A stretch of DNA of 64,000 nt from a virus. Shown here in pieces: positions 1 through 64,000 of the stretch. The translations under genes were made by a program, and so were the position numbers. A model generated the notes under the pieces. That model was not told the origin of the DNA, searched no databases, and saw only the letters and a program-made list of their open reading frames with translations. Every line of letters begins with the position of its first letter. Positions within the stretch are counted from its first letter, which is position 1. The stretch is from positions 32,001 to 96,000 of the IMG/VR virus record IMGVR_UViG_3300022700_000278, one strand, 5' to 3'.

Positions 1-321
1 CCTGGTCCGGAGCAGCTATTCCAGTGGAAGCAACAGAGCGGTGACATTTTTGTTCTTCCTCTTGGAGAGAGAACTTTTGTTTACAGGTATCTCAAGCGGG
101 CGGAATGGAATAAGATTCAGGCTGATGAGTCTATGCAAAGAATGACGGAGTTGCAGCTAGACGATTATCTGTTTGACCGCTGTGTGTTGTGGCCAAGACT
201 ATCTGTGCAAGAGAAGGCTTTCCTGCCGGCTGGGTTGATCGGTGCAGTTTGTGAGCAGATTAGAATTAATAGTGTTTTTGTGCCTCCAGAGCGACTGGCT
301 CAGTTCACCATTAAGCTATAG
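1..321 (+). CDS. Tail assembly chaperone-like protein, 5'-truncated by the window edge
   Basis: Frame 1 is open from base 1 (PGPEQLFQWKQQSGDIFVLPLGERTFVYRYLKRAEW...DRCVLWP...PAGLIGAVCEQIRINSVF). The WK..G.IF, FVYR.L.R.EW, CVLWP and AG...EQI...S.F pattern resembles large-myovirus tail chaperones, and the gene lies upstream of the tape-measure-position genes. Confidence 0.6.
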   Translation, partial: PGPEQLFQWKQQSGDIFVLPLGERTFVYRYLKRAEWNKIQADESMQRMTELQLDDYLFDRCVLWPRLSVQEKAFLPAGLIGAVCEQIRINSVFVPPERLAQFTIKL

Positions 322-327
322 TCTTCG

Positions 328-1053
328 ATGAACCTTGCGTATCTCCAGAAACAGGGAGGAAACGGCCATCTGTTTGTGGCTGAAATCCCTGGGTGGGGAG
401 ACGTCCCCTTCAAGCTGCCTTCGGTAAGAAGGGCCCAAGAATATTCTGCTGCTCTTGCTTTGGTTGATAAAACCAGGTCTTCTGGTTCTATCATACTGGA
501 GCAAATTTTTAGAGAGTGTGTGGTAGACGAAGATCTTGCTTTTCATCGGCAAGATATCCCGGCAGGGATTGTAGATAGCGTGGCGAAAGAAATTCTTTTA
601 CTGTCTGGTGTGTCTGAAGAAATCGTAGAGTACACACAGGGGCTGTTTCAAACTTATCGAACGCAGGCACAGACAATGTTGCCCACAATGAAAAGGGTTA
701 TTTGTTCTGTGTTTGGTGGGTATACCTTAGAAACAGTAGGCGAATTAGACTATCAAACGGTTTGTGAAAACTTCATACAAGCAGAAACGGCTCTTATTGA
801 TGGCGGGGTAATAGAGGGGCCTTTCTCTTTCGGCGACCAACAGGGTCAGGAGTTGGACTTTACCAAGGAGGGGGCAGCACAGCAGGCTGCTCTTGATGGC
901 CGAGATCCTTCTGTCGCCACGAGCCCAGAGAAGCAGCGTATTTTCCGTGAAGCCAAAAAGAATACTGTCTTGGACAAACGAATACAACAGATAAAAGAAC
1001 AAAAGCTTCGCGAAGCAAGGGAAAAGAGCGCAAAAAAATACAGAAGGGGCTGA
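328..1053 (+). CDS. Second tail assembly chaperone-like protein (paralogue of the upstream ORF)
   Basis: 241 aa; IFRECVV...PAGIVDSVAKEILLLSG parallels LFDRCVL...PAGLIGAVCEQIRINS of the upstream ORF; directly precedes the giant genes. Confidence 0.55.
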   Translation: MNLAYLQKQGGNGHLFVAEIPGWGDVPFKLPSVRRAQEYSAALALVDKTRSSGSIILEQIFRECVVDEDLAFHRQDIPAGIVDSVAKEILLLSGVSEEIVEYTQGLFQTYRTQAQTMLPTMKRVICSVFGGYTLETVGELDYQTVCENFIQAETALIDGGVIEGPFSFGDQQGQELDFTKEGAAQQAALDGRDPSVATSPEKQRIFREAKKNTVLDKRIQQIKEQKLREAREKSAKKYRRG

Positions 1054-1059
1054 TGCTTT

Positions 1060-4000
1060 TTGCCCCTAAAGAACGACAACTCGTTTCTACTGTCTGGCTC
1101 ACAGCCACAAGACCCAACTGAATCTTCTGGAGCATTCGGGGTAGCTGGAGCAAGTCTTGCTGGCATTGGCCTTTCTGGTATGGTGCCGATTGGCCAAAAG
1201 AGGCTGTGGGACTATTATTTAAGCGGCATTAAGGCCGTAGAGACGGGGTTCCCTGGCGCTGTCTTAAGAACCTTTCGGGTATCAGAAACTCTTTCTCCTC
1301 TGGAGACATGGTCTAAGTTTGACCTGTCTCAAAAAATTATAGAAAGTAGGAGTCTGTACGGCCAGTATCTACGCCGGATGCTGGGCGAACAGACGTTGTC
1401 TGCCACGATCTCTCGGGGCACGGGAGTTTTTGGCGAGGTCGTAGACAAACAAGGAAAGACAATTGGTCTTGCCGCTAGCGTTGCGTCTGGCACGCAACGA
1501 GGCGAGACGATAGCTGACTATTACGCCAGGCTTGCCGGCGTTCCTGTTGACGAAGGCCTTTCTATTAGAGAAGGTGCGCTGAGATCAAGGTGGCAAGCAG
1601 AGGGTGCTGGCGTTCCCTATAAGAAGTGGGTAGACAAGCTTTCGTTCTCTGAGCGACAGCCTTCTATTCCTTTAATTGCTCCGTTTAGGAAAGAAGTCGA
1701 GTTTCTAGGAAAGAAGATTAGTCTTGGATCGTCTGCACAGCGAGCAGTTGCCAGAGCAGAAATCTTTCAGCGGTTTGTTCGGGCTAAAACAGCCACGACA
1801 GTAGGCCGACTCAATACGCTATTGCGCAAGCCTTTCGAGATGCCTGGCATCGGGAAGGCTTTGAAAAAAATACCGCTCATTAGTGGTATTGGGATGACAC
1901 CAGGCCCGGCTTCTTCAATGGTAGGAGGCTATGTCCGAAGGGGGATAGTTGCTGGCGGCGTCATGACCGCCTTGTCGTATTATGACTATCTCAGAAGCCA
2001 GGGAGGTCCTTCCTCTTTTGTCGCCGGTCCTGCTCTTGGCGGTGTTCTTGGCGGACTGTTGTCAAAAAAACATGGACGGCCAATTTCGGTAAAAGGAGCA
2101 ACTATTGGAGCGGCTGTCGGACTGGCGACGGCAATTTCTCCGCGTTTCCAAGAAGGTTTGTTCCATGGTGCTCTTTCACTTGTCGCAGATCTAAACCTTG
2201 CCAGGGCTGAAGTTTCCCAGAAACTTGGGTTGCAAAAAGCCGTTAGCCGCCAAGAAGAAATAACTCCTGGTCTATTGTCGGTTAAAACAGCAGCCGGATT
2301 TGCCGGTGTTGGTGCTCTTGGTGCCGGAATGGCTGGCTATGGAAAGCTTTTGGGCGTTGCAGCCAAAGAAAAGATGGCAACCAAAAGGCCATTTGAAGAG
2401 ATCTTTTCCCGTCTTAGAAGCGAATGGTATGGCGAAGGAGAAGAAATAGGTCGAGCAGGGGACTGGATTCAGCAAAAGATTGGTCGCCGACTAAAAGGTG
2501 TTCCGCTTGTTGGGAAGCGCCTCTCTAAAATAAAAAGCCCGATGGCGATGGGGGCCGTCGGGGGTGCTGCTCTCTGGTTAGTTGCCTCCACAGGCCTTCC
2601 TCTGTTGTCTGGAAACATAGGAGCTGCAATACCGGGAGCTAACCTGTTGGCGACAAAGGAAACTCCAGAAGAGTTGAGGCAGATATATTCTGGCGAGAAG
2701 GAGATTCCTGTAAGAAAAGGAAGGTTTTGGGAGATGGGTCGTTCCACCCCATACGAAGGTGGGCGTATCCAGTATTACAGAAAGCATGCTTTAGAGCGCC
2801 TTAGAGCTAGGGCATACCAGAAGGGTGTGTGGGGCGACGAAGAAGAAAAATGGGCCCACTCTCCCTTGCTGCATCCTTTCAAGGCTGTTTTTGGAAGTGA
2901 CGAGTGGAAGTATCACTATGAGATAAAACACCAATATGATCGGCCTGCTCCTTATTCTGGGACATACGGAGAGGATGTGCCCTTCATAGGTCCTCTAGTT
3001 GCTGCTACGGTAGGAAAACTATTGAAGCCGCGAAAGTATGTTCGTCCAGAAGAATGGATGGGAGAAAACGGGTACAGACATATACCTGGAGAAGAAGAGC
3101 CTGCGTATGAGCTTGGGGGTCTTCCACCAGGGGCCCCGGTTGCTCCCGAGGAAACTTCTCAGTTGCTTAATGAATTAATGTATAGGCGGCGAGAAGCGGT
3201 CGGTCTTGTTGGTTTTGCCGAGGGTGCTATTCAGGAAGCTATAACTGGGCGAGAAGAATACTTCCCCAACCTGACTACCATGGCCACGATGGGAGAAGAA
3301 ACTTCTTCTGAATATTGGTTGTGGGAGCACCTGAACCTGGGTGGTGCGCTTGCAACCTCTGAGGTTGTTAGGCGGTTTGTTCCTCATGAAAGAAGATATT
3401 TAGAAAAATACAATCCTTTGGCACGACAGGCTCCTTCTTGGATGCCAGAAGATTACTTCATAGACTTAAAGCGGGGCAATCCATTTGAAGAAATACCAGA
3501 AGCAGAGCTTCGTTTTCCTGGGGCGGGATATGCATCTTTGCATCCAGAAGTAGAGGGGTTGTCTCCCGAAGAATATCCGCTGGCTCATCGTCTTAAAATT
3601 CTTGGTGACGTCGCCTATTGGAGTCCCGAATATAGAAGCTTGGCGAAGGTTGCTCGCAAGGGACTGGGAGGTATGTCTCCAGAGCACCAAAGAATGGTTG
3701 ACCAAACAATAGAGCAGGTAAAAGAGAAAAAGCGGAGAAGAACATTCGACGAGTATCGTTTTCGCGACGAAGAGCTATCGGAAATGATGCTCACGATAAG
3801 GGGTGTCTTGTCTCCAAGAGAAGTGGTCACAAAAGAGCTTGGTCCTATGAAAGTATCGTTGCGTGGAGTTGGGGCAACTAGAGGGAATATGGACGAAGCA
3901 TTGGCTGCTGCAGAAGAAGCTCTTCTTGGCAAGAAAGTTTCTGTCATGACGCCTTCTTTGGAAGGTCGGCGCTATGATATCGTCTCGTCCGGTCCAAGAA

Positions 4001-5256
4001 TGAAGGGCGTCGCCATGTTAGACGACATCCCGTATGGCAGGTGGATGGCCGAGCAGGGATACACAGAAGAAAAGCCACTAGAGGGTGAGTTTGAGCAGCT
4101 CCAATATGATACGACGGCTAGAGTAGCCGGAGGGATTTGGGAGAACTTATCCCGTGCCATAGAGACTCCTTTTGAGGCTCTTACTCCGTTTTCCCCCGCA
4201 GCCAAGCTTATTAGAAAAAGATCTGCAATAGAAGAGTATGCCAAAACAGAAGCTATAAGCACCGAAGCTTCTTTCTGGAACAAGCCCTTGGAAAATTTTA
4301 TTTTCCCTGCCATGGAAGAGATGGAATATGCTCTTGGTGACGAAGAGATTCCTCAGCCAGTTCAAGAGAAAAGAAGAGCTGAAGAATACTTCGACATGTT
4401 GCAGTGGGAAAAGCAAAGAAGGCTTGCTGCGACAGCAGAAACGCCAGGAGATAAAGGCCGGGCATTAGCGCTGCAACGCAATACCATGTTTGGGGCCGAC
4501 CCATTTGGAAGTCCAGTTGGTGTTATGAGGTCGTTGCCCAGGACTTCAAGAGACTTCTTTCAGGCATTTTCAGAAGCAGAGACGCTTCGAGATAGGCAAA
4601 AAATTATGTCTCTTGTGTCAGAACAAGAAAGACGTGTTTATCTTGCTCAGTGGATGCGACAGCAACAGGTTGCTTTAGAGGCAAAGAAAATGGCCAGGTT
4701 GATGACCCGTCAGGACGCGATGAACCTTAATCGTATTTTGATGGCGCGTCGTTCCGAAGGATATGGATACACCTCCTCTGATCTGGAAGAGTGGGAGGCG
4801 GAAAGAAGCAGAGGTATTGCTTTCGACGATTGGCTTAGAGACAAGAAGGCCAAAGAATATTGGGACACACACTCCTTGCCTGGGGCCGATTGGATCGGCT
4901 GGCACCCCTCGGTCGACTTAGAAGATACACAAGCCCGATATCTTGAGCAGGAGGGGTTTGATCATCATGACTTTGACATCTGGGGAGATAAGATGCGCTC
5001 TCTTGCTAGAAAACCATATATAGATCAGGCCGCAGTCTCTTCTCTGAATCCCTTTGCCAATTCGCCTAGGGATTCTGTTGCTCAGGCCGCGCTGACCAAA
5101 TACAACATGAAGGCTCTGCAAAGTTCTTTGGGTGCTGATAATTCTAGGATAGAAATATCGAATATTGAAACGCCAGGAGTAAGCAGATACAATATAGATA
5201 TAAAAGATGAAAGATCTAGTTTGATAGAGGATCTAATGAAGGAGCTTGGTCTGTAG
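1060..5256 (+). CDS. Tape-measure-like / ejected virion protein with Gly-Ala-rich hydrophobic segments and a degenerate SNase-like domain
   Basis: 1398 aa, TTG start; several G/A-rich hydrophobic stretches in the N-terminal half; helical charged C-terminal half; follows the chaperones; SNase-like segment at about 3781-4065. Confidence 0.6.
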   Translation: MPLKNDNSFLLSGSQPQDPTESSGAFGVAGASLAGIGLSGMVPIGQKRLWDYYLSGIKAVETGFPGAVLRTFRVSETLSPLETWSKFDLSQKIIESRSLYGQYLRRMLGEQTLSATISRGTGVFGEVVDKQGKTIGLAASVASGTQRGETIADYYARLAGVPVDEGLSIREGALRSRWQAEGAGVPYKKWVDKLSFSERQPSIPLIAPFRKEVEFLGKKISLGSSAQRAVARAEIFQRFVRAKTATTVGRLNTLLRKPFEMPGIGKALKKIPLISGIGMTPGPASSMVGGYVRRGIVAGGVMTALSYYDYLRSQGGPSSFVAGPALGGVLGGLLSKKHGRPISVKGATIGAAVGLATAISPRFQEGLFHGALSLVADLNLARAEVSQKLGLQKAVSRQEEITPGLLSVKTAAGFAGVGALGAGMAGYGKLLGVAAKEKMATKRPFEEIFSRLRSEWYGEGEEIGRAGDWIQQKIGRRLKGVPLVGKRLSKIKSPMAMGAVGGAALWLVASTGLPLLSGNIGAAIPGANLLATKETPEELRQIYSGEKEIPVRKGRFWEMGRSTPYEGGRIQYYRKHALERLRARAYQKGVWGDEEEKWAHSPLLHPFKAVFGSDEWKYHYEIKHQYDRPAPYSGTYGEDVPFIGPLVAATVGKLLKPRKYVRPEEWMGENGYRHIPGEEEPAYELGGLPPGAPVAPEETSQLLNELMYRRREAVGLVGFAEGAIQEAITGREEYFPNLTTMATMGEETSSEYWLWEHLNLGGALATSEVVRRFVPHERRYLEKYNPLARQAPSWMPEDYFIDLKRGNPFEEIPEAELRFPGAGYASLHPEVEGLSPEEYPLAHRLKILGDVAYWSPEYRSLAKVARKGLGGMSPEHQRMVDQTIEQVKEKKRRRTFDEYRFRDEELSEMMLTIRGVLSPREVVTKELGPMKVSLRGVGATRGNMDEALAAAEEALLGKKVSVMTPSLEGRRYDIVSSGPRMKGVAMLDDIPYGRWMAEQGYTEEKPLEGEFEQLQYDTTARVAGGIWENLSRAIETPFEALTPFSPAAKLIRKRSAIEEYAKTEAISTEASFWNKPLENFIFPAMEEMEYALGDEEIPQPVQEKRRAEEYFDMLQWEKQRRLAATAETPGDKGRALALQRNTMFGADPFGSPVGVMRSLPRTSRDFFQAFSEAETLRDRQKIMSLVSEQERRVYLAQWMRQQQVALEAKKMARLMTRQDAMNLNRILMARRSEGYGYTSSDLEEWEAERSRGIAFDDWLRDKKAKEYWDTHSLPGADWIGWHPSVDLEDTQARYLEQEGFDHHDFDIWGDKMRSLARKPYIDQAAVSSLNPFANSPRDSVAQAALTKYNMKALQSSLGADNSRIEISNIETPGVSRYNIDIKDERSSLIEDLMKELGL

Positions 5257-8200
5257 TGCCTGATTATCGAGAAGAACGTTCTCCGCTGTGGGGATTAGCA
5301 GCAACGGGTGCTTTTGCTGGTGGGACTGCATATGGTTTGCAGGGTCGTTGGCAAGAGCTTTTTCGAGCGACTCAGTCGGCGAATACGAGACAATATTCGG
5401 CGGCCGAGCAAGCTGTCGGAGGCATGGCTCGTTTTGCAGAATCAGCCAACGCCACGGGCTTAGGTTTGTTAAGAGACTTCGCTGGGACAGAAGTAGCTGC
5501 AGCAGATGCGCCTGCGTTTAAAAGAGATGTCGCTATAAGCGCCTACGAGGCCATTCTGAAGGGCAAAGGACAGACTGGTCATGAGGAGGCCTATTCTGTT
5601 TTTCAAGAGGTTGTGGGGGCATCTGATGCGACACAGGCTGCTTCTGTTGCCCAAAGAGAACTAGACCGGTTGGGTGGGGATGTTGGTCTTTTCTCGAAAA
5701 GAGTAGAACAGTTTTTCCCCGGCGGGGCCTATGAGGGACTCGCCAAAGACATGGGAGAATTCTCTGGGATGGTTCTCTCTGATCCCAAGACAGAGATCCC
5801 GTTTACGGCGCTATCTACACAGAGTCGCTCCGTAGCAGAAGAGACACAGGCTCGCTTGGGGAGAATTTTTAAGGATAGGTCGGTTGCCTGGTCTCCAAGC
5901 TATCACAAGGTTGGGGAGCAAGAAATCTTAAGTGCGACCATTAGCACGCCAGGTCGCCCCACTCACTTAAACATTCCTCTTAGATCCGATGTGGGAGAGA
6001 CATATGCTGGTCCCGGGTTTAGAAACAAATATATAACCAGAGGAGCTTGGGAGATAACCCCACAGGGGGTTCGGCAAAAAAGCATTTCTCAGCTTTATCT
6101 GGATACGCTAGAGACAGAAGCCTCTATGGCAGAAAGTTCTGTCGGGCTTGCTCGAGCTGTTGAAAGAGCCAAGACTACGGTTCAAGAAAAAACAATGGTC
6201 TGGAGTCCGTCCGAAGAGATGCTTACAACAGGGGACCGGTTGCGTCAAAGAATCACAGCGTCCCAGAGAGCATATGTCGGCAAAGACATTTCACCTGCGA
6301 CAATTCGAGCAGGCATAGAGGCAGGGGGGTTGCCGCTTGGATCTCCTGCTCAAGTTGCCAAGGGAGTGTTGACGGACGTGGACTGGCAGAAAGAGTTGCT
6401 TGGTCCGCTGGGAGAGTTGATGCCCGCTCACAGAAGACCCTTGCAGTTTATTCGGGAGGGATGGCAGCTTTCTGATATAGCAAGAACAGAGCAAGGGGGG
6501 ACTTATGCTCGTGAGGGTGCCCTGGGAGAGCTGGCTTCCAGGTTTTCTCCTGCGGTAGCACCTGGGTTCGAGGAAGCAACAAGGGGGCATGTGGCGCCTG
6601 CGGCATCAACGTTTTATTTGAAGCCTGGTGCTACGGACTACTCGAAACAGTTAGCAGAAGAAATGGGAATCATGTCTCGAGAGGCTGCTGCTTTGCAAAA
6701 GTGGGAGAGGGTCTCTTCTCAAAAGCTACGGGTCGCCGAAGGAATGCCTTTGACAAACGAAATCAAGCAGCATATGGAGAAAGAAACCTTAGAGCTGGGG
6801 AAGCCCTATCTTTTTGACCAGCCAGTTCCTCTTGAGCCTGGCCAGGGCCTTGGCATCGGAGACAAGGGGCAAATAGCAAAAATTCGCCGCAAACGAGGGG
6901 TACAGCAGTTTCTTATGGGATATGAGGTATTGGATGCCGGAAGAATAAAGGCCAATATCAAAGAGGTCGTCCACATGAGAGATGGCGATGTGCAAAAATT
7001 CTTCTCTGCTGGATCCGACATTAAGCACACCATCAAGAGAGCGGATCCACAGGAGTTTTTGAGAACGCTGGGAGTAAGCACAGCCCCCGTCGATGTTGTG
7101 GTGCCCGGAGAGAGATTGACAAAAACCCCATATGCGTTGTTTTCTCAGCAGATAAGTGGAATGCAAGAATTTGCCGCCAAAAGAATAGATGCTGTGAGGG
7201 CGAAGGGAATCATCTCGGACATTTCTGGACTAGAAGAGTACGTGAAAGATCCTCTTCGTTCCCTTGGCTTAACAGAGGATTTCCTTGGCAGCAAGAAGAT
7301 TCAAAAGACGGGACAGCTTTCCAGTGCGATTCAAAACAGAATTGTTTTAGGTGCCGAGCGCCTTGGTCTAATGAGAAGCAAGATTGCTCCAGAAATTTTT
7401 GGGATGATGGATCCGGCAGACGTCGACCGAATGATAGATGTGGCAGAGGACCTCTCTGAAGAAGTTGTTTCTGTTGAGACCAAAGAAAAGCTTATGCGGG
7501 CAATAGGTGCTTCCAAGGGCGTCCGTGGTTCTTCTCATATGTTTCTTGGAGATCTCATAGCAGAGGGCGGAACAGGGAACATGGCCAAGTGGGAGCCTTC
7601 TTTGTTCCATTGGTTGACGAAAGGTGGCCCCCCTGGTCTTGGTGCCAAATGGGCAACTGACATAGAGAGAAGGCTTGTTGGCCAGGAGGGTGCCGAAGAT
7701 ACAGTAAGAGAAATGACTAGGATGCAAAAAAGCCTCTTGGGAGAGGGGAGCTTTGTAGAAAGAGTTAAGGCTGGTTTCTTAGACGAGGAAGACTTTTTGT
7801 CTTTGGGAAAAGACGACCTGGTGAAGGCTCAGGGAAGATGGGTCAATCTTGGACAGAGCGTTGACGAGTTTGGCGGCAAAAGAATTTTTATTCCTGGGCA
7901 CGAGGCTGCCCCGCAACTGGGGTCTCTCAAAACAGATACGGGAGAGCTTGTCCGGTCTGAATTTGAAAATGCTTTGTTTGACTTGCAGTCCTCTTTAAAA
8001 GATCAGTCGGAGAACGCAGAAAGAAAGATATTAGAATCTGCAAGAAACTTGAGAGCAATTGGACACGCACAGTGGAGTGGCGCTGTTACAATGAGAGAGC
8101 GTGCATATGGTACCAGAATGCTCGCTGCTCAACGTTTGCAGATGATAGACGAGGCCGAGGATCTTGCTGATAACGTGGCAAAGTATACTCACAAAATAAG

Positions 8201-9737
8201 CTCTCGTACTGCGACAGACATGTTTGAAGAAATGCAGGCAGCAGCACCAGACGAAACAACCAGAGCCTTTCTTTCTGCTCAACAAGAGGCTTTTGAACAG
8301 GGAGAAAGAATTCCAGGGCTTGTCGGAAGATATCCTGCTGTGGGTCCTTATAGCGTTCAGCCAACATTCTTTCAAAAGGCCGACGACGCGTTAGACGAAG
8401 CAGTGTACTCTCCAGACATCGACGACGAAATCACAATTGCTGGCGAAGGAATTCGCGGAACAAGCAAAAAAGTCAGCGTTGGCCAAGGGGTCGGACAGAG
8501 ACTAGACTATGACCTTGACCGACAAATTATTTCTTTTCTGTCTGATCAAGAAACTTCTTCAAAGACGTCGCGTTATTTGTCGGGACAGCTTGCAGGAGAT
8601 TACGAAGAATTTCTTGGAAGGCACTATGGCCTACAGCAATTGTTTGAAGAAAACAAGCCAGCAGGTGTTGATGTTGCAAGAGGCATACAGGAAAGGCTTG
8701 ATAGTGGAGCAAAACACTATATTGGGCAAATGGGAATTGGCAAAACAAATGTTGCGTTAGAAAAATTTCGTCGGGCCTCTGCTTTGAGAGGCGCTGACTT
8801 CCAGGCAAAATACGAACCCCTGCTTTGGCATATGGAGGAAACGGCTACTATTATGGCAAAGCATGGTGGCGCTCACGCTGCAGAAGAGCTCTATTCTAAA
8901 TATGGACGAGCAACTGCAGCAATAGAGAGAGGAAGAGTAGATGAAGGCGCAAGGCTTCTGCAAGAAACCATCGAAGCGCTGGGCGGAAAGGAATCTGCTA
9001 GGCTAAGTGTGTCCTTTGCCAGAACGGGCAGAGAGGTTGCGTATGATTACGATCCTTCTTCGATGGCACAGGATCTGTCTAGTGCATACGCAGAAACACA
9101 CGATGAAATTCGGCCTGCCATGGACATTAGTCGACAAAGCAAACGGGCTGCCGTAAACCTTTCGGAAGAAGAGATTAAAAAACAAATCAGCTTGTTAGAA
9201 AGTCGAGTGCAGGTTGATGCAGCACAAGTGATTCGAGCACAAAGAACAATGGGATCAGCTAGCATAGGGGCGAGAACACAGAGAGCTGCGACTGTCGCAA
9301 GGAGTCGGTATAGGGCAATAGGCAATGTGTTAAAGAAGGGTAAGGGGCCAATGGCCTTGGGTGCTGCTGCGGCGGCTGGTATATTATTAGCATCACCACC
9401 TGTGTCTGGCACCATACCTGCCAATCCAAACATAGAGGGTGCTGCTGGTGGGAGAAATATTAATCCAGAAGATTCTATCCCACCGTCTGGGCCGGGCATG
9501 AGGCCTCCAAGGTCTGGAATGAGAGCCTCTCCAAAAGCTTACCTCCAGAAAGAAGGGTCTACGATGGCGAACATGAGAGCAACTTCTTCTGATTTTGGAG
9601 CGGAAAGGGTTTCGGAGACTCTAAGGCAAATGAGAGAATTGGAGTCAACAAGGATGCGCTCTAGAATAAAAATATCTGACAATCGAGAATCTCTAGATTC
9701 GAGAATGTTGGCAGACAAAATTTACCGGAGTATGTAA
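5256..9737 (+). CDS. Putative single-chain two-barrel RNA polymerase (beta-like plus beta'-like modules), probably virion-associated
   Basis: 1493 aa, GTG start overlapping the upstream stop. Collinear motifs: EEMGIMS, KEVVHMRDGDVQKFFSAGSDIK, PVDVVVP, ISSRTATDMF, PGLVGRYPAVGPYSVQ, DYDLD, EETATIMAKHGG. Hydrophobic Gly/Ala segments near both termini. Confidence 0.7.
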   Translation: MPDYREERSPLWGLAATGAFAGGTAYGLQGRWQELFRATQSANTRQYSAAEQAVGGMARFAESANATGLGLLRDFAGTEVAAADAPAFKRDVAISAYEAILKGKGQTGHEEAYSVFQEVVGASDATQAASVAQRELDRLGGDVGLFSKRVEQFFPGGAYEGLAKDMGEFSGMVLSDPKTEIPFTALSTQSRSVAEETQARLGRIFKDRSVAWSPSYHKVGEQEILSATISTPGRPTHLNIPLRSDVGETYAGPGFRNKYITRGAWEITPQGVRQKSISQLYLDTLETEASMAESSVGLARAVERAKTTVQEKTMVWSPSEEMLTTGDRLRQRITASQRAYVGKDISPATIRAGIEAGGLPLGSPAQVAKGVLTDVDWQKELLGPLGELMPAHRRPLQFIREGWQLSDIARTEQGGTYAREGALGELASRFSPAVAPGFEEATRGHVAPAASTFYLKPGATDYSKQLAEEMGIMSREAAALQKWERVSSQKLRVAEGMPLTNEIKQHMEKETLELGKPYLFDQPVPLEPGQGLGIGDKGQIAKIRRKRGVQQFLMGYEVLDAGRIKANIKEVVHMRDGDVQKFFSAGSDIKHTIKRADPQEFLRTLGVSTAPVDVVVPGERLTKTPYALFSQQISGMQEFAAKRIDAVRAKGIISDISGLEEYVKDPLRSLGLTEDFLGSKKIQKTGQLSSAIQNRIVLGAERLGLMRSKIAPEIFGMMDPADVDRMIDVAEDLSEEVVSVETKEKLMRAIGASKGVRGSSHMFLGDLIAEGGTGNMAKWEPSLFHWLTKGGPPGLGAKWATDIERRLVGQEGAEDTVREMTRMQKSLLGEGSFVERVKAGFLDEEDFLSLGKDDLVKAQGRWVNLGQSVDEFGGKRIFIPGHEAAPQLGSLKTDTGELVRSEFENALFDLQSSLKDQSENAERKILESARNLRAIGHAQWSGAVTMRERAYGTRMLAAQRLQMIDEAEDLADNVAKYTHKISSRTATDMFEEMQAAAPDETTRAFLSAQQEAFEQGERIPGLVGRYPAVGPYSVQPTFFQKADDALDEAVYSPDIDDEITIAGEGIRGTSKKVSVGQGVGQRLDYDLDRQIISFLSDQETSSKTSRYLSGQLAGDYEEFLGRHYGLQQLFEENKPAGVDVARGIQERLDSGAKHYIGQMGIGKTNVALEKFRRASALRGADFQAKYEPLLWHMEETATIMAKHGGAHAAEELYSKYGRATAAIERGRVDEGARLLQETIEALGGKESARLSVSFARTGREVAYDYDPSSMAQDLSSAYAETHDEIRPAMDISRQSKRAAVNLSEEEIKKQISLLESRVQVDAAQVIRAQRTMGSASIGARTQRAATVARSRYRAIGNVLKKGKGPMALGAAAAAGILLASPPVSGTIPANPNIEGAAGGRNINPEDSIPPSGPGMRPPRSGMRASPKAYLQKEGSTMANMRATSSDFGAERVSETLRQMRELESTRMRSRIKISDNRESLDSRMLADKIYRSM

Positions 9738-10342
9738 TGCCTACAAAACAGCAAACACAATCTGGCGAAGGAAGTCAGAAAAAGCAAGTGAAGAAAACGC
9801 AAGAAAGCGTTGTTGTTGCTAGACAAAAGGATGTTAGAGAAGAGTTCTCTGACTTGCCGGCAGATGTTTTGGTTATAAATGATATTTTGTTTAGAGATGT
9901 TCCGATGACGGCTATTTCTATAGAGAACGAAGCAGACATAGCGGTGACAGAGACTCTTAGGACAGAGGCTCCTCATATTCAACCAAAAGGCCGAGACTCC
10001 GCAGTGGTTTCATTGCAGTTGATGTTTAGAGAGGGGCATGAGCAAACAGTAACATTGCGTAGGCTGATGGCAGAGCTACAACATAGTCCGTTTGTGTTTT
10101 TAGAAAACAATAAAGTGCGACAAACTCTTTTTGCTTCGCGCGCAGGCAAGACAGGCCCTGTTTTAGAAACGATGGCTTTTGTTGTGCATTTCGGCTCTCT
10201 TTCTATTAGCCAACAACTACCAGGCACGATTGTGTTGGATCTTCAGTTGTCCGAGTTTAACTACAAGCCATTTTCTGAGCATTTTTGGTATAGCAGTACA
10301 ATAGCGGGCATCCCTACAGAGATGCGAGGAGCGAGATCTTAA
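9737..10342 (+). CDS. Virion structural protein (tail tube initiator / hub N-terminal-like beta domain)
   Basis: 201 aa, coupled TAATG; beta-rich LVINDILF..PMTAISIE...TLRT pattern; lies between the tape-measure locus and the hub. Confidence 0.45.
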   Translation: MPTKQQTQSGEGSQKKQVKKTQESVVVARQKDVREEFSDLPADVLVINDILFRDVPMTAISIENEADIAVTETLRTEAPHIQPKGRDSAVVSLQLMFREGHEQTVTLRRLMAELQHSPFVFLENNKVRQTLFASRAGKTGPVLETMAFVVHFGSLSISQQLPGTIVLDLQLSEFNYKPFSEHFWYSSTIAGIPTEMRGARS

Positions 10343-10343
10343 T

Positions 10344-13300
10344 ATGCCCCGTCGAAACATTTCCGTTTGGTCTGATTATTCTCGAGAGAAGTTTTTAACA
10401 GACACTTCTGCTGCAGAGGCGTCTCTGTCTTCTAAGAGTAAGTATGGAGCAGAAGATACTCCTACGGTTTTCCCTGCTAACTCTGGTGCGTGGATGTATT
10501 ATGCCAACCACCTAGAAGGGAAGATGCCAGTACTTTCTGAGCGAAACACAGAGTATGTTGAGTTTGAATATAGAGAGTATGACATAAAGATTCCTCCAGA
10601 AGAAGCAAGAGCAGACTTGTCTTCTCTTGAAAAGTTCTTTGGGAAAACACCATCGTGGTGGGGAGACAAGACAAAGGATCCTCTCGCACAAGAGGTTCCT
10701 AACATCCCAAGCGGAACAAGTGCTCAGAAATATGCCAGCGATGTTTTGCAGCAAGGTGGCGGCAAGATGGCCGCTCGTTTTACTGCAAACAATGGCGCTA
10801 GCTATGTGATGGGACCAAGAGATCGCTTGTGGTTGGCGCGGATATTGTATGGGGAGCTTCGGATTCACAACAACAAGACCTTTAGCCATCTTGGCGGAGA
10901 TGCTTCCGATAGCGAAGTCGTTATGCATGCTTGGATGGTAATGAATCTTTTGATGACGAAATACCATGGCGGATCTTTGCGAAAAGCTGCGAAGGCATAT
11001 TCCGAAGCGCTACAAGGCAAGACTGGCAACTTAAAAGACTATGCCCAATATGGTTCTTGGCAGAAAGCAAAGAAGACATACGAAAACAACTATGGAAAGA
11101 ACACAAATAAGTTCAAGAAGGCTAAAAGAAGATTTTTCCAGGCCAGAAATCAATATATGGCAAATGTCGCCATTTGGCCAGGAGCAGAAGAGTTTTATTC
11201 TACGGGCGCCCACGTCAGTCCGACCGGAAAGCCTATCTTGATTCCAACCAAGTTGGCTGATTTTGTTAATAGGTTTGCGGCCGGGGAAATTCCAAAACCA
11301 AGCGGAATTCCTGGCAAAATATTTGATATTTCCGCAAACAGAAATAGTATTGCTTGGGGTTCGGGCAAAACCTATGGCATCAAAGTAGAAGGAGTGAAGT
11401 GGCAAAATGGCACTTCTGCTCCAGGATTCCCCTACACCGACCTTTCTCCTCCTGGGTTTGCTTTTAGAAAAGAAGCCAAGGGTTTTTGGGGTGGCGTAGC
11501 TTTCCGGCCCAACAAACATTCTGGAAAGGGTACGTCAAACAACCTGTATGTGCGCCGCAGGTCTGTTTCGGAAGATCTTTTGCGGAGTATTTCTGCAGAC
11601 AAGATTGACACGGGGATATACGCAGACGGTGTGCCCGTTGAAGAGGGTGGTATTGAGCGCCAGGCGTTGTTTGGTCAGTCTATGAGCGACCTGGCTGGCT
11701 ATCAGGGTCAGTCTGTAGATAGTTCTTTGCTGCAAGAAACGGAGAGACAAGAGAATAGCGATCAACAAAAGACAACAGAGTTGCCCAGAGAAGAATCAGA
11801 GGGGACCCTTATAAAACAGGCTCAAGATGCAAACAAGAAGCAACAAAATAGAGCTGACTGGATAAACGATCTTGCCAGGAACGGGTGGAGATACGAAGGC
11901 ATCACAGACAACAGAGAAACTTTCAAAAATATATTTTCGCAAGCCAAAAGAATTCGCATCGGCGGAAGAGATAGCGGTGCAGTCTCAATGCAGAATGTTG
12001 TTCCCGTTGCAGCAAGCGTTCAGTTTGGACATAGGCTTGCTGAGCAAAAATTACTGGGGCAGAAAACGTCTACATTCCAGTTTTTAGGCGCCGGAAACAA
12101 GTCTGGAATTATTGTTTTGTCTGCTGCTGGAGAAGCCGGCAGGCGAGCGCTTCAAGCCGTCAAGAGAATGTATGCCACTCTTAGCTATAACGCTAGACAG
12201 ATGGGCGATTTCAGAGAGGCATCTGCTGCGAAAATTAATATTGTTGCTCCAGATGGAGCCAAGAACAACATCTTTGCTTTGTTGGATATAAACAAAATCA
12301 GTATTTCTAATGTAACAGACGAGGCGACTGTACAAGACGGCGTAGACATATATAAAATGACCATAGAGTTTTTGTCTCGTGACTTCATAGAGCCCACGTT
12401 TAAACCCAAGACCGTTTTTTCGGAAGAGTTAAAACGTCAAATTGTTTCTCGTATGCTGAAGGATCTCCAGGTTCAGGAGGTAAGTTCGTTCGACAAGGTG
12501 GCTTCTGAATCTCCTGTTTCTACCACACTAGCAAACGTTGCATTTTCTCTCAGAAAAAACTTTGAGATTGGGCTGGAGTTTATATCCAACATTCCTGCCT
12601 CTCTTGCAAGTTCTTCCGTAGCAGACGAAAACAGAAGACGCTATGATCGAATGTCCAAATACGCAGATAACATCGACTTGTTCTTAAGAGCAAGCTTGCA
12701 ACATGTAATTTTCCCGTCCAAAGATATTGCTTATGTGCCGGGATACAGCAATGCAGCTCCTCTCGTAGCTGGGGTTTACGCCCCCAGTAGCTGGGGAGGA
12801 TCGGTAGGCGGAGCCGTGTCTGGTTTTGCTGAAGGTGCCCTTTCAGGACAGAGGAAAGACATTGCGTACATGTTTAAGGCGAGAGAGTCGTCTGGGAAGC
12901 CCCAGTGGTATGTTGACCTGCTGGCCAGGTTAGCTGCTGACATAAAGGGTATTTCTTCTAGGTTCCCCTTGTTAAACACCCCCGTCGGGGTTCGGCCAAT
13001 AGAAACTATTTCGATCAGGAATGCTCTTGATCAGAAATGGGAAGGAGAGAAGACCTGGGGGGATCGCTTACGAATATTTGGCAATCAGCTAGGAGGGGTG
13101 GGGCAAAAGCTGGTTTCTCTTGTTGGTGGAGAGGGGGTTTCTGTTGAAGGAGAGAGGGTGAGGGGGTTTTATGTTGCAGACTCTCCTGACGAAGCTTCCA
13201 GGATTGGTGCACAGCAGTTTGCTTCGCTGACAGCAATTTTCAATCAAGTTGCTGTGCAGGCCCTACAAAGAGCAAATGACGGAGAGGGCTTCGCAAATGT

Positions 13301-16300
13301 TTTTGGAAAAGAAGTTGCCGATCAGGTACTTGAGTTGTCTGTTGCTGAATATGGCTCTTGTTATCCTGATCTAGACTTGCCGAACATAGCAAACACCAAA
13401 ATAAAAACAATGCCAAGCTTTTTCATGTACGAGGACGCTCTTGAAAGTCCTGGTTTGGCGCAAATCAACAATGATGCCGGCGTGCTAGATCAGCTTGTGT
13501 CTAGACACCTAGAAAATTCTGCGAAAAGCGTTTCGAGGTTTATTGGAAAGGGAGGCGCCAGCAAATTATTTGCAACTAAAAACGCAGACTATTTGCAACA
13601 GGCAAGAAAACAATATGATGAAATAGATAAAAAGGAAAAAGCATATAACGGAGAGCATGGTGCTTTTGCGGCTGATGGCAATGGGGCAGAAAATCCAGTA
13701 TCTGAATCTGCGAAAGTAAAAGATGCGATAGGATACAGGAGCGACAAGTATGCTGGCAATCCGACTGGTCCTGGCGAGACAACGAAACAACAACTTGCTA
13801 AGGTGTTCGGGAAAGAAGCGTCGAACGCTCTTTTGCGATTGCTGAAAGACGACAAGGCAACTTCGGTAAAAGATGCTTTCTTTACGGCAGTGGTGTCGTC
13901 TTCTTACTTAAACAAATTTGTGGATGGGCAAATAACTGGAATCGACCCGGACTTTGAAGACGAAAATGAGCTTTTTGCTAGGGCAAGAGATTTCTATTTT
14001 GCCGATGCGGAAGGCAAGCTTCCAGACAAGATATATGTAGGACCAGATGGCACACAGGCTAAAATGGATGCCGCTTGGGATGGAGATATGGGTGGCGGTT
14101 CTCCTCTGGGTGGCGACGCCAAGTCTGATCAAACCTCGCCTCAAGGGGGCTTGCCTTCTGCTTCTGCCCCAGATGGTGCTGCAGTAGGCGGAGTAAACTT
14201 TGGGGAACAACAGTCTTCTAGCGAATGGGAGGAAGATTATTTTGAGCCTTCTGCAGTAGAGCCGCCGCAAACAATTGATTATGAAGCAGCGGAAAACATT
14301 GCTGAATACAACAATCTTTTGTCGAAAATCCAAGCGACACAAGGAGCAGAGGCTCTTGGAAGATCGGTAGCAAGCGGCATTCGAGATCGTTTTAAGAGAG
14401 ACTTTAGTCTTGTCCGGGCCTTCCCCACCTTCAAGATTTTTTTTATTGACGAAGATAGCGACGAAGAGATTGGAGAGTTTCATGCTTTTGATGACTTCTA
14501 CAGCTATTCTGCCGTACAAGAAATTCGAATAACTCGGTCTAGGAAAATTGCGGCCGATCTGGCTGTGTTACGAATAACAGATGTCGCACACAAACTGACC
14601 AGGGGCAGGTTCTCTGATGTAGACTTGTCAACAGGTGACGTCAAAAACGAAGACTCGCTGGGATGGTGGGCAGAGACACAAAAAGAAAATCCATTTAACA
14701 ACAGGATTCTTCGAGAGGGGGTAAAGGTGCAGATCCGTTTAGGATATGCGCCAGAACCAGATCAGCTTGAAACTGTTTTCTTGGGGCAAATCACAGAGGT
14801 TGCTCCTTCGGAGGGAGGAAAAATACTTGAGATCGTCTGCCAAGGGTATGGGGCAGAGTTAGAGGCTGCGTCCATGAACGCCGCAGACAACGACGTAGTG
14901 TATTACTCTCCCCAGCACGCTCTTTGTGCCGCAATTCTACAGCCCTTTATTAAAAACTTTGGCCATTGGAGTTTTAATCAATTTTACAACCCTGCACAAA
15001 TCAGAAGAAAGTATCATGATTTTTGGGGATCTAATCTAGGAACAATCGATCAGCTTTTTGCGGCCTATCAGAGAACGCAAAGAGAGATGTTTTTCCACAT
15101 CCTTCGTTTGGTGAACTTCAGAAACGATCCACAGGATGATAATATTTTTGCTCCACCTCCATTTTTATACGAAGGCAGTGATCTGACGACTAGAATCTGG
15201 AACAACGCCAACGCTTATCACCCCTTTATGAATACTCCGTGGGAGGTTTTTAAAGAACACGAGCTTCGGTTCCCAGGGTATGCTGCGCTGCCGCTTCCTT
15301 ATGGACACGAGCCCAGAATGACTATGTTTTTTGGGATGCGCGGTCAACGATATTGGTCGAGCCCATGTTCTAAAGCACAGGCGTTCATAGCCAAGTATTG
15401 GACAGATTTGGTTCAGGCAGCGGGGGTGGGAAAGGATGGAGCTGAAAAATTAGCTTCAGATCCAAGAGCTAGGGCTGGGTTGCAGTATTTGAAACAAGCG
15501 AATCCGGGTCTATACAATGCGATAGCAAAAGAATTGTTTGGCCAGTCCAACTCAATTGGTCGATATATCGGAGAGGTGTCTGGTCGCTATCGTCCATTTA
15601 GGAACCACCACATATTTACTTCTGATCGCCACATCATAAAGAATGGCATTCGCACCAACGCAAGCAAAACGTTTAATGCAGTCCAGCTCTTTTATGCCGA
15701 TGACGAAGATCAATTAGACGTAGAAGAAATAGAAGAAGTTATAGAGTCGATGAAAGAAACATCGGAAGGAAAGGGCGGCGTGTATACCGCCAGACTAAGT
15801 GATAACATTCCAGACTGGCAGGTTCGAACATATGAAGACTCCTTTCCGTCTTGTGTGTCTTCTTATATGGCAAAACGATATGCTCACGGGCTGTTTTTAG
15901 AAGGCGTCAAACAAAGCTATGGAGGAGAGCTTGTCGTTACTGGTGAAGAGACCATAAAGCCATATGACGTGGTAATGATACAAGATCACATATCAGACAT
16001 GTATGGTCCTGTCGAGGTAGAGTCTGTCACGCATATATTCAACCAAGACACTGGGTTCGTGTCTGTCATTAACCCAAACATGCTTGTAGACTCAAATGAC
16101 ATGTGGTCAAAGGGCATAACAAGTGCGGTAACCCAGTCGCTTTCTCTTACAATGCTTGCGGCTCGTCAAAATGAAACTTCTAGCCAGCACAGGGCAGACG
16201 TTACCTCTACTGGGCTCTCTTTTGATAGCTTTTTGGCTAAGCTTGGGGCGTTTCATTTTGTTCATTGGGCCCAGACGGCAAGTCCTGTTATTTGTACTCC

Positions 16301-16511
16301 GCTTACGCATGGCGGCAAGCCGATGACAAGCATGTATACCGGAGAGAAATATTCGGCAATGTTCTCTGACATATGGGGAGAATGGCACCAGTGGTGGGAA
16401 GACTTCAACACGGGACTGGAAAAGGGAGCAATGTCTGAAGAATTCTTTAAGGCTGGCGACAGCTTGTTCCTTGATATAATGGACTTTTTCGGTCATGATG
16501 TAGGAATTTAA
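10344..16511 (+). CDS. Giant baseplate hub-like protein with a possible SleB-like cell-wall hydrolase domain
   Basis: 2055 aa, RBS GAGGAG. The C-terminal part has hub-type motifs (VKVQIRLGY..LETVFLGQITEV..ILEIVCQGYGAEL; GELVVTGEETIKPYDVVMIQD..MYGPVEVESVTHIF). The N-terminal part has DRLWLARILYGE. Confidence 0.6.
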   Translation: MPRRNISVWSDYSREKFLTDTSAAEASLSSKSKYGAEDTPTVFPANSGAWMYYANHLEGKMPVLSERNTEYVEFEYREYDIKIPPEEARADLSSLEKFFGKTPSWWGDKTKDPLAQEVPNIPSGTSAQKYASDVLQQGGGKMAARFTANNGASYVMGPRDRLWLARILYGELRIHNNKTFSHLGGDASDSEVVMHAWMVMNLLMTKYHGGSLRKAAKAYSEALQGKTGNLKDYAQYGSWQKAKKTYENNYGKNTNKFKKAKRRFFQARNQYMANVAIWPGAEEFYSTGAHVSPTGKPILIPTKLADFVNRFAAGEIPKPSGIPGKIFDISANRNSIAWGSGKTYGIKVEGVKWQNGTSAPGFPYTDLSPPGFAFRKEAKGFWGGVAFRPNKHSGKGTSNNLYVRRRSVSEDLLRSISADKIDTGIYADGVPVEEGGIERQALFGQSMSDLAGYQGQSVDSSLLQETERQENSDQQKTTELPREESEGTLIKQAQDANKKQQNRADWINDLARNGWRYEGITDNRETFKNIFSQAKRIRIGGRDSGAVSMQNVVPVAASVQFGHRLAEQKLLGQKTSTFQFLGAGNKSGIIVLSAAGEAGRRALQAVKRMYATLSYNARQMGDFREASAAKINIVAPDGAKNNIFALLDINKISISNVTDEATVQDGVDIYKMTIEFLSRDFIEPTFKPKTVFSEELKRQIVSRMLKDLQVQEVSSFDKVASESPVSTTLANVAFSLRKNFEIGLEFISNIPASLASSSVADENRRRYDRMSKYADNIDLFLRASLQHVIFPSKDIAYVPGYSNAAPLVAGVYAPSSWGGSVGGAVSGFAEGALSGQRKDIAYMFKARESSGKPQWYVDLLARLAADIKGISSRFPLLNTPVGVRPIETISIRNALDQKWEGEKTWGDRLRIFGNQLGGVGQKLVSLVGGEGVSVEGERVRGFYVADSPDEASRIGAQQFASLTAIFNQVAVQALQRANDGEGFANVFGKEVADQVLELSVAEYGSCYPDLDLPNIANTKIKTMPSFFMYEDALESPGLAQINNDAGVLDQLVSRHLENSAKSVSRFIGKGGASKLFATKNADYLQQARKQYDEIDKKEKAYNGEHGAFAADGNGAENPVSESAKVKDAIGYRSDKYAGNPTGPGETTKQQLAKVFGKEASNALLRLLKDDKATSVKDAFFTAVVSSSYLNKFVDGQITGIDPDFEDENELFARARDFYFADAEGKLPDKIYVGPDGTQAKMDAAWDGDMGGGSPLGGDAKSDQTSPQGGLPSASAPDGAAVGGVNFGEQQSSSEWEEDYFEPSAVEPPQTIDYEAAENIAEYNNLLSKIQATQGAEALGRSVASGIRDRFKRDFSLVRAFPTFKIFFIDEDSDEEIGEFHAFDDFYSYSAVQEIRITRSRKIAADLAVLRITDVAHKLTRGRFSDVDLSTGDVKNEDSLGWWAETQKENPFNNRILREGVKVQIRLGYAPEPDQLETVFLGQITEVAPSEGGKILEIVCQGYGAELEAASMNAADNDVVYYSPQHALCAAILQPFIKNFGHWSFNQFYNPAQIRRKYHDFWGSNLGTIDQLFAAYQRTQREMFFHILRLVNFRNDPQDDNIFAPPPFLYEGSDLTTRIWNNANAYHPFMNTPWEVFKEHELRFPGYAALPLPYGHEPRMTMFFGMRGQRYWSSPCSKAQAFIAKYWTDLVQAAGVGKDGAEKLASDPRARAGLQYLKQANPGLYNAIAKELFGQSNSIGRYIGEVSGRYRPFRNHHIFTSDRHIIKNGIRTNASKTFNAVQLFYADDEDQLDVEEIEEVIESMKETSEGKGGVYTARLSDNIPDWQVRTYEDSFPSCVSSYMAKRYAHGLFLEGVKQSYGGELVVTGEETIKPYDVVMIQDHISDMYGPVEVESVTHIFNQDTGFVSVINPNMLVDSNDMWSKGITSAVTQSLSLTMLAARQNETSSQHRADVTSTGLSFDSFLAKLGAFHFVHWAQTASPVICTPLTHGGKPMTSMYTGEKYSAMFSDIWGEWHQWWEDFNTGLEKGAMSEEFFKAGDSLFLDIMDFFGHDVGI

Positions 16512-16512
16512 A

Positions 16513-16968
16513 ATGACTATACTAAAGGGAACAATTCGCGGACCGTCTAAAACCCAGTTTGGGAAGAGTCATGAAGAAACGCGAAGTCAGACGAACAAAA
16601 ACTCTACAGACAAACATACTGCTAAGGGAAGAAAACACAAAGCAATCTTGTCTAGGGTTTTGTCGAGAGACATGGAGGGAGAAAAAATATTATTTCCTTA
16701 CGCACAAGTAAAGCTTTTGGTCAGACGGGGCAAGCGTTATAGTATTGTAGAGTGGCCGTATTGGCTTAGAATTACAAACCCTCCAGACGAGATTGATGCT
16801 ATCCACGGCGGGCTACAGAATGTCAGCGAGACACATCCTCTCGTAACAGTAGAGTTTACCGGAAAGTCTCAAAAGAAAGGTACAGTCATACTAGGTTCTT
16901 TGAGTGCCGACGTAGACGATTATGGCGGCGGGGAAATAAAAGAATACGATGGTCTTATGATAGTCTGA
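16513..16968 (+). CDS. Hypothetical baseplate-region protein (possible spike N-terminal domain)
   Basis: 151 aa ORF in the operon between the hub and the gp25-like gene. Confidence 0.45.
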   Translation: MTILKGTIRGPSKTQFGKSHEETRSQTNKNSTDKHTAKGRKHKAILSRVLSRDMEGEKILFPYAQVKLLVRRGKRYSIVEWPYWLRITNPPDEIDAIHGGLQNVSETHPLVTVEFTGKSQKKGTVILGSLSADVDDYGGGEIKEYDGLMIV

Positions 16969-16972
16969 GAAA

Positions 16973-16981
16973 TGCTATAAT
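16973..16981 (+). promoter_or_regulatory. Extended -10 promoter element TGCTATAAT
   Basis: Perfect TGnTATAAT in the short gap before the ORF at 17003; no canonical -35 seen. Confidence 0.55.
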
Positions 16982-17002
16982 ATTCAAGAGAAAGGGTTTT
17001 TT

Positions 17003-17371
17003 ATGGCAGGAGCAAAATATAAATATCTCATGGCGAATAAAGACGCCTCTGCTGGTGTTCTGGTAGCCCAAAACAAGGCACGACTAAAGGGCAACAAGAC
17101 CAACCACGTAACGGCTGACGAAACTGCCGTGCATCTTTGTGGTACGGTTGCGCTGCATGCACAGAAGGTTAAATACGCCTCTATGTTTGCTTTGCAAAAG
17201 CCGATGAAGGCCATCATCCCTTCTTGTTTGGGAACGCCCGTTCCAATGGCAGAGATTGACATGCCAGAGGCGTTTCTAGAACATATTGCTGCTGGTGCTG
17301 CGGAGATGGCGGCGCTAACTGGGTTGATGGCAACTGCTGCGGCCGGCGGAAGTATTCCAGCGGGCGTTTAA
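17003..17371 (+). CDS. Hypothetical protein, possible baseplate spike component
   Basis: 122 aa; alternating beta-strand N-terminal half, Ala-rich hydrophobic C-terminus; precedes the gp25-like gene. Confidence 0.4.
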   Translation: MAGAKYKYLMANKDASAGVLVAQNKARLKGNKTNHVTADETAVHLCGTVALHAQKVKYASMFALQKPMKAIIPSCLGTPVPMAEIDMPEAFLEHIAAGAAEMAALTGLMATAAAGGSIPAGV

Positions 17372-17374
17372 ATA

Positions 17375-17812
17375 ATGCCAAGAAATTACGACAAGGTTGA
17401 TTTCTATTGGACCTTTGACGGAGATGTTATTGTCGGGCCAAGTGGCGACCTGCATGATACGGCCGACGATCCCCTTCGCTCCCTTGTACAGGAGATTAAA
17501 ACCCGATTGATGAGCGATCAGCAAGATTGGTTGATTTTTCCCCGGGTGGGAGCCGGACTTTCTGCTTTGGTTGGACAGCCAAACAACAAAGAAACTGCAG
17601 AAGAGGGAAAGGCAAAAATAATTTCAGCACTTTCGAGAGATGGCCTGGTTAGTCCCGGTGACATTACGGTTAAATATCTTCCGGTTTCTAGAGAAGCCAT
17701 TATGTATAGGTTGGTGATTGCTGTTGCGGGTACGGCGGGGAACCGCAACACACAATATGTAAAGATCAACCTGCTATATAGTTATACTGATAACAATATA
17801 CACTTCGCCTAG
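17375..17812 (+). CDS. Baseplate wedge / sheath initiator, gp25 (GPW)-like
   Basis: 145 aa; GD..V..SGDL, QEIKTRL...DW...P.VGAGL..LVGQPN, I..AL pattern typical of the gp25 family; directly upstream of baseplate J. Confidence 0.8.
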   Translation: MPRNYDKVDFYWTFDGDVIVGPSGDLHDTADDPLRSLVQEIKTRLMSDQQDWLIFPRVGAGLSALVGQPNNKETAEEGKAKIISALSRDGLVSPGDITVKYLPVSREAIMYRLVIAVAGTAGNRNTQYVKINLLYSYTDNNIHFA

Positions 17813-17814
17813 GA

Positions 17815-19098
17815 GTGAGTCGTATGCCGTTTTTCCCAAAAGACTATGAGAAAATGGTTTCTTCTGGCCTGCAACGTTTGCAAGCCAACACCGTTGTTTC
17901 TCAGATGTCTCCAGGGGCTAAAGCCAGGTTCTTGCTAGAGTCTGTTTTGACAGAGCAAGCTAGCCTGCACAGCCAATTTGACACAAACCTGATGCAGGCC
18001 TTTGTCAGGTGGGCGGAGGGCCGCTTCTTAGACTTCGTTGGCGATGTGATGCATGTGCCGAGATGGCTTCCCAGCACAGCCTCTGCAGATACCAGTCACG
18101 AAAACTTCATGTTTTATTTAGAGAGCGGAACATTCGGTGATGTTAACAATGGGATGGATTTTGTAATTCCTTCTGGGACCGTTGTCTCTACTGCTGATTT
18201 TGACGTAGAGCTAACACAGGCCCCAGGAGAGTCCGACTATACCGCCACCTCTAGAACCATTGATAAGATTTCTTACGCAACACAGGGCGATGTGGTTTGT
18301 TCCGCGAATCGCTCACATGTGTATGCTTCTATTAAGGCACAGATAGAAGGAAGAAGCGCTGATGTTCCCAGGAATGCTTTGTTAAAACATGACTTTTCTG
18401 GGTACTCCATGAGTGGTCGCGGGTTGTTAAAATGCAGAAACAAATACTCGATCACGAACGGCAGAGATAGAGAAAGTGATGAGTCCTATCGCTATCGTCT
18501 GATGAATTCTTTCAAGGCGAAAGAACGGGCAAACAGGATGGCCGTTCGGCTGGCTGCGCTAAGTGTTCCTGGAGTGGCTGATACGGTTGAGGTTAATTAC
18601 GAGCAAGGACCAGGTACGTTCTCTTTGTATGTAGAAAGTGTTGGCGCAGCTACAAGCCAGGGCCTCATCAACAGCGTTGCTTCTGCAGTGGAGCCTGTTT
18701 GCTCTCTTGGGGTTAGGCCGTTTGTCCTGGCCCCATTGCCACTGGGACTTTCTTTTGTTGTCGCCTTGAGATGGAGAGACAGAACCACGGAAACACAAAA
18801 AATATTAATACAAGCAAACATTCGAGAGATGATAGAGGGGTTCTTAAATAGTCTCAGCATTGGAGACAATGTGGATCTTGAGGCTCTTGCTTCTGCGGTT
18901 GCAACGACAAGTGAAGAGATAGCGGGACTAGGTTATTTGCGGACTGGCAAGTTTGAGGAAGTCTATGTTCACCGAAGCACCCCGGACGGAGAAGGAGTAA
19001 AGAAAACTTTGTTTGAGGGAGATGTGGTAGACTCTCTTTATAACGAACGCCCCTTGTTGGAAACTTCCACAAGGCATAGAGGAATCCAGTTTTTGTAG
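17815..19098 (+). CDS. Baseplate J-like wedge protein
   Basis: 427 aa (start may be the ATG at 17824); AEGRFLDFVGD, IPSGTVVST, ITNGRDRESDESYRYRL, ALSVPGVAD, GPGTFSLYV are Baseplate_J hallmarks. Confidence 0.88.
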   Translation: MSRMPFFPKDYEKMVSSGLQRLQANTVVSQMSPGAKARFLLESVLTEQASLHSQFDTNLMQAFVRWAEGRFLDFVGDVMHVPRWLPSTASADTSHENFMFYLESGTFGDVNNGMDFVIPSGTVVSTADFDVELTQAPGESDYTATSRTIDKISYATQGDVVCSANRSHVYASIKAQIEGRSADVPRNALLKHDFSGYSMSGRGLLKCRNKYSITNGRDRESDESYRYRLMNSFKAKERANRMAVRLAALSVPGVADTVEVNYEQGPGTFSLYVESVGAATSQGLINSVASAVEPVCSLGVRPFVLAPLPLGLSFVVALRWRDRTTETQKILIQANIREMIEGFLNSLSIGDNVDLEALASAVATTSEEIAGLGYLRTGKFEEVYVHRSTPDGEGVKKTLFEGDVVDSLYNERPLLETSTRHRGIQFL

Positions 19099-19113
19099 AG
19101 AAAGGAGACTATA

Positions 19114-19392
19114 GTGTCAGAGTCAAAGGTTAAGCCAGTAGAAAAGAGAGCACAGCGTGTCACCAGTGAAGAGATGTGGCAAATTCGTGCACTAGAGGCA
19201 CAGGGGGGCCGCCTGCAAGCCGAGATGCAACTCAAGCAGGAAAGGCTAGAAAACATCTCCAAAGAAACCCAGCTTCTTCTTTTACAGCTTAGAGAGAAGT
19301 ATGGGGTGTTTACTAGTATTGAACCAGACGGAAGGATTGTTTTTCCTGAGAAGCAGGAATCCGATTCAGCAGAAGACGACAAGGAGAAGTAA
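19114..19392 (+). CDS. Small coiled-coil hypothetical protein
   Basis: 92 aa; AAGGAG RBS; GTG start. Confidence 0.65.
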   Translation: MSESKVKPVEKRAQRVTSEEMWQIRALEAQGGRLQAEMQLKQERLENISKETQLLLLQLREKYGVFTSIEPDGRIVFPEKQESDSAEDDKEK

Positions 19393-19398
19393 CAAACA

Positions 19399-21033
19399 GT
19401 GACCTCGGTTGCAGGGCAATATAGGAGATCTTGGATCACACAGCGGATCCTTAATAGGGCTCCCGAATGGACACGGGCAAGACGCAGCCCTGTGTCTGTG
19501 GCACAGCAGATATGCAATGTTCCTGCTCTTGAGATTGAAGAAACAAGTAAAAAGTTAGAAGAGGAAAGAGATAACTTTTTCCTATCTACTTGCGATCCCA
19601 CGCTGCTAGACCATGTCTACAAGATAGACCTCCCCGGTAGGTTTGAGTTTAACCAAGAGGAAGATCAAAATCGATGGTCTGTCTATTATTCTCCAAGTGT
19701 TTGGGGGGAGATAGACGGATCCTATGTTTCCATTTCTCAGGCCAATCGGAATAATGTTGAGTCTTTATTTTATGGCGTAGTGCCTACAAGGGTGGGGTAT
19801 GGAGAGCAGTCTGAAGTATGGGAAGAGGTTTTGCCTCCGACGAAAGTTTCTGGGGTCTCTTCTGCTTCTCCAGCAACCATGGTTCTCGAAGGACCTTTAT
19901 ATGTCACCTTGAAAAACAATACGGTTTGGAGCGAGGAATATAACGACATTGTTTATTTTACCAAAGTCCGTTTAAAAGGTACTGGTCTCCTCAGAGAAGA
20001 CATTGAGGAAATCATTCCTCTGAGACTCAACGGAACTTACCAAACGAGAAACCACTGGAAGACACTTGATGAATTTGAGATTTTGCACGCCAGTGAAGAT
20101 GCAACGGTCTCTGTTTCTGTTTTTCCTTTTAGAGAAGCTCCTGTTGCAAACGATCGAGAGATAGCGGTTGGCTCTGATGGGGTAGAGCGCACTCGGTTTT
20201 ATTCTCTTTACTCATATTCCTGGGGATCAACTCTTATTGCAAAAAGATATCTTGTTGATACTGAAGAGCAAGTTAGACTAGGCCTAAACTTAAAGACAAT
20301 TGATTACGAGATGGAATTGCATGATGGAGAACTTGGAAATGTTTCGGCCAGTGCATTTGTGTTTAAGCCCCACTCCGACTGGGTGTATGTTGTAGACGAC
20401 ACTTATTTGTACGTATATGACTATCGGCTGCCGTCACCGAGCACAGAGTACCTGGGAGAAAGCTCTGGCGATAGCAGAATGGCGATTAGGCTTGACAATG
20501 ATAAATATTTCTATACGAGAGAAGATGAGGTATCGTTTTCGTCTCGTGTTTTAGAATATACGTCAATACCGTTTGCTACCAGGTGGACATTGGTTTGGAA
20601 TGACGGAACAGAGTATAGAATTGGACTAGATGGCTCTTTGTGGAGCACCTCTTCTCAAGAAGGCTGGATATATAACGACAATTGGGATAGTGGAAAATGG
20701 GAAGATCAAAAAATTACCTTGTCTTCGGTTGGTCTTCCTGGCACATACGTTATAAAATTAGAAGCAAAGTATGAAGAAAACGATGAGGTCGTTACACGAA
20801 CCACCAAAGAAGCTTTTTCTGTTCCATCCATTGATCCAGAGGCGAAGCTAATGCTTCCCGTAGAACTAAAAGGAGCAAGAGATCTTGGTATAGATGGACA
20901 GGGACGGCTTTGGTTTTATAACGGTACCAGTGTTTTGCTAGCTGATTTGTATTACGACTATTTTATTGTTGATTTCCAAGAAAAGAGAGTTTGGATGAGA
21001 GAGCAATATCCGTCAGTTAGGGTTCGTCCATAA
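19399..21033 (+). CDS. Baseplate-associated structural protein
   Basis: 544 aa; N-terminal TQRILNRAPEW helix followed by acidic beta-rich domains; coupled to the next gene. Confidence 0.55.
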   Translation: MTSVAGQYRRSWITQRILNRAPEWTRARRSPVSVAQQICNVPALEIEETSKKLEEERDNFFLSTCDPTLLDHVYKIDLPGRFEFNQEEDQNRWSVYYSPSVWGEIDGSYVSISQANRNNVESLFYGVVPTRVGYGEQSEVWEEVLPPTKVSGVSSASPATMVLEGPLYVTLKNNTVWSEEYNDIVYFTKVRLKGTGLLREDIEEIIPLRLNGTYQTRNHWKTLDEFEILHASEDATVSVSVFPFREAPVANDREIAVGSDGVERTRFYSLYSYSWGSTLIAKRYLVDTEEQVRLGLNLKTIDYEMELHDGELGNVSASAFVFKPHSDWVYVVDDTYLYVYDYRLPSPSTEYLGESSGDSRMAIRLDNDKYFYTREDEVSFSSRVLEYTSIPFATRWTLVWNDGTEYRIGLDGSLWSTSSQEGWIYNDNWDSGKWEDQKITLSSVGLPGTYVIKLEAKYEENDEVVTRTTKEAFSVPSIDPEAKLMLPVELKGARDLGIDGQGRLWFYNGTSVLLADLYYDYFIVDFQEKRVWMREQYPSVRVRP

Positions 21034-21986
21034 TGCCGTATGGGACGAAAAGTGTTGGTTTTGCTGTTAATGTCAGCAGCGTCTCTGAATATAGAGGCAA
21101 ACCCCAGCGCCATTCTCTTGTCAATAGATTTGACGAACACGGGGACCTGTATTCTTTAGACAGGCTTCCCGGAGAGACCAACACAGCATTTAAGAAGAGG
21201 ATAATGGACCTAACCCTACATCCGGGTGGTCCTAATTATGAAGGACTGTTAAATAACCTTGCTCGAGAACTGGGGTGTCCGAGAGAGCCTGCGTTAACAA
21301 TTGATCTCAAAAGAGATGCCAGTTCAGGTTCTGTTCTTGCCCCAAACCCACGAGTCGACATATTGGCAGACCGGGTTGTCTTGTATTATGACTGGAAAGA
21401 CTATGACAGCTTTTCTGTAGATCGAGAAATTGATTTTTACGACCTTGGTTCTAGCGGGTATTTTTTAAGTGGGCTTATTAACGAGATTAATAAATCCTCT
21501 TACTTTGTCGCTGTTGCAGATCGGGATGTCCGCTTGAGTCTTCATAGCACAAACATAGTTCGAGGCTCTTCTTTTGGTCGCGTCGTTGACGATGTTATCA
21601 AGGCTGATGGCCTGACCATCCTTAGCGCACAAAACATTGTTGAGGGATCAATGTGGTTCTCCGAAAAAGATATTTTTGTGACAGAGGTCCAAAAAGAACC
21701 AAGCACAGACGGAGAATACAGGATAGATTATGCAAATGGCCTGCTGTATACATACTCTCTTCCAAGTGGCAGAGGGTCCTGCGGCTATTATTATGCTGGT
21801 TTTCCAATGGAAGTGGATGCTTCTCTTATTCATGTGTATTCTTTACATGATGATAACTATGTGAAAAAACTTTTTAGGCAAGAAGCTCTTCCTTCTGGCG
21901 ATGAGCAAAACGCTCTTCCCAATACAGAAGGAGCAGAGGTTTTTCACCAACTGTTCAAAGAGACAGAAGTTCTGTGGGGAGAATAA
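21033..21986 (+). CDS. Baseplate wedge protein (P2 gpI / tail protein I-like motif)
   Basis: 317 aa; FDEHGDLYSLDRLPGETNTAFKKRI..EGLLNNLARELG matches the D..G...L.R..GE....R.RI wedge motif. Confidence 0.6.
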   Translation: MPYGTKSVGFAVNVSSVSEYRGKPQRHSLVNRFDEHGDLYSLDRLPGETNTAFKKRIMDLTLHPGGPNYEGLLNNLARELGCPREPALTIDLKRDASSGSVLAPNPRVDILADRVVLYYDWKDYDSFSVDREIDFYDLGSSGYFLSGLINEINKSSYFVAVADRDVRLSLHSTNIVRGSSFGRVVDDVIKADGLTILSAQNIVEGSMWFSEKDIFVTEVQKEPSTDGEYRIDYANGLLYTYSLPSGRGSCGYYYAGFPMEVDASLIHVYSLHDDNYVKKLFRQEALPSGDEQNALPNTEGAEVFHQLFKETEVLWGE

Positions 21987-21989
21987 TTC

Positions 21990-24254
21990 GTGGCTGGATT
22001 AGATAGACCAACTCTGTATTTCGATACCATGCAGTACGTTTACGAACGTGCTAGCGCAAAACCATATGTTGGACACGAGCACCCTACAGACTTACCAGAT
22101 GGTTTTAGTTTCGATGCGAAGAGATGGTGTAGCCCATTTGATCTCAGGCTGCCGTCTTTGCCAAGACTTCTTGACCCGTCGACACAGGGTATAAAGCCGG
22201 AAACTTATTTTAAGTGTGGTGTCGGCAATGAAAAAATAGACTTAATTGTTGATGATATAGAAGAGCACTATCTAGGCCATGAGCGCTTATGGGTTCCAAA
22301 GGTGCGAGACGGGTATTATTACCGGTACAAAACAGATTATTTTTATTATGGCGATAATAGTGTTATCCAGTATTTAGACCCGGCTGACAACAAAGAAGGA
22401 AGGAACTATTTAGAGCTTGCAAAAGAAGAGGCACCTGGAAAACCATTGCTTGCTGCTTCTTTTTCTAGAGACCCAGAGTCCAGGGCCATCACATATGACG
22501 TTAGGGTCAACCATGTTGGGGTCTTTACTGGCAAGTATGAGAATGGAGAAGAAGTCTCGACGTACACTCCTACGACCGAAAAAGTGATATGGTCTGGAGT
22601 AGATACGACAAAGAAAGAATTTGTTGTGGATCGACACGTCGAGGGAGTGACGGCGCTCAAATTCAACAGAAACTACATAGAACATGTTGGAGTTTCGCCA
22701 GGCAGCTTTTCTGATCTCGGCGCATGCGATGTGCTTGGGCAATCTACTGGCGGAGCAGACCAGTTGTTTTACTTGTCGCTCTTCCCTGTCTTGCCTGACA
22801 CTTTCCATTTGTATGTCGTCGACGCAAACAGCGAAGAATGGGAAGAATGGACCAGGGTTGAAACATACCACGAACTCTTATCTTTGATGAACATTGGTCT
22901 TGTACAGCCGTATCTTTACAGTGGAAAATTTTACTTCCTAGACAGAGACTTGGGAATTGTTGTTTTTGGCGATGCTTCCACTGGCATACCGGAAGAAGGC
23001 AAGTGGATTGTAGCAGAATATGACAAAACTCTTCGTATCGAATATGAAGAGGCAGATTTATCAACAAGTGTCACGGCGTGGAAGGCAGACGTTAACCCTG
23101 TCTCTCAGGCCGTGAACGAAGGGTTTGTTTGTATAACTCACGAACCACTTGAAGCAGCAAAGATTTCTCTTGATATCGACAAGGAAGAGCTTTCTTCTGG
23201 GAGTTCGGTGTATGGACCAATACAGGTTGGAAATGACTGGGCTCGTCTGATAGCGAAAGTTTCGACTTTTAGGGATGTTCCCGTACCGAACAAAGAAGTA
23301 ACTTTCCATGCAACTCCGTTGGTTGGAGCGCTTGGGGGAAGCAGCACGGGCAAATCTTTTGGTGCCACAAATTCCGAAGGACTCGCGTACACACACTACC
23401 AACCCCCTCTAGACGCAGACTCGATAGGACACTACGCCTTGTCTAGTGACGCAGTACAGGGAGACTGGTTGAGGCTTGACGAAGAGAATACTGGGCTTAC
23501 GGAAGCAGACGAGGTGTATCTTTATCAGGTGCTAAAAGACGATCCTCTGCTTGGTATGCACAGCTCGTATGTATCGGGTTTTCTGCCTGATCCGCCAGAG
23601 TGGGCAGACCCAGTTTTGAGCCCCGTGCTTTATGAGCAGTGGGTAGAAAATCAGAAGATAGAACTTGGCCTTGAAGATTGGATTATTAACACGGCGACCC
23701 ATAAACCAAACGGCAGAAAAGTTGTTGTGTATCAGTGGGACAGCAGTGCAACGAACCCAATAGACGGCACGAGCGGTGCGTTCTCTCCTGTGCGGCCACT
23801 AGAGGTTAGCAGCGACGGTAGCATGCTGCGGTTCCCCTCTGGATCGCTTTATTCTAGTAACCCTTATGACACCTGTACTTCAAACCCAATGGGCTATGAT
23901 ATTGGTGGCTATTGGGTTGTCGGGTCTTTTTATGTGGACTTTTGGGCAACATGCTGGAGTGCGTATTATAATAGGACGATAGAAAGCAATCGCATTAGGG
24001 CTAAAATTACTTTGCCCCAGTATCTTCTGGGCGAACATGTTAACAACCAGCTTCATAAGTTGCCGTTTGGGTGGAAGCTTTTTAGAAGCACAGAACAGAA
24101 CCACGCGGCTGGGTTGGATGGAGCTACTTTTTTAACTATCAACCCACAAGCTGGACCGTATGAAATATTGACCTGGTACAACGAAGGCTCAACAGGCGAA
24201 TGGGCACAAGCAATAATGTCTGTTGCTTCGTTTAAGGTTACAGTTAACGGCTAG
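21990..24254 (+). CDS. Baseplate/tail structural protein with an Ig-like module
   Basis: 754 aa; ARLIAKV..DVPVPNKEVTF...TNSEGLAYTHY resembles an Ig-like (Big_1-type) domain. Confidence 0.5.
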   Translation: MAGLDRPTLYFDTMQYVYERASAKPYVGHEHPTDLPDGFSFDAKRWCSPFDLRLPSLPRLLDPSTQGIKPETYFKCGVGNEKIDLIVDDIEEHYLGHERLWVPKVRDGYYYRYKTDYFYYGDNSVIQYLDPADNKEGRNYLELAKEEAPGKPLLAASFSRDPESRAITYDVRVNHVGVFTGKYENGEEVSTYTPTTEKVIWSGVDTTKKEFVVDRHVEGVTALKFNRNYIEHVGVSPGSFSDLGACDVLGQSTGGADQLFYLSLFPVLPDTFHLYVVDANSEEWEEWTRVETYHELLSLMNIGLVQPYLYSGKFYFLDRDLGIVVFGDASTGIPEEGKWIVAEYDKTLRIEYEEADLSTSVTAWKADVNPVSQAVNEGFVCITHEPLEAAKISLDIDKEELSSGSSVYGPIQVGNDWARLIAKVSTFRDVPVPNKEVTFHATPLVGALGGSSTGKSFGATNSEGLAYTHYQPPLDADSIGHYALSSDAVQGDWLRLDEENTGLTEADEVYLYQVLKDDPLLGMHSSYVSGFLPDPPEWADPVLSPVLYEQWVENQKIELGLEDWIINTATHKPNGRKVVVYQWDSSATNPIDGTSGAFSPVRPLEVSSDGSMLRFPSGSLYSSNPYDTCTSNPMGYDIGGYWVVGSFYVDFWATCWSAYYNRTIESNRIRAKITLPQYLLGEHVNNQLHKLPFGWKLFRSTEQNHAAGLDGATFLTINPQAGPYEILTWYNEGSTGEWAQAIMSVASFKVTVNG

Positions 24255-24266
24255 GAGTGAGGACCT

Positions 24267-27200
24267 GTGACCATTTCAAGTTATGATAGAATGGTTGATG
24301 TTTTTCCAACCGTCTTCGATTTCAAGGTTGGAGAACAACCAAGCAGCAGAAAACTTACCAAGTGGGTAAAGCTAACTGACAATGCTTTCCGTCTTGTTAC
24401 GCAAGCAGTGGGAGACCCGTGGGACTATCAGACTCATGAGGGACAGCTTAGTCCTCAAAAGTTAGGACAAGCAACTATTGCTAGGCTAATTGGGCCGTCT
24501 GATTATGTTGGGCCGCTTGGCGAAACAATCAACTCAGACACCACTTCAGTGGAAGTTTCTTTGTCTGTTGACGGGGCAAGCTCTTGGTATCTAGGGTTTC
24601 CTTTGGTCAAAAAAGCAGGAACGGTCACGCCACAGGTGTTGCCCTCTTGTTTAGAAAGCCTAACGGCATCTGATCTTAGTTTTTCTGGCACTGGCTATTC
24701 AGATTACTTCGTTACGCTCTATTCTGACCCCAGAGACATGAGCCAAAAGGGCGACTATTGTGTTGATTTTGCTAGAGGCGTTATTCAGACATATCTGCCT
24801 ATCGATCCTGGTGATGGCAGCGGGTCGTTAACTGTAACGATAAGCAACCTAAGTTTTGTTGGGGCCGGAGCGCCGTGGGCAACGCACAACGTCATTCCCA
24901 TCTGGGAAGATGGCGGAAATGCTGGAGTAACAATTGTAGAAGCTGCGCTGGGACCAGGGAATTATGAAATTACCCTGCCAGGCAGAGATGCCTCTGGGTA
25001 TTCTAATGATTACCCAAGAGTGGGAGCCGCAGAAGACTCCCCGTCTAACACGATGACCGGTGCGGGATATCCTGAAAGCGATCCTCTTACTGGCGACCGC
25101 CGCCAAGCAACTCTTGCTGTTCGACCAACAGGGAACGTTTCTTATCGATTGCCTTATTCTTTAGAGGCGAACTATTCTAGCGGGGACGTTCTTCCAGGAG
25201 GCACGGTAAAGCTTTGGTGCAACAGCACAAATAGCTTTGTCGCGCTAACTGAGTTTGAGTATGTTAGCCCAACAACCCTAAAGCTAACTTGCCCAACGCT
25301 GTCAGACGTAGATGCGACCGGGAACGAAAACAACTATCGACTTGTTGTGGTTGGGACAAGCTTAGCAGAACAAGTAAGTTATCTTGCTGGCGTAGTGAGA
25401 GAAGGCCAGGGACAAGGGGTCTCTGTTGGTGGCCCCGCCACCTTCCCTAGCATGAGTTTTAGTCCTCCAATGTCGCACGACAGGCTTAGAGATCGCTATG
25501 GCTTTTCGCTAGCAATGGAAGAGAGCGGGGATTTTTCTTCGTGGGCTAGTTCGCACGACAACTGGCAAAGAAGGTTTGCGTTTACAGAGTCTGCTTATCC
25601 GACTAACCCACACCCACAATATTTGCATAGAGCAGGGTATTTGTCTGACGACGAGACAGCAAATACTAGCAACGCCATGCGAGGATGGCTGTGCTTCGCT
25701 GGATACAAGACAGAAACCAGTGGCCACAGCTATGAAAGCTCCAAGTCTAACCCAGGGTTCAACTCTCCCATTGACGAGTGGACTTACGGTGTTGCTTGGG
25801 GTGCTGGAGAATTTGAGAATTCTAGCGGAGATCATCCCAGAGCGTTTTTCGACGGGGGAAAAGAAAAAGAATGGAGCGGTTCTGGTCCGGCGACTAGGTT
25901 GGGATTTGGTCTTTATGGTTCTGATGGCGGGCTTGGGTTTGCAGAATCTTCTTACTATTCAAACTATGGAGCATTGGTTTATGAGGGATTCAGGGGCCAG
26001 CCGTTCTATGTCAGGGGAAGAAAGGGTGCAAGCAGTTCGCTAGATACAAGTGTTCATGGCGGAGCCATCGCCATGGACCTAGGCGATCAGAACGAGATGA
26101 ACTATCTTAAGCTTGTCGGAGGCAGTCGTCCCTCGACAGGAAGTTATGCCGGAGATCCCGCCAACGATCCTGCATGGATAGATGCTTCTTCTTCTGTGTT
26201 TAACACACCGCTGGCAATTACTCCTGGGCTAAGCAAAAGAATCTCTGCAGAACAGACCAGAGAACTTAGGTTTAGAGGCGTCTCTTATAATGAGCTTGTT
26301 CAGAATGCTGAAGATGGTATCGGCTCTCTTTCTACCTACCCCTCTTCTGGAGTACAAAAAACAGCTAATGTAGTATTGCTGGATGCAACGCTTAATTACA
26401 TGGTGTTAGAGGGGAATGTTGCTGGCGACATTCGTATGAATGACACCACGATAACCCTTAGTGGCACTACCAGTGACGGAGACTATCAGATTTCAGATCT
26501 TGCTGATTATGACGCAGTCAACGACCATACGTACCTGACCGTTACTGGTAGCATAAGCAGCAACCAACCTGCTCCTGGTGGAACAGCTACTTGGACTACA
26601 TACGAGTTTAATCGATACTTCAGATCTCCTGGCATTATTGGAGGAGACTTCCTCAACGTATATGGCAATGCAGTCTTTTTCTCTGAAGAAGGAGATGGCA
26701 AAAAGACTTCCTTTACCGACAGAGGAAAGGAATGGCTTACAGATGGCACTACAACGCCTTCTGGCCTGTTTTACGTTCCCGCCGGGACGCTTGGTTCTGC
26801 TTGTGTTTTTGTTGGGTATGAAGGCAGCGGCACTGGCAGCTATGACGGAGCAAAGACGCAAGCTTATTTTGGACACACGAGGGGTTCTTGGGCAAACTCT
26901 ACGCTTGGTGTTAAGCGAGGGCTACAATTTGAGGGCCACGACGACTCCGGCTTGCATGTCGCATATAATACTACCGGCGGGACAACGTACCCTGCTTCTA
27001 ATACAGCAGAGCAGGGGCTATCCTGTATCGTGTACAAGGTGCACGGAGAAAGTTTTTCTGCGGGCGACAACACCATCACCGTTGCAGATTCTTCTTATTT
27101 GCCAAAATGTATTCGTTCCCCAGAAAGCGGATCGGTTTCAGATAACTTTAAGAAAAGAGTTGTGGGGGTGGAAACCTTGGCAAGACAGTCTAGCGGGGAT

Positions 27201-27479
27201 GTGTTTTATCCGTTGTCTTCTGGTTCGCACTTGATTGGAGGACAAAACTATGTTTTTCAGGGGCTCTATTATTATTTAGACGGCAGCAACAACTTGTCTT
27301 TGCATACCATTTTATATGAGTGGGACTTTCTGCATGGAGAGCCAGATCTGTATGCCACTTTTTCTGAGTCGCTAGAGCTTGTTGTAAAAGTTTGGTATCT
27401 TACTAATCGCCCAAGCATTACAGATCTTCCTTATGAGTCAGCGATGAATCCACTAGACGTTGAAATAAACCCCCTCTAA
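24267..27479 (+). CDS. Tail fibre-like structural protein
   Basis: 1070 aa, Ser/Gly/Thr-rich; NPHPQYL motif typical of fibre shafts. Confidence 0.55.
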   Translation: MTISSYDRMVDVFPTVFDFKVGEQPSSRKLTKWVKLTDNAFRLVTQAVGDPWDYQTHEGQLSPQKLGQATIARLIGPSDYVGPLGETINSDTTSVEVSLSVDGASSWYLGFPLVKKAGTVTPQVLPSCLESLTASDLSFSGTGYSDYFVTLYSDPRDMSQKGDYCVDFARGVIQTYLPIDPGDGSGSLTVTISNLSFVGAGAPWATHNVIPIWEDGGNAGVTIVEAALGPGNYEITLPGRDASGYSNDYPRVGAAEDSPSNTMTGAGYPESDPLTGDRRQATLAVRPTGNVSYRLPYSLEANYSSGDVLPGGTVKLWCNSTNSFVALTEFEYVSPTTLKLTCPTLSDVDATGNENNYRLVVVGTSLAEQVSYLAGVVREGQGQGVSVGGPATFPSMSFSPPMSHDRLRDRYGFSLAMEESGDFSSWASSHDNWQRRFAFTESAYPTNPHPQYLHRAGYLSDDETANTSNAMRGWLCFAGYKTETSGHSYESSKSNPGFNSPIDEWTYGVAWGAGEFENSSGDHPRAFFDGGKEKEWSGSGPATRLGFGLYGSDGGLGFAESSYYSNYGALVYEGFRGQPFYVRGRKGASSSLDTSVHGGAIAMDLGDQNEMNYLKLVGGSRPSTGSYAGDPANDPAWIDASSSVFNTPLAITPGLSKRISAEQTRELRFRGVSYNELVQNAEDGIGSLSTYPSSGVQKTANVVLLDATLNYMVLEGNVAGDIRMNDTTITLSGTTSDGDYQISDLADYDAVNDHTYLTVTGSISSNQPAPGGTATWTTYEFNRYFRSPGIIGGDFLNVYGNAVFFSEEGDGKKTSFTDRGKEWLTDGTTTPSGLFYVPAGTLGSACVFVGYEGSGTGSYDGAKTQAYFGHTRGSWANSTLGVKRGLQFEGHDDSGLHVAYNTTGGTTYPASNTAEQGLSCIVYKVHGESFSAGDNTITVADSSYLPKCIRSPESGSVSDNFKKRVVGVETLARQSSGDVFYPLSSGSHLIGGQNYVFQGLYYYLDGSNNLSLHTILYEWDFLHGEPDLYATFSESLELVVKVWYLTNRPSITDLPYESAMNPLDVEINPL

Positions 27480-27497
27480 GGAATGACGAATTAACCA

Positions 27498-30116
27498 ATG
27501 CCTGCTAGCAGCAAATCACTGGCTTTTTCTGTTACGGTAACTAACGTATCGAATAAGTCTTTTCAGGCGGATGTCCGTGCTAATGTGAAAAAGCGCATTT
27601 CGGATATTCTTTATCTTGCCTCTCCGCCAGACGATTCTGTTCGCCTAGAATACGTTGGATCGAAAGAGGCAACTTCTTCTACTGCGCTTTTTATTGGCGA
27701 CAGAAGCGACAGGTTGTATCAGAATGTTGATATTGAAGAGGGGAGAGAGCTGATAGTAGAGGGGAGCTCTACTGGCGTCCAGCATAAAAAATTGCTGGTA
27801 ACACAAAAGTTTAAGGAGCGCGCAGGTCAAGCACGGCCGTTATACTATAAGCATGTGTTGCCGGCACAAATTGATCTGGACTCTGTCGCTTTGTTTGACA
27901 AAGATCTAGAAGAGATTGGCAAAGAAAAGTTTAGGGTAGAATTAATACAAGAATATGACGAGGCAACAGGGCAGCCTGCAACGCCGCCAAGCTACTCGTC
28001 TGTATATGTGTTTAACAGTTTAGGAAGTTGGTTTGATGAAAACACAGGAGAGCATGAGGTTTTCTATATTCAGTATATGGACTCAGACAATGTAGTGAAA
28101 ACCGAACTCCTTAGCAACGAGCCAGCTTATACCGAAGCAACTATTGATGATATCTGGTATGTAACAAATGAGCTGAAGCCTTGGTGCTATGCATATATCT
28201 TGGATTCGTCATACACGCTGACTTTGCCAGGCAATGTAGATGCAAAGCATATGGCAATCAAATATCTAGCTCGGTCTAAGATAGAGGTTCACCAGCCTAC
28301 TTTACACGATGACACTTCCCCTTGGTTTCCCAGGGTTTCGAACGGGTCTTTTCGTGATTCTTATGGTGGCTGGTCGTATTATTATGAAGTCTCTGAATTC
28401 AGCAGCCAAGCTTTTAATCCATATGAACCATATAGAATGACAGATCGTGGGTTGGGAACAAAAATATCTAGTAATATACTGAAGCTGCCTCACGAAAACT
28501 TGTACCTAGATGGCTTTGCAAGGGATCTCTCTATTGTTATAGAAAACAACGGTGTTGTTGTAAAAGCTTTAACAAGAGATGCCTCTTTGGTGGGAGACAA
28601 CTATACTACCTTTGATGGCAGCTATGTAAAAGACGAAGATGGAGACTATATAAAGTGGTCTTCGGATGAAATTCTTAGTGTTGATGAGCTTGGCGGGTTC
28701 GTAAAATTAAGTTTTGCGCTAAAAGACTATTGGGATTGCTGGTGTGCTTACACATATGAGGAAAATCTATATGAAGTCTCCAGTCTAAATATGAATCCTA
28801 TTTATGACAGTGAAGCACACAAACAGACTAGAGCGTTATATCTTGTTCCAAAATCTGCTCCCAATGGAAATACGGCGCAAACAAGAGCGGTTCAATATAT
28901 TAAAGTTTCCCCCGGGGGTATTATTCAAAAAGCCAGCCAAGACGGTTCCGGCAACAACAATGATATTTCTGGTGATGCTCAGCTTGGTGATGCCGACGGA
29001 CACTCTATCACAAACATAGTCGGTTTGCATTATAGTTGGAGGGCAGAAACAGATATTCAAGCAAGCTTTCAGTGCGCTCCTGGCTCCGCTGTGTCTGTGG
29101 CGGGCACGGATCGGTTTCCTCGAAGCGGCTGGGTTCGTTTCTTAGACAACAATGACCATTGGGTATATGCTAAATATTCAACAAAGACAAGTAACACACT
29201 TGTTTTTTCAAGTGATTCTGGAGAAACCCCAGACTCTACTCCAACTGTAACTTTTGGGGCTCCATCTTCGGCAAAGCTTCAGGTTGTTAATTTCTTAGAT
29301 CAATATACGACAAGCTCACATTATTCTTTTTCTAGTGAGCTTGTTCATTCCGGGCTTTCTTCTGGGCTTCCAAATTGTTATTCTAGGTTTTTGTTGTTGG
29401 CGGATCTGTCCATTAATCCTCCGCTGGGCATTGGGGATCTTGCAAAGATAGACGTAAGAGAAGAAGGTGGCGGAATCCTTCCTGACAAATACGAGGAAGC
29501 GAAGCTTCTAAACCCAGAGGCTCAGTGGTACCAAGATTTCTTGCGATATGATGGCCAGCCAACTCCGGGCAATGCTGCAGCAGTAATAAAATTGCCGTCA
29601 AAACTTCTCGAGGTATTTTCAAAAGATCAGATAGAAGAAATTGTTGACAACAACATTCCTTACGGAATCAAGCCGCTCATTCGGTATTATGGATACAAAC
29701 CAGAAATTCTATCTATATCAACCACCCCAGATGGACTCCTGGTTTGTTGGGAGCCAATGGGGCCGGACTTTACTTATACCGTATGGTGTTCTTCTAAGCC
29801 AGACGGACCATGGACAAAGCATAACGAAACCCGTCTAACAGATAATTCGCTTGGAAGGTCTTATGTAAAAAATTGCTATCTTGTTGATGGTTTGTCTTCT
29901 GGCGAGGTATACTATGTGAAGGTCACATGTCTTGATAGGTATGGTATGTGGCAGTGTAGCTATGACGGCTACGACTCTGTAGAAGGCGGAGAAGACAGGA
30001 TAGATGATGCTCCGGATCCCCCGTTCGGAAATTCAGTTTCTTTTAAGGTCAGTGTCGATGTTGTGTCTTATGGGTTCGGAGAGGGAGCATTCGGTGAAGA
30101 TGAATTTGGAGGCTAG
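27498..30116 (+). CDS. Structural protein with a C-terminal fibronectin type III-like domain
   Basis: 872 aa; LLVCWEP..YTVWCS..GPWTKHN..YLVDGLSSGEVYYVKVTCLD is FN3-like; ends GFGEGAFGEDEFGG. Confidence 0.55.
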   Translation: MPASSKSLAFSVTVTNVSNKSFQADVRANVKKRISDILYLASPPDDSVRLEYVGSKEATSSTALFIGDRSDRLYQNVDIEEGRELIVEGSSTGVQHKKLLVTQKFKERAGQARPLYYKHVLPAQIDLDSVALFDKDLEEIGKEKFRVELIQEYDEATGQPATPPSYSSVYVFNSLGSWFDENTGEHEVFYIQYMDSDNVVKTELLSNEPAYTEATIDDIWYVTNELKPWCYAYILDSSYTLTLPGNVDAKHMAIKYLARSKIEVHQPTLHDDTSPWFPRVSNGSFRDSYGGWSYYYEVSEFSSQAFNPYEPYRMTDRGLGTKISSNILKLPHENLYLDGFARDLSIVIENNGVVVKALTRDASLVGDNYTTFDGSYVKDEDGDYIKWSSDEILSVDELGGFVKLSFALKDYWDCWCAYTYEENLYEVSSLNMNPIYDSEAHKQTRALYLVPKSAPNGNTAQTRAVQYIKVSPGGIIQKASQDGSGNNNDISGDAQLGDADGHSITNIVGLHYSWRAETDIQASFQCAPGSAVSVAGTDRFPRSGWVRFLDNNDHWVYAKYSTKTSNTLVFSSDSGETPDSTPTVTFGAPSSAKLQVVNFLDQYTTSSHYSFSSELVHSGLSSGLPNCYSRFLLLADLSINPPLGIGDLAKIDVREEGGGILPDKYEEAKLLNPEAQWYQDFLRYDGQPTPGNAAAVIKLPSKLLEVFSKDQIEEIVDNNIPYGIKPLIRYYGYKPEILSISTTPDGLLVCWEPMGPDFTYTVWCSSKPDGPWTKHNETRLTDNSLGRSYVKNCYLVDGLSSGEVYYVKVTCLDRYGMWQCSYDGYDSVEGGEDRIDDAPDPPFGNSVSFKVSVDVVSYGFGEGAFGEDEFGG

Positions 30117-30118
30117 GG

Positions 30119-31018
30119 ATGCCAAACACTCCTAATAGAAGCTGGCCGTATCCAGCAAAGGGCGAAAAACCTTATTTCGCTTCGTTTCAGTCTTTTGCAA
30201 ACGCTATTGATTCGGACGTGCAATCTAATGTAGATGACGTCTCGACCAATACTGGCAATATCAGTAGTCTCCAGACTAGTCTGTCTGGGGTGCAAAGTTT
30301 CATGCCTACTGGAGCACAGAGCTTTGGTGGTGGAGGCGGTCCGTATAGCATAACTACGGGCATGAGCGGGTATTCTATAACCTCTCCTACTAGCGGAGAT
30401 GTTCTGGAGCTTCCTGCTCCTAGTAGTGGTTTGAGTTATTTTATTAGTTGTGCTGGCGCAGGTAGCGACTATGTTGTGTTAGACGCGAGTACAAACGGTG
30501 GGACAATATTTGGGCCGTTCCAAACTTATTCTGGGGGAGGAGCAACTTGGAATAAGATGCGTATATTTGGAATGCCAAATTGGGTTTTTGTCTATGCGGC
30601 TGAGATTTTAGGATCTTGGAACTGGGTGGTCTGGGGCGGAACTGCCAAGATAATGAACGACGATGACACCGAAGAGTGGATGAATCTTTCATTCTATCCA
30701 GAAGAGGCTCTATTAGATCAAGCCTACAGCATTAGTGCAAGTATGACTGGTGCTAGTCGGTATAACTACAAATGGTATAACGTTGTTTTTGTAGATTGTA
30801 GCGGAGGAGCAATAGATGTTGAGATCTCTAGCAACCTAATCGGTATAGATGGCTGGACTTGTACTTTTGTAGACAGTTCAGGAGATGCGGGAGCAAACAA
30901 TATTACTCTTAGCACAGAGGGAGATGAAAAAATTATTGGTCAAGATGAATTTGTCTTGTCTGCTGATTATAACAGCGTCACTCTTGTTGCTAATGGCAAC
31001 AATTTGTTTGTTAAGTAA
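30119..31018 (+). CDS. Short tail fibre-like protein
   Basis: 299 aa; N-terminal TPNRSWPYP fibre-anchor motif plus short coiled coil; C-terminal VDCSGGAIDV..FVDSSGDAGANNITL..EKIIG..VTLVANG fibre module. Confidence 0.6.
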   Translation: MPNTPNRSWPYPAKGEKPYFASFQSFANAIDSDVQSNVDDVSTNTGNISSLQTSLSGVQSFMPTGAQSFGGGGGPYSITTGMSGYSITSPTSGDVLELPAPSSGLSYFISCAGAGSDYVVLDASTNGGTIFGPFQTYSGGGATWNKMRIFGMPNWVFVYAAEILGSWNWVVWGGTAKIMNDDDTEEWMNLSFYPEEALLDQAYSISASMTGASRYNYKWYNVVFVDCSGGAIDVEISSNLIGIDGWTCTFVDSSGDAGANNITLSTEGDEKIIGQDEFVLSADYNSVTLVANGNNLFVK

Positions 31019-31021
31019 AAC

Positions 31022-31588
31022 ATGCAGGTAGACAAGACAGTACACCCAGCCCTAATCCCTTTGATGGCCGTCTCTAGTATAGTTGGCCTTGTTCTGGTTG
31101 TTCTTGGCATCTTGTATTTAGAGAAGATCGGCTTGTTAGTTGCGGTGTTGGTTGGATCGGTATTCGTGGCTGGGGGGCAAGTTGCTTTTTGGGCAAATTT
31201 TCTTTACAACAAGAATATTTGGGAAAAGTATGTTGTTCGATTTGGGAATGTGTATTGGTTTGATTTTTGTCGCGCACCGAAAGTAAAAAATTTTATTTTT
31301 GAGCTACGATATTTAGAGCGCGAAGTGCAACACTTGCTAGGAAAGTATGGAGAAAGAAAAATTTCCGAACCGCTTTGTTGCTTTGTTATGAATCCGGGAG
31401 AGGTTTTTTGGAAAAACAAACACGCAATGGGGCTGCAACTAAACAACTGGATCAAGATAGAGTGGCGAGGAAGAAGCATTTCTTATAAGCTAGCAAGGCA
31501 TGAAATGATGCACTATTTTCTTTCTAAAGCAATGCCCACTTCTTCTGAGCAAGAGCAACATGAGATTATGAAAAAATGTATCAACTAG
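31022..31588 (+). CDS. Membrane protein with two N-terminal TM helices and a C-terminal HExxH motif
   Basis: 188 aa; two hydrophobic segments in the first 60 aa; ARHEMMHY. Confidence 0.55.
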   Translation: MQVDKTVHPALIPLMAVSSIVGLVLVVLGILYLEKIGLLVAVLVGSVFVAGGQVAFWANFLYNKNIWEKYVVRFGNVYWFDFCRAPKVKNFIFELRYLEREVQHLLGKYGERKISEPLCCFVMNPGEVFWKNKHAMGLQLNNWIKIEWRGRSISYKLARHEMMHYFLSKAMPTSSEQEQHEIMKKCIN

Positions 31589-31749
31589 ATCGAGAAAATA
31601 TTTATCACAGGACTGCCCCGGGACATTCTGGGCTTGGCTTGGTATCTCCTGGGACAGAAGACTCTGAAGTGTGGGGCGCAAGAACAGAACCAGATGTTAA
31701 GTATATTGTGTTGCCCGAGACAAACAGCTATTACACAGAGGGAGACTAA
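31576..31749 (+). CDS. Small hypothetical protein (57 aa), absent from the ORF track
   Basis: MYQLDRENIYHRTAPGHSGLGLVSPGTEDSEVWGARTEPDVKYIVLPETNSYYTEGD; fills the gap exactly; its TAA overlaps the next ATG (TAATG). Confidence 0.6.
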   Translation: MYQLDRENIYHRTAPGHSGLGLVSPGTEDSEVWGARTEPDVKYIVLPETNSYYTEGD

Positions 31750-32306
31750 TGACTGTTAGCATAACTATTTCTGGAGAATCTGCCGGCAATCCTATTGACG
31801 AGGTAACCGATTCTGGCAGTCTTGATCCCGGCACTGCTGCTGATGCAGTAAGCTTGTATATCCGCCATGATGCTGCAGTGTGGCAAATTACAGACTGTGC
31901 CTTTTATCTGGTTAGATATGTTGGCTCAGAGTCCGGAACACCAGACCAAGATTTTTCCGATATTATAGGGTGGGGAGACGCCACGATTGCGCTTAATCCT
32001 AATGCGCATGGTGTTAGCGAAGATCCCGACTACGGTGGTTTCTATTTAAACATGAACCACTCTGGTGGGTTCCCTACATCTGATTGGCATCCCTTTTATA
32101 CTGGACGAGGAGACTCTGCGGACAACGCTGTTGTCCTTAGTCAAAATGCAATTAATGATTCCGGCTCTGGGTGGACTCCTGCAGATGGAGAAATTCCATT
32201 TCAAGGAGAAGCACATATAAAGGTTCGGTGGGACATTCCGGCGAATGTTTCAGATGCTGGGTCTTTGTTGATTCAGCTTGTAATGACATATAGCTACACC
32301 TCATAG
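31749..32306 (+). CDS. Hypothetical structural protein
   Basis: 185 aa, acidic beta-rich; RBS GAGGGAG. Confidence 0.6.
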   Translation: MTVSITISGESAGNPIDEVTDSGSLDPGTAADAVSLYIRHDAAVWQITDCAFYLVRYVGSESGTPDQDFSDIIGWGDATIALNPNAHGVSEDPDYGGFYLNMNHSGGFPTSDWHPFYTGRGDSADNAVVLSQNAINDSGSGWTPADGEIPFQGEAHIKVRWDIPANVSDAGSLLIQLVMTYSYTS

Positions 32307-32321
32307 TGGAGGCTGTTTTTC

Positions 32322-32555
32322 ATGTCGAATAGCACAGATGTTCAAGCTTTAAAGCGACTTGAAAGAATGGTCGGTTATACAAAAGCACTAGGGAATTTTT
32401 GCGAAGAATACTACGACTCTACCGATCCCTACACTCCACACGGAGAGTGTCCTTTTTGGACTGGCTCGGAATGTGTGTTGCAGTCAACCCACCCTAGTGA
32501 TTGGGATGATTTTGTGGTGGCTGCCGCGAACAAGGTAGAGGAAGAGACCTCTTAG
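32322..32555 (+). CDS. Small hypothetical protein with three Cys (C..CPF..C)
   Basis: 77 aa; RBS GGAGG. Confidence 0.6.
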   Translation: MSNSTDVQALKRLERMVGYTKALGNFCEEYYDSTDPYTPHGECPFWTGSECVLQSTHPSDWDDFVVAAANKVEEETS

Positions 32556-32558
32556 GTG

Positions 32559-32567
32559 TGGTAAAAT
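32559..32567 (+). promoter_or_regulatory. Extended -10 promoter element TGGTAAAAT
   Basis: TGnTAAAAT in the intergenic gap ahead of the AGGAGG RBS of the ORF at 32607. Confidence 0.45.
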
Positions 32568-32606
32568 ATACTAAGGTGTACCTGCTAGACTAGGAGGGCG
32601 ATTTAT

Positions 32607-33536
32607 TTGTCTATTCCAAACACCCTTAAGGGTCGAGATTATTCTTCTTTTAAAGAAATAAGCCAGCCGTTTTATATTGATCCAGATGCCAATATCGTTC
32701 GGGCAGTTGGGGGATTATGTTCTGTTTATCCTCGCTCGTATAATGACGGAGATGCTGTTCCGTTTCATTTTGATTCCCAGGGACGTCTAAAAGTAGACAC
32801 AGAAATGACCCTGCAAGGGGATGTCGTTGTTGACAACCTCGGTGTTTTTGCTACTGATATTTCAGATTTTTCTACTGCTGGTCTGGCTCTAATTGATAGC
32901 GACGGACACTTACAGGCCGATGTTCTTTCTCTCCCTGGCGGGCTGACCGGCCAGGAGGAAGATTCTCCTCACACTTCTGGTGATGTTGGCTTCATGGCCT
33001 TGGCTGTTCGCCATGATATTGCAAGCAGTCTTGTGAATTTTGATTCTGATTACGCCCCGCTTCAAGTTACCCAGGTTGGAAATCTCAGGGTGGATACATC
33101 TTCTCTTGGTGGGGAAGATATCTCTAGCACCAGCACAATTCTTAACGAAACTGCTATTTCTGCTGATCCTGGGGATAGTTACTCAAGCGAAGTGACAATG
33201 TCTCCTTACAAAGATATTTCTTTTCAACTGTACTTAAAAGGTGGCGTTGACGCTGCTGTGAACGATGAGACAGTCACCGTAACCGTGGAGGGAACCAACA
33301 GCTTAGAAATAAGTGGTACTCCTCGGTGGGTAGATATTACAAAATCCGTATATAATGCAAATGATTATTCTTACGAGAATGCTACTTTTGCTGCAACGGG
33401 TGCGGTGGCTGTTGACTTTTTGCTAGATCTAGACAACTGCAATTATGACAAAGTCAGGCTGAAATATACTTGGAGTGGCGATCCAGATGCAACAAACGGT
33501 GCTATTGTTGCCGTTGCTAGGAGGAAGAGCTTGTAA
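32607..33536 (+). CDS. Fibre-like structural protein
   Basis: 309 aa, TTG start with AGGAGG; EDSPHTSGDVGFMALAVR..DYAPLQV..GNLRV segment and repeated D..G.L.VD units resembling phage fibre proteins. Confidence 0.55.
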   Translation: MSIPNTLKGRDYSSFKEISQPFYIDPDANIVRAVGGLCSVYPRSYNDGDAVPFHFDSQGRLKVDTEMTLQGDVVVDNLGVFATDISDFSTAGLALIDSDGHLQADVLSLPGGLTGQEEDSPHTSGDVGFMALAVRHDIASSLVNFDSDYAPLQVTQVGNLRVDTSSLGGEDISSTSTILNETAISADPGDSYSSEVTMSPYKDISFQLYLKGGVDAAVNDETVTVTVEGTNSLEISGTPRWVDITKSVYNANDYSYENATFAATGAVAVDFLLDLDNCNYDKVRLKYTWSGDPDATNGAIVAVARRKSL

Positions 33537-34840
33537 TGAGACCTCCATATATACCAGAGCCTGAGAGCACTTCTGAAGACATGGACATCTACGTCGACGG
33601 GGCAACCGGGAATGATACGACCGGAAAAGGGACTGCTGCTCTTCCTTATGCTACGATCCCACGAGCCTACGAAGACATCCCGGACGTGATCCAGCACGAG
33701 TGCCGGGTCTACATCGAGGGTTCCGGCGGCCCCTACACGGACTGGCCAGACGTGATCAATGTGGAGTTCCGTGAGGGCGGGTTCCTGTCGTTCATCGGGG
33801 TCGGTGCAGTGAACGAGGTCGCCGGCCCGTTCACGCTGACCGGCCACTCCGCGCTGCATATGAGCGCTGGCGACAAGATGACCGTGGCTGGTGCCGGTTG
33901 GACGCCAGACGACTACGCGCTGAAGTATGCCCGGTTCAGCTCCGGAGCGTTGGCCGGCAAGGTCCTGCCCGTGTTTTCCAACACGGCGGACTCGCTGTTC
34001 ACCATGTGCTCGTACGGGGTCGGGGTCGGTGACTCGTTCACGATCGTGGAGCCGACGCCACAGGTCGTCGACACCAGCACGGAGGCGAAAGTTCTCGTCA
34101 AGGATCACACCGGAGGGCCAGACCCGGCATTCTCCATCGTGAACCTGGACATCCAGGTAAAAACGTTCAGCCTGGAAGGGTCGGGTGACTGGGAGGCCGG
34201 TCTCGGATTTTTCTTGGCCAAGATTGGGTGTGACTCGTACGGGAGTTATAGTAAGGACGTCAAGATCGGCTGGGAAGCTGCCAGCGCCGCACAGGTCGAT
34301 GGCACAGGTACTAGCATCACGCTGTCAGGCACCTACGGGCCGGGCGTGTTCTACCGCATCGGGTCAGAGCTGAGCACGTCGGACTCCATTGCAACGATTG
34401 ATGGCGGCACGTGGTGCTGCGTGACAAGAAACCTCGTCTATGTGCAAGATACGACATTCTTTCAGTTCTTCTGCGCAGGACGGGTAGATGCGTATCAGTC
34501 GCCAATCATCCAGTTCGGCCTGATATGGAGCAAAGTCAAGACCTGGCCCTGCTGTGATTGGTGGGTGCGTGCGCTCCACTTCGTTGGCGAGTCGACGAGG
34601 TTCATGGATGTCGGCGATGTCTCCTCGTTGCGGGTCGAAGACTTGTCTTCAGAGGCGAACGCGACATCGTACGCCTTCGACATCGGTGAGATGGCGAGGG
34701 TGTTCGTCGAGAGCGGCGTCACGATCGACGGCGACACCGACACCATTTCGTGGGACTCCGGCGCTGCCGACGCTTCGATGCCCGCCGCCGACACGCTGAT
34801 CGACGACGGCAGGGGCGCTCAGCTTTACTGGAAGGCATAA
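33536..34840 (+). CDS. Receptor-binding/tailspike-like protein, paralogue 1
   Basis: 434 aa; DIYVDGATGNDTTG.G....PYATI..AYED.P..I.H motif typical of N-termini of beta-helix/tailspike proteins; GC-rich body. Confidence 0.65.
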   Translation: MRPPYIPEPESTSEDMDIYVDGATGNDTTGKGTAALPYATIPRAYEDIPDVIQHECRVYIEGSGGPYTDWPDVINVEFREGGFLSFIGVGAVNEVAGPFTLTGHSALHMSAGDKMTVAGAGWTPDDYALKYARFSSGALAGKVLPVFSNTADSLFTMCSYGVGVGDSFTIVEPTPQVVDTSTEAKVLVKDHTGGPDPAFSIVNLDIQVKTFSLEGSGDWEAGLGFFLAKIGCDSYGSYSKDVKIGWEAASAAQVDGTGTSITLSGTYGPGVFYRIGSELSTSDSIATIDGGTWCCVTRNLVYVQDTTFFQFFCAGRVDAYQSPIIQFGLIWSKVKTWPCCDWWVRALHFVGESTRFMDVGDVSSLRVEDLSSEANATSYAFDIGEMARVFVESGVTIDGDTDTISWDSGAADASMPAADTLIDDGRGAQLYWKA

Positions 34841-34952
34841 CCGGGAGATAAGATATGACACATCTAAGATCAACAAAGAGCGGAACAATCAAAGTCCTAT
34901 CTTCAGGGCAAACTGCTACGATTGAAAACATGGACCTCTACGTCGACGGGGC
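33579..34952 (+). repeat. Direct repeat ACATGGAC(A/C)TCTACGTCGACGGGGC at 33579-33603 and 34928-34952
   Basis: 24 of 25 bases identical, read directly from the sequence. Confidence 0.85.
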
Positions 34953-36261
34953 GACGGGCTCCGATTCTACCGGAGACGGGTCGGCGGGTTCGCCCTACGC
35001 CACGATTGCTAGGGCGTGCGAGGACGTGCCCGAGGTGATTGCTCACAACGTCTGTATCCTCGTTGACGAGGCCAGTGGACATCTCTACGACTGTCCCGCG
35101 CTGATGCAGAACACGTTCAAAGGGAAGAACGGGGCGCTGTCGCTGGTGGGGGTAGGTAGCCCGACGGAAGAGGTTTCGTCGTTCACGCTGACAGGCGACT
35201 CAGCGCTCGGAACAGAGGCTGGGCACCAGTTCGACTGTGCGGGAGCAGGCTGGACGGATAAGGAGCACAGCGGATTTTTCCTCAATCCAACCACCGGTGC
35301 GGCGGCTGGGAAGTACATCCCGATCCTGAACAACGATTCGGATAGCCTGTGGTGTCCGTACCGAGATCCGGTTCCGGCCAGCGGTGACGACTGTCGAATC
35401 GTCCATCCGTCGACGAGGGTGAAGGTCTCGGATAGCACCTTCCTAGTAGGTGGCGCGGACAGTTACGATTCTTCATGGAACCACAGTCGGCTCGGACTGT
35501 TCAACATGCAGTTGGAGCTATCTGATGCTGTCTCGTGGATTCGGATGACTGGAGAAATCCAGATCAGTTTCTGCGTCTTTCTAGTCAACGATGCGGCATA
35601 TGATCCGATTAGCGTGAGCGGGGCCAACATAAATAGATGGCCTTTACTCGACACAAGCGCGGCGGGGAAGAGCGGGCTGTCGGGGCTTGAACCGGCAGGC
35701 TTTTCCAAGGATCAGGTGGGCTTTACGGGACGGCGAGAAACGCCTGGTAGCGGTGCGTTTGGGATACTAATAACAGAACCGCGCGCCTCGGCAAATCTTT
35801 ATGCTGGCGGGTATTGCGCGTTGGAATCTGAGTTCGCGGTGTTCGGCAATTTGCATTTCTACCTCTGCGGCTTCGGCAGGCTAGGCACTGGAGACTTGTA
35901 CGGTTCCATAATACATACCCTTGTTGATGGCATGGGCTCGAACGATGGGATCACTGCCTATACCGGAGCCAGTTTGCGGATCAGCAAGACCCATGTGAGA
36001 GACGCCACAATGGCATTCGAGCTTGGCTATGGAAGCCATTACATCAAGGATTGCAGCAACGATCCGACGACTGCGGATTACGGTATAATTTGCGGAGCAG
36101 GGGGTTTCGTCAGGATTGGGGACGCCTGTGCCAATCTGTCGGGGACTACGAACGACATCAAGTTCACGGCTCCGGATCCAGACACGAACGCAGCGTGGCC
36201 AGCGGCGGCAGGAGATCAAACAACAGACGGCCTTGGGGCTTCGGTTGTACGAACGGGATAG
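34855..36261 (+). CDS. Receptor-binding/tailspike-like protein, paralogue 2
   Basis: 468 aa; same DLYVDGATGSD..PYATIARA.EDVP..IAH motif; GC-rich body. Confidence 0.65.
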   Translation: MTHLRSTKSGTIKVLSSGQTATIENMDLYVDGATGSDSTGDGSAGSPYATIARACEDVPEVIAHNVCILVDEASGHLYDCPALMQNTFKGKNGALSLVGVGSPTEEVSSFTLTGDSALGTEAGHQFDCAGAGWTDKEHSGFFLNPTTGAAAGKYIPILNNDSDSLWCPYRDPVPASGDDCRIVHPSTRVKVSDSTFLVGGADSYDSSWNHSRLGLFNMQLELSDAVSWIRMTGEIQISFCVFLVNDAAYDPISVSGANINRWPLLDTSAAGKSGLSGLEPAGFSKDQVGFTGRRETPGSGAFGILITEPRASANLYAGGYCALESEFAVFGNLHFYLCGFGRLGTGDLYGSIIHTLVDGMGSNDGITAYTGASLRISKTHVRDATMAFELGYGSHYIKDCSNDPTTADYGIICGAGGFVRIGDACANLSGTTNDIKFTAPDPDTNAAWPAAAGDQTTDGLGASVVRTG

Positions 36262-36425
36262 AGTGAAACAAACATGACTATTAAAAAACCAATCGGCAAC
36301 GGCGAAATTGAAATTTGTCCTGACGGGAGAACCAGAACTCTCTCTAACCTTGATATTTACGTAAACGGCTCAACAGGCTCTGATACTACTGGTAATGGTT
36401 CTTCTGGTTCGCCCTACGCCACGAT
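34987..36425 (+). repeat. Exact 20-bp direct repeat GGTTCGCCCTACGCCACGAT at 34987-35006 and 36406-36425
   Basis: Identical in paralogues 2 and 3; coincides with the codon-usage switch in paralogue 3. Confidence 0.85.
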
Positions 36426-37578
36426 CACGCGGGCGTACGAAGACGTGCCGTACTGCATCGCCCACGCTGTCCATATCCACGTCGCCGCCGGCGCGTACAC
36501 CGACTTCCCCGACGTGATCGAAAACGACGTCACGGCGAGCGGCCAGATCGTCATCGACGGGTCGGCAGCGCTCGCAGACGTCGCCACAGGCCTTGCCATC
36601 GCGGGCGGCGGCTGGTCCGTCTCGTTGGCAGAGGTTGCGGGTATCATCACCGAGGCCAGCGGCGGCCTCACGCCCGACGCATTCCGCAACAAGTTCATCC
36701 AGTTCACGGACGGTCCGCGTGCCGGGTTGCTCGCGACCGTCGCCAAAAACACGGCCACCGAGATCGTGATGGGGTGCCATTCGACGGCACCCGTCGCCGG
36801 AGACGCGTTCAAGATCGTCGAACCGGGCGTAAGCATCACCGTCGCCAAGGACATTGAGGTACGGGGGAACGTCGCGCTGGTCGGTATCGACTTCGACAAC
36901 GCGCCGAACCTGCTCACGGTCTTGGCCGGGTCCAAGTTCGTCAACGCCTGTTCGCAGATTTCAGGCGGCAACGCTGGCGGATTCATCGCCGGATTCCGGC
37001 ACGACACGGATTCGCGGGTCGACTGCCGTGGCCAGAACCTGCTCGCAGCCGACGTCGCGGGCTTGCTCACGACCGGGGAGTCCTGCGCCGTGTTCGACTG
37101 CGTTACCCTGTCTCTGGGTTGGCTGCGGGCCTTCCAGGCAGACGGCAGTGTGTTCTGCCGAGGCCCCGCAAACATTCAGGAATGCGTGTCGATGGACGGC
37201 TACCTGTACGCGGAATGGGCAAACAGCAAACCTTTGTTCACCGACGTCTATCGGGACAGCGCGAACTATGGGGTGTACCTCGCGACCGGGGCCGAGGCGC
37301 ACATCACGCGCCTGTTCGTCGAGGCTGGTACCGATGCGGTGTACCTCAGCAACGCGTGCAAGGCGTACATGGATGGTGTTGACGGTACTGCGGCAAACGT
37401 GAGCGGTCATTCCGTCATGGTCGGGCGCGGTGCGCGCGCCGTCGCCAAGAAGTCTAGCTGCACCTTGGTTGGCACGACCGGGCAGGTCGGATGGGGCAAC
37501 GGTGCGGCGTCCGTCGCATGGCCCAACCAGGACGTCGCCGTAACAGACGCTGTCGACGCAACTGTAGTCGGCGTGTGA
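36274..37578 (+). CDS. Receptor-binding/tailspike-like protein, paralogue 3
   Basis: 434 aa; DIYVNGSTGSD..PYATITRAYEDVP..IAH motif; GC-rich body. Confidence 0.65.
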   Translation: MTIKKPIGNGEIEICPDGRTRTLSNLDIYVNGSTGSDTTGNGSSGSPYATITRAYEDVPYCIAHAVHIHVAAGAYTDFPDVIENDVTASGQIVIDGSAALADVATGLAIAGGGWSVSLAEVAGIITEASGGLTPDAFRNKFIQFTDGPRAGLLATVAKNTATEIVMGCHSTAPVAGDAFKIVEPGVSITVAKDIEVRGNVALVGIDFDNAPNLLTVLAGSKFVNACSQISGGNAGGFIAGFRHDTDSRVDCRGQNLLAADVAGLLTTGESCAVFDCVTLSLGWLRAFQADGSVFCRGPANIQECVSMDGYLYAEWANSKPLFTDVYRDSANYGVYLATGAEAHITRLFVEAGTDAVYLSNACKAYMDGVDGTAANVSGHSVMVGRGARAVAKKSSCTLVGTTGQVGWGNGAASVAWPNQDVAVTDAVDATVVGV

Positions 37579-37591
37579 CAAGGAGGAAACC

Positions 37592-37675
37592 ATGACGATC
37601 CGAATGAGCGCAACGCGCAACCTAGGTGACGACGCCATCTCTATCGGCGAGAGTGCCTACGTCGTCGGGTACTGA
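37592..37675 (+). pseudogene. 27-codon mini-ORF, probable internally deleted fourth paralogue
   Basis: AAGGAGG RBS; MTIRMSATRNLGDDAISIGESAYVVGY resembles a paralogue N-terminus fused to a paralogue C-terminus. Confidence 0.5.
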
Positions 37676-37728
37676 GGCGGCTAGGAGGACGAGAGCAACC
37701 TAGAAGAAATCTGGGAGTTATTTAGAAG

Positions 37729-38550
37729 ATGACTTATATTACAAACACAAGTTCTTCGGTAGAGAGGGCGATTTTTTACCATCAGAGTCTCGACTACGAT
37801 CTTTGTGCGGGTTCCGGCCCAGCGGATAGCTGGTCTCCCAGAACCCTAACTCTTGAAGAACACAACGACATTTCTAGCTTAGAGCTTATTAGTTATGATA
37901 TTGTATCCACGGATTCTGCTGCTGATACAATAACTGTTTCTGGAACAGATGCTGATTCAGTATTAAAGCAGGGTAGAAGATTATGTGTCAGAGGAACTTC
38001 TGATAACGATGTTAACACTGGAGATAGAGAATATCTATACAATTCTTCTTCTGTTGGCGGGGGAAATACAACGATTAGTATTGCTACTGCTAGTGTTGGT
38101 GGTCATTTAAAAGATTCTATAAGTGCAAGTTTGGGAGCAGGAGGAAAAGTATATACAGGACTGTTAAAGTTTACAGAAGACATGGACGTAATTGTAACTG
38201 CTTACGGACTAGGCCATAGATCTGAGGGAATGACTTTACAAGTAGCAAAATATGATGGAGCGATTACTTATAGCAATACAACTGGAGAGATCACCGGACA
38301 TTCTGGAACAGTTGGTACTCCGGGTGTTGGGGGATGGGCAACAACTGGAACGTCAATAACCATGTCTTCTATTGTTTCTTCTAGTGTTTCTATTACTTCT
38401 GGTGATATTATAGAGGTACAGCACTTTAACGGGGCGGTATATACTTCCGGTGGTGAATACAAAACATGGGGTGCAGGATATAGTGACTCTGAAGTCGCAG
38501 GTGCGGGGTCTGTGCCACCTTCATTGCTTGTTGATGTTCTAAAAATTTAA
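37729..38550 (+). CDS. Ser/Gly/Thr-rich fibre-tip-like protein
   Basis: 273 aa; WSPRTL..., SITSGDIIEVQH pattern resembling fibre C-terminal jelly-roll domains. Confidence 0.5.
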   Translation: MTYITNTSSSVERAIFYHQSLDYDLCAGSGPADSWSPRTLTLEEHNDISSLELISYDIVSTDSAADTITVSGTDADSVLKQGRRLCVRGTSDNDVNTGDREYLYNSSSVGGGNTTISIATASVGGHLKDSISASLGAGGKVYTGLLKFTEDMDVIVTAYGLGHRSEGMTLQVAKYDGAITYSNTTGEITGHSGTVGTPGVGGWATTGTSITMSSIVSSSVSITSGDIIEVQHFNGAVYTSGGEYKTWGAGYSDSEVAGAGSVPPSLLVDVLKI

Positions 38551-38565
38551 AACTAGGAGTATGAA

Positions 38566-38901
38566 ATGAGGGCATATAGAAAATATTATAACGCTTCAGA
38601 CGATCTCTTGAGAGAGGATGTCGTGAATGTGGCACTTAGAGGCAACTACAAAGATGTCAACTTGTTTTCTTATGCAAGCGAAGATCTCAAGATGAGATAT
38701 AAAGTAAAAATTGATACCAGAAAAATTTTTGGTCCAAGTGGCCTTGGCTCTCGTACAGTTGACAGAATCGAGCTAGAGGGAAACTTTTCTTCGTGTGAAA
38801 CGAGTTCTAGCAACTATACCTGGGCGAGTTGGGATCTTGGAAACGATCAGAACGCATTGGCCGATATGTCTGGTCTTCCTGTCGTAGGGGACACTGTTTA
38901 A
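38566..38901 (+). CDS. Hypothetical protein
   Basis: 111 aa; AGGAG RBS. Confidence 0.6.
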   Translation: MRAYRKYYNASDDLLREDVVNVALRGNYKDVNLFSYASEDLKMRYKVKIDTRKIFGPSGLGSRTVDRIELEGNFSSCETSSSNYTWASWDLGNDQNALADMSGLPVVGDTV

Positions 38902-38916
38902 AGGAAGGATTTTCTA

Positions 38917-39381
38917 GTGTACGGGTGGATAAAAGTTTTTGAAGACGGTTCAACAGAAGAAGTTTACGACAAAGATATTTTAAGCGGAAAAGGATCTTGG
39001 TCCAAAGGGAAACTAGATAATATTGCCGGCGTGTGTCTGGTTTCTAAGGGGCTTTGTCGCTTGCTGTTTGCTCCCAATACAAGCTGGCATCAATTTGATA
39101 AGTTTTCTATTACATTGTCGGCTGGAAAACATAAACCGATTAGAACACACCAAGTTGTACAAGCAAAGATTCAGCGATATCATGTTGGAATGTATGTCGA
39201 GTTTAATACACAAACTAGATCAACGGCCACTTCTGTTGCAGTTGTAAGCGAGCCACAAAAACACCTGTTCTCGCTTAAGATCAAAGAAAGACATATAAAC
39301 AAATGGTTATCTCTTAGTACAGACAAAGATCTTACTACAAAAATTAATTTTGTTGAAAAGCGTGGACAGCTTCCTAGGTAA
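38917..39381 (+). CDS. Hypothetical protein
   Basis: 154 aa; AGGA RBS; GTG start. Confidence 0.55.
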   Translation: MYGWIKVFEDGSTEEVYDKDILSGKGSWSKGKLDNIAGVCLVSKGLCRLLFAPNTSWHQFDKFSITLSAGKHKPIRTHQVVQAKIQRYHVGMYVEFNTQTRSTATSVAVVSEPQKHLFSLKIKERHINKWLSLSTDKDLTTKINFVEKRGQLPR

Positions 39382-39393
39382 AAGACTATCGCC

Positions 39394-41571
39394 GTGACTA
39401 AATATCTTTCCAGTGTAATGAAAATTCTCCCTGCCACTCAGGCTCGGCAGATAGCAGACATACTACAAGAACTGCGTGCTAATGGAGAATTAAGAGATAC
39501 TAAAGATTATCAAAATGCTCTTTCAGAGCTTGCTGGCTTGGTAAATGCCGAAGACCCCAAGCCTACGTTTGAACAAATTAAGGCTTTGGTGTGGGCGCTG
39601 TGTCGATCTAGCTCACATAATGCAATGATGCGGGCCGCTAAAAATGATCTAGAAGCGGTCTTTTTGCAAACAGACGAAATTGGCCGAAGACTTGATGACC
39701 AACATTCATATATGATGAAAAGTCTAATTGCAGACTTGCAGAAAATTTTACAGGATCAAGAAGATAAGGTTCGAGAGCTAAAAACAAAAAGCGCGAAAGA
39801 CAACGAGTTTGATGGGGCAATTTTAAACTCTTTTGCTCGAACAGCGCTTAAGCAAATGACCAGAGCAGAATGCGACGAAGACTTATTCTTTTTTGAAAAT
39901 CGTACTGGGCGAGCAAAAGATCAAAACGAATTACCAGATGCCTATGTGTCTGAACATGGCCAGAAGCTTGTTCTGCCCTCACAAAACGATCCTAAAATTC
40001 TTCCAATAAGCGCGAGGCTTGTTTACGAAGAAAATTCTTTTGACACATCTCTTGATGCGACAATAAACAACAGTCTGTCGAACATCATAGACGGAAAGAA
40101 AGATACCTTTTGGTCTAGGGAAGTTTATCTAAACGAAACAACGAATGAGGTTTCTACAACAATAGAGTTTGACTTTGGTTCTGGCAGAGATATTAATTAT
40201 TGTATAGTAGAAGGGGCTGTGGGATTTCCCTTCTACATCAACGAAATGCATGCCGTTGGGATAGACGGACAGACTATTGATCTATTGTTAAGACGGTCAA
40301 AAAATTCTTCTGATTTAGTTGACCAGGAATATACAGCAAGCGAAATAAAAGAAGTTAAGATAGAGGGGCATGAAAGAATAGACTTTTTTCAGGTTTTTGC
40401 AAAATCTGTTCGAATTAAATTTGCATGTTCTTCTTTTGAGGAAGCAGATTTTTATGTTCCCCCAGAGACTTCTATTAGTGACGCCTTAGATCTTAAAAAC
40501 CCCGAAGACATTGATCTTTCTGATTTAAATCCGGCGGCAGAGAAAGCTCTTGTGTCCACAGAATTAGCAGAAATTTGTAACGCCCAGAACGACGGAACAA
40601 GCCATGTCAATGCTAATGCTTATCGGTTTTGTCTAGACAATGTTTGGTTTGGAAACAGCCTGTATCATCACAACGGAATCTTTGTTTCAGAAGCGACTCG
40701 GTTGTCTGCTCCTGGAGTCGTTTCTATAAAAGCACAAGAAAAAAACGTTGGTTATTATTACGAAGACAGCGAAGAAACAATCCAGACATCAATTGAAGAA
40801 AACGATTTAAGCGAGACAACCCTATCGAGCGATCAATATAAGAATGCTGGTTCTGTTGAGTATGAAGTTATTCGACACTGGACAAACCAAGAGGGGAATC
40901 CCCAACGAGAACATTTTCCTATTCCAATATTAGGACAAAGAAAAGTCGTTAGAGAACGCATAGTCTTGTCAAAAAGAGTTGACGACCCATTGGTAAATGA
41001 TGTTGGGATGTTAAGGTTTGCTCCAAGGGTAGAAAGAGGATTTGGGGTCCATATATTTAGGAATGGCAAAGAAATGGCTTGTGGGACAGGGCCAGACAAT
41101 TGGCAGTTTGCTACTAGAAAATTTGGAGGGGCTTTTGAGTGGAAAGACAGCACTTTGAGTGAGGATTGGAGTGATTTTCGACGATGGAATCTTATTCCAC
41201 AGAAAATGTGGATCAAGTTTAACAACGTATCTCCAGGGGATGTCTTTACCGCTAGCTATACTATAAGGACGAGTGTTAGAGAAGATTCAGACTTCATTCA
41301 TCCTCCATATTCCACCCCACTAACTGCATCAGAAGCTGTCGTTTATATGGACAAGAACAAAATGCTTTATCTGGGAGAAGATGGAAAAGTTATTTTTGTC
41401 CCAGATCCAGAAACTGGATACACAAGCGCGACAGACTTATACGTACAAATTACTCTTAAGAGAAATTCTTCTGAAATCGCCTTGTCGCCCGAGGTGTTAG
41501 AATATATGTTGTTGTCGGCTCCATATAAACCAGGATTTTCTTCTGAGGACAGGACAGCAAATGACGAATAA
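39394..41571 (+). CDS. Structural protein, coiled coil plus discoidin/F5-8-like domain (triad member 1)
   Basis: 725 aa; NIIDGKKDTFW..IEFDFG..AKSVRIKF. Confidence 0.55.
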   Translation: MTKYLSSVMKILPATQARQIADILQELRANGELRDTKDYQNALSELAGLVNAEDPKPTFEQIKALVWALCRSSSHNAMMRAAKNDLEAVFLQTDEIGRRLDDQHSYMMKSLIADLQKILQDQEDKVRELKTKSAKDNEFDGAILNSFARTALKQMTRAECDEDLFFFENRTGRAKDQNELPDAYVSEHGQKLVLPSQNDPKILPISARLVYEENSFDTSLDATINNSLSNIIDGKKDTFWSREVYLNETTNEVSTTIEFDFGSGRDINYCIVEGAVGFPFYINEMHAVGIDGQTIDLLLRRSKNSSDLVDQEYTASEIKEVKIEGHERIDFFQVFAKSVRIKFACSSFEEADFYVPPETSISDALDLKNPEDIDLSDLNPAAEKALVSTELAEICNAQNDGTSHVNANAYRFCLDNVWFGNSLYHHNGIFVSEATRLSAPGVVSIKAQEKNVGYYYEDSEETIQTSIEENDLSETTLSSDQYKNAGSVEYEVIRHWTNQEGNPQREHFPIPILGQRKVVRERIVLSKRVDDPLVNDVGMLRFAPRVERGFGVHIFRNGKEMACGTGPDNWQFATRKFGGAFEWKDSTLSEDWSDFRRWNLIPQKMWIKFNNVSPGDVFTASYTIRTSVREDSDFIHPPYSTPLTASEAVVYMDKNKMLYLGEDGKVIFVPDPETGYTSATDLYVQITLKRNSSEIALSPEVLEYMLLSAPYKPGFSSEDRTANDE

Positions 41572-44500
41572 GTTTACATCTCCTCCTCCGACTGATTGGG
41601 TAGTAGCAAAGCTACAAGTTTTGTTAGACTATACGAATCGTCTATACCAAGAAGGCGGTCTTTCTTTAAAAGAAGATATTATCGATGCTTATACTGAAGC
41701 AATGGGGTTGTTTGTAGACTCTATAGACAAGTCAATTGTAGGAGTCGTGTATCCAATACAGGCGGGGATGCCTGCTGATCCAGTAGACTATAATGTTTTT
41801 TCTCGAGCGATTCTTCAAGATCTGCAGGTTTTGTTTTCACAAACAAAAGTTACAGATAGTCTTGTTAGTGCCAACTTTAACAATATCATAGCTCTTAGAG
41901 ATAAGGTTTTAAGCATCTCCAGAAGAATTACTTCTAAAACAGCAGATTATTTGCTTTATGCTGATCCTTCTCTTGGAGAGGGCTTTTTCTTTGGAGAGCG
42001 GTTTAATAGCGCAAGGCATATTGACATAGGATCTAGTTTGGTAGAAGACGAAGAATGTCTATTGAACCAAGAAGAAGGGGTTGTTCTTCTTCCTCTTGAC
42101 GGCAATCCCGAGAGACATAGTGTAGCGAAATATACTTTAAACGATTCCAGTAATGGAGAACTAGGCAACAACCACGAAGCTTTTGCAGAACCACACAGCA
42201 CACTAGAAGCACTGGGAGACGGAGAGCCAGATACCTGGGTAGAATATGAAAGGGTTACCCAGTTTGCCTCAAGCCGTCCTCTCGTCTTAGACATGACTCT
42301 TACTTTAGGGAAAGAATCTATTGTAAACCACATCCATGTCTTGCCAGTACAATTTGGCACACCAACTCCTCCAAAAATATTGACTCTTGAAACATCTTCT
42401 GATGGAAAAGATTATAGATCTGTAAAAGATGAAATTCCAATTAGCGATTTCTTTTCCGAGGAAGAGGATGATGTTTTTGAGCTTTCTGGCAAAACTAGCA
42501 AATATAGCGGAGAGGGCTACTTCTCTTTTCTTCCTCGCCGAGCCAAATTTGTACACATAGTTATTCAGCAGGGATCTGCTTATGCGATAAGAACGAACAC
42601 TGGAGAAAAGCTAAGGTATGCTATTGGCCTAAAGGATATAAATATATATGGAAGAAAGTTTAAGCCAAAGGGCAGTCTCGTATCTAAGGCCATTTCAGTA
42701 AATGGCGACGCAACAAAAATGTCTTTGTGGGCATCTGAAAACCCAACAGAAAAGTCTGTTTTAGCAGATATCCGACATGATCTGTCTCCCGATGATGGCG
42801 GATCTTGGTATTCTGTTCAGCCACAGGGCAGGGACTATGTCACTTATCCAGAAATCTTGAATTTCAACAACAGCGAAAGCGATTCTATCTCTACCGGAGG
42901 AGAGATTCCCTCTGTTCGACATAAAATAATAATGAATCGTGATGCTGATAAGTTCACAGGAAATGTAGTATTAGAACAAGAAAAAAAATCTACTGTTGAT
43001 CTTGTCCCGACAACGGGCCTCAGCCCGTTTCTGTTGGAACTTCAGAACGAGCCTATCCCAGAGACAGTGAACGCAAGCATACCGGTATATGGTAGCTGGA
43101 GCTGCCCGAGAGAGCGAGAGACAGCGGGCTTACAGTCTGTCTCTCCTCCAATGGACTTAGATTTTATAGAAGCAGAAATCAACAGTGCAACTACAGATAC
43201 CATTAGAATAAAACTTCCATATAAAAACATTCCTAATCTACCACATCGACTCAGAGTCTTTGTAGACGGATCTCAGTGGTCATACAGTTCTACAAAAGAT
43301 TCTGACTTGTCGTCTCTTGATGAAGAAAGTCGAGTTTATTTCTTAGATCGAGGAGGGCAGATTTTAAAATTTGTCCACCTTTTTGATTCTGTCAAATACG
43401 GAAAACTTCCTGGTAGCGGAGCAAAGGTTCAAGTTTGTCTAGACGGAGATAATCCGCCAATGAGAGTCTTAGATGCGGGTCCTACGCTCATGTTGTCTGG
43501 GTCTTCTGATGGCTTCAAGAAAAATGTTAGCATCGTCACTCCAAGAAAACTTGAGTCTTTACAAGAAGACACAGAAGAACCCCTGGGGTCGGTGGAAACT
43601 TTTGTGGTTCCTGGCGGAGACGGACACAAGGCTATTAGTCTAAACGCCGGCAATCAAACAGAAGAGGAAGAGAGCGCTAGTGCAATATCTACTGGAACCA
43701 TTCCTCCTGTTTACGATACCAGCGAAGACAGTTTTTGGATGACAGAGTATTCAGCATCAAATACGACTCTAGAATTAAGCCCAACTCATGAGGATCGTGC
43801 TTTTTATAGCGACAGCAGTGAAGTCAGAGAAGATGGCTATGTGCCTTTTGTAGACGGCTATACAGAGTTCTTGTTTGAAGGCTCGTACCACAAAAATAGA
43901 TGGACCTTTGATCCGTATTCTGGCGTTCTGTATATAGGGGGAGGACATAGAGGAAACCATTCGGTAAGATTTACTTATTATCGAAGAAAGTTAAAAGTTT
44001 TATCAGAAGAAGACTGGGACTATTATCGTAGCCCTATTTCTGGGAAAGAAGATACCTCTAGAATTGTTTTAAAACCTTCTTCTGTTTATCAGTTTGAAAA
44101 AACAGTTAGTTTATCAGAAGACGATCGTAGTGCATCTTTGACTGATAATTTATTTGACAGACACGACTGGTGGAAACAAAAAATTGTTAGAGGCTCTATA
44201 AAGCTTAGTGAAGGCATTCTTCTAGACGATGAAGACAAGCCTATTGCTCCCGTAGAAGTAAACTTTGTAGACGGAGAAACAGAATTAACAAATACCACAT
44301 GGGTATCACAAGCAATTTCTGCAGAATCTGGAACTCTACATTCTTTCCAACTTGATCGAATCGACAGCGAACACCCGTTAGCAGGAGCGCCTGTTTTTGA
44401 AGTCGCCACAGAATATCCCGATGCTGTTCAGTCCAATCAGTTTGTCAGTCAGGTTGAAAGTCCTGGAGATATAAGCTCTTCGGGAGACTGGTGTGTTGCC

Positions 44501-44965
44501 AGTAACGGAACTGTCACAATAAAAACTGCTTCAAGCGGACTTATAAAACATAAAGTTCGCTATAGTTTTGAGGATTTGAACAATGGAATTGATAAAAGAG
44601 GACTTTTTTCTGTTGATTATGAAAATAACAATATTCATTTTGGTTCAGGTGTCGCCGCTGACAATAATGTGACGTTCAACGTCACCATGTATAGCGCTTT
44701 TTACAACATGAGCGAAGTGATAAGAGATGATGATATAGAAGAAATAGATTCGGACAACAACACAATAGAACTCAAAACAGAGTATGCTGAAAAATTCTTA
44801 AGAGAACCATCACCACAAAACCCAGCGCCTAGATATGTTAGAGTAGGATATAGTTATTATGAGAAGTCAACAGAGTCACTAAAAGATCTAGAACCATACT
44901 TCTCTCCTATTTGTAAGGACATCGCTATTCGCGCAATTACAAAAGCTATGATGGGCACTTTTTAA
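41561..44965 (+). CDS. Structural protein, discoidin-like plus beta modules (triad member 2)
   Basis: 1134 aa; ALGDGEPDTW..LETSSDGKDY..AKFVHIVI. Confidence 0.55.
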   Translation: MTNKFTSPPPTDWVVAKLQVLLDYTNRLYQEGGLSLKEDIIDAYTEAMGLFVDSIDKSIVGVVYPIQAGMPADPVDYNVFSRAILQDLQVLFSQTKVTDSLVSANFNNIIALRDKVLSISRRITSKTADYLLYADPSLGEGFFFGERFNSARHIDIGSSLVEDEECLLNQEEGVVLLPLDGNPERHSVAKYTLNDSSNGELGNNHEAFAEPHSTLEALGDGEPDTWVEYERVTQFASSRPLVLDMTLTLGKESIVNHIHVLPVQFGTPTPPKILTLETSSDGKDYRSVKDEIPISDFFSEEEDDVFELSGKTSKYSGEGYFSFLPRRAKFVHIVIQQGSAYAIRTNTGEKLRYAIGLKDINIYGRKFKPKGSLVSKAISVNGDATKMSLWASENPTEKSVLADIRHDLSPDDGGSWYSVQPQGRDYVTYPEILNFNNSESDSISTGGEIPSVRHKIIMNRDADKFTGNVVLEQEKKSTVDLVPTTGLSPFLLELQNEPIPETVNASIPVYGSWSCPRERETAGLQSVSPPMDLDFIEAEINSATTDTIRIKLPYKNIPNLPHRLRVFVDGSQWSYSSTKDSDLSSLDEESRVYFLDRGGQILKFVHLFDSVKYGKLPGSGAKVQVCLDGDNPPMRVLDAGPTLMLSGSSDGFKKNVSIVTPRKLESLQEDTEEPLGSVETFVVPGGDGHKAISLNAGNQTEEEESASAISTGTIPPVYDTSEDSFWMTEYSASNTTLELSPTHEDRAFYSDSSEVREDGYVPFVDGYTEFLFEGSYHKNRWTFDPYSGVLYIGGGHRGNHSVRFTYYRRKLKVLSEEDWDYYRSPISGKEDTSRIVLKPSSVYQFEKTVSLSEDDRSASLTDNLFDRHDWWKQKIVRGSIKLSEGILLDDEDKPIAPVEVNFVDGETELTNTTWVSQAISAESGTLHSFQLDRIDSEHPLAGAPVFEVATEYPDAVQSNQFVSQVESPGDISSSGDWCVASNGTVTIKTASSGLIKHKVRYSFEDLNNGIDKRGLFSVDYENNNIHFGSGVAADNNVTFNVTMYSAFYNMSEVIRDDDIEEIDSDNNTIELKTEYAEKFLREPSPQNPAPRYVRVGYSYYEKSTESLKDLEPYFSPICKDIAIRAITKAMMGTF

Positions 44966-47133
44966 TGTCAATTATTTCATCACATAAAGAATATATCTTA
45001 GAGCGCTTGCTGTTGGCACATTTACTAAAAGGGGAGTTGCCAACTGCTGACGTATTAGAAGAAGAACTAGAAGAATATATGAATACGCATCCGTCTCTTG
45101 CAGAGCCAACATCTATGCAAGCAGATTTTGATATAGAAAGAGTCTCTAAAGCAAAAGCTTCTAAGATTCAAGAAATTGCTAGTTATATTTCTAGTGATGT
45201 TTCTATTGTAAATAGAGAGCTTCGGCATATTTTAGACAAGGGGAAGTCTCATTATGAACGCTGGACGATAGAACTTAACCGACTACTCAACAAGGCAAAG
45301 CGCATAGAACACGAGGTAGACACTCTTCTCTTGTTACAAGGAGATACTGCTGGATACTTTAGCCAGGTTTCTGATATTTTTGTTGATACAACAAAAATTG
45401 ATATGGAGAATACCGATGCAAAAATAGATACAACGGCAAACTCTGTCTCTTTGGATCCCGAAGCCGGTTATTCTTCTGATGCTTCTGGAGGAAGCAGAAT
45501 TGATTTAAGCACAATGCTAGAAGACGACGTCTTCTTTAGCGTGCTTAGCACCACTCCTACTGGTTATACGCCTGTACAGGGAAGTAAATTATTTCATATG
45601 TTTGTTTCCCCTAGTTCTGGCTGGCGGGGAATTGTCAACAAAGGTTCTGGCGGAGAAGTTGTTTGTGAGTTAAAGGCTCGGCTAAGCAGAGTTGAGGATA
45701 TCTCTGTTTCTAAGATCGTGTATGTTTCTAATGTTGGTGATGCTGGTGGAGACGCTTCCGTCACATGCATGCATTCTTTAGATGGATATCAGTGGTATAT
45801 GATAGACAATGCAGCGCCGACACAATCTTTGGATGCTGGTGTCGTCTCTTGGTCTTTTCCGAAGACGGATTTAAGATGGGTTAAGTTTTTACTTAGAAAA
45901 ACAAACTATGACGAAGTTAACGGAGGTACTTGTTATTATAATTTCGGTGCAAGCGATGTTCGACTATATGGTTCTATGTATAATTCTCTTGATGGCGGAA
46001 CCTTGGTCAGTCAGGCTATTCAGCCTTTGGACTACGAAGACAAAGTTGTTCCTTTTACAAAAGCTGCGCTTGATGCCTGTGAAGAAAACGTTAACATAGA
46101 AGAACTTGGAACAGATATACAATACTATTTGTCTGCCTCTACAGATGGAGAAACTTGGACAGGCGAAACACAAGTAGAGCCATCTGGGAGATCAAATAGA
46201 ATTTGGCCTTCTGTCGCAAATTTTAGCGGAGCAAGAAAACTTGATAACGTTGAAGACAGCAGCTCTTTTGATTTGTTAGATAGCGAGGTTGCATCAAAGC
46301 TTTATATCGTCAAAGACATTGACTCGAGCTCTTATATTCCATATGGGTATAAAGACGGAAGCTATGGGTTTGTAAACACAGCAATCCCCTTGAAAGACGC
46401 AGATACTGGAACATCTTTATCTGCGCAGCATATATTTAATAGCCTTGAGGTTTGGAGAAATATTTTCGATATTTCTTCTCCATCTACTTTGGTAAGAGGT
46501 GTCTCTGCAGGATGGGGAAAAGATAACGACAAATATTATTGTCAATTTTATGTTGGCTCTCCTAGTGGAACGACGTTTGACTTTGGTCCCACTTCTTGCG
46601 TGATAGATGGAGTAAAGCGTTCTGGAAAAGTGTCTTTGCCATTAGGTGTCCATTCTTTTTCTACAGCTTATACAAATTGGTTTAATATTTATAGTGATTC
46701 TTATGCAGAACCAGACAGCGAAGACGACCTAGAGGTACTTGATCCCCTATACCCGTATAACCATAAGCTTGTGCTAGAAGGATTTGAGTATAAAAATAGT
46801 TTTTCTGGAGAACAAAAGTATAACAACAGAGCTGATATTATTGCAGAATATTACTGCAAGCGAACAAGCACATATGATTTAGAGAACAATATAGAAGACA
46901 AAGAAAGATATTTTTCCTTTGTAAAATCTCTTGGAAAATCTTCTTCTCCTACTGCCGGCGTTTTGTTATATAGAAACATGTCTTTTGACGATTATTCGAA
47001 CGAAAAATGTCGATTGCTATGGAATTCTGGCAAGAGTTCATATAAATATATTAAACTAAAAGCTATTTTGTCTACGACAAAGGAAGAAAACACTCCTTTA
47101 CTTTATTCGTATCGAATTAAGATTGGTTCTTAA
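44965..47133 (+). CDS. Structural protein, coiled coil plus discoidin-like domain (triad member 3)
   Basis: 722 aa; HSLDGYQW..LRWVKFLL..YNFGA; ends YIKLKAIL..TPLLYSYRIK. Confidence 0.55.
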   Translation: MSIISSHKEYILERLLLAHLLKGELPTADVLEEELEEYMNTHPSLAEPTSMQADFDIERVSKAKASKIQEIASYISSDVSIVNRELRHILDKGKSHYERWTIELNRLLNKAKRIEHEVDTLLLLQGDTAGYFSQVSDIFVDTTKIDMENTDAKIDTTANSVSLDPEAGYSSDASGGSRIDLSTMLEDDVFFSVLSTTPTGYTPVQGSKLFHMFVSPSSGWRGIVNKGSGGEVVCELKARLSRVEDISVSKIVYVSNVGDAGGDASVTCMHSLDGYQWYMIDNAAPTQSLDAGVVSWSFPKTDLRWVKFLLRKTNYDEVNGGTCYYNFGASDVRLYGSMYNSLDGGTLVSQAIQPLDYEDKVVPFTKAALDACEENVNIEELGTDIQYYLSASTDGETWTGETQVEPSGRSNRIWPSVANFSGARKLDNVEDSSSFDLLDSEVASKLYIVKDIDSSSYIPYGYKDGSYGFVNTAIPLKDADTGTSLSAQHIFNSLEVWRNIFDISSPSTLVRGVSAGWGKDNDKYYCQFYVGSPSGTTFDFGPTSCVIDGVKRSGKVSLPLGVHSFSTAYTNWFNIYSDSYAEPDSEDDLEVLDPLYPYNHKLVLEGFEYKNSFSGEQKYNNRADIIAEYYCKRTSTYDLENNIEDKERYFSFVKSLGKSSSPTAGVLLYRNMSFDDYSNEKCRLLWNSGKSSYKYIKLKAILSTTKEENTPLLYSYRIKIGS

Positions 47134-47144
47134 CTGGCCAAAAG

Positions 47145-47153
47145 TGATAGAAT
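47145..47153 (+). promoter_or_regulatory. Extended -10 promoter element TGATAGAAT
   Basis: TGnTAGAAT in the intergenic gap after 47133. Confidence 0.45.
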
Positions 47154-47177
47154 AGACAAAGATTGGGAGCTTCTAGC

Positions 47178-48719
47178 ATGCTCGATTATCCTTTTAATTG
47201 GAACTGGGTTTTGAAGGTCGATAGTTCTGGCGGCCGAATAAAGAGAGTTCCTATGTCAACATCGTATAGAGCCTCTTCTCTTAGAGGCCCTAACGACGCA
47301 AACAAACTTAGGTCTTTCCAAAAGGAAGTACAAAGCGATCTCGCTAGTTTGACTGGTATTGTCAACAACACAATAAGACCAGTATTAAACTCTTTGCCTG
47401 CTGGCGGAGCAGATAGCCGATGGAGTCTTCGGTCTGAGATTGATTGTTATTCCTATGGTGTCCAAGGCTCAACTCTATTTGTTTTTAACAGCGCAAACAA
47501 TACCTTTGCCGATGGTAGATATTGGAGCAGCGAAGAAAATCGACCATATACTATTGCAGAAAAGATAGAAGACCATGATGGTCGGATTAGCGAGCTAGAA
47601 TCAATTGCAAATACTGACGTTGTTTCATCTGGTTCTATAGACCTGCAAGATCTCTGGAGAGCTGTTGGCGCAAATTATCAGAGCGGGACAAAAACAAGCT
47701 GGACAAATAGCTTAGATGCTAGGGTTGGCCGCTTAGAATGTCATGACTCTCAGTTAGCTCCTGATTTATATGGTGATTCACGAGCCACTACAGGTGGATA
47801 TACGACCCCCTCTAACACTATAGAAAAGTATGAAGGGTACAACAGTGTAAGCGGCGATCCTGGCTGGGGAGGCTGGTCTTGGGCTGGTTCTTGTGATAAG
47901 ACACAGTCGTTTGGAGTAGCTGAGTATGTTCATTATTTAGCTCTTCTTCACGGAATAGATGTGTCTAGCGGGGAGGATCCGTGGAAACTTGATCACGATC
48001 CTTCGCTTGGTGGCTCTATTTCTCTACCTCTTTCGCAAGGGCCAACTGACATCAGAAGCTCTGTTTTTACAACAAGAAGCAGAACAGATCCAGTATCTGA
48101 TTCTTTACTATATGACCTAGGTCGAGTTCGATACGAGCTAGAAAGACTAAGAGGAACCGACTGGAGTACAGGAAACCAGACAGGGCCATTTATTTCTAAT
48201 TGGCCTGGTGCTGGTGACAACGAGCAATCATTATACTTACATATCAACTATACAGGCTCAGGAACTCCAAGTATTTCCAATCCTCATGGTGTTCATTATA
48301 CAGAGACCGATGCAGATACTCAGTTTAATGCTGTTGCCTCTTTTGTTGGTCAGAATGCTATAGGCGACAATACTACGAACTATTCAGCTCATGTTGGCGC
48401 GCTCAGTCATATTGCTGATGGCGATTCTCTCGAGCTTGCTCTTGCTAAAGTTGACAGTGCTACGCCTGTTTCTATCCAAAGATATCAAATGTTAGTTTCT
48501 AGATCTTCTATGACAGAGGAAGAAAGAGAAGATACTGCTATTGCTGTTTCGCACAACCTTGGACAGTATCCAATTGTTAATGTATTAGATATGGATCCAG
48601 AAGAATTGAATCCCTATACTGCTTCTTGGACAAGAGACTTAAATATTGAACACATAAATGTAAATGAGTTTCATATTTATACCGGGGCAGAAGATGTCCT
48701 GATCGTTTGGATTGGATAA
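47178..48719 (+). CDS. Tail fibre-like protein
   Basis: Probable ATG at 47178 (track starts at TTG 47163); coiled segments (HDGRISELE, LDARVGRLE), NPHGV, and C-terminal VSHNLGQYPIVNV fibre motifs. Confidence 0.55.
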   Translation: MLDYPFNWNWVLKVDSSGGRIKRVPMSTSYRASSLRGPNDANKLRSFQKEVQSDLASLTGIVNNTIRPVLNSLPAGGADSRWSLRSEIDCYSYGVQGSTLFVFNSANNTFADGRYWSSEENRPYTIAEKIEDHDGRISELESIANTDVVSSGSIDLQDLWRAVGANYQSGTKTSWTNSLDARVGRLECHDSQLAPDLYGDSRATTGGYTTPSNTIEKYEGYNSVSGDPGWGGWSWAGSCDKTQSFGVAEYVHYLALLHGIDVSSGEDPWKLDHDPSLGGSISLPLSQGPTDIRSSVFTTRSRTDPVSDSLLYDLGRVRYELERLRGTDWSTGNQTGPFISNWPGAGDNEQSLYLHINYTGSGTPSISNPHGVHYTETDADTQFNAVASFVGQNAIGDNTTNYSAHVGALSHIADGDSLELALAKVDSATPVSIQRYQMLVSRSSMTEEEREDTAIAVSHNLGQYPIVNVLDMDPEELNPYTASWTRDLNIEHINVNEFHIYTGAEDVLIVWIG

Positions 48720-48720
48720 T

Positions 48721-50364
48721 ATGGTATCAGTAAACCTAGACAGAGAGAACAGAGGAAAAGTAAACGCTGTCAGGAGAGTGCCTGTTTCTTCTTCTGATAA
48801 AGGAAATCTTTGCATGCACGAGAACACGGGGCATCTCTATACCCGGCGAGTCTCGAGCGGTTCCTTGCAAGACTTTTTTAATATTTGTTCTGATGTCACG
48901 TATGTTCCAAATGCTACAGAACTAACTACTTTGCTGTTAGATGATACTCCCAGAATTTTGACGCTTGGTGCAAAAAATTATCAAATGCCATCTGGCCCTC
49001 TTATTATTACTGCCCCCAAGGTGGTTGTTGGTAAGGCTACTGGAGAATCTATCTTAAAATTTACGTGGGACCCAGGAAGAAGTTTGTATGATTTGTATAT
49101 TAATTCTGAAAGTGTTTGGTTTCATGATCTTACGCTAATGCGGACACAAGACGACACTCCGAATCACTTTGTGTTTATTGCCAATGCCAACAACAGCGGT
49201 TTTAATAATTGTTATATTGGTGGGGGAAGCACCAATCCGACAGAGAATTTAATAAAAGTGTCCGAATCAGATTATGTAAGCGTGAATAACTCTTTCTTTA
49301 ATGTCGCCACTACAACCAAGGACGCTTCTCTTCTATATGCGGATAATTCTGATCATATAAAGATTGATCGTTGTGTCGCTGATGATCAAGTTGCTACTAG
49401 AGCAATTAAATTAGATCAATGTGACTACTTTTATATAAACAGATCCAAGTTTTCTAACCACAGTTCAATTGATAGTAATGCTGGAATTGACTTGTCTAGA
49501 AGCGATCATGGATCAATAGAGAATACTCATATCAACATTCATTCTTTTTCTGGCCTTGCAAACAGCAATGCCCTTCGAACTGCTACAACAGGCGGAACAT
49601 ATTGCAAAGATGTTAGAATAAATTCTTGTAGCTTCACATTAGACCAAGGCGACGACTATACCCCAGTAGATGTGCCCTTGGTTTCTTTGTGGGGAGACCA
49701 TATTTCAGCGTCTAACTCTTATGTTTATGCTCAATATATGGGCAAGACAGAGACTTTAGAAACAAATATTACAAGTCGACCTGTAATCATGATGCGTGGA
49801 GACAATGTCTCTCTGCAAAGCAGTGAGGTCCGAGCAGCAAATTGCCGATGTGCAATTTTGGTAGATGCTAATGATGCTGATCTTTCTGGTGCAAATGGTG
49901 CCGGTACCAGAATTAGAGGGAATTATATTGGGGAGTTTGGGATGGATCATTCCGACACAAACCCTGGTGGAGCAAATAGAATAGACAGCAACGGAATCTT
50001 GCTAACTGATATAGAGTCAGTTGGCGCCACTCCTCTTCCGTGTTCTACTGGTGTTATTGCTGAAAATGTTATTGTTGGCGACCCAACATTACACAGTACT
50101 GCTATTACTGGATGTCCACATAATGATTATTCTGATTCTGTTCATGCGTTGTATTGGGCTATCAGCAATAACGTTATATACTGCGATCCTCCTAGCGGAG
50201 CACAAATATTTGGTATTAAAACTACAGAAATTGATAGCTCGGTAATGCTGGGCAACCTTGGCGCACAGTCTGGTGCTGCTGTGCTTGACTATTCGGAAGG
50301 AACCAACAATACTAGCGAGTATGGTTCTACAAATGACACTGAAAGTACTGGAGCGAACATATAA
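48721..50364 (+). CDS. Tailspike / right-handed parallel beta-helix protein (depolymerase-like)
   Basis: Probable ATG at 48721; repeated I.NC/I.N..I and I..N.I beta-helix rungs; Asn/Asp/Ser-rich. Confidence 0.65.
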   Translation: MVSVNLDRENRGKVNAVRRVPVSSSDKGNLCMHENTGHLYTRRVSSGSLQDFFNICSDVTYVPNATELTTLLLDDTPRILTLGAKNYQMPSGPLIITAPKVVVGKATGESILKFTWDPGRSLYDLYINSESVWFHDLTLMRTQDDTPNHFVFIANANNSGFNNCYIGGGSTNPTENLIKVSESDYVSVNNSFFNVATTTKDASLLYADNSDHIKIDRCVADDQVATRAIKLDQCDYFYINRSKFSNHSSIDSNAGIDLSRSDHGSIENTHINIHSFSGLANSNALRTATTGGTYCKDVRINSCSFTLDQGDDYTPVDVPLVSLWGDHISASNSYVYAQYMGKTETLETNITSRPVIMMRGDNVSLQSSEVRAANCRCAILVDANDADLSGANGAGTRIRGNYIGEFGMDHSDTNPGGANRIDSNGILLTDIESVGATPLPCSTGVIAENVIVGDPTLHSTAITGCPHNDYSDSVHALYWAISNNVIYCDPPSGAQIFGIKTTEIDSSVMLGNLGAQSGAAVLDYSEGTNNTSEYGSTNDTESTGANI

Positions 50365-51248
50365 TGATAAGGAGAAGCGGAATAATGGGCGGAAAAAGCT
50401 TAAAAAAAACCAAATCCAAACCTAGAAAAGGAGGCGTAACTAGGGAGGCAGAGCCTTTGAAAGATCAAAAGATTGATAAGATTAGCATCAAAGAAAGTGA
50501 AACTCTTCCTGTAGAAGACAAAGAATTTGTCAAAGAGAAAATGAAAACCCTTAAAGAATCAGAAAATAAACCAGAACCCGAGAAGTCACAACCTACTGTC
50601 GTATTCGATCATTTTAGAGAGAAGCTAAAAGAATGGGCAGACACTGCTGCTATTGTAGATGTTCAAGAGATCAAAGACGAAGAAGAGAAGGAGGCAGAGG
50701 GATCAGTGGAAAAAGATTACTTTGTTGTGATTGATTTCGAAGCCACATGCTTTAAAAGTCGAAAAGTTTCTAGGGAAGAAATGGAAATTATTGAATTTGC
50801 AGCAGCCTTGGTCGAGAAAGACACCCTCGACACTGTCGCGGAATTTAATGAATTTGTTCGTCCCGTTATACATCCTGCTCTAGACGATTTTGCCACAGAG
50901 CTTACCACTATTACCCAGGATCAGGTAGACAATGCCTTTACTTTCCCTACCGTTCTAAAACAGTTTGTGAATTGGTTGCAGAAATATCCTGGTAATAAAA
51001 CTTTTGCTTCGTGGGGCAGCTATGACAAGAAACAGCTTCTTCAAGATTGTAATACCCATGATGTCGAGTACCCATTTGATGACGAGCATGTAAACATAAA
51101 AGAAGTATTTCGTCAAAAGCGTGGCTACAAAAGACAATGTGGAGTGCAAACTGCTCTTGGACGTCTCAAAATGCCTTTTGAAGGAACTCCGCATAGAGGC
51201 AGAGACGACGTCCGCAACATCGTTAAAATCATGAGGAAGGCTTGGTAA
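50364..51248 (+). CDS. DEDDh 3'-5' exonuclease, ERI-1/KapD-like, with a charged N-terminal extension
   Basis: VVIDFEATC, EIIEFAA, FVRP..P.L..F.TELT.ITQ..VD.A..F..VL, SWGSYDKKQL, HRGRDDVRNI. Confidence 0.88.
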   Translation: MIRRSGIMGGKSLKKTKSKPRKGGVTREAEPLKDQKIDKISIKESETLPVEDKEFVKEKMKTLKESENKPEPEKSQPTVVFDHFREKLKEWADTAAIVDVQEIKDEEEKEAEGSVEKDYFVVIDFEATCFKSRKVSREEMEIIEFAAALVEKDTLDTVAEFNEFVRPVIHPALDDFATELTTITQDQVDNAFTFPTVLKQFVNWLQKYPGNKTFASWGSYDKKQLLQDCNTHDVEYPFDDEHVNIKEVFRQKRGYKRQCGVQTALGRLKMPFEGTPHRGRDDVRNIVKIMRKAW

Positions 51249-51251
51249 GAC

Positions 51252-51464
51252 ATGGCGCTTACAGGAGCCGAAGAAAAGAGACTGCGGGAAGCAGAGCAAA
51301 CTCTTGTCAGAATCAATAAAATTCTGGACGGCGCAGCTAGCAAGAACCAGTTAAATAGGCTATATGTTTTATTGCTGAGAGAAGTAGAAGAGTTGTCTAA
51401 TGCTGCTAGCGAGATAGAAGAAAAAGTTAATGAAGTTTTAGAATATGCCCGAAAGGCCCAATAA
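51252..51464 (+). CDS. Small helical hypothetical protein
   Basis: 70 aa, coiled-coil-like; last gene of the + arm. Confidence 0.6.
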   Translation: MALTGAEEKRLREAEQTLVRINKILDGAASKNQLNRLYVLLLREVEELSNAASEIEEKVNEVLEYARKAQ

Positions 51465-51495
51465 CACTTTTCAGTATGTCGTTTTGTTCTAGAGC

Positions 51496-52662
51496 TTATA
51501 AGGCATAGCTACGAATAATCTCTGCCACTTCTTTACACATTGATCTCGTCATAGTATTTCCAGAGGGGATACATAGTATCTTGCGCCATACCGATTCGGT
51601 TTTTTCAAGCCTGAATGTCTGACATCTAGAATATGGGACTTGCAAGTGTCCTGGCATCCACAAAGGTCTTGTTTGAACACCTTCGGCATAAAGTTTTGTC
51701 ATTAGTTGTTCTCCGCTCATTCCAAACACGTCTTTGTCAATTGTTATGGCAGTAAGCCAAAAGTTGGCCTCTTCTTTGTTTGGCGGAGAAAAGACTTTGA
51801 TGCCTGGAACTTCTCTCAATTCTTCATGGTATGTTTTCCACCATAAACGATGGTTGGCAAGAAAAGTGTCCAGGTGTTCCATTTGTGAACAAGCAAGGGC
51901 TGCATTCATATTGGTCAAGCCCAAATTGTATCCTACATCATTGTGGACATAGCGTACGGTGTCATCCTTTGCTTGTAAAGATAAATACCGGGCACGTTTG
52001 CCGTATTCTTCATTGTTTGTAATTAGCATGCCTCCGCCTCCAGCAGTCACTATTTTATTAAAACTGAAGGAAAAGATTCCCATGTCTCCATGGGTACCTG
52101 CATGCTTGCCTTTTCCTGCGCCACTTATACACCATGTTCCCAAAGCTTCTGCTGCGTCTTCTACGATGGTTAAACCAAAGTTTTTGGCGGTCTTTCGAAG
52201 GGCTATAGGAGCGTCAGAAAATGTTCCAAGGATATGAACAGGAAGAATAGCTTTTATGGTTCTTCCAGTAAGTTTATTTTGAAGTCCTAGAGGAGTCTGA
52301 ATGCATTCCTCTTCGATAAATTGTTGTGTTTTGCCCCAGTCTAAATTTAGATCAAAGTCTTGGCAATCCATAAAGACGGGATGAGCGCCTACGTGTTTGA
52401 TAGCATTGATTGGAGCGATAAAGGTTAAAGAAGGTATTAAAACTTCGTCTCCCGACCCTACTCCCGCCAATCTAAGAGCCAGCATGAGTCCAGAAGTGCC
52501 TCCATTAACAGCAATAGCGTACTTAGCGCCAGTGTAGGCTTTAACCTGTTGCTCGAGCTTGTCTACGTAGTCTCCTGCATAGGAAATCCACCCTGTGTCT
52601 AGACAGTTCTTTATATACCTCCAGGCGTTTTTGCTAATCTTTGGTTCTGCTAATGGTATCAT
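51496..52662 (-). CDS. DegT/DnrJ/EryC1/StrS PLP-dependent sugar aminotransferase, LegC-like
   Basis: MIPL.EP...Y...CLDTGWIS..G.YV, GDEVLIPSLTFIA, VEDAAEALG, FSFSFNKIVTAGGGG, YVHNDVGYN. Confidence 0.92.
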   Translation of the reverse strand: MIPLAEPKISKNAWRYIKNCLDTGWISYAGDYVDKLEQQVKAYTGAKYAIAVNGGTSGLMLALRLAGVGSGDEVLIPSLTFIAPINAIKHVGAHPVFMDCQDFDLNLDWGKTQQFIEEECIQTPLGLQNKLTGRTIKAILPVHILGTFSDAPIALRKTAKNFGLTIVEDAAEALGTWCISGAGKGKHAGTHGDMGIFSFSFNKIVTAGGGGMLITNNEEYGKRARYLSLQAKDDTVRYVHNDVGYNLGLTNMNAALACSQMEHLDTFLANHRLWWKTYHEELREVPGIKVFSPPNKEEANFWLTAITIDKDVFGMSGEQLMTKLYAEGVQTRPLWMPGHLQVPYSRCQTFRLEKTESVWRKILCIPSGNTMTRSMCKEVAEIIRSYAL

Positions 52663-52701
52663 CAGTAAAGTCCTTTATTTCTTTTTCTGAGACGTGATCT
52701 A

Positions 52702-53241
52702 TCATAACTTTTTATATGCTTCTTCTGCAAGTCTCAATATCTTATCTTTTGGTCTCTTTTTGATTGGTTTGGCAGGAGATCCAATATTAATTGTCCATGG
52801 TTCTATATCTTTTGTTACAACAGAACCAGAACCAACCACAGCTCCTTCTCCAATAGTTATGTTTGGAAATACGATTGTATTTGTAGCAAGGAAAGCAAAT
52901 TTTTTTAAAGTAACAAAAGATCTTGTTACATTTCTTAGTCTGTCAGGCACAGTTGGTCCCATTAGCCCCGTTCCGTCTGTTGCGTCTATTCCCGTAATTA
53001 TTCTACTTCCAGCTGCAATGTTTGCAAAATCTTCAACTCTAGTGCGACCTCCTCCGCTTATAGAAACATAAGGCGCTATATGTACAAACCATCCAATGAT
53101 AGTGGAGATACCACCCATGATATGAACATATTCGCTAATCATATCATGGCCCTTTAAAACTACTTTTTCTGGTGATATAATTGTTACTGGCTCAAAAATT
53201 CGAACCTCAGGGCCAACTTCTTTAAGTAGTTCTACTTCCAT
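52702..53241 (-). CDS. Left-handed beta-helix (hexapeptide) sugar O/N-acetyltransferase
   Basis: Hexapeptide repeats; ITIGEGAVVGSGSVVTKDIEPWTINIGSPAKPIK. Confidence 0.9.
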   Translation of the reverse strand: MEVELLKEVGPEVRIFEPVTIISPEKVVLKGHDMISEYVHIMGGISTIIGWFVHIAPYVSISGGGRTRVEDFANIAAGSRIITGIDATDGTGLMGPTVPDRLRNVTRSFVTLKKFAFLATNTIVFPNITIGEGAVVGSGSVVTKDIEPWTINIGSPAKPIKKRPKDKILRLAEEAYKKL

Positions 53242-53993
53242 TTATAATCTTTTTCTAAAAACTCATACAATGCTTGATTGTAATCTTTGTAGAAGGATTG
53301 CAGCATTTTAAATGCTTTTTCGTCTATTGGTTTCTCAGGGCTGCTCTTTCTTATATGGGTAAAATTTTTTGGATAAAATTCTTTTAGTCCTAGAAATTTT
53401 ATAACATCACAATATGGTCTTTTGGGAGACTCAAAGAAGTCTTCTGACTTGATAACTAAAATTTGAGAAGAATCAAAAAGTTCACAGCACAATGGAACTG
53501 TTTTGATATAGCATCCTTTATCAATTAAATAGTAGTCGTTTTCGTGGGCGGTATCCAAGTAGTTCAGAAATGACGGATATCGTGTTTCCCACTTTGGGGC
53601 TATTTTCGCAATATGATGAAAATGAGAATAAAGACGATAGACAGGGTCTCTAAGCAAAATAATTATTTTAATATCTGGTAAAGTTGCTTTGATACGTTGC
53701 ATTGAGAGGGCTCGATAGAGATATGTAGGAGATGCCTCTCCAGTAATTTGTCCTGGTTCTAAAACGGGGAACCTGTTTCGATACCAATCTAGTCCTTTGG
53801 ACCAATGGCGATCAAAGAACCTTACTTCTTTTTGCTCAAGAGAAAGCTTTCCACCAGTATAGTCTACTTCACTATTTGGAAGTTTTCGTGCGGGGCAAAT
53901 TTTTGGGTGCTTAACTAAATCTTCAAAGAAAGAGGATGTCCCACATTTGGTTTCTCCAACTAAAAGGAAGGAGGGAGTAGATGGCTTAGACAT
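53232..53993 (-). CDS. PAPS-dependent sulfotransferase (Sulfotransfer_1, heparan 3-OST/NST-like)
   Basis: PSFLLVGETKCGTSS (5'-PSB loop), KEVRFFD, GLDWYR..FP, TGEASPTY, IIILLRDPVYRLYSHF (3'-PB). Confidence 0.9.
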   Translation of the reverse strand: MSKPSTPSFLLVGETKCGTSSFFEDLVKHPKICPARKLPNSEVDYTGGKLSLEQKEVRFFDRHWSKGLDWYRNRFPVLEPGQITGEASPTYLYRALSMQRIKATLPDIKIIILLRDPVYRLYSHFHHIAKIAPKWETRYPSFLNYLDTAHENDYYLIDKGCYIKTVPLCCELFDSSQILVIKSEDFFESPKRPYCDVIKFLGLKEFYPKNFTHIRKSSPEKPIDEKAFKMLQSFYKDYNQALYEFLEKDYKWK

Positions 53994-54834
53994 AAGAAAT
54001 TGTTTCTAAAAGAAGTTTTTCTTTTGAAATTGATTTTTCGAGTTGAAGTATGGTTATTTGTGATGCATCATAAAATCGTTTTTTTACTTTTTTAGCAAAA
54101 ACATCTTTTCTTTCATGAAAAACAACTGTTTTTGTACAACCATCAGAAACAGAGCAGAAAAAAGCTGAATTCGAGGCTAATAAAAATTCTGCTGCTCGTG
54201 TTAATTTCACAGCAGCTCTTCCCGTTGTTTTACCAACAAGATTAAACAACCTTTTTCTTTGATAAGAAAACTTTTCTTCAAAGAATTTAGGATTTTGAGA
54301 ATTTCTTATTTTTGCGTGACTTCCTCCTACTATGACGACATTAAGATCCTTTTCTTCTACAACCATGTCTATAAATGGAATATAGTTTTCAGGAGAAAAA
54401 AATATGCGATTTTTGCCTCCAGCGAAAGGATGAATTACTATATATCTACCTTCCTGCTGAATCCGATCAATTGTTTCCTGCTCTTTTTTAGAGAGAAAAA
54501 CATCTATATTTGGTTGCTTTTTTAAGTTGTTTCGTTTTCCAAATTCTTCTAGAGATTTATACTTTTTTGCTTCTTCTTTAATGTTTTTGCATTCTTTTAT
54601 TTTGAGCGGAGATATCCATGGGTGTATATCAATAGAATCAATCCGAGGATCTAATTCAAAAAACCTAGAGGCTTCTTTTTGAACTGGATGACAAATTAAT
54701 TTAATCTTGGCTTCAGGAATTTTTGTTTTCAATTCCTGAAGATAGCCGAAACCAAAGGGGAAGCTGTGTGGAGAAAAATACCCTAAAAGATGATCTCCCA
54801 ATCCCCCAGCAGTATGTAAAAAAAAGTTATTCAT
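53986..54834 (-). CDS. GT9 (heptosyltransferase)-like glycosyltransferase
   Basis: Probable ATG at 54834; GGLGD, ELK...P.AKI, IVIHPFAG, VVIVGG, NLVGKT, ASNSA. Confidence 0.7.
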   Translation of the reverse strand: MNNFFLHTAGGLGDHLLGYFSPHSFPFGFGYLQELKTKIPEAKIKLICHPVQKEASRFFELDPRIDSIDIHPWISPLKIKECKNIKEEAKKYKSLEEFGKRNNLKKQPNIDVFLSKKEQETIDRIQQEGRYIVIHPFAGGKNRIFFSPENYIPFIDMVVEEKDLNVVIVGGSHAKIRNSQNPKFFEEKFSYQRKRLFNLVGKTTGRAAVKLTRAAEFLLASNSAFFCSVSDGCTKTVVFHERKDVFAKKVKKRFYDASQITILQLEKSISKEKLLLETISYV

Positions 54835-55039
54835 TTTTTTCAAAAAATTCATCGATAGAAGAAACAATCTTTACTCGTTGGGCATTTAAAGAAACAACTT
54901 GTTCACATAGTTCTTCAATTTCTTCGTCAGATCTTTCTTTGTCCTTTTCTTTTCCCCGTATGTTTTCTTCTATGTGCCAAATTTTTAAATGTACAACAGC
55001 AAGCTTGTCAATCATTTCTCCAATAGAATAGGCTAGCAT
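54827..55039 (-). CDS. DUF4254/DUF6165-like small helical protein
   Basis: Probable ATG at 55039 after GGAGG; SIGEMIDKLAVVHLKIWHIEE..LNAQRVKIVSSIDE. Confidence 0.65.
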   Translation of the reverse strand: MLAYSIGEMIDKLAVVHLKIWHIEENIRGKEKDKERSDEEIEELCEQVVSLNAQRVKIVSSIDEFFEKNE

Positions 55040-55040
55040 G

Positions 55041-55292
55041 TTAGCCTCCTTCACAAAAATTAATTTTTGTTTCGTTTGCGCCAGAATTAAACTTTTTGTC
55101 AATTTCCCATCTGACAGCCGAACGTTGTGCGTTTAGTTCTCTAATGTTCAGAAAAATTTCTACTTTTTCTTTTGTTCCTAATCCTTTGTCTTTTTTTACT
55201 TCACCAGAAAGAGTTTTGATCTTTGTTGCTTTGTGCCAAATTTGATTGTTTATGTTAATAAGGGAATCTATTACTTCTCCTGTTGTCTTCAT
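55041..55292 (-). CDS. DUF4254/DUF6165-like small helical protein (paralogue)
   Basis: TGEVIDSLININNQIWH..LNAQRSAVRWEID. Confidence 0.65.
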   Translation of the reverse strand: MKTTGEVIDSLININNQIWHKATKIKTLSGEVKKDKGLGTKEKVEIFLNIRELNAQRSAVRWEIDKKFNSGANETKINFCEGG

Positions 55293-55293
55293 A

Positions 55294-56181
55294 TTATAAC
55301 TCCTTGATTGTTCTAAAAACTTCTTTTGTTACTTCTTCAGGCGGGCGAAGATTTTTTTCGTTGCCAAGGCTAATAATTTTATGTTTTTTTCCTTCCCACC
55401 GTTGTCCTTGGTTGAATCTTTTTCTTAAGTTTTTTTCAGGCTTCTCGGAAACGAGAAGAATTGTTAGTTTGTTATGAAGCCAAGAAGCGACAGAATAAGC
55501 AGACCAGCTACCAATAAAGTATTCTTGGTGTTTTGCAAGATGGTAGTATAGCCTAGGGTTCCCTTTGTTAACTAAATTAAACAAGCCTGGTCGCTCATAA
55601 TCAAACCTTTCTTTCATTATGAGAACTTTTTTTTCATTTTGGGTTAATCGTTTATGATCGTTCCCTATAACAACTGTATTGACTTTTTTGTCGTCAACCA
55701 ACCAGTCTATCAAAGGAATATATTCTTTTTCTGTCCCAGAACACCTTCGTCTCAGCCCCGCAAAGGGGTGAATTAATACAAACGGACCTGCCCCTTGTAT
55801 TTTTTTTAAGACTTTTCTGTCCTGTTCGTTAAGAAAAATTTTTGGACGTTTAAAAGTCAGTGAAGATAACAATCTTTTCTGAGTTGAAAGTCGTTTTGCC
55901 TGGTTACAATGAGCTTTTTCAAATGATTCTCTATTTTTTGGAGAAACTGCTCTAAAATTTTCTGCTTTTGTTATATATGGATTATACTTAATAAGCTCTA
56001 GTACGTTTGAGTTATGTGAGGTGCCTATAACATTTATCTTTACTTGTGGATATCTTTTTTTTAAACTTTCAATATAGCCCCAACCGGCTTTACCTTTATG
56101 GTAAGTCCAGAAAGCATCTCCTAGCCCTCCCCCAAGGGAAAGAAAAACACTTTCTGGTAATTTTTGCTTTCTTACCACCAT
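55294..56181 (-). CDS. GT9-like glycosyltransferase (paralogue of 53986-54834)
   Basis: GGGLGDA, LIKYNPYI, LIHPFAG, VVIG, LFNLVNK, IGSWSA. Confidence 0.7.
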   Translation of the reverse strand: MVVRKQKLPESVFLSLGGGLGDAFWTYHKGKAGWGYIESLKKRYPQVKINVIGTSHNSNVLELIKYNPYITKAENFRAVSPKNRESFEKAHCNQAKRLSTQKRLLSSLTFKRPKIFLNEQDRKVLKKIQGAGPFVLIHPFAGLRRRCSGTEKEYIPLIDWLVDDKKVNTVVIGNDHKRLTQNEKKVLIMKERFDYERPGLFNLVNKGNPRLYYHLAKHQEYFIGSWSAYSVASWLHNKLTILLVSEKPEKNLRKRFNQGQRWEGKKHKIISLGNEKNLRPPEEVTKEVFRTIKEL

Positions 56182-57020
56182 AAAAGATTTTTATACCCAA
56201 CTTGTTTCATCAGCTTCTTGAGCTTGTCTTGTCTGCACAGTTCGTCAAACTCAAGCGACATAAAAGATCTTGTGTGTTCTATGTCACCAGCTAAATATTT
56301 CCTCTTGAAGTTTTCCCACTGAGGCTTGGGAGAAGAGTTTCTTTTCTTTTCTATTAGCTGATAGGTCCTATTTTGTGGCTCCCATTCCAAAGTCTTTTTC
56401 TTCGCTTTTTCATTAAAGTTCAAACCGCAAAAGTCATACAGGTGTTTGATTAATTTTATTCGACCGTTTTTTGTTTTAGACTGTTCTGCATCTATTGGCA
56501 ATAGAAAAGCATGTTTCTTTGGCACAGAAAGCATTTCTGTATATTTTTGTATCCACGTTTTTAATCTTTTTTGTCTAGAAACATTATCCATTTCATTTGG
56601 GTTGTTATGCTCTTCGTCTTCTCTCCATAACTTGGAATGAAGAGATAATAGTGGATCTCTTATCGGAATAACAATTTTTACTTCTGGCTTTTTCTCAATC
56701 AAACTTTTGATAAACCAAGAACTTGGTTTGTGATGATGCTCGTGAGCAATAACAATCTTTTTCCCTGCTAGCTGTTCTTCTTTACAAGCCGACAAAACAC
56801 CTTCGCTAAACCATTCGGTACAAATTTTTTCCGACGGCTTGGTAAAGTCTGAAAGCTCTATGGGCTTGGTTTTTACATATCGCCGATGATTTAGTTTCTT
56901 ATGTTTTTCCCACAAGCTTCCTATTCTAAAAGCTTCTTCTGTGTGAAACCCAGCAGCAAGCATAGAACTAGCAAAGAAAGTACCAGTGTGCTGAATGCTA
57001 TAAACAAAAACCTTTTTCAT
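56172..57020 (-). CDS. Divergent sulfotransferase-like P-loop protein
   Basis: VFVYSIQHTGTFF (PSB-like loop) and IVIPIRDPLLSLHS (3'-PB-like). Confidence 0.6.
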   Translation of the reverse strand: MKKVFVYSIQHTGTFFASSMLAAGFHTEEAFRIGSLWEKHKKLNHRRYVKTKPIELSDFTKPSEKICTEWFSEGVLSACKEEQLAGKKIVIAHEHHHKPSSWFIKSLIEKKPEVKIVIPIRDPLLSLHSKLWREDEEHNNPNEMDNVSRQKRLKTWIQKYTEMLSVPKKHAFLLPIDAEQSKTKNGRIKLIKHLYDFCGLNFNEKAKKKTLEWEPQNRTYQLIEKKRNSSPKPQWENFKRKYLAGDIEHTRSFMSLEFDELCRQDKLKKLMKQVGYKNLLWW

Positions 57021-58966
57021 TTGATTTTCTCTAGTAAAGCTTCATAGACATCTTTAACTGCAATGTTTTCCATACATTTAGAGTGTCCTTTTGCTGAGCC
57101 AGTCTTTTTGCATGGCATATTCTGGTTTCTCCAACAAGGAACGCAGTCCATTTTGCTACTCACCACAAGACAATTCTTGTAGTGTTTGCAGCGTGCTCGA
57201 GGATCAATCGGACCAAATAAAGCTATAGTAGGGAGGTCAGCACTTCCGGCAAGATGCAAGAAAGAAGTGTCTGGAGTAAGCATTATATCTGCGCTTAGAG
57301 CTATCGCAGCAGCTTTCCGGAAGGGAAACCCGCCAGCATCTACAGTGTTTGGATATAAAAACTCTCTAGAATGATCAAGAATAATTACTTGAAACTTATC
57401 AACTAACAAAGGAATTAAATCATTATATTTTTCAATTGGCCAGTTTCGGTATTCTTCTGCACAACGTAAAGCAACAGCCAGTCTCGGCTTCTCTGTTTCT
57501 GGAAGAAAAGTTTTTGCCCAAGAAAGTTCTTCTTCTGTCGGCCAGTAAGTACTAGACTTTTTCTTTATAATCTTAGAAACCCCTAGTGCCTCTGCAAAGA
57601 CCTCTACTCTAGTTTTGTCTACTGGTTTTCTACTACGAACCTTGTTAGCTTCGTAGTGAGCGCATGGAGTAGAGATGTCGTACACGATAGAATATCTGTT
57701 GTTTTTAATTTCCTTATCAGCGTCTAGCAGCTTATCTATCGTTGGACTATTTTCTGCTGCTGGCCAATACTTTTTTGGAAGCGCGAAGTAAACTTTCTTT
57801 GTAGGATATTTATCTTTTAATGCCTCTATGGCAGTCATGCTTTGTGTAATATCTCCAAATCCTCCGAAGTGTCTTTTCACTAGTACAATATTGTCAGGCT
57901 TGAAGCCTTTTCTAGAGTTTACTGTTATCACTTTCTGTACCTTGGTTTTTTCTGCAAGCTTTGTTTTAATTGCATCATGTACCATTTCAGGATGCAGTTC
58001 TTTCATACAGGTAATTTTTCCACCACACGTTGGGGTATACCAACATCCTTCACAAGGAAGACCTGCTGTAATAGTAGTGCAGTTTGCATAGTGGTTTGTT
58101 CTAGACTCAGGAGGCACAGATCCAAACAGTGACACTGTTTTCTTTTGTAGCGCGCCAGCCAAATGTAACAATGAACTATCAGGAGTGACTACAACGTCAC
58201 ACTGTTCTAATATAGCCCCAGTGTATCGTAAGTTATAGTTACAAATAAATGTTTGGCGAGGGTTAAAGTGGTTCTTCTTCTCCCAATGGAACAATGCTAC
58301 CCTAACCTTAGGGTCTTGCGTAAGAAGCTCTACAAGTCGCTTGTTGTGTTCCAGAGGCCAAGTACGTCTATTGTCATTGCTTTTTACCTGAAGTCCAACT
58401 AAAGTAACGTCCTTGCGGTTGTGGGGGAGCGCTTTTTGCTTTATTAGTTCCTCTGCCCATTCTTTTTCGTCATCAGTAACAACATATGTAGGAACAGGGT
58501 CAGAAGAAACATCTACCCCAAGTTGTTCCGCAAACATATCTATTCGATTAGGTGGGACCTGACCTTTTTTTTCTCGTGCCAAACCAGTCGCTGTTATATC
58601 TGTAAATAAATCATAGTCTCTTGCTGTTGCTGTTTTATAGCTAATTAGTTCGTCTACAAAAGGATTGTTTCGAATCACGTCGCCTAAAGCTCCGTTAGAA
58701 TAAACCAAATCTGTAGCATATATTAAGTGACAGTTGGGAAGTAGTCTTTTGATGTGCTTGAGCATTGGTGTGCTCATTATCACATCGCCAATACCTCCTA
58801 GTCTTCTGTAGACACAAACCTTTGGCTTCTTCCCTCGAAGCAGCCCATCTAGTCTGCTGAAAACTTTTGGCTCGGCACGAGCCTTAGAATGTACGTTTAA
58901 AACACGTCCTTTTGATCTCTGCTCTCCATCTGGAACGAGAATGCCTTTTTTAAGCCTGGCTACCAT
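57017..58966 (-). CDS. Tandem two-domain GT9 glycosyltransferase
   Basis: Two full copies of R..GG.GD...T, NP.(V/I)D.L, (T/N)WP.E, TPD(S/T)S.LHLAG, LFG...P, CxxC..C..CM. Confidence 0.88.
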   Translation of the reverse strand: MVARLKKGILVPDGEQRSKGRVLNVHSKARAEPKVFSRLDGLLRGKKPKVCVYRRLGGIGDVIMSTPMLKHIKRLLPNCHLIYATDLVYSNGALGDVIRNNPFVDELISYKTATARDYDLFTDITATGLAREKKGQVPPNRIDMFAEQLGVDVSSDPVPTYVVTDDEKEWAEELIKQKALPHNRKDVTLVGLQVKSNDNRRTWPLEHNKRLVELLTQDPKVRVALFHWEKKNHFNPRQTFICNYNLRYTGAILEQCDVVVTPDSSLLHLAGALQKKTVSLFGSVPPESRTNHYANCTTITAGLPCEGCWYTPTCGGKITCMKELHPEMVHDAIKTKLAEKTKVQKVITVNSRKGFKPDNIVLVKRHFGGFGDITQSMTAIEALKDKYPTKKVYFALPKKYWPAAENSPTIDKLLDADKEIKNNRYSIVYDISTPCAHYEANKVRSRKPVDKTRVEVFAEALGVSKIIKKKSSTYWPTEEELSWAKTFLPETEKPRLAVALRCAEEYRNWPIEKYNDLIPLLVDKFQVIILDHSREFLYPNTVDAGGFPFRKAAAIALSADIMLTPDTSFLHLAGSADLPTIALFGPIDPRARCKHYKNCLVVSSKMDCVPCWRNQNMPCKKTGSAKGHSKCMENIAVKDVYEALLEKIK

Positions 58967-58990
58967 CAGAGTGCCCTTTCTTTTCGTTTA

Positions 58991-59602
58991 TTACATCTGG
59001 ACGTGTTCGATCATAATCGAGGGAGAGAACTTTTTGTCATCTTCATAGTTCTCTTTTGAGGTATAGTAAGCTGTTGCTTCGGTATAAAAGTTCCCTGCAT
59101 TAGCGCTATTGATCTTCCAGTTTAGCTTGACAACATTAACTTCTGGCGTCTTTGTGGAAAATAGCGCTGCCATATCCTCTGCTAATTCTGTAGGATTGCG
59201 AGGCTTGCTAAAGCGTAGTTTGTCTATTAGCTTGCCAGTATATTGTCTAGCGTCTTCGTATTCACCGAAAGAAAGCTCAATTCCAATAATATTTGGACGG
59301 CTTCTCATGAGTGTTCTAAAGTATTCCGCTAATTCTTCTTCTTCTAATTTGCGGATTGCGATAGTTCCTGGGAGGCCACTATATTCCCAATTGCCATTTT
59401 CGTCTTGTTCATATTGATATAGTATCTTCTTTCGTTTCGCACGCATATCCTTTATTTGCTGTACAATTTCTCTTTGATTGTCTGCATCGGAAATTTCCAT
59501 TCGAGTAGGATTGCGAGCAATAAGCCTAGTCGATGGATTTACCCTTGCATCGGGATCTACTTTATCAGGGGAAACTTTTTCTGGAGTTCTTTTTGCGACC
59601 AT
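58991..59602 (-). CDS. Hypothetical protein
   Basis: 203 aa; GGAAGG RBS. Confidence 0.6.
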   Translation of the reverse strand: MVAKRTPEKVSPDKVDPDARVNPSTRLIARNPTRMEISDADNQREIVQQIKDMRAKRKKILYQYEQDENGNWEYSGLPGTIAIRKLEEEELAEYFRTLMRSRPNIIGIELSFGEYEDARQYTGKLIDKLRFSKPRNPTELAEDMAALFSTKTPEVNVVKLNWKINSANAGNFYTEATAYYTSKENYEDDKKFSPSIMIEHVQM

Positions 59603-59604
59603 TT

Positions 59605-60174
59605 TTATAGCCTTCCTTTCATTTTACCTGCAATTATTTGCAGGTCCTCGTTAATCGATGTTTTGCTAACCCCAAGAGATTGTGCAATTTGTCTGCAACT
59701 AGGAGCCTCTAAGGTTAACAAGGTTAGTATAATTGCTTTTTCGTAAATAGACAAGTTTTTGGCCAGCCATCGAGTTTCGAATAGAAACTTAGGAATAGAA
59801 GGCCATATTTCTTCTTCTATGCAATATGTTCCTAAGTTTATCTCTAATCCTGTTGCGTCTTCTGGTGGAGGAGAAAGCCTGTTCAGCAACTCAGACACTT
59901 TCCAAGGAGTTCTGGTTTCTATGTAATAGAGTAACCGCTTATTGGGATCAAATTCTTCTATAAGAGTGTTGCACAGCAAAAAGATTTCACTTTCTGCTTC
60001 TTCTTGTTCAAGATTACACTGTGTTCGTAGTGCGTCCCTTACCCAGTCCAAGGAAGGAGAGAGTATTTTATATAGTAATTTTTTCTTGGTGACAATAGAG
60101 ACTTCTTTGTTTTTGACATATTTTTCCCATTTTTTTATCTTCTTTCTTCTTTGTTCTGGTAGGAACCAAGACAA
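59605..60174 (-). CDS. Sigma70-like phage sigma factor (regions 2 and 4)
   Basis: EAESEIFL..LIEEFDPNK..YYI (region 2-like); LSIYEKAII..SCRQIAQSLGVSKTSI (region 4 HTH). Confidence 0.6.
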   Translation of the reverse strand: MSWFLPEQRRKKIKKWEKYVKNKEVSIVTKKKLLYKILSPSLDWVRDALRTQCNLEQEEAESEIFLLCNTLIEEFDPNKRLLYYIETRTPWKVSELLNRLSPPPEDATGLEINLGTYCIEEEIWPSIPKFLFETRWLAKNLSIYEKAIILTLLTLEAPSCRQIAQSLGVSKTSINEDLQIIAGKMKGRL

Positions 60175-60175
60175 A

Positions 60176-60484
60176 TTAGAAGTTGTCTTTCCAGTAGCCT
60201 GGATCGGTATAATCTAAACGATCATATCCATTTAGCTGACACCAGCCGTGCAAGGGAAAAACGTTTTCCTCGAGTCGCTTTTGACATTCTTCTAGCGAGC
60301 CATACCAACGTTGCTCTAGGGGTTTAATTCCGTTTCCTGATGCGCCATCTTCATCAGCATAATACAGAATGTGATATCCGCTATTATCCAGGGCAAGTTG
60401 TGCTGTTGCAGTATGGGTGTGTGGAAGCTCTATTCTATCATAGTTCTTCGTAAAATCGAGACTTAGTTGTTTATTTGCCAACAT
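60176..60484 (-). CDS. Hypothetical protein
   Basis: Probable ATG at 60484 (GGGAG upstream); 102 aa. Confidence 0.55.
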   Translation of the reverse strand: MLANKQLSLDFTKNYDRIELPHTHTATAQLALDNSGYHILYYADEDGASGNGIKPLEQRWYGSLEECQKRLEENVFPLHGWCQLNGYDRLDYTDPGYWKDNF

Positions 60485-60486
60485 TT

Positions 60487-61074
60487 TTACTCCCATGTCG
60501 GAATTTGAGATTCATACTCTTCTGTGAGTTTGTCGTAAAACATTACTTTATAGCCTAGCTTTTTGCAAAATTCGATATTTTTCTTTTCTGTGCTGCGCCA
60601 TAAGACTACGGTTAATTTATCTGCTTCTTCAGGATGTACTATTTTAAAACGTCTCAATCTGCTTCTGCTTTCTGAGTTTAGCCACCCTTTGATTTCGTAC
60701 CAACCTTTTTTAAACCGTTTTGAACCTTTTGTTATTTCAAAATCAGGAATATATTGGAAGGGTTTTCTTTCATATCCAAAGAAAGGAAAAACTTGTTCTT
60801 CGAATTTCCACTTAAGATTTTCTTTTTCCAAAATTCTAGCAAAATTAGCTTCTGTCGCAGAACGAAAAACATAAGAAGGATGAATGTCTTTTCGTTTTCC
60901 TCGTTTTACTTTGGAAAGTTTTGCTGCCGCGGGAGCTTTTCTTCCATCTTTCTTTTTTGTCTTGTTTTTATCACAGCTTACACAGACAACCTTAAAAGCC
61001 ATATCATAATTTGACGGGAGATAAAATAAATCTTTCCCACACTTGCTGCATTTGATCTTTCTTCTCCTTCCCAA
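60487..61074 (-). CDS. PD-(D/E)XK endonuclease (T7 endo I-like) with an N-terminal Zn ribbon
   Basis: CSKC..CVSC; FRSATEANFARIL..WKFE..YIPDF..WYEIKGW; GGAGG RBS, TTG start. Confidence 0.8.
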   Translation of the reverse strand: MGRRRKIKCSKCGKDLFYLPSNYDMAFKVVCVSCDKNKTKKKDGRKAPAAAKLSKVKRGKRKDIHPSYVFRSATEANFARILEKENLKWKFEEQVFPFFGYERKPFQYIPDFEITKGSKRFKKGWYEIKGWLNSESRSRLRRFKIVHPEEADKLTVVLWRSTEKKNIEFCKKLGYKVMFYDKLTEEYESQIPTWE

Positions 61075-61086
61075 TTAGATTCCTCC

Positions 61087-61362
61087 TTACACTGTTACTA
61101 GCTTGTCTTTATAATCAAGCTCGCCAGATAACACAAGGACTTCTTCTCCAAGTTTTAAAGACAGGGTGCCTTTTCCTTCCAACACAGTAACCGGCAATGT
61201 CTCTGAAATCAAGCCTTCTTCTTTACAAATTTCTAAGCAAATTGTTGCTGCTTCTTCTGCGCTGTGTCGCAGGTCTGGTGGCAAACAGCCCGTTCGTTCA
61301 AAGAAATTAGTAAAGCCGCTCATTCCTTTAGCTAGTGATCTTGTTACTTTTTCTGGTAGCAT
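61087..61362 (-). CDS. Hypothetical protein
   Basis: Probable ATG at 61362 (AAGGAG upstream), MLPEKVTRSL..., 91 aa. Confidence 0.55.
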   Translation of the reverse strand: MLPEKVTRSLAKGMSGFTNFFERTGCLPPDLRHSAEEAATICLEICKEEGLISETLPVTVLEGKGTLSLKLGEEVLVLSGELDYKDKLVTV

Positions 61363-61387
61363 CCCTGCTCCTTCTCTTGTGTGTAAA

Positions 61388-61552
61388 CTAGCAGAATTTT
61401 GATCCTGCACAGAATCGACAGCTATTGACTTTGTCAGGAGTCTTTGCAAAGTCTTTTTCTAATATTTTAGGATTAGAGTTGTTTTTGAATAATTCATATT
61501 CATAATCTTCATCTAATTCAACGAAGAGTTCTTCGGCAACTTCTGGTGACAT
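61388..61552 (-). CDS. 54-aa peptide with an acidic N-terminus and C-terminal CxxCxxxxxC, absent from the ORF track
   Basis: GGAGA RBS; MSPEVAEELFVELDEDYEYELFKNNSNPKILEKDFAKTPDKVNSCRFCAGSKFC; fills the gap between neighbours. Confidence 0.6.
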   Translation of the reverse strand: MSPEVAEELFVELDEDYEYELFKNNSNPKILEKDFAKTPDKVNSCRFCAGSKFC

Positions 61553-61579
61553 TGTTTATCTCCAAACTACAGCGAAGGC

Positions 61580-62140
61580 CTAGTCTTTTTGGTTGAACGG
61601 TCTACTTGGAATTTTTCTTTTCGGCCAAGTATATTTTTTCTTTTGTTTTTGTGGTTTCTTGTTCTTTTCTGCTGCTTCTTTTACTTTTTTCCACATGTCT
61701 TCTGTCTTTTTTGAAATAAGAGAAAGAGCAAGTTCGTTTTTTATCTTTTCAGAAAGCTCAGATTCGTCTATGTTCGCTTCTTCGTATGACACCATGACAT
61801 AGACCCATCCGGCTTTTTCAGCAGCTTCTCGCTTAGCCTCGTCACGCTCTTGTTGTTTTACAAGGTTTGTTTTGGCTTCTTCTAAAGAGATTCCTCCAAA
61901 TGTCACTGGTTCAAAATGTTGTTTTCCGTGACATTCTATGATTATTTTTGCTCCCAAGACTACCCAGTCAAATTTTTCTTTTCCAGAAGAGAATTCCTTG
62001 TTTACTTTTTTGACTGGGTATTCTTGTCGGATCTCAAAATTTTTAAATTCTGGGATTTTTTGTATTAATTCTCCCACATGCTTGTGGAGTTTGCTTGCGT
62101 TCTTAGCCAATTCTCTTGGTAGTTTTGTTTTTTTCATCAA
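61580..62140 (-). CDS. Vsr/DUF559-like endonuclease
   Basis: IRQEYPV..FDWVV..IIIECHGKQHF..QQERDEAK...A...G...V.V.Y. Confidence 0.78.
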   Translation of the reverse strand: MMKKTKLPRELAKNASKLHKHVGELIQKIPEFKNFEIRQEYPVKKVNKEFSSGKEKFDWVVLGAKIIIECHGKQHFEPVTFGGISLEEAKTNLVKQQERDEAKREAAEKAGWVYVMVSYEEANIDESELSEKIKNELALSLISKKTEDMWKKVKEAAEKNKKPQKQKKKYTWPKRKIPSRPFNQKD

Positions 62141-62424
62141 GCTAGCTTTCTTAGTGGCGGTGGCCCAAGAGCCAACAAACCATTTTCCATAGCGAAGTTT
62201 GTTAAAGCTTCGTGCAAAGAATCGTCTTCGATAGCTTCTAAATGCCCACCAGTAACTTCTTCGATATGGCTTTGTGCTTTTGCATGGTCAATAAATATTA
62301 AATATTCTTTGCATCCATGTCCAATTGTAGCTCTATGTTCATATCTATGAAAAACTAGATTTTCCTTTTCATTATCTACTTTTAATGGAAAACTTTTTCT
62401 GCTTAAGATTTGGAAGTTTGACAT
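62137..62424 (-). CDS. Hypothetical protein
   Basis: 95 aa; overlaps both neighbours in the operon. Confidence 0.55.
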   Translation of the reverse strand: MSNFQILSRKSFPLKVDNEKENLVFHRYEHRATIGHGCKEYLIFIDHAKAQSHIEEVTGGHLEAIEDDSLHEALTNFAMENGLLALGPPPLRKLA

Positions 62425-63122
62425 TTATTGCACCTTTCGCAGGTCCAGTATGGGTGATAGTTGATATTTTGTTTCATTCCGCGAGCAAGAAATTCTATGA
62501 TTTTTCCTGCTTCTGCAATGTTGTCCTTATCATAATAACACGAGGAAATATTGATTTCATTATTCTTAGCTAACAGATCTACATTGATATAAACAATATC
62601 TTTGTCTAAGTCTTGTAGCAAATACATTTCTGCCATGGTTTTTATATCTTGAGAAAGTGTTCTACGAGATACTTTTTCCCATCCTATATTTATTATGTTG
62701 ATATATTTGTCTATTTTCTTAGGAACTTTTATTATATCTAGTTTGCTATGTAAAACTCCGCTTAATAATTTCTTTTCTAGCGGCACGCCAACACCAAGAG
62801 TAAAATATCCTGTTCCTACAATGTCATAATTACAATAGCTGTTAAATTTCATTGCGGCAGAAAATGTTTTTTCTTCTATTTCTTTTGCACTTAATCCTAA
62901 TGATGTTGCCAGAGGCCACCAGATCTTGTTCCAATATTTTCCAAGCATTCTATTGTCAACAAAGCCTTTGCTTTTTGTTGCTTCGACTTCTGCGGCACAA
63001 ATAGAATCTTTCATTGCCTTTACAAATGGAGGCGGTTTCTCATATAACTTGGCAGTTCCTCCCCTGTTATAGAGGAATGGACAAAAACTAAATGTTTTTA
63101 CATCTTCTGGTGTTATCCGCAT
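62403..63122 (-). CDS. Cas4/AddB-like PD-(D/E)XK-fold protein, apparently catalytically degenerate
   Basis: N-terminal TFSFCP and C-terminal CERCNKC (iron-staple-like Cys layout); LHSKLDII retained but the DxK motif is replaced by INIG. Confidence 0.55.
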   Translation of the reverse strand: MRITPEDVKTFSFCPFLYNRGGTAKLYEKPPPFVKAMKDSICAAEVEATKSKGFVDNRMLGKYWNKIWWPLATSLGLSAKEIEEKTFSAAMKFNSYCNYDIVGTGYFTLGVGVPLEKKLLSGVLHSKLDIIKVPKKIDKYINIINIGWEKVSRRTLSQDIKTMAEMYLLQDLDKDIVYINVDLLAKNNEINISSCYYDKDNIAEAGKIIEFLARGMKQNINYHPYWTCERCNKCQTSKS

Positions 63123-63199
63123 AATAGCCTATTGCAAACAACAAGGATCCAGATCCAGAAAAGAACAATCAGAATTGTTATAGTTTTGTTTTTCGACAT
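63113..63199 (-). CDS. Possible 28-aa single-TM peptide
   Basis: MSKNKTITILIVLFWIWILVVCNRLLCG bridges the gap between two genes; weak RBS. Confidence 0.3.
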   Translation of the reverse strand: MSKNKTITILIVLFWIWILVVCNRLLCG

Positions 63200-63363
63200 G
63201 CCAGTCGATCTCTTAGTTCTAAATATCTTTCTAATATTCCAGACGAAGCCTCGCACACATCACCAAACATTTCCAGTGCATCTGTTACTGTTTTGTATAA
63301 AATTCTTCCATTTTCAGGAGTGGCAAGGAAAACACTTCCTACTAGCGCTAACAGTCCTTTCAT
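63178..63363 (-). CDS. Hypothetical protein
   Basis: 61 aa; ATGA overlap with the helicase stop. Confidence 0.5.
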   Translation of the reverse strand: MKGLLALVGSVFLATPENGRILYKTVTDALEMFGDVCEASSGILERYLELRDRLACRKTKL

Positions 63364-64000
63364 AGGCTCTTTTTTCTTTCCTTTAAGAACTCTCTTCTTG
63401 CTTCTATATCTGCTAAAGCGGCTTCTTTGTCAACAGATTTCATATATCCCCATCTGGGAAATAGATCAAAGAACTCTCTGTCTTCATAGCCAGAGATTTT
63501 GTTCTTTCCAAATTTGCATCTTACTCTAGGCAAGAGTTCGTCGTTATATTCATGGACCATTCTAGATCCAGAAACTCCGTTGTCTTGTGTGTGAGCGTCG
63601 TTGTAAAGATGCAGTACGGCCGAGGCATCGTATTTAATTGCTCTGCTATCTGCAATGCTATCGTTTGACGGCATTGCATTGTCATATGATTTTCTATATT
63701 CAACGGTAGAAACGATGGTTGCTTTATATTCTGTAGTAAGATTCTTGATATAGTTTGATACTTTTTTGACTCGGTCAGACCCTTGTAAGTTGTCAAAGTC
63801 AGAAATTTTATGGAAGTTGTCTATAAAAAATACAATGTTTTTGTCTGGCATGTTCTCTCTATAATATCTTAAAATGTTTCTCATATAGGAGAGAGAACTG
63901 CCATCGCTTGCGTCTTTGAGCACTAATCTTTGTTCTCTTGCTAGCTTTACTACTTTTCTGTAGCCTTCGTCTCTGATTTTCAGCATCTTTTCTGCTTCTC
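63360..64000 (-). CDS. dnaB: DnaB-like (SF4) replicative helicase, C-terminal part; 5' end lies outside the window
   Basis: FFIDNFHKI (H2), IVSTVEYRK (H3), SIADSRAIKYDASAVLHLY (H4), KFGKNKISG; frame open to the window end. Confidence 0.82.
   Translation of the reverse strand, partial: EAEKMLKIRDEGYRKVVKLAREQRLVLKDASDGSSLSYMRNILRYYRENMPDKNIVFFIDNFHKISDFDNLQGSDRVKKVSNYIKNLTTEYKATIVSTVEYRKSYDNAMPSNDSIADSRAIKYDASAVLHLYNDAHTQDNGVSGSRMVHEYNDELLPRVRCKFGKNKISGYEDREFFDLFPRWGYMKSVDKEAALADIEARREFLKERKKSL

Follow-up and report, generated by a model that had tools for sequence, protein, structure and literature searches.

A predicted single-chain two-barrel RNA polymerase in the tape-measure slot of an uncultured contractile-tailed phage

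The tail locus and the termini of P0001

The window, the whole stretch of 64,000 nucleotides analyzed here, derives from an uncultured large contractile-tailed phage, and all features described below lie on its plus strand. At 5256..9737 it carries P0001, an intact open reading frame (GTG start, no internal stops) for a 1,493-aa protein predicted to be a single-chain two-barrel RNA polymerase (RNAP) with tape-measure-like termini. The GTG overlaps the stop of the upstream gene by 1 nt (TAGTG), the P0001 stop overlaps the ATG of the downstream gene by 1 nt (TAATG), and the gene is translationally coupled within a conserved tail operon. Directly upstream lies P0006 (1060..5256), a conserved giant protein of 1,398 aa and a homologue of the virion protein gp145 of Bacillus phage 0305phi8-36; within aa 23-531 it has six Gly/Ala hydrophobic segments, its C terminus bears a D-x-R motif of the kind found in P0001, and it is probably a co-delivered tail-lumen protein. 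Two unassigned genes of ~245 aa precede P0006, where 0305phi8-36 has annotated "hypothetical tail chaperonins." Downstream, a 201-aa ORF (9737..10342), kept only in the closest relative (L001) and absent from the other syntenic loci, separates P0001 from the gene of a 2,055-aa baseplate hub/cell wall hydrolase protein (10344..16511; PHROG matches), the homologue, by position, of 0305phi8-36 gp147 and ME3_37; gp25-like and gp6-like baseplate genes come after it. An earlier sequence-only reading had placed P0001 between tail chaperones and the baseplate hub; the hub does lie downstream, but the direct upstream neighbor is P0006 rather than a chaperone.

The gene order is identical in 13 IMG/VR loci and in 0305phi8-36, ME3, WH1, and MTATph1, and the slot protein measures 1,461 to 1,509 aa in the 13 loci. 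In 0305phi8-36 the equivalent slot is filled by gp146 ("hypothetical tape measure protein"), and the order common to it and the P0001 phage runs sheath, tube, tube paralogues, two small genes, gp145/P0006, slot protein, hub; both gp145 and gp146 carry annotations as mass spectrometry-identified virion proteins. A homologous C-terminal module of ~150 aa (hydrophobic segment, EGAxG, I-S-D-D-R) is found in gp146 and P0001, but gp146 is 2,537 aa long, has DxDxD nowhere in its sequence, and is homologous only over those last residues. By accession numbering, it is a different gene from the YonO-like RNAP of the same phage (ABS83659.1; PMC7824862). Two other cultured phages have proteins in this slot, namely, gene 36 of Acinetobacter phage vB_AbaM_ME3 (ME3_36; 1,603 aa, "hypothetical protein") and gp095 of Bacillus phage vB_BceM_WH1 (2,515 aa, "virion structural protein"), and the labels of these slot homologues agree with the earlier guess that automated annotation would call P0001 hypothetical or tape measure.

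The Gly/Ala hydrophobic ends noticed from the sequence are both present. The N-terminal Gly/Ala-rich segment (aa ~10-30, SPLWGLAATGAFAGGTAYGL; 5283..5345), recognized by eye, is conserved in type across 13 syntenic orthologues. The C-terminal tape-measure-type module (aa ~1340-1493; 9273..9734), delimited by hhalign, hydropathy, and conservation, consists in order of a KxKxPMALGA hydrophobic segment (aa 1364-1389; 9345-9422), which is the sole Kyte-Doolittle peak in P0001, a Pro/Gly-rich stretch, and a terminal I-S-D-N-R-x-x-L motif, whose D1475 and R1477 (9678-9686) are kept in 105/110 and 96/111 relatives, respectively. In hhalign the module matches the C termini of gp146 (E 1.1e-3) and WH1 gp095 (E 2.6e-5, probability 75%).

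Conserved residues and predicted fold

Motif coordinates were worked out from the translation, and each motif quoted in the sequence-only reading was found at its reported position: EE468/469 (6657-6662), K581 (6996-6998), K590 (7023-7025), APVDVVVP (from 7086), RYP at 1025-1027 (8328-8336), DYDLD at 1084-1088 (8505-8519), and EETATIMAKHGG at aa 1194-1205 (8835-8870). HMMER returned 117 relatives of P0001, almost all 1,430 to 1,700 aa long, and conservation was counted over 116 to 120 relatives at a mean column identity of 14 to 24%. Kept among them are the three Asp of DxDxD (D1084, 116/116; D1086, 115/116; D1088, 115/115), R1025 (114/114) and P1027 (112/114) of RxP, K581 (100/105) and K590 (97/104), as well as E1194 (113/116), K1202 (111/113), and H1203 (97/113); because these residues are near-invariant despite so low a mean identity, the motifs are beyond chance. 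F583 is kept in 93/104. The three Asp, two Lys, RxP Arg, and His singled out by the earlier reading are thus near-invariant, DxDxD and RxP are conserved in homologues as it had proposed to check, and its observation as a whole (intact ORF, motifs in place) is confirmed. The fourth position of the DxDxD motif is Leu in P0001; in the family it is Gly in 27/116 and Ala in 38/116. The two Lys are spaced 9 residues apart in P0001 and 6 in most of the family, the spacing in Escherichia coli beta being 8.

At the sequence level, no RNAP match to P0001 was obtained in Pfam, PHROGs, or PDB sequences (phmmer/hmmsearch) or with PF00623. An hhalign comparison of the family profile with E. coli beta' was not significant (pairwise E 0.0076, probability 5%); at that probability, three of the beta' pairings drawn earlier recur, with the family's GDxDxD opposite NADFDGD, GIsxxxAxxMF opposite GLPKKMALELF, and RGkvxGSR opposite GKRVDYSGR, but the RxP pairing does not, as the family's RHP falls on "EHP" and not on "RAP." The RxP equivalence therefore rests on the published RNAP filter, which reads [RK]xPx{20,100}DxDxD in the legend to Suppl. 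Data 4 (PMC10770324) and which P0001 matches.

An AlphaFold2 model of aa 180-1340, built from a 53-sequence alignment with templates unused, has a mean pLDDT of 91.1 and a pTM of 0.90; with 5 sequences, an earlier model had come out poorly (pLDDT 46). Foldseek gave at least 185 PDB matches at E<=1e-3, and large subunits of RNAPs, both kinds among them, account for each of the best 50. In a Foldseek-independent VIA search of 48,161 chains, RNAPs occupied ranks 1 to 16 (Z 9.8 to 11.8); whole-chain values were Z 10.6 for single-chain RDR2 (460 aligned), 10.5 for QDE-1 (451 aligned), 9.4 for P74-26 gp62, and 6.5 to 6.8 for P23-45 gp96. That phi14:2 gp66 and YonO are not among the structural matches listed is uninformative either way. 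In BFVD, the top structural match bears the label "Minor tail protein" and comes from an uncultured siphovirus (E 9e-13, TM 0.46, 1,313 columns), and an ME3 protein of a size fitting ME3_36 is among the best.

The beta/Rpb2-like half of the model (aa ~190-775; 5823..7580; model 11-596) matched ASFV RPB2 (8xxp_B; Z 13.7, 429 aligned, rmsd 5.4), Rpb2 (2e2h_B; Z 13.1), Tth beta (5xj0_C; Z 12.2), and the phiKZ nvRNAP (7ogp_C; Z 11.8) in VIA-align. It includes, from model strands (E338-416) and conservation, candidate DPBB-B strands (aa ~517-595; 6804..7040) that carry K581 and K590 and lie opposite "KFFSVGSK" of ME3_36 in hhalign. The beta'/Rpb1-like half (aa ~830-1330; 7743..9245; model 651-1151) matched RPA1 (7ob9_A; Z 11.8, 369 aligned), 4c2m_A (Z 12.2), Pol II (7okx_A; Z 12.2), and Mtb beta' (6edt_D; Z 9.9). 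DPBB-A (aa ~952-1095; 8109..8540), assigned from DPBB matches, conservation, and hhalign, bears RYP and the putatively metal-binding DYDLD; isolated DPBB domains match it (model 773-916), a designed DPBB (7dww_A) with Z 8.3 and rmsd 2.0 over 84/86 residues and CDC48-N with Z 8.8 to 9.6. A single 35-residue helix (aa 1144-1178; 8685..8789; model helix 965-999) within the Rpb1-aligned range may be the bridge helix, and the helix-short loop-helix at aa 1180-1224 (8793..8927; model 1001-1045), with conserved E1194, I1199, K1202, and H1203, is a candidate trigger loop by likeness to beta' EPGTQLTMRTFHIGG. As expected from the sequence, the model has a beta-like and a beta'-like half, with RxP and DxDxD on a double-psi beta-barrel; the per-half matches bear out the beta-then-beta' order, and the suggested comparison yielded matches to both RNAP beta/beta' and QDE-1. 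The prediction, made with high confidence, is that P0001 represents cellular RNA polymerase in one-chain form.

Relation to known polymerases

The best per-half matches (Z 12 to 13.7) are the large subunits of multisubunit RNAPs (beta/Rpb2 and beta'/Rpb1, including the phiKZ and AR9 non-virion RNAPs), which have DxDxD, RxP, two Lys, and the candidate bridge helix and trigger loop in common with P0001; however, P0001 is a single chain of ~1,150 residues as against two subunits of ~2,700, its motif spacing differs, and Pfam RNAP domains score nothing on it. The single-chain two-barrel organization is that of phi14:2 gp66, YonO of SPbeta, and QDE-1/RDR2, the last two being eukaryotic RNA-silencing enzymes, unlike the phage protein. 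gp66 of phi14:2, a crAss-like phage, is packaged in virions and has DFDID, which, like DYDLD, lacks Gly, but it is 2,180 aa long and, to our knowledge, is not encoded in a tape-measure slot; in its crystal, the Gly-less DFDID adopts a conformation incompatible with catalysis. YonO, reported as ~100 kDa, has DNDGD in place of DYDLD and, as far as we know, is not packaged.

Among the cultured slot proteins, ME3_36 carries KFFSVGSK and REP...(48 aa)...GGDHDQD, and WH1 gp095 carries RYP...(43 aa)...KADHDGD. The P0001 family aligned with ME3_36 over the first barrel in hhalign (E 6e-4); BLAST and tblastn gave no similarity of either protein to P0001, from which both differ in length and domain placement. 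In the literature open to search, neither was found described as a polymerase.

The closest precedent is gp96 of Thermus phage P23-45 (also P74-26, G20c, and TSP4), a fusion of a virion RNAP with the tape measure protein of the tail (Chaban et al. 2024, PMC10770324; PDB 8H2M/8H2N); it shows activity in vitro and is found in virions. Like P0001, it is a single-chain two-barrel RNAP in a tape-measure-slot protein of the tail module, has a hydrophobic/transmembrane segment, resembles cellular RNAPs in sequence only in the DxDxD region, and is proposed to pass through the tail and then transcribe the first genes. Its phage is a siphovirus, however, and its polymerase forms an N-terminal part, ~1,100 aa long, of a ruler of 5,002 aa, whereas P0001 belongs to a contractile-tailed phage and its polymerase takes up ~1,150 of 1,493 aa, flanked by short tape-measure-type termini. 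gp96 has DFDGD as its motif, the structural match between the two is just the Z of 6.5 to 6.8 given above, and HMM-level similarity was not found. A paralogous non-virion RNAP, gp64, exists in P23-45 as well; no such paralogue was seen here or in a complete relative of 197.7 kb, in which a second phage polymerase of any kind is likewise not evident.

Alternative explanations and proposed role

P0001 is probably a very diverged single-chain DNA-dependent RNAP with fused halves and tape-measure-type termini, packaged and injected for first transcription, and the interpretation offered by the sequence-only reading is supported. We infer that it is active, packaged, and injected, the latter two being strengthened by the tail-operon coupling, the gp146 slot, the common C-terminal module, and the gp145-homologue neighbor. 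Several observations weigh on the other side: a compact fold of 1,150 residues is hard to square with storage in a tail tube, DYDLD lacks Gly, gp146 lacks DxDxD in the equivalent slot, the Lys-Lys spacing differs from beta, sequence methods are blind to RNAP in P0001, the contig's 19 intergenic regions yielded no repeated promoter-like motif, and YonO demonstrates that single-chain two-barrel RNAPs of phages can go unpackaged.

It is unlikely that P0001 is an active RNAP that stays unpackaged and works in the cell producing it, for instance, on late genes in the manner of YonO of SPbeta, its tail-operon position being incidental. YonO is a non-virion single-chain enzyme (PMC5467207), and a folded 130-kDa core is too large for the tail tube; yet the slot gene is coupled between two tail genes in all 13+4 loci, P0001 has retained a C-terminal module with a homologue in a mass spectrometry-verified virion protein from the tape-measure slot, its hydrophobic termini resemble those of its virion-protein neighbor, and a polymerase first made with tail genes would come too late for the phage's own program. 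We find it quite improbable that P0001 is a tape measure or ejection protein descended from a polymerase, with the fold kept structurally and catalysis lost. Its slot and constant length, the want of DxDxD in gp146, and the resemblance of its Gly-less motif to the inactive one in the gp66 crystal would suit such a relic, but the residues invariant at 14 to 24% identity coincide exactly with the catalytic set known from two-barrel polymerases, and in a structural relic, more than 110 lineages would not have preserved three Asp, an Arg, two Lys, and a trigger-loop-like KH.

Template and product are not fixed by the fold alone, and the whole-chain scores of RDR2 and QDE-1 about equal those of DNA-dependent enzymes, so an RNA-dependent (QDE-1/RDR-like), primase-like, or DNA-synthesizing (PolD-like) specificity was weighed; it appears very doubtful, given that each half is closer to subunits of DNA-dependent multisubunit RNAPs, that the phage already encodes Pol III alpha, a DnaG-DnaB primase-helicase, and RecA, and that the characterized phage members of the superfamily are all DNA-dependent RNAPs (PMC10770324). 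That motif hunting or the structure predictor created the polymerase likeness as an artifact, for which the poor first model and the failure of HMM methods to find RNAP might speak, is scarcely credible, since the second model is confident without templates, two independent aligners return RNAPs almost exclusively and in beta-then-beta' order, and the motifs picked by eye coincide with the family's invariant positions.

As a packaged and injected RNAP, P0001 would be made late, together with the tail proteins, and its C-terminal module would load it into the tail beside P0006, whose termini are of like kind. Because the folded core is too big for the tube, sheath contraction would expel it largely unfolded; the hydrophobic segment at aa 1364-1389 may tether it or pass it through the membrane, and it would refold inside the cell. 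There, D1084, D1086, and D1088 would bind the catalytic Mg2+, K581, K590, and R1025 would contact the RNA 3' end and incoming NTP, and P0001 would, without need of the host polymerase, transcribe the phage's first genes; as the complete relative has no evident second polymerase, later genes would be served by the host enzyme or by P0001 itself. The published gp96 precedent (PMC10770324) lowers the novelty of this reading and raises its plausibility. Since P0001 occupies the tape-measure slot of related phages, it is probably injected so that the phage can begin transcription of its own genes.

A divergent family with a polymerase-type residue set

The P0001 ORF occupies positions 5256 to 9737 of the window on the plus strand, starts with GTG, and runs uninterrupted for 1,493 codons. 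The window covers positions 32,001 to 96,000 of the source contig (114,882 bp, IMG/VR virus), which is 61% complete by CheckV. Its start shares one base with the stop of the upstream 1,398-aa ORF (TAGTG), with AGGAG 11 nt upstream; at the other end, the stop codon and the ATG of the following ORF overlap (TAATG). All of the motifs that a sequence-only reading had quoted for this ORF, which it took for a single-chain two-barrel RNA polymerase (RNAP), are present where it had placed them. In database searches, P0001 has no match in Pfam, PHROGs, the PDB sequences (phmmer), or 50,697 deposited phage genomes (tblastn). P0032 also had no tblastn match in phage records.

A word-indexed search recovered only four relatives of P0001, with 44 to 76% identity. 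HMMER, run exhaustively with a profile built from three sequences (E ≤ 1e-3), returned 117 cluster representatives; the family comprises at least 117 clusters at 50% identity. Full-length members are almost all 1,430 to 1,700 aa in length, and the shorter ones look like fragments; one distant member also has an RNase_T domain. In a MAFFT alignment of 120 family sequences, the mean column identity is 14% and 57 positions lie above the 80% conservation cut, and those closest to invariance form a recognizable polymerase-type set. As the sequence-only reading anticipated, the RxP and DxDxD motifs are kept by the homologues (R1025 in 114/114, P1027 in 112/114, D1084 in 116/116, D1086 in 115/116, and D1088 in 115/115), with His at 1026 in 94 of 114 sequences and G1080 in 111 of 115. 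The set further includes K581 (100/105) and K590 (97/104, with Arg in 6), together with the conserved F583, as well as E1194 (113/116), K1202 (111/113), and H1203 (97/113), together with the conserved I1199. The resulting consensus reads GExxxGxxxRHPxIGPYSxQP ... SxxVGxAGDxDxD ... LLExLEQxPISGKH. P0001, with 56 residues between P1027 and D1084, matches the two-barrel RNAP recognition filter [RK]xPx{20,100}DxDxD of Chaban et al. (PMC10770324). The fourth position of its DxDxD motif (DYDLD) is not Gly, and in this it resembles phi14:2 gp66.

Predicted fold and comparison with known RNA polymerases

AlphaFold2 prediction from five sequences yielded an unusable model (pLDDT 46); with 53 diverse relatives and no templates, the model of aa 180 to 1340 reached a mean pLDDT of 91.1 and a pTM of 0.90. 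A Foldseek search of this model against the PDB gave at least 185 matches at E ≤ 1e-3, and the best 50 matches listed are all RNAP large subunits, both second-largest and largest. VIA-align, which is independent of Foldseek and covered 48,161 chains, placed RNAPs at ranks 1 to 16: model residues 197 to 595 match the β-like subunits of the phiKZ and AR9 non-virion RNAPs (Z of 11.8 and 11.6, respectively), and model residues 651 to 1151 match RPA1, Rpb1, and vaccinia Rpo147 (Z of 11.4 to 11.8). Over the whole chain, the Z values were 10.6 for RDR2 (460 residues aligned), 10.5 for QDE-1 (451), 9.4 for P74-26 gp62 (422), and 6.5 to 6.8 for P23-45 gp96 (365); the likeness to the two phage proteins is no better than that to cellular RNAPs. 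phi14:2 gp66 and YonO are not among the VIA-align or Foldseek matches listed, which is no evidence of dissimilarity.

When the top 993 Foldseek chains were re-aligned, 935 had Z ≥ 8. Model residues 11 to 596 (aa ~190 to 775) span nearly the whole of Rpb2/β (Z of 12 to 13.7, about 430 residues aligned), and the C-terminal half, model residues 651 to 1151 (aa ~830 to 1330), covers Rpb1/β′ (Z about 12, about 350 residues aligned). Isolated double-psi barrels (a designed DPBB, CDC48-N, and VAT-N) match model residues 773 to 916 (aa ~952 to 1095), the segment bearing RYP and DYDLD, with Z of 7 to 9.6 and RMSD values of about 2 Å. The arrangement of β followed by β′ in one chain, previously proposed from motif order, thus recurs in the model, and because its N-terminal half matches Rpb2/β and its C-terminal half matches Rpb1/β′, P0001 is predicted to be a compact β-then-β′ fusion. 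By its modeled structure, the protein belongs to the two-barrel (double-psi β-barrel) RNA polymerase superfamily. K581 and K590 are located on adjacent strands of the β-like half of the model. The second barrel is followed by a 35-residue helix (aa 1144 to 1178) and then by a helix-loop-helix (aa 1180 to 1224) carrying E1194, K1202, and H1203, all within the Rpb1-aligned range; judged only by order and likeness, these are a candidate bridge helix and a candidate trigger loop, respectively.

At the level of sequence, the statistics of the family against known RNAPs are not significant. A Pfam scan of P0001 and 32 relatives found no RNAP family at E ≤ 1, PF00623 (RNA_pol_Rpb1_2) is absent from five related genomes and scores in 14 of 14 control genomes, and P0001 therefore belongs to the superfamily defined by the fold but to no curated RNAP sequence family. 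The 120-sequence family profile likewise matched nothing among the PDB sequences. Of the residue pairings with β′ that the sequence-only reading had drawn, a weak hhalign alignment of the family with E. coli β′ (pairwise E of 0.0076, probability of 5%) reproduces GDxDxD with NADFDGD, GIsxxxAxxMF with GLPKKMALELF, and RGkvxGSR with GKRVDYSGR; the pairing of the Arg-Pro motif is not reproduced, RHP falling on “EHP” and not on “RAP.” The corresponding comparison with E. coli β gave a meaningless alignment with no residue match to K1065/K1073; hence, the Lys-Lys equivalence is without residue-level support.

The tail operon and its tape-measure slot

The source contig belongs to a contractile-tailed phage, with terminase, portal, capsid, and sheath genes, and its replication genes (Pol III alpha, DnaG-DnaB, RecA, and RNR) lie on the opposite strand. 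Just upstream of the window (contig positions 29033 to 31566; L004:11033-13566) are three consecutive tail tube paralogues of 221, 319, and 282 aa, all of which match phrog_9206. This PHROG is labeled “major head protein,” a mislabel also found in the records of 0305phi8-36 and MTATph1, whose note reads “tail tube.” The tube paralogues are followed by two unassigned genes of ~245 aa, P0006 (the 1,398-aa protein at window positions 1060 to 5256, plus strand), P0001, and a 201-aa ORF. Next come the hub, a protein of 2,055 aa that includes a cell-wall hydrolase region, and the gp25-like and gp6-like baseplate proteins. The same tail gene order is found in 13 IMG/VR loci, one of them from a 197,730-bp genome that is complete and has terminal repeats, and in four cultured phages. 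In this order, P0001 comes after the tube/chaperone genes and before the baseplate hub, as a tape measure gene does. The family is represented by one copy per genome, and no other convincing [RK]xP...DxDxD ORF is present in the source contig or in the complete 197.7-kb relative. Across the 13 loci, identity to the source contig is 65 to 92% for the tube, 48 to 80% for the sheath, and 47 to 70% for P0006, compared with only 25 to 29% for P0001 outside its closest relative; the length of the polymerase stays at 1,461 to 1,509 aa (within 3%). P0001 consequently evolves far faster than the adjoining structural genes while holding its length. In loci L006 to L017, the values are 25 to 29% for P0001 versus 65 to 72% for the tube, 48 to 57% for the sheath, and 47 to 53% for P0006.

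Several other features of the contig were recorded. Twelve 18-nt tandem repeats occupy its very start (positions 1 to 355, L003), and three AT-rich repeats of 30 nt each (TGAAAATATAATTTTTTGGTTTTATTTTTG; positions 2426 to 2532, L003), found where small ORFs leave a 324-nt gap, could be an origin or promoter cluster. No promoter motif emerged from a crude k-mer count over the 19 intergenic regions, in which the sole repeat was 18 nt long, coding-like, and situated at the end of the contig. A sugar-modification cassette at window positions 51496 to 58966 (minus strand) encodes a DegT/DnrJ/EryC1 aminotransferase and a double GT9 heptosyltransferase-like protein, and a 294-aa RNase T/DEDDh exonuclease-domain protein (window positions 50364 to 51248) closes the long plus-strand block.

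P0006 has homologues (blastp) in Bacillus phage 0305phi8-36 (gp145), Acinetobacter phage vB_AbaM_ME3 (gene 35), Bacillus phage vB_BceM_WH1 (gp096), and Moorella phage MTATph1 (CDS0026). In all four phages, the module consists of sheath, tube, tube paralogue, small “tail chaperonin” genes, the gp145 homologue, one giant protein in the slot corresponding to that of P0001, and the hub. In 0305phi8-36, the slot is filled by gp146, a protein of 2,537 aa that bears the annotation “hypothetical tape measure protein,” and the record note for both gp145 and gp146 reads “identified as virion protein by mass spectrometry.” gp146 has no DxDxD in the whole protein, and neither does the MTATph1 slot protein CDS0027. 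ME3 gene 36 (1,603 aa, “hypothetical protein”), by contrast, carries KFFSVGSK and REP...(48 aa)...GGDHDQD and aligns with the family's first barrel (hhalign E of 6e-4), and the best structural matches in BFVD include an ME3 protein of corresponding size; WH1 gp095 (2,515 aa) carries RYP...(43 aa)...KADHDGD. hhalign matches the last ~150 residues of gp146 to the C-terminal module of P0001 and its relatives (E of 1.1e-3), with a hydrophobic segment, EGAxG.N, and h-N-h-S-D-D-R in common, and the same module aligns with WH1 gp095 (E of 2.6e-5, probability of 75%). Since gp146 and CDS0027 are without DxDxD while ME3 gene 36 and WH1 gp095 carry the signatures, the slot holds either a plain ruler or a polymerase-bearing protein, and the C-terminal, putative docking module is conserved. 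A YonO-like RNAP of 0305phi8-36 has been mentioned by Iyer et al. (PMC7824862); judged by accession numbering, it is a different gene from gp146. In BFVD, a 798-aa, YonO-sized ME3 protein (A0A172Q0S6) also matches the polymerase model (Foldseek E of 9e-7, TM of 0.44 normalized to the target), and ME3 may thus encode two two-barrel RNAPs, one in the tail slot and a small non-virion one; neither the source contig nor the complete relative showed a counterpart of A0A172Q0S6.

P0001 and P0006 are the only ORFs of the contig with D-x-R-x-x-L in their last 45 residues. The extended form h-x-h-x-x-D-x-R-x-x-h is kept in both families at 13 of 13 loci and is also found in gp145, WH1 gp096, and MTATph1 CDS0026; it is not visible in ME3_35, and related forms occur in gp146 and WH1 gp095. 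A 1,460-aa protein encoded upstream of the terminase (contig positions 4609 to 8991, L003), with family-B DNA polymerase-type 3′-5′ exonuclease and staphylococcal nuclease domains, does not have this C-terminal motif. The Gly/Ala hydrophobic ends ascribed to P0001 are seen as a Gly/Ala stretch at the N terminus and a hydropathy peak at aa 1364 to 1389, and P0006 likewise starts with a Gly/Ala hydrophobic stretch. A KxKxPMA(L/M)GA hydrophobic segment is located at aa 1362 to 1389 of P0001 and aa 490 to 517 of P0006; it is all that hhalign finds in common between them (probability of 0.7%), and the two proteins are not demonstrable paralogues. By position and C-terminal module, P0001 groups with the proteins that fill the tape-measure slot in large myoviruses of the 0305phi8-36 type.

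Homologues of P0006 range from 1,390 to 2,610 aa, a spread accounted for by one to three inteins with LAGLIDADG endonucleases, so the mature protein is also constant in length. The intein-bearing homologues, with Hint/Intein_splicing and LAGLIDADG domains, are located at L006:4674-9983, L007:3208-9978, L008:4378-9717, L012:4401-9737, L014/L015:4521-9908, and L016:1851-9683. The three intein sites are very conserved and correspond to P0006 ~aa 562 (GRS|TPYEGGR), ~766, and ~1300 to 1315 (DHHDFDxWG). Conserved functional sites are probably present in P0006 itself, and because inteins are usually inserted in catalytic motifs, it may have an enzymatic function and not be simply a ruler. It has no Pfam, PHROG, PDB-profile, or usable ESM Atlas match; assignment as an SNase was rejected, the score of 0.75 being under the search method's own reliability line.

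Proposed role and delivery

On the basis of the predicted fold, the invariant residues, and the gene context, the best reading of P0001 is a putative active, tail-delivered virion RNA polymerase. A polymerase co-translated with late tail proteins would be of use only to the next infection, and retention of the docking module of a virion tape measure would point to delivery via the tail, with P23-45 gp96 as the precedent. The latter enzyme is active in vitro, is found in virions, and is proposed to pass through the tail (PMC10770324). We propose that P0001 works like P23-45 gp96 and the crAss-like gp66. Because a folded 130-kDa core cannot sit in the tube lumen, P0001 must be stored unfolded or elsewhere than in the lumen.

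It is also conceivable, though in our judgment unlikely, that the P0001 family is itself the tape measure. P0001 does share tape-measure traits, namely, the slot position, the C-terminal module of gp146 and WH1 gp095, and the hydrophobic segments; a long, mostly α-helical extended body is not predicted, the model of aa 180 to 1340 being a compact α/β polymerase fold. In that case, the whole chain of 1,493 residues would be housed in the tail tube next to P0006 in an unfolded or extended state, with the shared C-terminal D-x-R module holding it to the hub, and would dictate the tail length, in keeping with the constant 1,461 to 1,509 aa of its relatives. Upon contraction, the chain would be threaded into the cell and tethered at the entry pore by the hydrophobic segment, where it would refold and transcribe the DNA during entry, helping to pull the genome in. 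The slot would accordingly be an evolutionary swap point at which the docking module is retained, occupied by a plain ruler in some phages (0305phi8-36 gp146 and MTATph1 CDS0027) and by a polymerase-ruler in others (the P0001 family, ME3_36, and WH1 gp095).

Few phage groups are, to our knowledge, known to deliver a cellular-type RNA polymerase of their own to the host, and we know of the tail tape measure route in one group only, Thermus phage P23-45 and its relatives. In an incomplete coverage of the literature, we found no paper that describes the P0001 family or identifies ME3 gene 36 or WH1 gp095 as a polymerase. The present findings put a predicted polymerase, clear in structure but unrecognizable by sequence, at the tape-measure position of a large set of contractile-tailed phages with genomes of 110 to 235 kb. 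Cultured Acinetobacter and Bacillus phages belong to this set, and their gene is labeled “hypothetical” or “virion structural protein.” If tail delivery is confirmed, tail-delivered transcription would be a widespread strategy and not a curiosity of thermophilic siphoviruses, and it would account for the ability of these phages to begin infection without relying on the host polymerase. The compact (~1,150-aa) β-β′ fusion enzyme would also serve the study of the minimal two-barrel core, and ME3 and WH1 would be experimentally tractable systems for the passage of a large enzyme through a tail.
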